From: Octopus bimaculoides
Lineage: Eukaryota
Length of the DNA: 45,702 nt
Direction of reading: 5' to 3'
NCBI RefSeq assembly: GCF_001194135.2
Contig: NC_068981.1
Coordinates: 21,431,902-21,477,603, forward strand
The notes under the pieces are model-generated. The model was given only the letters and a program-made list of their open reading frames with translations, was not told where the DNA came from and did not search any database. Position 1 is the first letter of the stretch. Each line of letters starts with the position of its first letter. The position numbers and the translations under genes were made by a program. Of the stretch, positions 1 through 45,702 are shown in pieces.

Positions 1-175
1 TGATGCTGGTGTGTTTACGTCCCCGTAACTTAGCGGTTCGGCAAAGAGACGGATAGAATAAGTACTAAACTTACAAAGAATAAGTCCTGGGGTCAATTTA
101 CTCAACTAAAGGCGGTGCTCCAGCATAGCCACAGTCAAATGACTGAAACAAGTAAAAGAGTAAAAAGAGTAAAGA

Positions 176-176
<1 letters not shown>
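1..176 (+). mobile_element. SINE family A, 3' half, with (GAGTAAAA)n-type tail
   Basis: Matches the 3' halves of the copies at 7491-7883 and 10257-10580. Confidence 0.8.
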
Positions 177-220
<44 letters not shown>

Positions 221-221
221 A

Positions 222-619
222 ACCTGGGCACCAAACCATTAATCTGTTACTTGTTAATTAACGAAGTTAAGAAGTTAACATTTTCGTTAACGATTTAACT
301 TTTAAGTTAACTTTGGAAATCATTATCGGACTAATTAACTTCCGTTACATTTAACTTCTATTAACTCAAGTCAACTTGAGATAACTTCCGTTAACTTCAA
401 TTGTTATAAGTTTTGGCACTTTTTAAAGGTATTTTTAGGTGGTTTTAGTGCAAAAACTGATTTTTGTTTTTTTTTTGTAATAAAAATTAACGTTAACGGT
501 TTATCAATAACTTCCTTTACATTTTTAAAGAATTAACTGATTAACAGTTATTGAAGTTAACTTTTTTGGTTAACAGATTAATGGTTAATGAAGTTAAATT
601 TTCGATTAACAGTGACCGC

Positions 620-621
<2 letters not shown>
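222..621. mobile_element. MITE-like non-autonomous DNA element rich in GTTAAC/TAAC motifs, between (TA)n tracts
   Basis: Perfect 16-bp inverted repeat AACCATTAATCTGTTA (234-249) / TAACAGATTAATGGTT (571-586). About 25 TAAC/GTTA motifs by hand count. (TA)n lies on both sides. Confidence 0.55.
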
Positions 622-660
<39 letters not shown>

Positions 661-746
661 TATGTTTTATTGCAAAAACACTAATAGATGTGATAACTTA
701 AATGAATGATAGTGGAAAACACTAAGAGTTGCTTATTTTTCATCAG

Positions 747-1078
747 GGTAGCCAATGTTAGAGGTACTGAAAATTTTGTGTTGGATGGCACTGAGAGTCC
801 AGTACCTGATGTTCTATGGCTCTTTAGAAGAACTTGCTTAAACATCTGCCATGAAGGTATGTTGGTCTAATCAGACAATTAGTCCTTCAACTAGTAGGAC
901 TAGCCCAACAAGTTGGTGCCACTCATGATAAGGGTGGGGTCCAATACAAAGCCCAACTATCAGCAGCAATACCCCTCTACCCAATACCTCACCCTCCTAA
1001 CACAGCCTACTGTTTAGTCAGCAAGAATGAAATTACTGTTTTACAGAAATATCTAGACTGGGGCAGGAATCATAACAT
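747..1078 (+). CDS. Possible last two coding exons of an unidentified upstream gene: join(747-856,1047-~1078)
   Basis: tttttcatcag|110 nt open in one frame|gtatgt, a 190-nt intron, then ttttacag|AA ATA TCT...TAA. Reads VANVRGTENFVLDGTESPVPDVLWLFRRTCLNICHE-EISRLGQES*. No homologue recognised. Confidence 0.3.
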
Positions 1079-1084
1079 AAATGT

Positions 1085-1502
1085 ATGGTGATGGAGGCAT
1101 CTGATGTGGTAGTGGTAGTGGTTGTATTTGATGTGGTCATGGTTGTGGTGATGGTATTTGATGCAGTGGTGGTGGTGGTGGTGGTGGTGGTGGTTGCGAT
1201 GACAGTGGTAATAGTGAATGTAATGTCTGAAATGGTGGTAATGGCATGAGCTTGTCACAATGATGCCTGAACATTGGGGGTGTGATGGATGGTTCAGTCT
1301 ATATACAGGGAAGAGGCAGAGGATTATTATTATTATTAGTAGTAGTAGTGGTGGTGGTAAATGTCAGATACTGTAGTGGTCATTTCATTTTTCCCAAAGC
1401 TTTAGTCAAGAGGACTTGGTAGCGTCCGTGAACTTTGCTGACCCTCCAAGGGCTGTGCAACTACATTCAGTGTTAGTAGTGGTGGTGGTGGTGGAGGTGG
1501 TG
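1085..1502. repeat. Degenerate (GGT)n/(GTA)n/(ATT)n trinucleotide low-complexity region
   Basis: Directly visible runs; explains the His-rich ORF 1070-1258. Confidence 0.8.
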
Positions 1503-2599
1503 CAGCAACAGGACCATCAGTGATTCAGCTGTTTACTTTCTAAACCAATTTTTGGTATTAACCAATCAGAACGTTTGTGTGTGAAATATTAAAATTATCA
1601 AAAACATCTTTCAACTTCTTCCTATTTTATGTCAGACACAACAGAGATACAGTCCAACTTTTGTGAAGAGAATGGCCTTATTTTGTTGACTGGAATGGTC
1701 TGAAAACAGCTTATATAACCACAAAACTGTGATTGTGAAGTTAAATTATCTGACAGCTAAACACAAAGTTCTGAGTTCAAGTTATGCATCAGTCATTATT
1801 ATGACTGTAGATCTTCCATTGTTGTAAGTAGAAAAGAAAATTTTATAGCTTTTTAATTGATTAATCTATGAAGGAGGGGTACACCAATGATGCTCTTCAG
1901 GGCCTCTCAGAATGGTAGGAGGAAGTTGTTCTCAGATCAGAGACCTTCCTCAAATGCCTGCAACAAAGTGGACCCTGCTAAGGACACCCAAGGTCCAAGA
2001 CATGACATTCAAGTGGGTGATGGAATTTAACACAGTCCTATAGCTTGCCAGCTCCTATCAAATCATCCGACCTATGCCAGCTTGGAAAACAGACATTAAA
2101 TGATGATGATTATGGATCAAATCTTCCATCCTATAACAGAAGTAGGTTACCACACACTTCCATTTACCAAATTTCACTCATATGGCTTCGGTCAACCTGA
2201 CACTAAAGTAGAAGATTCTTGCTGAATGTGCTAGGCATTGGATTGAACCCAATACCACATAGCTGTGGAGCAAACTTCTTAACCACATAGCCATTTTACT
2301 GGCTTCACTTATTAGACTAAGACCATGATCTGAACCCAAAACTTATACAGGGCACAGGCATGGCCATGTGGTTAAGAAGTTCATCCTGCAAACCTGTGTT
2401 TCTGGGTTCAGTCCAGCTGTACAACATCTTGGGCAAATGTCTTCTATACAGCTTTGGATTGACCAATGCTTTATGACAGGAATTTCATAGATGGAAACCC
2501 TATCATATAGCGTCGTCATCATCATCATCATTTATGGCTGGATAAGTCTTGTCAGATTAATAGCCTATACGTGGATGTCCTTCCTGATACATAATCATT

Positions 2600-3225
2600 T
2601 TATTGTCCATTTTCCCATGCTTGCTTGGATTGGATGGAGTTTATCGAGGAAGATTTTCTATGGACAGATGTATTTCCTGTCGTCAACCCTTACCTAGTAA
2701 TATTACCTCATGGCCAGACATGTTTCCTTAGAATATTCAAAATGAATGACATTCATTTATAACAATTATGTGATGTTAAGACAAGGAAATACAAACACAC
2801 ACTCGTATGAATGCATGTGTGTATGTGAGTATGTATATATACGACAGAAGGCGGCGTGCTGGCAAAAACGTTAGCATGCCAGGCAAAATGTTTAGCGGTA
2901 TTTCGTCTGTCTTTACGTTCTGAGTTCAAATTCCACCGAGGTCCACTTTACCTTTCATCCTTTCAGGGTCGATAAATTAAGTACCAGTTGCACACTGGGG
3001 TCGATCTAATCGACTGGCACCCCCTCCCCCAAAATTTTGGGCCTTGGCTTAGAGTAGAAAAGAATATATAGATATAACAGGCTCCTTTCATTTTCCATCT
3101 ACCAAATTCATCCACAAGGTTTTTGTCAGCCTGAAGCTATAGGAGAAAACGCTTGCTCAAGGTGCCATGCAGTAGAGCTGAACCATGTGGTTGGGAAACA
3201 AACATCTTAACCACACAACCACAAC
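2600..3225 (-). mobile_element. SINE A2 (family A tRNA-like head plus RTE-like tail), interrupted by a SINE B copy
   Basis: Head at about 3075-3225, then a microsatellite, then a body matching the copies at 20985-21290 and 23740-24135. Confidence 0.65.
2848..3065 (+). mobile_element. SINE family B (AAGGCGGCG... head with B-box GAGTTCAAATTCC)
   Basis: Homologous copies at about 11995-12205, 34495-34705 and 41825-41960. Confidence 0.75.
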
Positions 3226-3844
3226 TCCTCAACCTAATTTGCTTTTCAAGTGAGGTACTTATTCCATGACTTCATATAAGCTACCAAGTTATAAAACAAA
3301 CCTCATCACCACTTACTGAATGGTGTCAACACAAAAATACATGGATACAATTGCATTCCTCAGAATGTATGTGTGTGTGAGTAGATATGGCTATGTAGTT
3401 ACAGATTTCGTTTTACAGCTGCATAAGTCCTTTCCAATCCATGCCAACATGGAAAAAAATGGCTCATAAAATAAATGATGATGATGATGGTAGAGGTGGT
3501 GTATATGTGTGTTGTTTGCTGATGTACATAAATTAATAAAGTAATGCTTTAGAATAAAAATACTAGGGAGTCAAAGGGTTTTTAAGTAAACTTAGCAAAG
3601 ACCAAGGTCCTACTAAGTAGAATATCAGACAGGACCCTTCACCCTTCTCGTAAATGACCCTGCTCAATATGTAGGAAGGGTGTAAGCAGAAATTCTGTTT
3701 GGTGTACTCAGTGCAAGTAATGGACACACAAGAGGTGTTGTGGAATAGCAGGAAGGTTAACAGAAAAAGTAGTGTTTGTACGTGGAAGATGTATGGAAGC
3801 CATAAAGAACACAAATACATGGGAAACTGATTTTGTTAAATGTC

Positions 3845-4698
3845 CCAGTGGCTCTCTGGTGGATAATTTCAGCTACCTGGGTGACCTAATTAGCAGTGAG
3901 GAGGCTGTACAGAAAGTGTAATTGCTAGAATAAGAATAGGGTGGAGGAAGTTCAGAAGCTTTTACCTCTTTTGGCAACCAAAGGTCTTTCTTTGAGTGAA
4001 GGGAAGATTGTATGATGCATGTGCATGAGCTGTGATACTATATGGTAGTGAGACGTGGGCCGTGAATGGGGAGGACATGTAAAAGCTGGAGAAGAATGAA
4101 GCCGGTATGCTCTACTGGACGTTCTCTACTGGATGTCAGTGTGCATGTACAACAAAGTGCTAGTATATGAAGAGGCATAAGAGGAATTAGATGCAGTGTG
4201 CAAGAGAGGAGACTGCATTGGTTTGGTCATGTAATGCAGATGGATGAGGACAGTTGCGCTAAGAAGTTCTGATCACTTTAAGTGGAGGGAAGTTGTAGAA
4301 AAGGGAGACCCAGGAAGACATGGGATGAAGTACTGAAGGTTGATCTCAAAACACTGAATCTTATGAAGGAGATGACAGAGGACCAAGATATGTAGCGCAT
4401 TGCTGTACTCGAGAAGACTTGCACACCACATGAGAATTGAAATCCTAAAACTAAGGTGCTATACTCAAAAAGACATGCCCACCACAACAGAGCTGATATC
4501 CTAAAACTATGATGCCACATAAAAAGCATCCAGTAGTCTGTGCACTGGTTGACATTAGGAAGGGCATCCAGCTGGAGAAACCATGCTAAAACAGACTATG
4601 GAATCTGGTGTGACCCCAGGAATTGCTGGTTCCTGTCAAGCCATCCAACCCATGCCAACATGGAAAAATGGACATTAAATGTTGATGATGATGATGGT
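3845..4698 (+). mobile_element. Degenerate 5'-truncated RTE-clade LINE (ORF C-terminus, 3' UTR and (GAT)n tail)
   Basis: Across frameshifts it reads VDNFSYLGDLISS, IARIRIGWRKFR, LYGSETWAV, RRLHWFGHVMQM and RKGRPRKTWDEVLKVDLKTLNL, which are typical post-RT RTE motifs. It ends in the shared stem-loop plus gatgatgatg tail. Confidence 0.85.
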
Positions 4699-6769
4699 AT
4701 TTGTTCTGTCCAAATTGCAGATATTACCTTATCATTTTCACAGCTGTAAATGGTACAAATTAGTGATTGGCCGGTTAATAAACGAAATAACAATAATAAT
4801 AATAATAATAAACTTATTGTATGGGCTTATATTACAGGCTTTAATGCACTAAAACCTTTTTTCCTGGATATCTACTGTTGAAATTAGGGTGCATTTAATA
4901 TGTCTCTGCATCATTTATACCACCAGATACAGAATTTATTGGGGATGCAGCACAAGAGTCCATGAGTTGTCTTTGTAAACCCTTATACATGGCTATGTAA
5001 AGAAATTCACACTGCTATTATCCTCAATATCACTACACAGTATCTGAGCAAATGTGTTCCACCACAACCCTCCCTCAGTTGACCAAAGCCTTGAGAGTAA
5101 AATCTAGCAGTGGGAAACTAAATGTTAGCCAATTGGTGGGACCATTCTTATTCTTGGATGATGAACTTAATCTGTTGCTCTATTCTAAAACCACCTCATG
5201 GGCCTTGGGTACCTTTTGGGGAATCCACTCTGTTGCAAGATTTCAGGACAGGTTTCCAATCTGAGGATACCCCATGAGTTGCAGTGTTTTACCCACTTTT
5301 TTTTCTCCTATCTAGTCTCAGAGACTCAGAAAAAAAAAAAAAAATCATGGGCAACGCCCTTTCCAAAATTTTTAAAAAATAAACAAATAAATAAAAAAAC
5401 ATAAAAAATTATGATTTGGTGTCTCGTTGTAGGATCTATCAAAGATTTACAGAAAATGATTTAAACTTGGAAGAATGATCTATAGTCTAAAAGTTAACAA
5501 CATAGAACACAAAATCCCAGTGCCACCTGGAAAGTGGCCTTGCTTGATATCTAGAAAGGGAATTGGTTGGAATGTACTAATACTATGTACTAAGTGTTCT
5601 AGGTGCTAGACTGAACCTAGTGCTAAATTTACACTACAAGCAGGCCCCTGGATGTTTTTTAATGGAGTCTACTGCATTGCAAGTATTCAGGCCAAGTCTT
5701 CAATTCAACTTCCTTCTTTACACCAAGCAGTTTCATAGGCCCTGAAAGGCATTTCTGCCCTTCTTCTTATGAGTAACCCAATAAGAAAATAAGGAGAATA
5801 AAAAAGAAAGGAAAATGGGTACAACAGGAATAGCGGAATGTTTTTCAGGCTGACAGAGCAGAATTTCAGATGTTCAAGAGTAATTAATACATAATAATAC
5901 TTATGAAATGAAGTAATCAGTAGAAGCTAGATCAATATACTGAATTACATCTCTATATTTAGAAGATCAATGTACTTCAAGCTGCTCACAAGATACACAG
6001 GTGATCATCTGTGACACCTGGATAATATAGTATTGAGATGGTTGCAATGAAAATAGCTGAACAATAGCTTTGTGTCAGAACAAAGGATTTCTTTCATTGT
6101 GAAGCATACATATAAATAGTGAGATATGGCCATTGAATGTGAAAGATCTGAGGAAGTTTGAGAGAAATGAAATGATTATGACCTGTTGCCAGTGCAAAGT
6201 TATTTGGAACAAAAGACAAATGAAAAAAAATAAACAAACAAGTGAATTGTAAGGCAGGCTGAGTTTTAAAAGTAGTTGTTGAAGTGTGCAAGGGAAATAA
6301 CTACACTGGTAAGGATATGTTATGCGAGTGAAGGATGAGGCACATTCATTCTTTCGTTTTATGCCTGTCTTTCCATACTAGGATGGGTTAGATGAATATT
6401 ATTGAGGCATTGTTTTACAGTATGATGCTCTACCTCAAAAACAAACCTGTCTGTTTTTCAAGTAAAGAATCTCTTAATCAAAATGGTTCTGAAAGCCCAG
6501 AGCTAGGAAATGCCAGCAAATTTTAAAACTTGTAGTCCAGTTGGTCATGTGAAGCATACAGAATGTAAACACACACACACGAACACATGCACATATACAT
6601 TGTGTGTATGTATTCACTCACAAGATATTTGGTCGATGTGGAGCCACAGTAGAAGATGCTTGACCAAGATGCCAGAGAGGGACTGAACCAAAAGCCATCT
6701 GGTTGAAAACAAGCTTTTTAACCTCACAGCCATACCTACAATCGAGGTCTCAGTAAAAATGTGGCATAC

Positions 6770-6970
6770 ATGCTAATATTAGAGGCTACTGATGGAATAG
6801 ATGGACCAAAGAAAATGTGAGAAATAGTGGCACTTGATCTCAGAATGTTAAGCCTCAAAAAAGAGAAGGTGAAAGACTGAGTGACTAGTGATACCTTGTG
6901 GCTGACCCAGCTAACTCCTCTCAGGACAAAAATCATATGTTGAAATATTGATGAGGATGATGATGAGTTG
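6770..6970 (+). mobile_element. Old RTE LINE 3' fragment
   Basis: DGPKKM*EIVALDLRMLSL...TSDTLW resembles GRPRKTWDEV..DL.TL.L, and the fragment ends in gatgaggatgatgatg. Confidence 0.45.
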
Positions 6971-7490
6971 TAAATAACAATATCTACAAACTCCAAATTG
7001 TCACCTAAGGATGCAAGACAATGCCTACAATCCAGGGAACAAGAAGTCTGATATTTAAGCCAAAATTACATCTCTACATCTCACAGATATCATATTAGTG
7101 GCTTTCTACAGCTCTCAAAACGTCTACTGTCACAGTTACTTAAGATAATACGAAAAACTAAGTCTAAAGCTGCTCACTTCAAAGGTATGGGGTGGTTGTC
7201 CCATGAATAATCAGTGCACTCATTCTTTATGTCCAGACTGCTGCTAGAATATAGACATAGATGTAGTGATTCTGGTATTGGCATAATAGAATCAAGGTGA
7301 TGTTAGTAATTAGTTGTCTCAATTCCATGAGTTTTAGTGGAGATAATGGTTAACTGTATTTGGGCCTCAGTGTTGTAAAACATATTCTTGCTATTTATCC
7401 TGTGTTTGTTTGGATAAATTAAATTAAGTTTGTTGTAATATTGGTTATTTAAAACAGTTGGTACCTCTTACTTGCAATATCTTCATCTTG

Positions 7491-7883
7491 TGGTGTGGTA
7501 AGTAGCTTGCTTACAAACCACATGGTTCTGGGTTCAGTCCCACTGCGTGGCACCTTGGGCAAGTGTCTTCTGCTATAGCCTTGGGCCAACCAAAGCCTTG
7601 TGAGTGGATTTGGTAGATGGAAACTGAAAGAAACTCGTCATATATATGTATATATATATATATATATGTGTGTGTGGATATGTTTGTGTGTCTGTGTTTG
7701 TCCCCCAACATTGCTTGACAACCGATGCTGGTGTGTTTATGTCCCCGTAACATAACGGTTCAGCATAAGTGACCGATAGAATAAGTACTAGGCTTACACA
7801 GAATAAGTCCTGGGGTCGATTTGCTCGACTAAGGCGGTGCTCCAGCATGGCTGCAGTCAAATGACTGAAACAAGTAAAAGAGT
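7491..7883 (+). mobile_element. Near full-length SINE family A (tRNA-like head, CORE-like CCTTGGGCAAGT, internal (TA)n/(TG)n)
   Basis: B-box-like GGGTTCAGTCCC. Collinear with the copies at 10257-10580 and (minus) 44375-44760. Confidence 0.85.
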
Positions 7884-9403
7884 AATTCTGTATATGTCAG
7901 ACAAGACCTAACTAGTTAAAGGGTCTTCACACAGGGAATTCCAAGACCCCATCTTTAGAGAAAGTACAGTGCTAATAACAAATAATAATTAGTCAAGATA
8001 GTGTCCACTATGCTACTGATACACCATAGTCAGGAATATGGTGGGATTGTAGTTTCAGGGATCAAGTGTATTAGGGTAGATTATAACCATGAAGTTCCTC
8101 TTGCATTTAATCATGTAAATTTTTAGCCTTGTTCAAGTGTGTAGAAAACTCTGATATGTCTGCATAGAAAGCACCACTTTTGTGGGTTCACAACTTCCTT
8201 TAATTTGCAACAGAAATATTAAGGGCCCAAACAGCCATAAAAGGGTGTCACAAACCATAGTAGCTTATGAACTCTTTGTACAATTATTCCATGGCTTTCT
8301 TTGTTTAACCAAATGCTGTGTTAGTGAGTGACCATATTACTTCATTTGTTATGTTCTTTACACACTGAGTGTAAATCACTGGCCTGCTATAAGCGCTACC
8401 TTGAATTATAGTCTTTGGTCTGATTATGATATACACGAGAATTGTCTTGATGACCTTCTCTGAGTGCTGAGATTGGTGGCAGTAAGTTACCTTCTGATCA
8501 GAGACCTGACTAATGCTTGCAACAGAGTAGATACTGCTATAGTACCCAAAGACCAGGTGATGGTGTTAAACAGTTTGATGCAATAAGTCTAACACCTACA
8601 ATTCTCAACCCTATCCACCCCAGAGTAACTATTTGGATATTCAGAAATTTTAACGTTTGAGACTAGTATGCAGGAACAAAGAAATACAACTTAGTAGGAG
8701 TCCTTAATAGGATCAACAAAGGAAACACAGACCATTGAACTTAATCATCACATTAGAAGACTAAAGAGCAGAATTGATCATCATCATTATCATTATCATC
8801 ATTCACTTTTTCATGCTTGCACAGGTCAGAATTCATTAAGGCAGCTTTTCTACAGCCAGATGCCCGTCTTGTTTCCAAGCAAGGTAATGTTTCTCCCTGG
8901 CCAGACATGTTTTCATGAACAATTGGAAACAAATGACACCACTTCTATGATGGTGACACTTAATTACATTTATTGCAGCTCTGGGCTATAGCAGATGACA
9001 TTTGCCCAAAGTACTGCAAAATGGGCACACAGTTTTTGCCTGTGTCTATAGAGCTATATCTATGCCTTTGCTAGTAAAGGACACAGTATTAAAGATTTTT
9101 TTTTTTTTAATATGAATCTTTACAACTCTGGAGTATAAAGCAAATTAGAAAGAAATTCTTCTTCCTCTTGGATCAGACAATGGCATTTTACAGGTAAGTT
9201 TTTCCACTGTAGAAATTGAACTCAAAACTATGTCAAAGAAATACATGTCAATCTCTGAGGACAGTTATACAAGTGATGGTCACTAATTAAGGTTAGGAGG
9301 ACTTAGCATTAAATTTCCTGGCCATAAATATAATACAGTAGCAGTGACAGAACAAGTGGGTCACTGTATCTTCAGTTGGTTGTCCAATATCAAGTCAAAC
9401 CAG

Positions 9404-9449
9404 CTTGTTAATATGGTAACAAAAGACTTGTTAATATAGTAACAAAAGA
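9404..9449. repeat. 23-bp tandem duplication
   Basis: CTTGTTAATATGGTAACAAAAGA / CTTGTTAATATAGTAACAAAAGA. Confidence 0.85.
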
Positions 9450-9804
9450 CAATAAAGATATAGACAGATAACAGGAACTGTTGGAAACATTTAATAACTA
9501 TTTAGGAATAATGTGGTATCAAGTAAAGATATTTAATTTGGTAACACTGCTGTTAACTAAATAATAATCAATTACAAGTGAGCCCTGGCCCAGCAAACCT
9601 ACAATCAAATGCATTCACACCATGGCTAACCCCATTTACTTTCAGGAATACAGTACCTTGAATTATATTATCTGATGTGTCTTTTCAAGATGGTAGGATA
9701 TGGTTTGAGGAAATTTTGGCTGCATCTAGGTGGGTTGAACACCCACCTAGAGGCATCCAAGCAACTAGCAGAAGTTAAAACTAATATATCAGGTAATGAA
9801 GGCT

Positions 9805-10240
9805 ATAGGGCAGGTATGGCTCTGAAGTTAAGCCTGCTTTGCAAACATGTGGTCTTAGATTCAGTCCAACTTTGCAGTTCCTTAGGCAAGTGTCTTCTAG
9901 TATAGCCCCAAGCTGACCAAATCCTTATGAGTAGATTTGGTAGGTATAAACTGAAAAAAGCCTGTCATATTCATAAATATATACGTGTTTGTGTGTGTGT
10001 GTGTCCTTGCCTAGACATCATGTGATGGTTGTAAATGAGCATCATCATCATATAAGCAATGTTGTTCATTTCCAGACTTCCAAGACAAACATGTCTAGCT
10101 TTGGAGTTTTGCGAAAGAGATCAGTAAAATAAGTACCAGGCTTTAAAAAGTAAGTATTGGGAGTCAATTTGTTCGACTAAAGCCCTTCAAGGAAGTGCCC
10201 CAGCGTGGCCACAGTCCAATGACTGAAGCAAGAAAAAGAT
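9805..10240 (+). mobile_element. Old chimeric SINE (family A head, A2-type body, family A-type tail)
   Basis: Head at about 9805-9965; A2-like body at about 10000-10100; tail module at about 10105-10240. Confidence 0.55.
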
Positions 10241-10256
10241 AAAAAAATAAATATCA

Positions 10257-10580
10257 ACAGGTGCAGGAGTGGCTGTGTGATAAGAAGCTTGCTTCCCAAC
10301 TACATGGTTCCAGGGTCCGACCAAAGCCTTGTGAGTGGATTTAATAGATGGAAACTGAATGAAGCCTGTTGTACATATATACATATGTATATATTTGTGT
10401 GTGTCTGTGTTTGTCACCCCATCATTGTTTGACAACTGATGTTGGTATGTTTACATCCTCATAACTTAGTGGTTCGGCAAAAGAGACCGATAGAATAAGT
10501 ACTAGGCTTACAAAGATTTGTTCGACTGAAGGCAGTGCTCCAGCATGGCTGCAGTCAAATGACTGAAACAAGTAAAAGAA
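10257..10580 (+). mobile_element. Full-length SINE family A with internal deletions
   Basis: Head GCAGGAGTGGCTGTGTG... through tail ACAAGTAAAAGAA, collinear with 7491-7883. Confidence 0.85.
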
Positions 10581-11994
10581 TGGAGATACACATAAGTTAT
10601 TTTGCTAAATGCAACCAAATCGTTAATTGTTATTAAAATGAATAGAAGCATAGAGGGGAGCATACTTCATTGGAAATATGGTCACGAGAATGTTAGAAAT
10701 AACTCTGGAGAAATCTTACAAATACACATTTACTGGAAATAACTTGATTAGGAAATTGAATAATGATTGTGATGATTGGATATATGAAGAAAGCTGGATA
10801 AAATTGTACAATGATCTTGTAAAGAAGCTCCAAGAATTGAACCTCTTGTCGGTCTTCCAGTGATATTATGACACACAATGTCTATCGCAGGGGTCGGGGA
10901 CAATTTAAGGATTAATTTTATTTTTATGTTTTATATATCTTTAAAGCTGTGATATGGTATTTCAGTATGTTTGCATTATCACACACGTGGAAGCTCTAAA
11001 AGTGTCAAAGCTTGAATAGTTCAATCAAAATTTAAAAAATCAGTTCAACAATTGAATGAATGCAAATTTTAGAAATGTCAGAATAATTAAAAACATTAAG
11101 AAGGCTTCAGTTTTCTTAATTTTGTTCTAAAAATAAAAAAAACTTTCGATGTACGCGCTATTTAAAGGTAGATAACTCTGTGTCATCATGATTTATAGTT
11201 TTCTTCAGAATTTCATTACTCTTCAAAAATTACGTTTGACATTTGGTACAAGATGATAGAGTCAAAAATAAAGTCTCTACGGTGATCACTCAAACCATTA
11301 GAAATAGCAACCAAACCCCCTTCGAATCTTAACATTTTCAAAACGGAAAGACACAGGATAATGTAGTCATAGGTATAATATTGGTGCAGGTTAAGAAGTT
11401 TGTTTCACTATTACATTGAGTTCAAATCCAACATACGAAATCCTTGGGGAAATATCTTCTACTATAACCTTGTGAGTAAAATTTGGTAGATGAAAGCTGA
11501 AAAGAAGCCTGTCAAAGGAACCGTTTTTGTTCTTTGAGGAGAGACTTAATCATAATGAATTGTCATGTCTTAACGCATTCTGTTGTGAATATGTTAATTG
11601 CTGCTGTGTTTTATCATTGTAGAACAACTTCTTTCAGATGAATGCATGTTCATAAAACACTAGATTCATTATCATAGACTGGTTTAAACTCACCACCTGG
11701 CACATTGGGTACCTTCAGTGGAGTCTTTGCTGCAAGTATTTAGAGCAGGTCTCTGATCTGAGGATAATTTCTTCCCATTAATCACAGAGGCCCTGAAAAG
11801 GATCATGGGTATTGCTCTCTCTCTCTTCTTCTTCTTCGCTCTCCTCAGACTTAGCTATTAAAACAGGTCTGCACAAAAGTTTGGATGGTCATGATTAAAA
11901 TAACTTCAACAACAAATTTGTTTAATGAGGGCTGACTTCAGGTAAAATAACAATAAAGATGTATACACTGTCTAATATTACACAACATATATAA

Positions 11995-12205
11995 AGCAGT
12001 GAGCTGACAAAATCAACAGTACACTGGACAAAATGTTTAGCAGTATTTCGTCCATCTTTATGTTCCGAGTTCAAATTCCGTTGAGGCTGACTTTGTCTTT
12101 CATCCTTTTGGGGTTGATAAAATAAGGACTGATTGAGCACTGGAGTTAATGCAATCAACTTAGCCACTCCTACGTAACTGTGCCAAAATTCGAAACCAAT
12201 ATTAC
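11995..12205 (+). mobile_element. SINE family B, diverged
   Basis: Collinear with 2848-3065. Confidence 0.65.
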
Positions 12206-14334
12206 GTAACATGTAGCTGCTTATTACATCTAGGTCATAGATACACACTCTAGAAGACTTGCTTCACAAAAACATTTTAATATGCTGATGAGTCAGATTA
12301 AAACAATAATTTCTGCACTAGTTAGCATCTAAGCTAGAAACTACCAACTTAAGTCATACAGCACATCTTTATCATTTACACAATACATAGAAGATACAAC
12401 CAAAGAAATACTTAATTGTACAGTCCAGTCACTAATATACCCTTTGGTTCAGCCAATGAGGGAAGCTTCTACATGGCAACTAGAATAGCAGCCAATCTCC
12501 TTCAAATCACACCCTACCAATAAAAAAACTATGTTTTGGTCTCTGATGCACAGTGCTTAGGGAAAAAATAGGATAGTCGTGTTTGGAATTTCTTTCATTA
12601 TGGGTCTCCATTGGGGCTAAAACCAACAATATTTGGTCAAAATAATTCTCAATACTAGGAATGCCATGGCACCTATTTCACCCTCTCTATAATGCTATAC
12701 TCCTCCCTCTTTTATCCTTATCACCTTAGCTCTCTCTCACCATTTTACAATATATACATAAAGGACTTCATCAGACCTGCATGTACTCCATATACCCTAT
12801 CTATACTCCCCATTGGCTATTTGGTATCAACATACATCATTCACTTTCACCATTTATCCATGACTCTCATCCTTTAATTTTAGTGCCATAAAATAAACAA
12901 AATAAAATGCACCCAATACACTCTGTAAAGTGGCTGGTGTTAGGAAGGGCATCAAGCCATAGAAACCAAGCCAAGAGTGGTCCTTCAACCCATCTAGGTG
13001 ACAGGCAACAACTTATGCTAGCAAGGCAAACAGCGATAAAACAATGATGTTGATGATTTTACCAGCAATACAGCAAGTCTTGGTCCTCGCTAGTTCTGTA
13101 TATGGGCCTGCCATTTTTCAGTTGTCATAAACCACAGCAAATTATTAACCAACCAAAACAATGTTCACTAGCCCATAACAAGCCACATACATCACAACTA
13201 ACTACTGAACACAATCCTAAGTGTTGAATTTCTAACTCCATGGAGACATTACCTGCAGTTAGTCGTCACAACTTTGAATGTTCATGGTTATGACATGACT
13301 TGATAACCTTTCTCCATGATGGTCAGCTTTTCGCCGGAGTTTGTCAAGGGACATAATTCAATTATTTCAACTGGACAATACTATAAATGACTGATCAAAC
13401 CAGTTACAAATAAATACCAAAAGGCATACTGACAACATACCAGAACATTATAATATCATTCTTCAGTTGGTCATTTAGCTAACCCAAGTACAGATAAAAA
13501 AAAAAATTCCAAAATAATCAGTTTCCTGTGTTACCAGCCAGTAATAAATTTTTTGAAATCAAATCTATCATACACTGGCTGAAACTACATAGTAAGCCTC
13601 TGTCCAAGTGTTTGACCTGCTAGAAACAGCAACCAGATCCCACTCATATCATTCACTACCATCTTAAAAAAGGAAAGACACTTTGGACAATATATCCAAA
13701 GATGCATACTATATGAAAAAAGTGATCATAGCAGTAACATCGTTAATCATAAGTATAGTAGATCATGACTGACCTAGGGCTAAACAAACTATCATGGTAT
13801 CTACCTTCACTGTTAGAAAACACAAGAAACTGGACAATAAAGTAAACCGAATATATTCTATTTACCAAACTAGGTACTTTATTTAAGCAGATCTATGGTG
13901 TATTTGTGAGGCCTTCCCAAATATATGAATGGCTGCTTGGGCCTAAATGAAGGAATAAAATGTTGGGTGGGTTTTCTTCCTTAAAGAAACAGGGAACACA
14001 ACATCCAATACCTATTAATACCAAGGAGGGAAATGCTTAGCAGCTGAGTTAGTTTAAATTCCTTACTCTCTTAGTCTGACATTATACACAAAAATAAAAT
14101 ATTAATAGGGTTTCTTGATCAGGGTTGACCTGGAAATAAACAACAATGGCTTATTGTCCATCTTTACATTGGCGAGTTGCATAGATTATAAGGCTACAAC
14201 TGAATACTATCTTCATATAGTTTACCTGGGGCAAGCCAGCTTGGTGAATATCATCAATCTTCAAGTAATAACCACAGGAACTGAACTCATCATCGACCCT
14301 TGGACATTACTGTCCTGAGTCTGTAGATTCACAG

Positions 14335-14545
14335 GGATGGTTAACTGGTTTCCATAATGTATAAGCAACTGAGACCATAACATCCTCCCTCAATGGGATG
14401 CCTGGCCATAGCAGGGTTACTCATTTACAGCTGAGTGAACTAGAGCAACATAAATATTTTGCCCAAGAACACAAAAGCACAACCTGGTCCAGAAATTAAA
14501 ACCACAACTTTGCAATCCTGAGTATAACATCCTAACCACTAGGCC
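14335..14545 (-). mobile_element. Diverged tRNA-derived SINE
   Basis: The minus strand starts with GGCCTAGTGGTTAGG (A-box-like) and carries TGTGTTCTTGGGCAA and CACTCAGCTGTAAATGAG, as in the 33776 element. Confidence 0.5.
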
Positions 14546-16285
14546 ATGTGCTGGCACTAATTGAATTCAACACAACAAATAGACAAAACACTTGATATTT
14601 TTAGTGCAGTAACCTTTTACAGTAAGGCAGATTGCACTGAGTTATCTGAGAGTGAAACATTGTTGCTAAAGATACAGTACAGTGATTGATTGTTGGTTAC
14701 CTTATTGATTCAGCCATACAGCATATCATGATCAACAATAGGCTTGAATATACATACTGTGACAGAGCAGAACAGTTCATAAGAGTCCTCACTAACCAGC
14801 TCCTTACCTCACTTTCTTGAACTCAAATTACAGTGAATGCAACTGTCGTCTATCCCTTGAGGGTCAATAAAATTAATACTAATATATCGGAGGTAAACTA
14901 TAAGGAACTATACACTACCTTTATCTTTAGTGAAGATTACAGTATTGTTAATCTCAATCTTTAGAATAATCAGCTCAAAGTTTTTCAAAAATGGTGCTAT
15001 TTTCTATTTCCATATTCCTTTGACAATATTTTGGGTAAGTATCCATGTTTGGGCATTTCTATTTCACACTCTGTAAATATAAAGTATTGAACAACAATGA
15101 TTATCATTGAGACACTGTGAGGAAGCAGTGACTGGACTCCAGAATATTCAATGATACAATATCTATTTACCTGATATGACAGTCAATTTAACCAAAGTAA
15201 CTCTTGTCAAGTTCAAGAGAGTGCTTCTAAAAGCTGTAACTATAGAAAGTCTGAAATAGAGCATAAGTTAATAAAATACTCATCAAATATAAAATGTTTC
15301 CAATGCTTATATTGAACTACACTTCTCTATAGTACATTTGTTATGAAGTTTCTCATTGATTTCCAAAAGAAATATTCCAGTTGCTTAACTAATAGAACTA
15401 CCTATCTATTATAGGGTATTGCTTATGAGCTTGTAAAAAATGAACTATAGACAAGCACTTTTACTGCAGATTAGTTATTGAACTAGATGGCAGAAAGGGC
15501 ACTTCTGGTGAGGTGGGTAACAAAACCTGGGCTGTAGGGGTGAATCATTCTTTCTCACGTTTGTAAATGTTTGACATGCAATAAACAACAGCTCAATAAC
15601 TGTCATTATTTTATGTATAATTTAACTAAAGCTATGTTATTGTATAATAGTGCCAGTAACTAAGCATTCCAGGGACACTTGTACATTTAGCATAATTCTC
15701 AGGTCAAATCAGCATACTACATGTAACAACACTGAGCCTTGGAATCACACACATTGTTCATTTGACAAGCTTCCACAATATTTCCCCCTCTATAATTTCA
15801 CTGACAAGATTTTAGTCAATCCAAGATGACGGAAGAAGTTACTAGCTCAAGTTGCAACGAAGTTCAAACTTAGAACCTTGTGATTGTGAAGCAAACTTCT
15901 TAACCACACAGATATCTATTCACAGCTAGGTAGAATGGAACTGCAAGAATTACATTTTGGTGATGTAGGTGATGAAATGTAAATATATTAACGTTTCTAT
16001 CAGACACTTTGCCACAAAGAAAATATAACAAATTTAATGTCTAAATTAGAAGTCATTAATGATATTTAAACAGGGGACTAAACTTTTATTTTGTGTTACA
16101 AATCATTTGAATGTTATCTGAAGTAAAATGGATATTTTGTTTAGTTCAGTGACATTTTCACAGGCGTAACACATGGCTGTCAGCAATATCCTTTCTTCTT
16201 CTTCACAGAGGTAACTCAAACATGGATACTAAAACATCCTTATATCTTTAAAGTATAATGTTCTAAAAACTTCACTGTTAGATCT

Positions 16286-16329
16286 CAAAACAACAGAACA
16301 ACCAATGAAATTTTACTTGCCATTTTATT
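16286..16329 (-). terminator. Probable DDX1 polyadenylation signal with downstream GU-rich element
   Basis: Minus-strand AATAAA at 16329-16324, about 300 nt after the stop codon. It is followed about 20-40 nt later by TTGGTTGTTCTGTTGTTTTG (16305-16286), the canonical PAS plus DSE layout. Confidence 0.55.
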
Positions 16330-16625
16330 TATAATTAAAAAAAGAAAGCAATTTCTTTTTTTTTTTTCTTTTCTTCAAGACAATTTCAAAAGACAAACAT
16401 TTTTTTCAGAGTTATTCCACCGGTCAAGGTGGAAATAAAAAGTCAAAAAAGAAAAAAATGTCAAATAAAGCTCACATCACTTATATGAAAACAAAATTGT
16501 GAGAAAACTAAAACATAAAAGTTTTTTTTGGAAATGCCTGTTTAGTTATTGGGTTATCAATTCAGTTTCTTTTCAGTAGTTGAACAAAATGCACGTTGCA
16601 ACTTCTTTCTCCAGAAATTCTTCAT

Positions 16626-18821
16626 TCATCGACTTGCAAATTTCCTGTTATATTTCAAGTCAATAAAAGAGGTTTGTGCTCGTTTCTCCAATATTGCCAA
16701 TTCAGAAACTGTTGGAGCCAACTGAGCAACATGACCTCTGTACATTGACCCTGTATTTTTGCGCTTCTGTCCATAAGTGACTTTACCATCAAATTCAAAG
16801 ATTGGAATTTTCATGTCAGGTTGCACTTTATCAATTGTGATGTCCAAATGTTCTTGAATATCATTCAACAGTTTAGGTTCATCATACCAAATACAACAGC
16901 CACCTCTGTCAGTCAAATTGGTGTTATAGCATCCTTTACCACGAGTTGAACAGTTGGAATGGTACCAGACTTTCTCCTTTTTCACTGCAACCAGTGAAAC
17001 GGCCAAACCCATCCTTTCAGCACGACCAACACGACCAATACGGTGAATGTAGTTCTGTTTTTCATCAGGTAGAGTAACATTGATGACAAAAGGTAGACCA
17101 GTTACATCAATACCTCGAGCAGCTACATCAGTACAAATGAGAAATCGAACCTTCCTGTCTTTAAATTTTTGTAGATTAGCCTTACGCTCAGGAGGTTTTC
17201 GATCACTGTGAAGACAAACACAGGAATATTTACCTCTTCCCCGTTCCATTAAGTATTTCTCCATGTTATCACAATCCAACTTTGTTCGGCAGAAAATCAG
17301 TCCATGATCTATATTATGCTCATCAATGGCATTTATAGTGTATTCTCCTTTGAGGATTTTCACAGCTTCAGACATCATCTCAGGAGAAAATAGATTGCTG
17401 TGATTATCTTTATAATGAACACCATCAGTTTGAACATGGTGTTTCAGAGTTTTCCACTGAGTATCAACAGTTGGATCAATCTCACACACAACATGGTGCA
17501 CAGTCTCAGGGACAGAATCTTGACCCTTTAAATCAATCCAGGTGGGGAAATACATGATTCTCTCGGCCATTTTCTTCACATCAAATGAATGCAAAGTAGC
17601 AGAACAGACGACCATTTGTAAACGATTTCCATCATTAGTTACTTTTGGAATCTGTTGATGCAGACGGTTGATTAAATCTCCATAGCCTTGAGAGAGCAGA
17701 CCATCAGCTTCATCAAGCACAAAGAAACGCACTTGATGTAAAGCTAGCTTCCCAGTTGAAATCAAGTCGTCCATACGACCTGGCGTTCCTACGACAATAT
17801 CAATTCCTTGCTCCAACTTATCACATTGTTCTTTTGAACTAACACCTCCAATAATTAAAAGTTCTCGGATGTTAGGCTCTGCTAAATGTTTTTTGAACTT
17901 ACAAATTTGGGAAAAAGTTTGTTCAGCTAATTCCCTTGAAGGCTCAATAATGATAGCTTGGGGTGCATTAGGTGCAGGTTTGTGGGTATTTCCACCAGAC
18001 TCTATCTTGGAAACAAAAATAGCATCTTTCGGTGCTTTAAACAAAGAGGTCCAACTTTTATCTGGTGGATATTTAAAAGCATTTTCACCAAAATTTATAT
18101 CCATTTCTGCATTTTTCAAAACAAGAGCTGCAAAGAATTTCTCATTTCTTATTTGACCTGGAATATCATAAGCTTTACCAAGATCAATCCCATTTTTCGA
18201 CCATTTAATCAGTCCTTTCTCCAGATCTAAGTAACACCCAATAACATCGTTAATACCAAAAGATTCCCCATATGAATCAAACTGTCTGTTATGAGATTTC
18301 TTGCCGGTGCCACCAAACCCAAATCCATTTTTATCAGTACCAAGATCAAGGGTAGCTTTGTTTGTCGACCAACCCACACGACAAAGGCCCTCGTCTGTTA
18401 CAGTGGCTTCATAAAAATAACGTCCACTCTTGCCCAAAACAGCTTTGTTGGAGCGAACCCCGTGCCAGCCAGAGGGGTCTCTAGCCTGACATAAATGACC
18501 CTCGGGGTCAATAGCCATGGCATCGCTCCGGTCGAAGACGTTCATTTTCCAATTTTTTGATACATCAGCACTTTTTACTATAGTTTTGCCTTTACCTTTA
18601 CCTTCAGCTTGATCTTTCAAAGACTCTTGGACAATCTGTATGATGGGTAAACAGAAGGCTCCAGTCTTGCCGCTTCCAGTCTCGGCCGCCATCAGCACAT
18701 CTCCTCCTCCAAGAATCATTGGGATGGCTTCGGCTTGCACGTCTGTCGGTAACATCCAGTCCATCTCTTCAACAGCCTTGCCTAGTTCAGGCATTACTCC
18801 CATCTCTTCGAAAGCAGTCAT
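16626..18821 (-). CDS. DDX1: ATP-dependent RNA helicase DDX1 (DEAD-box with SPRY insertion), complete and intronless, 731 aa
   Basis: One uninterrupted ORF with Q motif (FEEMG...[10 protein letters not shown]), motif I AETGSGKT, a SPRY insertion between motifs I and Ia (diagnostic of DDX1), Ia PSRELAEQ, Ib [34 protein letters not shown] and [12 protein letters not shown]. The N-terminus [13 protein letters not shown] and C-terminal AQTSF resemble metazoan DDX1. Confidence 0.97.
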
Positions 18822-19264
18822 GATGCAATAATATCAATGTATCAACTACAATGATAACGTTCACACGACTCAGACAAACCACAATGTCTGAACAGGAAGA
18901 CGATAAAAATTCGACGTGCACAATAGTCACGCACAGAATATATTTTCACATGCTTACCGAAATATTTTTCTGAACGAAACTATTGGAGTCTCTTCTCAAT
19001 ATAACACTTCCTTCTATTTTTATATAGTTTTATTTTAGAATATTTAACTTATTTTTTATTTAAAATCATACGAGAAATGACCTTTGACATTAATTCAGTG
19101 CCCTATTAATATCCCAATTACTAACGTTGTCCCAAACATGAAAGCGTTATGTTCTTCACAATGTATAATATGAAGGAATTGGCTTTACTGGAATGACACG
19201 TCGTGTAATAATCGGAGACTTAGTAATGTTAAATTGTTGTTGTTGATAAAGTTGGAGGGCAACT
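18822..19264. promoter_or_regulatory. Putative bidirectional promoter and 5' UTRs shared by DDX1 and WDR59
   Basis: 443 bp separate two divergent start codons (18821 on minus, 19265 on plus). CpG density is locally raised on the DDX1 side. TSS positions cannot be seen. Confidence 0.65.
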
Positions 19265-19318
19265 ATGTCTATTAGGTGGAGTATTGAACAAAATGTCAAA
19301 GATCTTAAAGATCTTCAG
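19265..19318 (+). CDS. WDR59: WDR59 coding exon 1 (54 nt, [18 protein letters not shown])
   Basis: ATG at 19265, 18 codons, donor CAG|gtttgt. Resembles human MAARWSSENVVVEFRDSQ. Confidence 0.85.
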
Positions 19319-20716
19319 GTTTGTTAAAAACATGAAATATTTCGTTTAATATTTTGTCTGCAGTATCATTTGTCTTCCATTCACATCATCTTTTAAATAT
19401 TTATACATCTTCATGTTTAGCTAGCACGTATTTATGTATGTTTACATCGATAGGATAATGTCTGTATACATCAAAATGTATGTTCAACTCAGAAGGTTTA
19501 TTTGAAGAACATTCATGTAAAATCAGTACAGTTGCAATATAACAAATGTTTTATCTTGTGTTTATTTGTTAATGAAATAGTTAACTCCATTTATGCTCTT
19601 ATTACTGCCCGCACTAATACGAATCTAAGAGGGAACATCTGTACGGTTGCTAGAAATAGCAGCCAAGGCTCTCTCAAATCACTCCCCCTTGACTTTCAAA
19701 ATAGAAAGAAGACAAGTTAGGTATAGTTCTGATACATTATACTTTTAAAATGACAGGATAATAAAGGCTCCATGGCTTTTCATCATAGGTCTGTTGCATC
19801 GTGACTGCCTTGAGGCTATGCAACACCAATTACTCACTAACATCTGGTATTTACATTTCACTGTTGTTATGTGAGGAGAAATATGTCAATAGTTCGGGTT
19901 ACCTGAAAGATACGACTCCCCAATCTATATCTGTTAGACATGTAACAACTAACTACAAGTGTAATTAATTATCATATTACATTGTTGTTAATATAATAAG
20001 CCAGTATGGCTAATGCCATGACCTTTGTTGCTTGTGTGGTGCCGAACTATGTCTGCTTCAGTGACCCCCATCAATTCACAGGGGGTACAATTGGCATAAC
20101 TTGGCAATTGTACGTAGTAATAATGTAGATGACAACTTTATTTAAGGTTTTGAATAAACTGTTAATGTTTGTTTCATACAATTTTCTTTTACTGAACTAA
20201 TGTTAAGATCCATTTGAAGTAAAAGCCTTCATCACTAATCTGATCCAAACCTTGATATTTTAAATGTGCGTATTATATATGTATACATGTATATATATNN
20301 NNNNNNNNNNNNNNNNNNNNNNNNNNNNNNNNNNNNNNNNNNNNNNNNNNNNNNNNNNNNNNNNNNNNNNNNNNNNNNNNNNNNNNNNNNNNNNNNNNNN
20401 NNNNNNNNNNNNNNNNNNNNNNNNNNNNNNNNNNNNNNNNNNNNNNNNNNNNNNNNNNNNNNNNNNNNNNNNNNNNNNNNNNNNNNNNNNNNNNNNNNNN
20501 NNNNNNNNNNNNNNNNNNNNNNNNNNNNNNNNNNNNNNNNNNNNNNNNNNNNNNNNNNNNNNNNNNNNNNNNNNNNNNNNNNNNNNNNNNNNNNNNNNNN
20601 NNNNNNNNNNNNNNNNNNNNNNNNNNNNNNNNNNNNNNNNNNNNNNNNNNNNNNNNNNNNNNNNNNNNNNNNNNNNNNNNNNNNNNNNNNNNNNNNNNNN
20701 NNNNNNNNNNNNNNNN

Positions 20717-20773
<57 letters not shown>

Positions 20774-20923
20774 CATATATATATGTATACATGTGTGTAT
20801 ATATATATGTATGTATGTGTATATATATTTGTTTGTGTATATGTATATATGTGTGTATATATATATATATATACATGTGTGTGTATATATATATATATTT
20901 GTATATATATATGTATATATTTG

Positions 20924-20975
<52 letters not shown>

Positions 20976-23900
20976 CATTATCATCATCGTTTAATATCTC
21001 TATTTCCATACTTGCATGGCTCGGTCAGAATTTATTGAAGCAGATTTTGTACAGCCTGATGCCCTTCTTGTCACCAACCATCACCTATTTCCAAATAAGA
21101 CAATATTTCCCCATGCCCTGACACATTCTTCAGTAAAGACTGGAAACAAACAACATAGCTTGTATCACAATGATGCTCATTTACAATCATCACATGATGT
21201 CAAGACAAAGGTACACACACACACAGTCAGCTTCTCTCGATTTCCATCTACTGAATCTACTCACAAGGCTTTTGTTGACCCAGGGTTATAGTGAACGGTT
21301 CAGTGGTTAGGGCATTCAGCTAACTATCATAAGGTCATGAGTTCAATCCCCAGTGACGTGTTGTGTCCTTGAGAAGATACTTTATTTCATGTTGTTCCAG
21401 TCCTCTCAGCTAGCAAAAATGAGTAGTACCTGTAGTTCAAAGGGCAGCCATGTCATACTGAATCCCCTTAAAAACTACAGTAAGGGGATGCATGTCTGTG
21501 GAGTGCTCAGCCACTTGCCCAAAGTGTTGCCCAGTGGGACTAAGACTACATGATTGGGAAGCAAGTTTCTTACCCACATACGGGTATACTACTATAATCA
21601 TGATATATTCAGTTCGTAGTAAGTATAATAACAAATCCATTAAAATTGTTTGATGTTTTTTAAAACAGTTGTATGTTTATTTACAGGCCAGTACAATGGC
21701 TGTGGACTGTCTTGGTCAATGGGTTCTTCTTGGAGGGTAAGAATATTTTCGTCTTGGTTATCTCTGTTTCCTGTTCAAATTGTAGTTTTGTCTTTCTGAA
21801 TATCTTTCTTTTTTTTTTTCTTTTAAATTCAGGAAAAGAGCTTTAACGTTGATGAGTCTTGAAAACCATGATCATGTTCGAAAAATTGACCGGAACAGCA
21901 AATATGACATCAGCTGTGTCCAGTGGAATCCACATGCCGTTGCAGCTGAAAAGTTTGCTGTAGCTGTAAGTGAACTATAAAATAGAGTGCAAGCTAGCAT
22001 ATTTGATGTTGTAAACCAAGAAATTTTAACTGTTCTGAAAGTCTGTACTATATGTGTCTTGATTTTGTTGAAATCTAAATTGTTTTGCAAATACCATTTT
22101 TGGTATTGCACAACTGTTATATGAATACATAATCTATTATAACTCAATGTGTTAGTTTTTAATACTTCATTAAATATAAAACAAATATAATAAAAAGAAA
22201 AAAACTCATTGAACAATTAAGTCATATTACATTGTTGTGCTTTTTTTTCTTAATAAATGTGGGTAGGGAAAAATTTGCAGCTGGGTACAATATATTATGT
22301 GTACCTTTAATTTTAGTGTGGGTTGTGGGTGGAGAAACGGCCTATTCTACATTGAGTTTGTAAAGTTACACCTTAATGGTGAGCGCAAGTATCTTCATAG
22401 ACAAACTGCAGGGGAGACAACTCTGAATTTTTTTTTTTTATCAAAATGAAACGTGGGTTGTGAGTTTGATCTTCAGCAGTGCCATGACAACTCCAGACAT
22501 GTTTCATGCTTATTACATCTCATCAATGAAACTTTGTTTAATTGTTACTACTGGATTTTAGAACTACAGGTAAAATAAGACAAAATACTGAGTGGTGTTA
22601 AAGAATGGACATGGTTTGATGAAGAGCACAACTTGGGTAGATTTCAAAATATGACTATTTGTTATTGTATGTAAAATGCTCTGTGGTTTCAGTATTGAGA
22701 TAGTGATAAGCTGTTGGGCATGTAGTTGATGAGGTTGTGAGTTTAAAACGGACAACATGTATGAACAAAATCTCTTAAATTATCAAGTATTTAACCTTTG
22801 GGTGTTTTAGGTCTACTATTATCTGATGAAATTGTATGTCATCATCATTGTCTTAACTCTCTCAGACCTGAGCCCCTGTGTCTAACTTTACCCTCCATTT
22901 GGACTCCTGAGCAAAAAAATAAGCAGTTGCATATACGGCTCCAGAGTAATGATTGCAGGCAAACTAATAGGCAGAATCACAAAAAAATTTCAAGAGAATA
23001 ACAATAATAAGCCTTTCTCTCTACTGAACAAATCACAAAAATATTCATGAGAATAACAATAGGCTTATCCTCCAACTACCATATTTGTTCACTGGAATCA
23101 CTACTATCCTCATCACTTTCACCGGTGTGATTGTCCAAATTATTTTCTTTGCCAACATATGTGTAAACTCTTTGTCCAAAGAATAAATATAATAATTTCC
23201 TCAACTGCAAAGAGTCTAGGCCTTGCTCATTTACAAGACAAAGTATTGGATTCATCACAAAATCGTTTTTTTATTTGTTTTTTTTTGCCTTGAAGGTGAC
23301 TTGTAAAAAACACCACTTGAGCATGGCCATTGCCAGTGCCGCCTGACTGGCCCTCGTGCCGGTGGCACGTAAAAGCACCCACTACACTCTTGGAGTGATT
23401 GGCATTAGGAAGGGCATCCAGCTGTAGAAACACTGCCAGATCAGATTGGGGCCTGGTGCAGCCTCCTGGCTTCCCAGACCCCAGCCGAACCGTCCAACCC
23501 ATGCCAGCATGGAAAACGGACGTTAAACATTGATGATGATGAGTTGGTATAGAGGACATCATTAACCAAGACTCATAACAACACTTGACTACATAGCTGT
23601 AATGTGATCAGTTGTCTAAGTTTAGTATTTAATCTTTTTCTATGTGTGCTTTTCATTACTGTTTTAGCAAGAATCTGACAGAAAAGGCAACAATTAAAGT
23701 ATTCCTGCTGTAGTGGGAACATAGTGTGACAGGGTTAATGTCCACTTTTCCATGCTTGCTTGGATCAGACAGAATTCATTGAATCAGATTTTCTATGGTT
23801 GGTTGCCCTTCCTGTCACCCACCCTCACTTGCTTCCAAGCAAAGTAATATTTTCTCATGGCTGGACATATTTTTCATGGAAGATTAGAACCAAAAGACAT

Positions 23901-26900
23901 TGTTTGTATGACAATAACACCTATTTACAAATATTGTGTGATGGTAAGGCCACGAGACAAACACACATACACATACATATAGGGGCTTCTTTCAGTTTCT
24001 GTTTACCAAATTCACTCACAGCTTTGTTCAGTCTGGGGCTTAAGTAGAAGACACTGAGTGAAAGTGCCACACAGCAGGACTGAACCTGAAACCACATTGT
24101 TGGGAAGCAAACTTCTTAACCACACAGTTGTGCGTGTATAATTAAGTTAGTGTTAACATACTGAATGCAAGGAACATTATTATGATCTATAACTGCCAAA
24201 TCAGATAATTCTAATAATTGATTTTAGAGTCATGTAACAAACTGTTTTCTATCTTAATAGTGTGGTCAGAAACTGGATGTCTATCATTGGCAAGATGGGA
24301 GCAATAGCAGCAAACCAATATGTTCCATAAAAGCTCATTCCCGTGTTGTAAGGTGAGATTCATATATAATTTCTAAATCTTGTAAACATTCTCTCTTGTT
24401 TCTTTTACTCTTGTATCTTCATTTCTTTTTAAAGTATTACCATTGTGTTGAGTCAAAAGTTTTGCAGTATTTTGGTTACTTATTTACTTTATTCATCAAG
24501 TTATAACAAAATCAGAGGCCACCATGTTGCACCATCTGAAGTTACCTTTCTATCAGTTCTTTAATTCTATGTTCATACCAGTTCTTGTCCTTCCACCTCC
24601 TCTTGGTTGATGAAGCATTGTGAGTGCAGAAAGTGAGCCATAGATGAGAACAAGTAATAATTTGAGGAAGATATTTTTCCACAATATTAACATCCATAAG
24701 TAGTGGTTACCAAGCATGGGAATCTGTTACCAAGCATGGGCATTTCAAACAGATGTTCTGCGTCTGGTGGAATTATGAGGGGATAATTCACTGTGAGTTT
24801 GTTCTGGATGGTTGAACCATCAATACCAACCAGCACTCCAAACAGCTGGAATAGATGTATGTCATTGTGTGGCAAAAATACCCAGCATTGGTTAACAGAA
24901 ACCAAGCTCTTCTACAGCAAGAGAATGCAAGACCTCATAATGCTCAAACTCCAAAAACTTGAGGGAATCGAACTGATGGCACACCCAGCATATAGTCCAA
25001 ACCTAATTCCCTTGGATTATTACTTGTTCCAATCTATGGCTCAAATCCTGTGCTCACAACACTTCATCAACCAAGAGGAGCTGAAAGCTTCAGTGAAGGA
25101 ACTCTTCGCCTTGAAAGACAAGAACTGATGTCAGCTTGGGATCAAAGAACTGGTAGAAAGGTAGCTTTAGACAGTGCAACATGATGGCCTCTACTTTGAA
25201 TGCTAGGCTGTTTTTGTTATAACTTGTCAAATAAAGCTAATAAGTTAACAAAATATTGCAAAACTTTTGAGCACAATAAATCATTCTTTAACTATCAACA
25301 TTTGAAAGTGAGCTATTGCTCTAATCAGTCTCCAATCAGTGAAGTATTTATTAGGTGATATGAATAATCATCATCTTTATTTTCATGTCTGTTTTTCCAT
25401 ACTGGCTTAAGTTGAATAGGGTTTTTTGAGGTAGCTGGATCCCTTTTCTGATAGAAGCCATTTTAATTGCCTCATAATATGCAGGAATACAGTGTACCTA
25501 TTCTAAAAATGGAGGTACACACATTTTTTTTTCTCTTCAGTATTTGGATCAAAGACAGGATATATTTCAAGCTGCTTCTGTTGTTATCACCACTGGACAT
25601 CATTGATCCAGGTGTGACCAAGAACATTGTTTGAATGAAAAGGTCAATGTTTTGAGCAATAGTCACTTTATCTTTATTGTGGGGTACGCTATTCAAAAAT
25701 ATATGATCATTTCAATAATTCTTCATTATCATCATCATGAAAAATGGACATTAAATGATGATGATGAGGAGGATTAACTTCCTGTATGACAAGGTACTGC
25801 ACTGGACTGATGGTCTTGAAATGCATGATATCACAAGAATTGTACTAACCTTGTTTACATTCATTTTAAAGGAAGTGAGGAACCCTCTAATGTAAGGGAA
25901 AAAGTCTTCTATCATTCATTTCTGTTTTGTAACATCCCTTGTACTTTTGTTGTTTTTTGTTATTTGTATTTGCTTTTTGTTTTATATATATATATAGAAT
26001 ATTTATTTTGTGTGTATTTCTTTAGTGATTTAGATTGGTCACCATTTGATGTCAACATCCTGGCTTCTTGCTCTGTTGATTCCTACACTTTTCTCTGGGA
26101 TATCAGGTCAGTCCTTGTATTTTGTTGAATAAAACAATATTTAGTGATATTTTCATGATATCAGTAATATTGTATCATCATCACCATCATCATCATTGTA
26201 ATCAGCTGCATTATTTTCAGTGCACTTATGTGCAATATTGATAATTCAATCAAGGAATATAATTAATGCTGTGAAATATCTAGAGAGAATCTTCAATTCA
26301 AGCTGTTCTGCTTTTATTGTAAGCAAATTTTGTAAAAAGACAGTTTTGACTCAACCAGGGAATCAAAAGCTGTTTTATGATTTTCATTATCAGCTACATT
26401 ATCCTTTGATTGAAACCAATTAATTTTTACTTAATCTGCATGGTCTTATTTGTTATCATTAAGATATTCAAAATGCATGAAAATCATTGTTAAGATGTAC
26501 AACTCTGACTTAAGCTCAGGTACTTGAAGGATACCAAATGGAACTGTAAAACCTTAGAAAGGATAAGTCAATTAATTGTCACATTGATGCATACCAATAA
26601 AAAGAATATCTTAGACTAGGAGGAACAGAAGTAAATAATGAATACACAAAATATTCTGTAATTAAGATAAAAACATTTTATTCTTGTTCTGTTATGTAAT
26701 TCATATATGTGTAAGAGTCATAAAAGCTTACTAATAACTATATTGAAATGTAGAATCTGTCTCCTACTTTGTGAATTCAGTTATTTGCATAAGAAACTAT
26801 GTAATTAAGTGGAATTGACCATATTATGTATTCTTGTTGTTGCAAGTTTGTTGCCACTGGTATTAATATAACAAATACACTCACAAGATTGCTCTATATA

Positions 26901-28313
26901 CTCAAAGCTGGCCTTGTTATTTTTCAGAGAACCAAAGAAACCTACTGGATCATTTCAGACAGTTGGTGAGTATATACTGTACTTGACAACAGCAGTGTCA
27001 TGTGAACCACTAGTTTACAAATATTTCCTTATGTTCTGCTATGTTTAGACAACCCATGCAAACATATAAAAACTGATATAAAAATGATAAAGACTCATTC
27101 ATTCATTGTTGGCACTCTGTCGCTTACGTCGTCGAGGGTTCCAGTTGATCCGATCAATGGAACAGCCTGCTTGTGAAATTAACGTGCAAGTGGCTGAGCA
27201 CTCCACAGACACGTGTACCCTTAACGTAGTTCTCGGAAATATTCAACGTAACACAGAGTGACAAGGCTAACCCTTTGAATTACAGGCACAACAGAAACAG
27301 GAAGTAAGAGTGAGAGAAAGTTGTGGTGAAAGAGTACAGCAGGGTTCGCCACTATCCCCTGCCGAAGCCTCGTGAAGCTTTAGGTGTTTTCGCTCAATAA
27401 ACACTCACAACGCCTGATCTAGGAATCGAAACTGCAAGTCCGCTACCCTAACCATTGGGCCATTGCGCCTCCACAATAAAGACTATATATATATATATAT
27501 ATATATAAACAAACTTGAAGTCAATTCAAATATTTTCGCTGCAGTTTGCCATGGAGAAATGTTCTCGCTTTAAGCAAAAGGTATTGAAAACAACTGAGTC
27601 AGTTCAAAGCAGCGATTATGCTAAAAATACACTTACAAGTCCATAGAGGATGCTTTGAACTGACTTTTCACTTTCAGCAAGGGTTTTTCCCTCATACTAA
27701 ACCTCAGTGAAAATGCCTCTTTGGAGATATACTGTGCATGAGAAGACCTGGCAAGCCAAGTGAGAGCATAACTGTGGCCTATGCCAGTGCAGCATAACTG
27801 GTCCATATCAGAGTACCCTTCAATCATTGGGCAATAAACTGCGCTTGCGAAGACCTGTTGAGTCAAGTGAAGTCATTGTTGTAGCTGATGACAGTACTGC
27901 CTGATTGACACCCATGAAAACCACCATTCAAATGATTGGCACATGAAAACCACCAATCAAATGTAGTCCATGCCAGTGCCATCTGACTGGCTCCCATGTC
28001 GGTGGCATGTAAAAAACACCATTTGAATGTGGCTGGTGCCAGTGCCGGCTGACTGTTTCCGTGCTGGTGGCACGTAAAAAGCACCCACTACACTCTTGGA
28101 GTGGTTGGCATTAGGAAGCACATCCAGCTGTAGAAACCTTGCCAGATCAGATTGGAGCCTGGTGCAGCCTTCTGGCTTGCCAACCCTCAGTCAAACTGTC
28201 GAACTCATCCCAGCATGGAAAGCAGATGTTAAACGACGACGATGATGATGATGATATATACATGGGTGATATATTACTACACTCGTATATATCTATCTAT
28301 ATATTTATGTATA

Positions 28314-28368
<55 letters not shown>

Positions 28369-31300
28369 CACTTTGAATTATATGTTAGACCAGGCTCACC
28401 TGTGTGTTGTGATGACTGTTGTGTTACTATATCTTCTAATGTCTGTTGTGTTGTAATTTGTAACATCTTTTCTGTTGCAATGCATATTGTGTTGTAGTGT
28501 CTGCTGTGTTGCAGTGTTTTCTATATAATGTCTGCTCTGTTGTTATGTCTACTTTTGTCATTATGTCAATTGTATTACATCTATTGTGTTATATCTTCTG
28601 TGCTGCTATGAAATATAGGTTGTCTTGTCTGTATGTTACGTGTAATTGATTATACATAAGATTATTGTGCCATTTCTCACAAGATGTTTTATCATTTGAT
28701 GACCAAATCACATGAGAAAGGAGGATGTTTTTACAAATGCTGCCTTTTCTTTTGTCTTTTCCTTAAGCTGGTGCCTCTCAGGTTCAATGGAACAAAGTTA
28801 CCAACAACACATTTGCTACAACACATGAAGGTGATGTCAGAATTTGGGATCCAAGGGTAGGTTTTATAAAATCTTTTCCATTAGATCTTGACATTCTCTT
28901 GTACCAATTTCCACACCTAACTGTAAAATTGTAACTTAATATCAAATCCTTAACAACTTCATCCTGAACTGGAAAGTTCGACTATAATATTTATTTATAA
29001 TGTCTATTGGTTAAAAAATACAATTAGATAGAACAGTGCTTCTCAAACTATCTGATGTGGCGTACTGGCAGTTTGTTTTTCCAATGTGCCAGGGACTGGT
29101 AATATTTCTTAGTAATATTAATTTATACCGGAAACAATATATATAATGAATATAATAAAAGTTGACAATTTTCTTATCTTGTATTTATTTTGTAACCAAA
29201 TAATACAATATTACGTAAGCATTTTATAATGTTTCTTTCTTTTCTGGAAACTTGCCGTGTACCAGCAGCTGATGGCTTGCAGACTGGCACCAGTCCGCAG
29301 ACCACCACTTTGAGTAGCACTGAGATAGAAGATAAAATAGTATTGTAAATTTTATTTGCAAAACCAGATACATCTAGATACAAGTGACTGAGTAGTCTTT
29401 GGAATACTAATCAGAGGATTCAGTTCCACTTGGAATCACCATTCATGTTATAATCTTTACTGTGCTTCATATTCTTACTTTTCTCTTTTTTCCCTTTCCA
29501 AGATAAGTTTTTATTTATTTGGATATGTTCACATTGTTCAACTTTTTTCCACTAAGATTTCTTTCCTACTAACTATGAAGTAGAAATAGAGCAATAGAAT
29601 CTATGTCAGTAATGCAAACCTAATGAATACACACCATGTGGCTCTTTACAACAGTTGGTGTTTGGTGTGAACTTATGATAATGCTACTTACACACCAGGC
29701 TATCTTTTCCACTTCTTTCCAGTTGGATCCCTGCTTTTTCAGCTCTGCTTCAGTATTTCAACCTCTAGCTATTTTTAGGCCACCATCTCTTCCACCACTC
29801 TTGTGGTTGTATGTTTCCCTGACAGAAGGCTTTTCTCTCTCCTAGATCTTGTTGGTTTTGTCATCCATGCATCTGTAACTTTGCTTTTTTCTAGGTAGGA
29901 GTCTTGGTCCTACACAAACCTATTTCTCTCTCTGGAAAGTGGTGGTCCATATTATTCTGGCCTGTGTCCTTTGACTTGTCTCGCATGTGAGGCCCTACCA
30001 AGTACTTGAACTCCATTGGTATTGCTTTCTCAGGGTCATCGAGGCACACAAGCTACCACACTACAACAGGGACTGGATCTTGTGGTCATGAATGCAGTCA
30101 GCCAGTAATCTAACATATTAAGCTTACAACCATAGTGCCTGTCTTGAGAATCTACTCTATAACAAAAATTGTAAAGCCTAGAAGTATTTAGATAGCACGA
30201 AACTATTCACAATATAGAAAACTTTGCATAGAGATTTAGTTTTGTGAAACCCAACCTTTGATATTATATCACTTATGTCTTTATATTATCCTGACAGAAA
30301 GGAAATACTGCTGTGCAGTATATTGCAGCCCACCCGTCCAAGATTTATGGTTTAGACTGGAGTCCGTTTTCAGAGTACAATTTAGCTACTTGTAGTCAGG
30401 ACTGTACAGTGAAGGTAAGTTTTTACTTCCACATTTTGATATACTAGTTGGTACTAATTCTGAATGAGAATTTTGTCATTGAACAAAGTGTCCCCCCACC
30501 CCTCACCCTCTTCTCTGTTTCTCTCTTTCCATTGAAAATCTTTAAGATGTCCCAAACATTTGCTGATAATTTCAAATCTCTGCTATAAAGTTGATACCCA
30601 AGCAATAGTCTGATGACAGTAATGTCAACTTCAGCTGTAACTCTGATAATGTGCCTAAAAATTACAATGATTCAGTTCCTGACCATTAATAGTTTTCAAG
30701 TCCATTTCTCCTGCTCCTAATATTACTATATGGAATATCTTGTCTTCATTAAAAAAAAAAAGACTGTATACCTCAAGTTCAAGATTTTATTGCTGAAACT
30801 TCATTTTACAATAATTCTTTGAGAAGCAAAAGGGTCCGTGCAGAGCCATGTAAAAGTGCCCAGCACACCCTGTGAAGTAGTTGGCATTAGGAAGGGCATT
30901 CAGCTATAGAGACCATGCTAAATCAGACTGGAGTCTGATGCAACTCACCTACTTGCAAGATTTGATCAAACCATCCAACCCATGCTAGTATGGACAACGG
31001 ATGTTAAATGATGGGGCTAATGATGCATTAATTTCACTGTAATATTTTCATTAACACAGAGAAAATGTACAATTTAGACGCAATTATCTTAATATTGCTT
31101 CTAACTTAGAAGAAAGAGATAATCTGCATACTTGAATTCTTTACTCTAGTTCTTTCCTATCTTACTTTGTAAAAGAGCTACTCTTGGGTCCCAGATAATA
31201 GTGGGGTTGAAATAAGCAGGTGGGTTGGATATTTGCTTAAAAAGTGGGTGGGTTGGAAAATCGGTAATTGTATAGTGGTAACTATAAAATTTAAATATTT

Positions 31301-34300
31301 TCTAGGTTGTCTCCCTTGATTTTCTTTTTTTTTTTTAAATCATTTATTTACTCTCGAGTCCCAAATAATAGGTGGGGTGTTGAAATAAGCGGGTGGGTTG
31401 GACATTTGCTTAAATTCATATAAGCGGGTAGATTGGAATAAACGGAGGTGGGTGGGAATCAGTAACAGCATAGTGTATGTACGAAAATTAGGAAAAAAGC
31501 ATCTTAAAGCACATATAACAACACAACGAAGCAAAAGAAATTAACAAAAGGCAAATGAAATTAGCACATACGTGTACTTCAAACGTTCACTTTAGTTAAG
31601 ATATACATTTGGATGATAAAAACAAGACATTTGTTAATTATGGTAATTTGGGTTTTTTTTTTTAAATGCAATGGACTAAACAGATATTGATACAAGCAAC
31701 ACGTCTTAAAAAGAAAGAAAAGTAAAACACAATGAAAAGAGTATATAATTACAGTTTCGTGAACTTGCAGTATTTTCACATTATACATAATAAAACATAA
31801 ATAGGTATAAATGATAGACTCATGATTTTTCATTACTGTCCTTCTGCAGGTTTCTCGGTTTCGATATTCGCTTCTTTACATATTGCTGAGCTTCACTGAC
31901 AGTTGACATGAGTTTGTTTTGATATGGCAAGAAAAGTGTAGAGGTCTCGTTTTCATACAACACCTTCTGTATTTTATCAAGGAACAGGGCATCTATATTA
32001 ACCTGATCATCACTGCTGATTCCTACTAGAGAGATAGAGCTTCCTATCATCATGTTTGGCCAACCATGCTTTGGCTCCTGTGAAACCTCCATGGGGGTTT
32101 TTCCAGATGGGTCAATTACCTCCAGAAGATTCCCAGATGGTTCGCTTTCATCTTCCGACTCACTTTTCTTTGGTGCCATCACCATCAAATAGTTCTGAGC
32201 CTTCAATATTATTTGCATGCTTGACTCCCTGAATAGTATTTGGGCAGGGTTTTGACGTAATCTCTAGACGAAACTCTCACAGCAACAGACCGATGAGGTG
32301 CATGATTCAGTCTGACCCCTTATAATTTTCAGAGCCATCGAAAGTGTTTGTGGCCCATGTCAACTTGAAAGCAGCTTCAACATCAATCTGCATGTGCTTG
32401 TTGTAGCATCTGCATCATCTCAGATCGATTGGGTATGATGGATTATCCTTCTGCAACGTGTATTTTTCTGAGATACTGGAGTGTCTTTCAAATATTGTAA
32501 TAAAATTTTTTTTATATATTAGTATTAGATAGAGTTGTATAAAAAAAATATTTTTGGTAATAAATCAAATAAAAAAGTTTGGGCACTAATGGATTAAAGT
32601 AGAAAACAGGTCCTTAGTGACTGAATGAATAACTGCTGTTCAATAAGTGTTGTTTTCTGGAATCATTCTTAGGATAATTGTATGAAATTAGCTATATGTA
32701 TGGCATCCCTTGGAAATATTGTGAATCAGAACCTAACAATTTTTACTGTAGGCATGTGCCCTGCACTCAGTTTTACTGGTCCATGTAGAACTTTCCTTAT
32801 AGGAAGCCCTATCTGAGCAACTGAAACTGTGTTTAGGCACTCATAGAGCCTCTGAAATTTGCTATGATATATTCAACGTGCCCATAGTCAGTACATCATC
32901 ATCATCATCATCATCATCGTTTAACGTCCGCTTTCCATGCTAGCATGGGTTGGACGATTTGACTGAGGACTGGTGAAACCGGATGGCAACACCAGGCTCC
33001 AGTCTGATTTGGCAGAGTTTCTACAGCTGGATGCCCTTCCTAACGCCAACCACTCAGAGAGTGTAGTGGGTGCTTTTACGTGTCACCCGCACGAAAACGG
33101 CCACGCTCGAAATGGTGTCTTTTATGTGCCNNNNNNNNNNNNNNNNNNNNNNNNNNNNNNNNNNNNNNNNNNNNNNNNNNNNNNNNNNNNNNNNNNNNNN
33201 NNNNNNNNNNNNNNNNNNNNNNNNNNNNNNNNNNNNNNNNNNNNNNNNNNNNNNNNNNNNNNNNNNNNNNNNNNNNNNNNNNNNNNNNNNNNNNNNNNNN
33301 NNNNNNNNNNNNNNNNNNNNNNNNNNNNNNNNNNNNNNNNNNNNNNNNNNNNNNNNNNNNNNNNNNNNNNNNNNNNNNNNNNNNNNNNNNNNNNNNNNNN
33401 NNNNNNNNNNNNNNNNNNNNNNNNNNNNNNNNNNNNNNNNNNNNNNNNNNNNNNNNNNNNNNNNNNNNNNNNNNNNNNNNNNNNNNNNNNNNNNNNNNNN
33501 NNNNNNNNNNNATACTGTAAGTATACATTTATAATTTAATGTCCTGAAATTCAGTTTTAATTTTCATCCCCATTTTCAAAGAACTCTGTAAAAACATACA
33601 TTTCATTAGAAATAATCTGTGTTCTTAGACCTAAACTGAACTACCATCAAAAACATGCAATTGTGTGTTAGATCTTTCATATATGGTCATTATATGTTAA
33701 ATATAATGTATGAAATGTAGATGAAAATATCTCTACTGAAAAAACAACTTGGCAAAAGATGAGGCATTTTTATACTGCATTGCTCAGTGGATAGAGCATC
33801 AGGCTTGCAATCATGAAGTAGTGAGTTCGATTCCCAGATCAGGCTGTGTGTTGTGTTCTTGAGCAAGACACTTTATTTCATTTATTTAGTTCACTCATCT
33901 TTAGAAATGAGTTGCAACATCACTGGTGCCAAGCTGTATCGGTCTTTGCCTTTCCCTTGGATAAAATCGATGACATGGAGAGGGGTGGCTAGTATGCATG
34001 GGCGACTGCTAGCCTTCCACAAAAAACAGCCATTCCTGGACTTGTGTCTCAGAGGGAAACTTTCTGGGTGCAATCCTGTGGTTGTTCATGACTGAACAGG
34101 GTCTTTACCTCTATGTACTAACTACATAAAAAATTACATATTTTGCACCACTATATACTTGTTATATAACTGTTGATGAAGTTTTACACCATTCGGCATT
34201 AAGAAGGGTATCCAACCATAAAAACCATGCCAAAGCAGACATTGGAGCTCAACGCAGTCCTTAGACATCAGTTCCTGTTAAACCATCCAACCTATACCAG

Positions 34301-37300
34301 CATAGCACATGGAGGTCAACCCTTTAGCTTTTAAACTGGCCATATCCAGCCCTAATAGTCTACCTGTTTTATGTTCAAACCAGCCAGATTTGGCCTCTCA
34401 CACCAGTCCAACAATGCCATTCTAAAAATTAACAGTCACATCATCAAATTCTCAAAGCTAAGAGGTAATGTGTTATTAATTTGAAACACTATGAAGGCGG
34501 TGAGCTGGCAGAATCGTTAGCACACTGGATGGAATGCTTAGCGGTATATTGCTTCTCGCTACATTCTGAGTTCAAATTCCGCCATGGTTGACTTTGCCTT
34601 TCATACTCTTGGGGTCAATAAATTAAGTACCAGTGGAACACTGGGGTCACTGTAATTGACTTAGTCTCTTCCCCCAAGCTGCACTTGTGGCAAAAATTTG
34701 AAATCGTTAATTTGAAACAGTGTGAATAAGCATTAGATTTGGCAGAGTAATCTGAATGCTAGAGGATTAAATGACGATGATGATGATAAATTTGATATAT
34801 ATTGGTGCACCAACCATTTTATAACCATTCAGCATTTGTTTGGTGGAGCTTGTTGAATGTTTAACAAATTCTACCAAATAGAGTGTTTGACAGTTTGTTA
34901 TGAACCAGTTTAATAAATAATATTTATTGGTAACATCTGTTGATGTCTTGAGTTCTTCATATAATAGTGGCTACTGTTTGCATTCATCATCATCATCATC
35001 ATTATTATCTAATGTCCGCTTTCCATGCTGGCATGGGTTAGATGGTTTGACTGGAACTGCTAAGGGCTGCACCAGGTTTCTATGACTGGATGCCCTTCCT
35101 AACACCAACCACTCCATGAGTGTAATGGGTGCTTTTTACATGCCACTGGCATGGGTCCATTTACATGACACTGGCAATGGCCACGACTACGATTTCACTT
35201 GGCTTGACAAATCCTAATACTTCCATATTTATGTAACCAATCAAACTAACTATATTTTCAAATGACATTGCAACAAAATATGAGTAAAGGTCATCATCAT
35301 CATCGTTTAACGTCCGCTTTCCATGCTAGCCTGGGTTGGACGATTTGACTGAGGACTAGTGAACCAGATGGCTACACCAGGCTCCAATCTGATTTGGCAG
35401 AGTTTCTACAGCTGGTTGCCCTTCCTAACGCCAACCACTCTGAGAGTGTAGTGGGTGCTTTTACGTGCCACCGGCATGAAGGCCAGTCACACGGTACTGG
35501 CAATGACCACGCTCAAAATGGTGCATTTTACGTGCCATCTGCACATGAGCCAGTCCAGCGGCACTGATCACGCTCGAACGGTGCTCTTAGTGCTCCACTG
35601 GTACATGTGCCATCACGATTTTGCTTGCCCCAACAGGTCTTCGCAAGCCGAGTTTAGTGTCCAATGAAGGAGACGTTGGCATGGGGGCCAGTCATTGAAT
35701 TTAGTTTGATTTCGATTTGTTATGAGAAGCAAAAGAATCTAATGTGGTCCAATGACTGAAACAAGTAAAAGATAGAAACTAATGTTCTCTGAAATAAGTG
35801 ACCCTCCTAACAGATCTTTCTTTCTCGTTTCCTTTCTTTCACAGCCTTTCCAAATTGGATTAGTCACACTTGTTCTACCTCAATTAACCAGGGAGCCATA
35901 TCTGTATTTATGGAATATTTCTAACCTCAAGCAACCTGTGCACACTTTTGTAGGACATGCTGATGTTGTTTTAGACTTTCACTGGAGAAATAAAGCAAAA
36001 GGTAATCTGTTGATTTATCTGTGTGATTTGTGTGTGAAAGTGAGTGCATGTTTTGAATGTTCCCTTTTTATCAGAGAAGCGATAAGAGATTTGTGGAATG
36101 TTGTATATATGGTATGTGTGGAAGGTCCAGAGGGAAAAGTAGTAAGAAGGCAGAGAGGAAGAAGAGGGTGGAGGTGGAGTTGATGGACAATATAAAGAAG
36201 AGAAAATAAGAAGGGTAGGAATCATCATAGGAATCATCATTGGTGAGAAATGATCAAATGTTGAGCCTTACAGAGATGACAAAGAACCAAAGTATTTGGC
36301 AATTTGTTGTACTTGAGAAGACCTGCCCAGGTAAGTTAAATCCTGAACATAAAGATGGGTCCTTTATGTCCATTCTCCCCATTCACTCCACAACCCATGT
36401 CCACTACCACTGTATTCCTTCTCCTCCCTTAGATTCTCTCCCATGTACCAACTGGCATACAATATGTTCCCATTGAATCCCTTCCTCACAACATATTCTC
36501 CTAATACCCCCTCATTCTACCTGTGTCCACTTATTACATTTTTCCCCCATCCCAGGTCCAGCTTTCCTTTCGCAATCTTGGAAACTCACTCTCTCCAATC
36601 CTTGCTCCACCTCACTACATACACCTCCCTGTAATTTGGGTGTTTGGTCCATCTTCCCTTTCCGTCACATCTTCACCGTTTTTCCTCTTTTTCTCTCCAC
36701 CTAATGTAGCTGTTTCTCTTCTGATGCAAGACACCTTTTTCTGTCTTTCAATAATACTCCCCCACCCCAGCTGAGAAGTATTGCCTCGAAAGTTATTCAG
36801 TGAAAGGAAGTTGTTGATGGCTATATTCCACCATAAACTGAATGTTTATGTCAAGTCCATTTAGAAGTGCTTGCCAAAGAACAAAGCAGTCATCTAGATA
36901 TCTCTTCCAGTTATTTTCAAGGGAGAATAGGTTTCCGTATTTTTGTAGTACCTTACAATAAAGAGTGATTTCTAAGTACCCCATGACTAGGTTAGCAAAG
37001 GAGGGGGCAATTCTCATACCCATCGCAGTCCCTGAATTCTGTTGATAGAAGTTGTCATTGAATATGAAGTTATTCTTCAAGATGAATTTTAGCCCTTCTA
37101 TTACGAATTCTTTTTTGATGCGGTGTGGGAGTTCATTGGAATAATTCTCTAGCGAGAATTGGATTGCCTCTATTCCTAGGTTATGGGGGATATTAGAGTA
37201 CAGGTTGACTACATCGAAGGATACGAGTAAGGTTTTTTTACTAATTGCTTAAGGGAGGGGATTGAGTATATCTAGGTCATCCCTTATGTAGCTTTTGACA

Positions 37301-39341
37301 TGCTTCAGGAATGGTTTTAAGACAGTATCTAAAAAGTTACTGAGGCAGTTAGTTTTCACATGCAGGGCCTGCTATTATAGGTCTTAATTGGAGGTCATTA
37401 GGTGGGGATACCTTGACTATCATATCTATGGCTCCCCTGCATGCGTTATTTATTTTTTTCACTTTTGTTTATCTTAGGAATACCATAGAATTGACTGGAT
37501 TTACTTTTGAAGTTAGTAATATAGTTGTATTCCTTGTCGGTGAATCCTTCTCTGTTGAGGTTTATCAGAGTTTTTAGGCTTCTCATTATTTTCTGCTGAC
37601 TGTAGTGTTGGGCCTTTTCATAGTATGTTGTGTCTTCTAATATGGATTGCACTAGAGTTATATAGTATTGAGACCTTTGGAAATGTGCTGTGCGTGAGAA
37701 GACCCGGCAAACCAAGTGAGATCGTTGCCAGTGCCCCTGGACTGGCTCTTGTGTGGATGGCACATAAGATGTACCATCTTGAGCGTGACCATTGCCAGTA
37801 CCGCCTGACTGGCCTTTGTAGGGTTTTCGAGTGAGATCATTGTCAGTGCCCCTGGACTGGCTCTTGTGCGGGTGGCACATAAAAGACACCATTTCGAGCG
37901 TGGCCGTTTTCGTGCGGGTGACACGTAAAAGCACCCACTACACTCTCTGAGTGGTTGGCGTTAGGAAGGGCATCCAGCTGTAGAAACTCTGCCAAATTAG
38001 ATTGGAGCCTGGTGTTGCCATCCGGTTTCACCAGTCCTCAATCAAATCGTCCAACCCATGCTAGCATGGAAAGCGGACGTTAAACGATGATGATGGTGAT
38101 GATGATGATCCATTAAGACTACTGCACTCTCTTTATCAGCCTCTTTCATTGTTATTGTTTTATCCTCCTTTAATTTGTTCAGCTCAGTCCATTCTTTCCT
38201 GCTGAAGTCCAGCTTGTATTTATATCTGTGTATGTGTTGATATGGGTAATTCGTAATGTTCACAGAAATGGTCAAGAATTTTATTCTTACCTTTTGATAA
38301 GGTGTAGTTACTTCTATTTCTAGCTTATGATTTATCCTCATTGTATTTGTTGCATAGTTCCTCAGCAAGTTGTAATTTTCTACAGTATTCCGCAACGTCT
38401 TCTTTTGTTTCGTTGTAGTTTGGATGTTGGGTGGGGGTGTAAATTTAAACCCTTTGGAGAGTATGTTGATTTGGTCTGGTGTTAGTTCTTTGTGTGTTAG
38501 ATTGATTACTTTTGGTTTCTCCTGTATGTCTGGTGCTATCTTGTATCCCTGTGTCTGTGTACTGGGTCTAAAAAATAATTGAGGTGGTTGGGACGGTAGC
38601 TGTTATCTAGTTGTCCCCTGTTGTTGTGTAGTTCCCTGTTGTCGTGATTTCTGGTGTGGGTACCTTGGGCAAGTGACTTCCACTATTAGTCCTGGGCTGG
38701 CTAAAACCTTGTTTGTTAATGGATTTAGCCAACAGAAATTGAATAGGGTCAGCCGTGTGTGTGTGTATCACTTTGTCTTGATGTCATATAATAGTTGTAA
38801 GTGAGTATCACCATGATACAAGTGGTGCCATTCATTTCTGAGTCTTCTGTGAAATCATAACCAACCAAGGGGAAATATTTTTTTTCTTGCAAATCAGTGA
38901 AGTATATCGACAGGAATGGTATCCAGTCATAGGAAGTCTATCTCAATGGATTCCACCTAACCCATGCTAGCTTGGGAAAGTGGTCACTAAAACAATGATA
39001 GAGGGCTCATGGTGTAATGGTAGCACATCTGATGTTCAATCAGAAGGAATGGGTTTGACTCTCACAACCACCTGAGTCCATTTTGTCCAACCCATGCCAG
39101 CATGGAAAACAAACGTTAAATGATGAAGATAATGATGATTATAATGTGAAATATTAACATTTTTTTTGTTCTTATGTGTAAGGGAGTCTATTAAACAAAA
39201 CTTTACCTAAAAAAGAAAATGACTACCAAAAAACCTAAATAGTTTCCTGTTTGTGTTTCAGGCAGTAATGATTACCAGTTGGTGACTTGGTCAAAGGATC
39301 AGAGTTTAAGAATTTGGAAAATAGATTCTAACTTGCAGAAG
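19265..39341 (+). CDS. WDR59: WDR59 (GATOR2 subunit, WD40 region), spliced, 5' part only: join(19265-19318,21687-21736,21833-21965,24261-24352,26026-26106,26928-26965,28768-28856,30298-30414,[exon 9 in gap to 33516],35845-36001,39262-39341)
   Basis: All visible exons have AG/GT boundaries with compatible phases. They splice to [39 protein letters not shown]...VQWNPH...DLDWSPFD...GASQVQWNK...HEGDVRIWD...IYGLDWSP...[18 protein letters not shown]...[16 protein letters not shown], which is collinear with the human WDR59 N-terminus as I recall it. Confidence 0.93.
20274..20972. repeat. Long compound (TA)n/(TG)n/(TATG)n microsatellite spanning the N gap 20299-20716
   Basis: Directly visible; source of the YI-rich pseudo-ORFs. 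Confidence 0.95.
20985..21290 (-). mobile_element. SINE A2, partial
   Basis: Matches 23740-24135 and the reverse complement of 39447-39835. Confidence 0.65.
21295..21530 (+). mobile_element. tRNA-derived SINE related to the 27105-27475 element
   Basis: A-box-like CAGTGGTTAGGG and B-box GAGTTCAATCCC. Shares TCTGTGGAGTGCTCAGCCACTTGC with the reverse complement of about 27187-27210. Confidence 0.6.
21687..21736 (+). CDS. WDR59: WDR59 exon 2 (50 nt, [16 protein letters not shown])
   Basis: ttacag| ... GG|gtaaga. Similar to human ATAMSVDCLGQHAVLSG. Confidence 0.92.
21833..21965 (+). CDS. WDR59: WDR59 exon 3 (133 nt)
   Basis: Polypyrimidine tract plus ttcag| ... GCT|gtaagt. Encodes [44 protein letters not shown]. 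Confidence 0.92.
23300..23543 (+). mobile_element. RTE LINE 3' end
   Basis: Shared 3' UTR, stem-loop and (GAT)n tail. Confidence 0.8.
23740..24135 (-). mobile_element. SINE A2, full length
   Basis: Family A head at about 23990-24135, then (CA)n and an RTE-like tail at the left end. Confidence 0.7.
24261..24352 (+). CDS. WDR59: WDR59 exon 4 (92 nt)
   Basis: aatag| ... AG|gtgaga. Encodes [30 protein letters not shown](S). Confidence 0.9.
24442..25278 (+). mobile_element. Degenerate mariner transposon with long inverted arms
   Basis: The centre reads [23 protein letters not shown]...[10 protein letters not shown]...[19 protein letters not shown] (mariner DDD-domain motifs). 24442-24662 is an inverted copy of about 25016-25278, including the TIR-like AAAATA(C/T)TGCAAAACTTTTGA. 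Confidence 0.85.
26026..26106 (+). CDS. WDR59: WDR59 exon 5 (81 nt)
   Basis: tttag| ... AG|gtcagt. Encodes [26 protein letters not shown](R). Confidence 0.93.
26928..26965 (+). CDS. WDR59: WDR59 exon 6 (38 nt)
   Basis: ttttcag| ... G|gtgagt. Encodes [12 protein letters not shown], and its phases link exons 5 and 7. Confidence 0.88.
27105..27475 (-). mobile_element. tRNA-derived SINE with (AATG)n tail
   Basis: The minus strand begins GTGGAGGCGCAATGGCCCAATGGTTAGG...TTTCGATTCC and ends AATGAATGAATGAG. It retains many CpGs, suggesting it is fairly young. Confidence 0.75.
27700..28256 (+). mobile_element. RTE LINE 3' end with internal minisatellite
   Basis: [14 protein letters not shown]-terminus, tandem GTGGCA(C/T)GTAAAAA(G)CACC units and a (GAT)n tail. 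Confidence 0.8.
28768..28856 (+). CDS. WDR59: WDR59 exon 7 (89 nt)
   Basis: ccttaag| ... AGG|gtaggt. Encodes [29 protein letters not shown]. Confidence 0.93.
29034..29322. mobile_element. hAT-type MITE, 289 bp, with perfect 8-bp TSD
   Basis: TIRs CAGTGCTTCTCAAACT / (reverse complement) CAGTGCTACTCAAAGT. TSD AGATAGAA at 29026-29033 and 29323-29330. Confidence 0.9.
30298..30414 (+). CDS. WDR59: WDR59 exon 8 (117 nt)
   Basis: gacag| ... AAG|gtaagt. Encodes [39 protein letters not shown]. Confidence 0.93.
30845..31025 (+). mobile_element. RTE LINE 3' end, diverged
   Basis: GGCATTAGGAAGGGCAT...CCATCCAACCCATGCTAG tail motifs. Confidence 0.7.
31179..32490 (-). mobile_element. Probable pogo/Tc-like DNA transposon remnant with tandemly duplicated terminus
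   Basis: The minus strand reads [13 protein letters not shown]...[17 protein letters not shown], resembling the pogo-type C-terminal FKxxxxxNxxDGSED. The terminal segment is duplicated at 31179 and 31349. Confidence 0.45.
32894..33130 (-). mobile_element. Young RTE LINE 3' end, truncated by the N gap
   Basis: (CAT)n followed by CGTTTAACGTCCGCTTTCCATGCTAGCATGG. Identical to 45463-45702 apart from tail length and a 2-nt indel. Confidence 0.9.
33512..33516 (+). CDS. WDR59: Visible 3' tip of WDR59 exon 9 (remainder inside the N gap)
   Basis: Immediately after the gap the sequence reads nATACT|gtaagt, a consensus donor preceded by (T)AT ACT = Tyr-Thr. This fits the expected ...ARYT|PF junction with exon 10. 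No other exon 9 candidate was found. Confidence 0.6.
33776..34110 (+). mobile_element. tRNA-derived SINE family C
   Basis: A-box GCTCAGTGGATAGAGC and B-box GAGTTCGATTCC, then GTGTTCTTGAGCAAGACACTT. Confidence 0.75.
34320..34766. mobile_element. piggyBac-like MITE with a nested SINE B (34495-34705)
   Basis: Ends are (tcaa)CCCTTTAGC ... GCTAGAGGA(ttaa). The nested SINE is flanked by a roughly 20-bp duplication TTAATTTGAAACA(C/G)T(A/G)TGAA. Confidence 0.6.
34985..35210 (-). mobile_element. RTE LINE 3' end, diverged
   Basis: (CAT)n plus the tail motifs in reverse orientation. Confidence 0.7.
35292..35700 (-). mobile_element. RTE LINE 3' end, fairly young
   Basis: Close to the 32894 copy across the tail, followed by minisatellite units. 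Confidence 0.85.
35845..36001 (+). CDS. WDR59: WDR59 exon 10 (157 nt)
   Basis: Pyrimidine tract plus acag| ... G|gtaatc. Encodes [52 protein letters not shown]. Confidence 0.93.
36250..36350 (+). mobile_element. Old RTE ORF C-terminal fragment
   Basis: [24 protein letters not shown] matches LNLMKEMTEDQDM*RIAVLEKTC of the copy at about 4360-4430. Confidence 0.5.
36793..38660 (-). mobile_element. Penelope-like element (PLE) reverse transcriptase fragment, degenerate, interrupted at 37677-38107
   Basis: PLE RT motifs [80 protein letters not shown] and QLPF. It has frameshifts, and no GIY-YIG domain is visible. Confidence 0.88.
37677..38107 (+). mobile_element. Young RTE LINE 3' end inserted in the PLE
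   Basis: [14 protein letters not shown]-terminus, 3' UTR minisatellite, stem-loop and (GAT)n tail. Confidence 0.9.
38660..39000 (+). mobile_element. SINE A2, partial and diverged
   Basis: Starts at TACCTTGGGCAAGTG and ends CCACCTAACCCATGCTAGC...AATGAT. Confidence 0.55.
39262..39341 (+). CDS. WDR59: WDR59 exon 11 (80 nt)
   Basis: tttcag| ... AAG|gtaaga. Encodes (G)[26 protein letters not shown]. Confidence 0.92.
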
Positions 39342-39446
39342 GTAAGATTACTTTAAACTTAGTCTGATGATTTGGAGGTTAACTTTTATTACATGCTGCT
39401 TACATTTATTGTTTTTTATGTTGAAATATGTGAGTTAGACTAGTCC

Positions 39447-39835
39447 CAGCTATGGCTGTGTGGTTGAGAAGCTTACTTTCCAGCTATATAGTCTTGGCTT
39501 TAGTCTCACTGTGTGGCACCTTGGGCAAGTGTCTATTGTTGCTCTAGGCTGACCAAAGCCTTGTAAGTAAATTTGGTTGATGGAAACTAAAAAGAAACCC
39601 ATTGTATGCATTATATGTGTATGCACGTGTGTGTACCCTTGTCTTGTAGGTGTCATTGTAATACAAGTCTTGTTGTTCATTTTCAGCTTCCCATGGAAAA
39701 TATATTTGGCCACGGGAAATATTACCATGCTTGGGTTGGTGACAGGATGGGCAGTGGGCAGTAGAAAATCTGCCTCAAAAAACTCCATCTAAGCCATGAA
39801 ATCATGGAAAAGTGAACATCAAATGATGATGATTT
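39447..39835 (+). mobile_element. SINE A2, full length
   Basis: Family A head, (TG)n, body, and an RTE-like tail ending ATGATGATG. Confidence 0.7.
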
Positions 39836-40433
39836 TGAAAATTTGAATGTGTTTATATTATTAAAGTGTGTTTACAGTGAGATGGACAGCATTTGGCAGT
39901 GCTGCCACTGTGGGAGCATCTACATGGTCATTTGATCCACTGGCAATATCAGCCAAATCTTTTTCATATCACAGTTTACTGCCTTAAAAAATGTAGAGCA
40001 CATTGGATAATGTCATTTATCTCAGTAAAAGATGAGATGATCATGGCTGCAATGCCTTTAATCACAGGTCTTTTAGGTTAGAGCTGTCCTGGGATGAAAC
40101 AGCAATGACAAGGAAGGACACATTAAATAATGTAGTCCTAGATATATTATATCTGAATAAAAGGTAAAAACACCGACCACTTTTTAAGGTTGTAGGTTAA
40201 GAAATTCATATCCCAGTATATGGTTTCAGGTTCAATACTATTTATTATGTAATGTCTTGGGCAAGGGTCTTCTGCCATGACCATGGCTCAAGCAAAAGCC
40301 TTCTGAGTGAAATTTAGGAGATAAAAAATTGTGCAGAAGCCTGTCAGAGTGACCATTCCTATTCTTGGGTGGTTGAATAAATCTAACTTAAATAGTGACT
40401 AAATAGTAAAGTCCACTCTATTGCAAGCATTAA

Positions 40434-40501
40434 GGCCAGGTCACTTATTTGAAGATAACCTCTCAGAGGCCAGGTCACCTATTTGAAGATAACCCTTCAG
40501 A
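40434..40501. repeat. 34-bp tandem duplication
   Basis: GGCCAGGTCACTTATTTGAAGATAACCTCTCAGA / GGCCAGGTCACCTATTTGAAGATAACCCTTCAGA. Confidence 0.85.
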
Positions 40502-40996
40502 AACCTATGAAAGATTTTTGGCCTGCCTGCCTCCTAAAAAGAAAACCAAAATATGTCTCCCTCCAGTCTCCTGATAAATATTAACTGTAAAATATACTCT
40601 GTTAATTGGTTATTATATATTTCTTGACAGAGATTTTTTATTTCCAAGGTAAGTACCCCTCCACCTCCTCAGCTAACACCTACCTCAGTTCACTACCTCC
40701 CGATGTCTGCCAATTTTTCTTCCTCTATTTACTGTGAAGCAGGATGGAGCAGTGAGCAGAAATTGGGTGGGGTAGGGGAGTAAACAAGTTTCCCCTTCTT
40801 TCTGTCCTTCAGTTTTATTCTCCATTTTCGTTTTGCCCTTTTCCAAATGTTTTTTATCCTTTTCTATTTTTACAATATTAATTCTTTTTTGAAAGTCATA
40901 TGATGCATCACAGTCACCTGACTCTTGAGTCTCTCTCCAGCAGAGATTTAATTAAGTTACAATGTCAAGAAATGCTTTCCAAGAACTGTTGCTCAA

Positions 40997-41457
40997 CATC
41001 ATCATCATTGTTTAAACATCCGTTTTCCATGCTGGCATGAGTTGGCCGGTTTGACTGAGGTCTGGAAAGCCAACGTTGCATCAGACTTCAATCTGATCTG
41101 CCAATGTTTCTACAGCTGGATGCCCTTCCTAATGCCAACCACTCTGAGAGTGTAGTGGGTGCTTTTTATGTGCCACTGGCATGGGAGCCAGTCAGGTGAA
41201 CCTGGCATCGACCACATTCGGACAATACTTTTTGCATGCCACTGGCATGGGAGTGGGTCAGGGGGCACTGGCATCAACCACGTTCAGATAATGTTTTTTA
41301 CGTGCCACCATCATGGGAGCCAGTCAGACAAACCTGGCATCAACCACATTTGGATGGTGCCTTTTACGTGCTACTGGAACAGGGGCTAGTCTGGGGGCAC
41401 TAGCATCGACAACGTTCAAATGATGCATTTTACGTGCCACCGGAACGGGAGCTGTTT
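40997..41457 (-). mobile_element. RTE LINE 3' end with 66-bp minisatellite array
   Basis: Units start at 41171, 41237, 41303, 41369 and 41435 (exact 66-bp period). Confidence 0.85.
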
Positions 41458-41959
41458 GAAATTCTTCAGATTTTCACTGGCTGTTAAAGAGTACCATTTG
41501 AAAATATTTTGGTGTGGAGACCATTTCTCAAGTTGTTAAGAGTACAATCCTGAGAGTAGTACCATGGTAGCTGGTGTTCCTGTTCCAGTTGAAATCTGGT
41601 TTGTGCTAAATACGACCACAGCATAATTTAAGGCCTATCTGAACCCAATGACATCTAGATAAGACACCACATAGAGCAATGTCCAAGTTTGATACTGGTA
41701 TCATTGTTTCTTTGTCTGCCATCATCCGTTGTAAAAACTACAAAAGAAAATCGCACTAATGAGTAAATAAGTTGGGAATCTTACCATCCTTGCAATAATA
41801 TACAAGATATTTAAGGCATCATTAATACATTGGGGTAGAATGCCTTGTATTAAATCATTCCAGTTCTCTTCATTCTGAGTTCAAACCCTGCTGCTGTCAA
41901 CTTTGCTTTTCATCCTTTCAGGGTTGATAAATAAAGCACCAGTCCAGTACTAGGCTCAG

Positions 41960-41962
<3 letters not shown>

Positions 41963-41995
<33 letters not shown>

Positions 41996-42141
41996 TCTCC
42001 CTCTCTCTCTCTCTCTCCACCCNNNNNNNNNNNNNNNNNNNNNNNNNNNNNNNNNNNNNNNNNNNNNNNNNNNNNNNNNNNNNNNNNNNNNNNNNNNNNN
42101 NNNNNNNNNNNNNNNNNNNNNNNNNNNNNNNNNCTCTCTCT
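41963..42141. repeat. (CT)n microsatellite spanning the N gap 42023-42133
   Basis: Directly visible. Confidence 0.9.
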
Positions 42142-42642
42142 CGTCAGCTGTATTCAGACTTGAAGAGAGATGGGCCCCACCAGCTTTAAAATGAATAAGA
42201 TATGCCGCATGTCAATATGGCATTCTTACTGTTCCAACAGGGGTAAAGAGCCCCTTGTCAAATGACAGATAAATTCATCAGTAAGTTGGTAAGTATTTAG
42301 TTCAAATATAGTATCACCAAGAGTTCCTCAGTGGCGTGAGTATTTACAAGAGAACACAAGTTTTTCAGTCAACTGTTGCTTTGGATCTATTTCTTGTCCG
42401 CCACAACTATTTCATGTTGACTAATCAACAGACAACTTTTATAGAGAAAATAATTCTGCTAATGTGGAACACTAGATTTTGGTTTCCCTCTGTGATATTA
42501 ATACATGTCAGCTGTAGTTCTACCAGATCAATTACTTCCTGAGTGAACATACAACATATTTAAGGTATGGGACCTTTTGGCATAGCTCTTTTGAATCACT
42601 CATTCAATGCTGATTGATTTGACATAAGATATCTTGATGTTT

Positions 42643-42765
42643 CTCTCTCTCCTCTCTCTCTCTCCTCTCTCTCTCCTCTCTCTCCTCTCTCTCTTCTCTC
42701 TCCTCTCTCATCTTTCCTCTCTCTCTCCTCTCTCATCTTTCCTCTCTCTCTCTCCTCTCTCTTTG
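42643..42765. repeat. Degenerate CT-rich microsatellite
   Basis: Directly visible; source of the L/S-rich pseudo-ORF. Confidence 0.9.
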
Positions 42766-43083
42766 TTTATATATGTTCATCCAGTCATATTTGTTTGTAT
42801 GTGTGATGGCTCACTCTCTCCCTCTCTCATTCTTTCTATCTATATTTCTCTGTGTGTGTGTGTGTATTTATCTCCAGTACCAAAACGTATTTTCACCCAA
42901 ACAGGTTGAATGTCCAGTCAGCCATGCCAGATCATCAGCATGCCGACAGCCATGTCCAATCATTTCATTATTCTGACTTACTGATTGTTTCCTATTTCAT
43001 ATACATGTGAGAGATGTAACCCTTTGAATGCAAGAAATCTCAGTAAGATTTGTACCATATGAAGTGGAGAATATCTTTGCATA

Positions 43084-43412
43084 TCGTTGCCAGTACCGCC
43101 TGACTGGCCTTCATAGGGTTTTCGAGCGAGATCGTTGCCAGTGCCCCTGGACTGGCTCTTGTGTGGGTAGCACATAAAAGACACCATTTCGAGTGTGGCC
43201 GTTGCCAGTACCGCCTGACTGTTTCCGTGCTGGTGACACGTAAAAGCACCCACTACACTCTCTGAGTGGTTGGCGTTAGGAAGGGCATCCAGCTGTAGAA
43301 ACTCTGCCAAATTAGATTGGAGCCTGGTGTTGCCATCCGGTTTCACCAGTCCTCAGTCAAATCGTCCAACCCATGCTAGCATGGGAAGCGGACGTTAAAC
43401 GATGATGATGAT
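43084..43412 (+). mobile_element. Young RTE LINE 3' end
   Basis: Nearly identical to 37860-38095 across the tail. Confidence 0.9.
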
Positions 43413-44374
43413 GGGTACTTCTGCTAGATCACAATACTGCTCTTTTGACAAATAATTTATCTTGACAATCTTAGTTATTTCATGAGAAACTGCTCGCTGT
43501 TTTATATGCTAGTTTAATGTGTGTGTGTGTGTGTGTGTGTGTTAGTGCATGCATGTGCACATACACACATAAATGCATATATATAAATGAAGAAAGGAAA
43601 TGTGAATTTCATAAGTTACATCATGGACAACCCTTCTAGGAAGGTACTGATTCTAAATATGAACTGATACAGGGATTAAAAGACTTTAGCACTGTCACAG
43701 ATAACATCTCTTGTGTCTGTAGATTGATGAAATGCACTTATTCTTTGCTGTAACGGAATTGGTGATAGAAAAAGCATCCAGCTGTAAAAGTCCTTCCCCT
43801 CCCCACCAAGAAAAAATGAAGCAGCAAATAGGTAGGGGGGCTCCAAAAGGGGTCTCAGGGAGTAGCATCATTGCCTTCCTGAGCTAGTTTACAACCACAT
43901 TTCTTAAAAGTCACAGTGGAGGCCTTGGTCTCGGGACCACTCATGTCTAGAAACTGAGGTTGGGGGTAAGCTCCTCATAGAAAATCCAGCTCAAAAAAAG
44001 CCCCATGATAGCAAAGGAGAATGGGCAAGAGCCAGCCCAAAAGTTGGGGTGGGCTGCACCTGCCTACTTCGGTTACTATAGCATTGAGGTAGATGCAGCC
44101 ACCCCCATTAACGGGGACAAAGCCCGGATTTAAAACACTGGACTCTGCAAAGTGCATTACAGGCAAACTGTAGAGGAGAACGATAACTCCAAAAGAAAAC
44201 TGATGTGAGGTATAGGGGTATATTTAATTCTTCTACAGACAATATCTAGTGCCTATGACCTGATGAAATACACCCAGTCCATTTTGTAATAGGGATAAGA
44301 ATGCTTCAAAACCTGTCCAATCTTTGCATGTATGGAAAACTGGAGCAAAAAAAATTCTACCTTTACCATTTATC

Positions 44375-44760
44375 TTTTACATGTTTCAGTCATTAGACTG
44401 CGGCCATGCTGGGGCACCACTTTGAAGAATATTTTTCTTTATCAGATGAATTGACCCTGGTACTTTTTTTTTTTAGGCTTGGTACTTATTCTATCAGTTT
44501 CTTTTGTTGAGCCACTAAGTAATGGGGATGTAAACACACCAAAACTAGTTGTCAAGCTGTAGTGTAGGACAAACACACACACACACACACATATGACAAG
44601 CTTCTTTTAGTTTCCATCTACCAGATCTACTCACAAGGCTTTGGTCAGCCCAAGGCTACAGTAGAAGACACTTACCCAAAGTGCGATGCAGTAAGACTAA
44701 GCCTGGAACCATGTGGCGTGAAAGCAAGCTTCTGATCACACAGCCACGCTTGCACCTGTA
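44375..44760 (-). mobile_element. Full-length SINE family A
   Basis: Reverse complement is collinear with 7491-7883. Confidence 0.8.
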
Positions 44761-45462
44761 TGATGAAAAAATTAGTATTGATGAAATGTAAACTTAGGTA
44801 AATTAGCTGCAGTAAAAGTATCAAAACATGTAGTAGAGCTGTTTATTCATTCAAAGCTAATGTTTTACCTTATGATTAATCAAAGTTTCTCCTTCACTTG
44901 TGATCATTCAAACAACAGATTAATCTTTTTGCAATCAGAAAGAGTGTATTTGGTGAGAAACAGCTTTGGATGGGAGTGTGTGTGTGTGTGTGTGTAGATT
45001 TTTTTTTTTTTTTTTTGTTGAAACTAAGAGTTTGTCTTACACCTGTGATATTCAGGTGAGAAACCACACCTTGTACATATTCAGCACATATACAAGGCGT
45101 GATTTACCACTTGAATATCACAAGCATGAAACTTGAGTCATGAGACAAACTCACACGTCTCTCTCACTCATTTGACATAAACCAATGTACATGTACAAAC
45201 ACACACACACGAGATATTTATATATGTTTACTAAATTCTTTGTTAACTTTTTTTGGGAAATGGATATTGACTTTTTTTGAGAAATAAAATGTTTTGATGT
45301 TCATACCTGTACAAAATCTGAATGAAGAGAAATAGCTTAATCTAAGAATCAAAACTAGAGTAGTGATGTAGCTCAATGGGAATTCTTGTCTGAATGAATA
45401 AATTTTGATTATATATGTACATACACACACCCACAAGCATGTGTGTGTGTGTGTGTGTGCAT

Positions 45463-45702
45463 ATCATCATCATCATCATCATCATCATCATCGTTTAACG
45501 TCCGCTTTCCATGCTAGCATGGGTTGGACGATTTGACTGAGGACTGGTGAAACCGGATGGCAACACCAGGCTCCAGTCTGATTTGGCAGAGTTTCTACAG
45601 CTGGATGCCCTTCCTAACGCCAACCACTCAGAGTGTAGTGGGTGCTTTTACGTGTCACCCGCACGAAAACGGCCACGCTCGAAATGGTGTCTTTTATGTG
45701 CC
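45463..45702 (-). mobile_element. Young RTE LINE 3' end, truncated at the window end
   Basis: Essentially identical to 32894-33130. Confidence 0.9.

What the first reader, a model, noticed from the sequence alone, without database searches (positions are those of the whole stretch)
16626..18821. Full-length intronless DDX1 beside an intron-rich neighbour: probable functional retrogene
Seen: 2.2 kb of uninterrupted ORF with every helicase motif intact and a canonical PAS. The adjacent WDR59 keeps at least 10 introns in its first roughly 320 codons. Its exon sizes (54, 50, 81, 38, 89, 117, 157, 80) match what I recall for human WDR59. Established: vertebrate DDX1 has many exons (26 in human), and DDX1 belongs to the RTCB tRNA-ligase complex. 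Inference: this is gene-specific, all-at-once intron loss by retroposition or cDNA recombination, not general genome compaction, and it may have replaced the parental copy. No poly(A) scar or TSD is visible, which suggests an old event.
Basis: partly seen in the sequence, partly recalled or inferred. Interest (0 to 1): 0.7.

Follow-up and report, generated by a model that had tools for sequence, protein, structure and literature searches.

The report
Intronless DDX1 shared by coleoid cephalopods
Octopus, argonaut and cuttlefish all carry their only detectable copy of the housekeeping RNA helicase gene DDX1 as one uninterrupted exon, 443 bp head-to-head from the intron-rich WDR59 gene; this is a real, ancient (before ~275 Mya) RNA-mediated loss of every ancestral intron, most likely a retrocopy that replaced its parent, and it is a tidy new example of a known process rather than a new kind of thing.

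Summary
Window 16626-18821 (-) is an intact 731-aa DDX1 (DEAD + inserted SPRY + Helicase_C, all helicase motifs present) with no intron. It lies 443 bp head-to-head from WDR59, which has at least 8 GT-AG introns in its first ~300 codons. The window is Octopus bimaculoides chromosome CM046601.1.

The same single-exon DDX1 beside WDR59 exon 1 occurs in Argonauta hians and Sepia pharaonis, so the state predates the octopod/decapodiform split. It is derived. Capitella DDX1 has 24 coding exons and Aplysia has 14. Eight intron positions and phases are shared between them, and all are absent in octopus.

The gene is under strong purifying selection (dN/dS 0.035-0.06), is transcribed in decapodiforms, and no second cephalopod copy appeared.

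What remains open is retroposition plus parental loss (favoured, ~0.55) versus in-situ cDNA conversion plus coleoid-stem rearrangement (~0.33). No poly(A) scar or target-site duplication survives. Neighbours differ in every class sampled (DHODH in Aplysia and Mytilus, ARMC6 in a chiton). Coleoid genomes are known to be heavily rearranged.

The chiton DDX1 has independently lost all ancestral introns, and Aplysia has lost its 3' half introns.

Verdict: new member of a known kind, of moderate interest.

The parts
16626..18821 (-). DDX1 coding sequence. It is a single exon of 731 codons plus the stop. The SPRY domain (residues 134-246) is inserted in RecA domain 1.
   Evidence: It is collinear with the Argonauta and Sepia genes. 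It is the called gene in GCA_001194135.2.
16300..16625 (-). DDX1 3'UTR (~300 nt) with the poly(A) signal AATAAA at 16329-16324. The end of the UTR is approximate. An A12 run at about 16367-16356 lies inside the UTR and is not conserved.
   Evidence: the PAS block is conserved between Octopus and Argonauta; the A-run is absent from Argonauta, so it is not a retroposition scar.
18822..19264 (.). 443-nt interval between the divergent DDX1 and WDR59 start codons. It is the putative shared bidirectional promoter plus both 5'UTRs. It is a CpG-undepleted island in a CpG-depleted genome.
   Evidence: CpG o/e is 1.24 here (Argonauta 1.48, Sepia 1.20) against 0.29 for the window. There is a continuous Octopus-Argonauta alignment with conserved blocks. 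The decapodiform transcript 5'UTR is collinear with the Sepia genome, so there is no UTR intron. Promoter function is inferred, not shown.
19265..19318 (+). WDR59 exon 1 (54 nt, [18 protein letters not shown]), followed by a GT donor.
   Evidence: It is conserved in Argonauta and Sepia at the same position relative to DDX1.
21687..36001 (+). Further WDR59 exons: 21687-21736, 21833-21965, 24261-24352, 26026-26106, 26928-26965, 28768-28856, 30298-30414 and 35845-36001. All have AG/GT borders. The gene runs on beyond the window.
   Evidence: Exons 1-8 join into an open 218-aa frame. The called gene product is 976 aa.

Best explanation
This is the single, functional DDX1 orthologue of coleoid cephalopods. 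It owes its intronless state to one RNA-mediated event in the cephalopod lineage, before octopods and decapodiforms split.

The most likely sequence of events is as follows. A fully spliced DDX1 mRNA was reverse-transcribed in the germ line. The copy inserted a few hundred bases upstream of WDR59, in the opposite orientation. There it was transcribed from WDR59's CpG-rich, constitutively open promoter acting bidirectionally, took over the housekeeping role, and the multi-exon parental gene was then lost (retrogene replacement).

Shown:
- the gene has no intron;
- the missing introns are ancestral;
- the arrangement is shared by three coleoid genomes;
- the gene is under strong constraint and is transcribed;
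- no second copy is detected.

Inferred:
- reverse transcription as the cause;
- insertion at this site rather than a later rearrangement;
- promoter sharing;
- loss of the parent.
For: **Intron content**
- Zero introns over 731 codons in Octopus, Argonauta and Sepia. There is no 5'UTR intron in decapodiforms.
- Capitella has 24 coding exons and Aplysia has 14. Eight intron positions with identical phases are shared between them (Octopus residues 23, 54, 86, 103, 132/133, 186, 211, 236). The mollusc ancestor therefore had them, and the octopus lacks all of them, including the 5'-most.

**Location**
- DDX1 sits head-to-head with DHODH in both Aplysia and Mytilus but with WDR59 in all three coleoids.
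- No DHODH is found within the window or within 10 kb of DDX1 in Argonauta or Sepia.

**Promoter region**
- The 443-nt divergent interval has CpG o/e of 1.2-1.5 against 0.29 for the window, and is conserved between Octopus and Argonauta.

**Function and copy number**
- dN/dS is 0.06 (Octopus-Argonauta) and 0.035 (within decapodiforms).
- Transcript-like contigs from six sequencing runs have shared ends.
- Only one DDX1 cluster per cephalopod lineage appears among the best 120 relatives. The cephalopod clade is monophyletic with an ordinary branch length.

**Precedent**
- Amphioxus SYCP1 shows the same combination of retrogene replacement and a co-opted bidirectional promoter (PMC5803294).
Against: - No poly(A) remnant is conserved. 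The A12 run is inside the UTR and absent in Argonauta.
- There is no target-site duplication beyond chance: 210 of 500 shuffles do as well.
- The ancestral locus is not securely known. The chiton DDX1 lies beside ARMC6, and Capitella and Owenia show no DHODH neighbour. The DHODH pairing may therefore be specific to gastropods plus bivalves.
- The coleoid stem underwent intense rearrangement that created hundreds of new microsyntenies (PMC9068888 and PMC9023564). A new neighbour can arise without retroposition.
- Aplysia shows that in-situ, 3'-biased cDNA-mediated intron loss does act on this gene in molluscs.
- The octopus DHODH locus, a Nautilus DDX1 and a whole-genome search for DDX1 relics could not be obtained with the tools.
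Confidence: 0.55

Rival explanations
1. In-situ cDNA conversion followed by rearrangement. A full-length DDX1 cDNA recombined with the resident gene and erased all introns at the original locus, keeping the original promoter. The large-scale genome scrambling of the coleoid stem lineage then brought the gene next to WDR59.
For: - Aplysia DDX1 has lost every intron in codons 363-732, where Capitella has 10, while keeping 13 in the 5' half. This is the classic 3'-biased signature of recombination with cDNA at the resident locus.
- The microsynteny of DDX1 differs in every class sampled.
- Published work shows intense interchromosomal rearrangement and hundreds of novel microsyntenies in the coleoid stem.
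- No retroposition scars are present.
Against: - Removing the 5'-most introns by recombination needs homology within a very short first exon. In Aplysia the first coding exon has only 16 nt of CDS.
- It needs a breakpoint inside the short divergent promoter interval and a rejoining within ~440 bp of another gene's start codon without disabling either gene.
- The CpG-rich interval looks like a single shared promoter.
Confidence: 0.33
2. An old retrocopy born in the stem of Mollusca coexisted with its parent. Lineages then sorted the two copies differently: coleoids and chitons kept the processed copy, while gastropods and bivalves kept the parent.
For: Both coleoids and the chiton Liolophura lack every ancestral intron.
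Against: - In the NJ tree the chiton groups with gastropods and bivalves, not with cephalopods.
- The neighbours differ: ARMC6 and an F-box/WD40 gene in the chiton, WDR59 in coleoids.
- The idea requires two copies of a housekeeping gene to coexist for a very long time.
Confidence: 0.05
3. Stepwise loss. Each intron was removed separately by genomic deletions or short cDNA patches over a long time, with no single all-at-once event.
For: Intermediate states exist in molluscs, for example Aplysia with 13 of about 23 introns.
Against: - No intermediate is seen within coleoids. All three lineages have exactly zero introns and perfectly collinear coding sequence.
- At least 13 independent exact deletions in one gene are required, while the neighbour WDR59 keeps its introns.
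Confidence: 0.05
4. Artefact: cDNA contamination or mis-assembly placed a processed DDX1 sequence in the assembly.
For: None beyond the general possibility. There is an assembly gap 1.5 kb away at 20299-20716.
Against: - The same gene has the same flanks, with WDR59 exon 1 at the same distance, in three independent assemblies of three genera.
- Non-coding flanks are alignable between Octopus and Argonauta across the whole interval 19342-16615.
Confidence: 0.01

Closest known systems
Amphioxus SYCP1 retrogene replacement (Garstang & Ferrier 2018, PMC5803294)
   Same: - A conserved, normally multi-exon single-copy gene exists as one coding exon at a new locus.
- The parent is absent.
- The gene lies divergently next to a housekeeping gene (CHIC there, WDR59 here), whose promoter is proposed to act bidirectionally.
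- The state is shared by the species of the clade.
   Different: - AmphiSYCP1 evolved a new multi-exon 5'UTR and no CpG island was found. Here the 5'UTR is unspliced and the interval is CpG-rich.
- The coleoid event is older, and the parental locus is not identified.
'Orphan' retrogenes of the human genome (Ciomborowska et al. 2013, PMC3548309)
   Same: Intronless functional genes whose intron-containing parents have been lost, recognised by comparison with intron-rich orthologues in outgroups.
   Different: That was a genome-wide vertebrate survey. DDX1 in vertebrates is multi-exon (26 exons in human, from my own knowledge). This case is in cephalopods and concerns a core RNA-processing helicase.
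Reverse-transcriptase (mRNA-mediated) model of intron loss at the resident locus (e.g. PMC3652778)
   Same: Exact removal of introns with the coding frame untouched. The gene is expected to be germ-line expressed. Aplysia DDX1 shows the typical 3'-biased pattern.
   Different: In coleoids no intron at all is left, including the 5'-most, and the neighbourhood differs from that of gastropods and bivalves.
Canonical metazoan DDX1 (human DDX1; PDB 8tbx, 4xw3)
   Same: Same domain architecture and motifs. It is 64-66% identical to vertebrate DDX1 over the full length.
   Different: Only the gene structure and genomic context differ. Nothing suggests a changed protein function.

Membership tests
DDX1 (DEAD-box helicase with inserted SPRY domain) | DEAD-box core motifs Q, I, Ia, Ib, II, III, V and VI are intact | tested here: met
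   all motifs found; DEAD 1.7e-37, Helicase_C 2.2e-27
DDX1 (DEAD-box helicase with inserted SPRY domain) | SPRY domain inserted inside RecA domain 1, between motif I and motif Ia | tested here: met
   SPRY at residues 134-246; motif I at 46 and Ia at 294. 4xw3 human DDX1 SPRY, E=6e-71.
DDX1 (DEAD-box helicase with inserted SPRY domain) | Orthology: closest to named DDX1 proteins and nested within mollusc DDX1 | tested here: met
   all best hits are DDX1; 91% to Argonauta, ~75% to bivalves and gastropods; NJ tree
DDX1 (DEAD-box helicase with inserted SPRY domain) | Subunit of the RTCB tRNA-ligase complex; ATPase and helicase activity | not testable with these tools
   Needs biochemistry.
Retrogene / retrogene replacement | Lacks all introns present in the parental or ancestral gene | tested here: met
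   0 introns against 13 (Aplysia) and 23 (Capitella); 8 shared ancestral positions are absent
Retrogene / retrogene replacement | Lies at a locus unrelated to the parental locus | tested here: inconclusive
   The neighbour is WDR59 in coleoids and DHODH in Aplysia and Mytilus. But the chiton, Capitella and Owenia have yet other neighbours, and the coleoid stem was heavily rearranged.
Retrogene / retrogene replacement | Poly(A) tract remnant directly after the 3'UTR | tested here: not met
   no A-run after the PAS; the A12 run upstream of the PAS is not conserved in Argonauta. This is expected to be erased after more than 275 My, so it is uninformative rather than contrary.
Retrogene / retrogene replacement | Target-site duplications flanking the insert | tested here: not met
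   the longest shared direct word is 9 nt, and 210 of 500 shuffles reach it.
Retrogene / retrogene replacement | Parental multi-exon copy absent from the genome | tested here: inconclusive
   One DDX1 cluster per cephalopod lineage among the best 120 protein hits. There is no other DDX1 fragment in the window. A whole-genome search was not possible.
Retrogene / retrogene replacement | Functional: open frame, purifying selection, transcription | tested here: met
   dN/dS 0.035-0.06; RNA-like contigs with common ends and an adapter remnant, in decapodiforms. Octopus transcripts were not examined.
In-situ cDNA-mediated intron loss | Gene stays at the ancestral locus with ancestral flanks | tested here: inconclusive
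   Same data as for the locus test above. The ancestral cephalopod locus is unknown.
In-situ cDNA-mediated intron loss | 3'-biased loss with 5' introns tending to persist | tested here: not met
   No intron remains in coleoids. The pattern is met in Aplysia.

The most novel reading that the evidence does not exclude
DDX1 has been replaced by a processed copy at least twice independently within Mollusca, once in the coleoid stem and once in chitons. Each time the copy ended up divergently paired with a different housekeeping gene's promoter (WDR59 and ARMC6). DDX1 would then be a recurrent 'retrogene replacement' hotspot, and the divergent CpG promoter would be the landing pad that makes replacement of an essential gene possible.
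Probability: 0.3. Interest if true: 0.5.

Novelty: new member of a known kind. Interest (0 to 1): 0.35.

Why it matters
If the retroposition reading holds, this is a clean, datable example (between the cephalopod origin and ~275 Mya) of an essential single-copy RNA-processing gene being swapped for its own processed copy and surviving by sharing a neighbour's promoter. Such examples are few outside vertebrates and amphioxus.

It also gives cephalopod genomics three things:
- a discrete rare-genomic-change character for coleoids, which can be tested in Nautilus;
- a natural case for asking how an intronless housekeeping mRNA is expressed and exported efficiently;
- evidence, together with chiton and Aplysia, that DDX1 is unusually prone to RNA-mediated intron loss in molluscs.

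It does not imply any change in what the protein does.

Tried and rejected
**Searches and look-ups that did not deliver**
1. I tried to find the octopus DHODH locus so I could look for DDX1 relics and test whether DDX1 left its ancestral chromosome. I rebuilt 185 aa of Aplysia DHODH from L010 and searched with it. The listed hits were all under 325 aa, with no mollusc among the named ones. That used the last protein search, so the test could not be done.
2. The WDR59 N-terminal query confirmed identity but returned only 2 proteins. WDR59 loci in non-cephalopod molluscs could therefore not be fetched.
3. Look-ups of Haliotis, Mizuhopecten and Mya DDX1 found no record. Mytilus and Owenia genes were too long for DNA to be returned, so only their neighbours and gene spans are known.
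4. No Nautilus sequence was available. None of the unnamed ~76% relatives falls with cephalopods.
5. Four literature searches found no description of cephalopod DDX1 gene structure.

**Ideas tested and rejected**
6. Poly(A) scar: the A12 run at ~16367 is inside the 3'UTR and not conserved. Rejected.
7. Target-site duplication: nothing above chance.
8. cDNA contamination or assembly artefact: rejected because three independent assemblies share the gene and its flanks.
9. Horizontal or viral origin: rejected because the protein nests within mollusc DDX1.

Full report
**What is there**

The window is Octopus bimaculoides chromosome CM046601.1, about 21.44 Mb in GCA_001194135.2. On the minus strand, 16626-18821 is one ATG-to-stop frame of 731 codons. 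Given the local stop-triplet frequency, an open frame of that length has a chance probability of about 1e-19.

Pfam finds DEAD (split), SPRY (134-246) and Helicase_C. The best solved structures are human DDX1: 8tbx at E=1e-215 and the SPRY domain 4xw3 at E=6e-71. All core motifs are intact.

A canonical AATAAA lies at 16329-16324, in a block conserved with Argonauta.

On the plus strand WDR59 starts at 19265. Its identity is confirmed by fish GATOR-complex WDR59 at E=1e-46. Exons of 54, 50, 133, 92, 81, 38, 89 and 117 nt, all with AG/GT borders, join into an open 218-aa frame. A 157-nt exon follows at 35845-36001. An intronless 2.2-kb gene lies 443 bp, head-to-head, from a gene that spreads its first ~300 codons over 17 kb.

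**How old and how widespread**

The DDX1 genes of Argonauta hians (L002) and Sepia/Acanthosepion pharaonis (L009) are also single uninterrupted blocks, collinear with the octopus protein from residue 1 to 731. Each has WDR59 exon 1 at the same short distance on the opposite strand. The Sepia gene call starts 57 nt too late; the open frame gives 732 aa.

The arrangement therefore predates the octopod/decapodiform split. Albertin et al. estimate that split at ~275 Mya (PMC9068888).

**Is it derived?**

Yes. Exact spliced mapping gives the following coding structures:

| Taxon | Coding exons | Notes |
|---|---|---|
| Capitella teleta (annelid) | 24 | introns throughout the gene |
| Aplysia californica (gastropod) | 14 | all 13 introns within codons 1-362; a single 1110-nt exon covers codons 363-732 |
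| Liolophura sinensis (chiton) | 2 | one intron, in codon 14 |
| Coleoids | 1 | no intron |

I projected these positions onto the octopus protein. Eight intron positions with identical phase are shared by Aplysia and Capitella: residues 23, 54, 86, 103, 132/133, 186, 211 and 236. These introns were therefore present in the mollusc ancestor and were removed in the cephalopod lineage.

The DDX1 genes of Mytilus and Owenia span 231 and 141 kb and are clearly interrupted, although no DNA was returned for them.

**Is it functional and alone?**

- dN/dS is 0.06 between Octopus and Argonauta and 0.035 between two decapodiforms. dS is saturated between the two superorders.
- Six contigs from different sequencing runs of a decapodiform encode the protein. 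Five of them (L004-L008) start within about 25 nt of each other and end at the same base, and one carries an adapter remnant. These are transcripts.
- Their 5'UTR is collinear with the Sepia genome, so there is no UTR intron either.
- Among the best 120 relatives there is one DDX1 cluster for Octopus spp., one for Argonauta and one for decapodiforms.
- In an NJ tree these form one clade inside Mollusca with an ordinary branch length.
- No other DDX1 fragment is in the window.
- A whole-genome search for a second copy was not possible.

**Mechanism**

Exact, complete removal of at least 13 introns from one gene, while the neighbour keeps its introns, points to a spliced-RNA intermediate. I hold this with high confidence (about 0.9).

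Two versions compete.

*(A) Retroposition next to WDR59, use of its promoter in the divergent direction, then loss of the parent.* Evidence for:
- Not even the 5'-most introns remain.
- In Aplysia and Mytilus, DDX1 is head-to-head with DHODH. In coleoids it is head-to-head with WDR59, and no DHODH is nearby.
- The 443-nt interval is a small CpG island, with o/e of 1.2-1.5 in three species against 0.29 for the window. It has blocks conserved between Octopus and Argonauta. This is what a shared housekeeping promoter would look like.
- Amphioxus SYCP1 is a documented precedent for this exact scenario (PMC5803294).

*(B) Conversion of the resident gene by a full-length cDNA, followed by rearrangement.* Evidence for:
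- Aplysia's intron-free 3' half shows that in-situ, 3'-biased cDNA-mediated loss acts on this gene.
- DDX1's neighbours differ in every class sampled: ARMC6 and an F-box/WD40 gene in the chiton, and other genes in Capitella and Owenia. The DHODH pairing may therefore not be ancestral for cephalopods.
- The coleoid stem lineage is known for intense rearrangement and hundreds of novel microsyntenies (PMC9068888 and PMC9023564).

The classical scars are absent. There is no conserved poly(A) tract and no target-site duplication above chance. After more than 275 My this says nothing either way.

I put (A) at about 0.55 and (B) at about 0.33. Ancient paralogy with differential sorting and stepwise loss get about 0.05 each. 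An artefact is about 0.01, because three independent assemblies agree.

**Comparison with the known, and novelty**

The protein is an ordinary DDX1. The gene is a new example of retrogene replacement (an 'orphan' retrogene; PMC5803294, PMC3548309) or, less likely, of complete mRNA-mediated intron loss in place.

Four literature searches found no description of it. The library is limited to open-access papers and preprints, so absence there is not proof.

It is a new member of a known kind. It is useful as a rare-genomic-change marker for coleoids and as a case of promoter sharing, but it is not surprising in principle.

**Unexpected by-product**

The chiton DDX1 has also lost every ancestral intron. 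Its one intron is at a position not seen in Aplysia or Capitella (codon 14, phase 1), and the gene sits head-to-head with yet another housekeeping gene. Together with the Aplysia pattern, this suggests DDX1 is repeatedly subject to RNA-mediated restructuring in molluscs. Whether the chiton case is a second retrogene replacement is the most novel reading left open.

**What could not be done**

I could not examine the octopus DHODH locus, WDR59 loci outside cephalopods, Nautilus, or whole-genome copy counts. These are the decisive next steps.

Noticed in passing
L011:10001-14677 (Liolophura sinensis, chiton): The chiton DDX1 has only two coding exons: 40 nt and 2156 nt. Its single 2.48-kb GT-AG intron sits in codon 14 (phase 1), a position not shared with Aplysia or Capitella, and contains (CA)n/(TA)n microsatellites. 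All eight demonstrably ancestral introns are gone. This is an independent near-total intron loss, possibly a second retrogene with a later-gained intron.
   Followed up: partly
L010:26935-28044 (Aplysia californica): Aplysia DDX1 keeps 13 introns in codons 1-362 but encodes codons 363-732 in one 1110-nt exon, where Capitella has 10 introns. This is a textbook 3'-biased pattern of cDNA-mediated intron loss at the resident locus.
   Followed up: partly
L001, L002, L009, L010, L011 and the Mytilus place: In every mollusc examined, DDX1 is divergently paired at short range with a different housekeeping gene. The partner is DHODH in Aplysia (852 nt between CDS starts) and Mytilus (293 nt), ARMC6 in the chiton (1772 nt), and WDR59 in coleoids (419-522 nt). 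The partner changes but the head-to-head layout recurs.
   Followed up: partly
window 18822-19264: CpG observed/expected is 1.24 in the DDX1-WDR59 interval against 0.29 for the whole window and 0.52 for the DDX1 CDS. This suggests a small unmethylated island in an otherwise CpG-depleted (methylated) region. The same holds in Argonauta (1.48) and Sepia (1.20).
   Followed up: partly
L009:9944-10000 (Sepia pharaonis): The deposited Sepia gene model (713 aa) starts at an internal Met. The open frame begins 57 nt upstream and gives a 732-aa protein with the conserved [16 protein letters not shown]-terminus.
   Followed up: yes
window 36793-37080 (-), inside a WDR59 intron: A 95-aa ORF has a weak reverse-transcriptase match (RVT_1, E=9e-4, below Pfam's cut-off). 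It contains a YLDD motif and is probably a decayed retroelement. Neighbouring ORFs at 37446-37934 and 38042-38395 (-) have no Pfam match.
   Followed up: partly
window 23227-23562 (-), 32973-33130 (+), 37446-37934 (-), 42978-43346 (-): Several ORFs share near-identical peptide strings (e.g. ...[30 protein letters not shown]... and [30 protein letters not shown]...). This indicates a dispersed repeat family scattered through the WDR59 introns in both orientations. The one copy scanned (42978-43346) had no Pfam match.
   Followed up: no
window 20299-20716, 33131-33511, 42023-42133: Three assembly gaps (runs of N). The first is flanked by long TA/TATG-type microsatellites. The first two lie in WDR59 introns, and the one at 33131-33511 may hide a WDR59 exon between the 117-nt and 157-nt exons.
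   Followed up: no
window 31820-32218 (-): A 132-aa ATG-initiated ORF, acidic and Ser-rich at its N-terminus, lies antisense inside a WDR59 intron. It has no Pfam match and its status is unknown.
   Followed up: no
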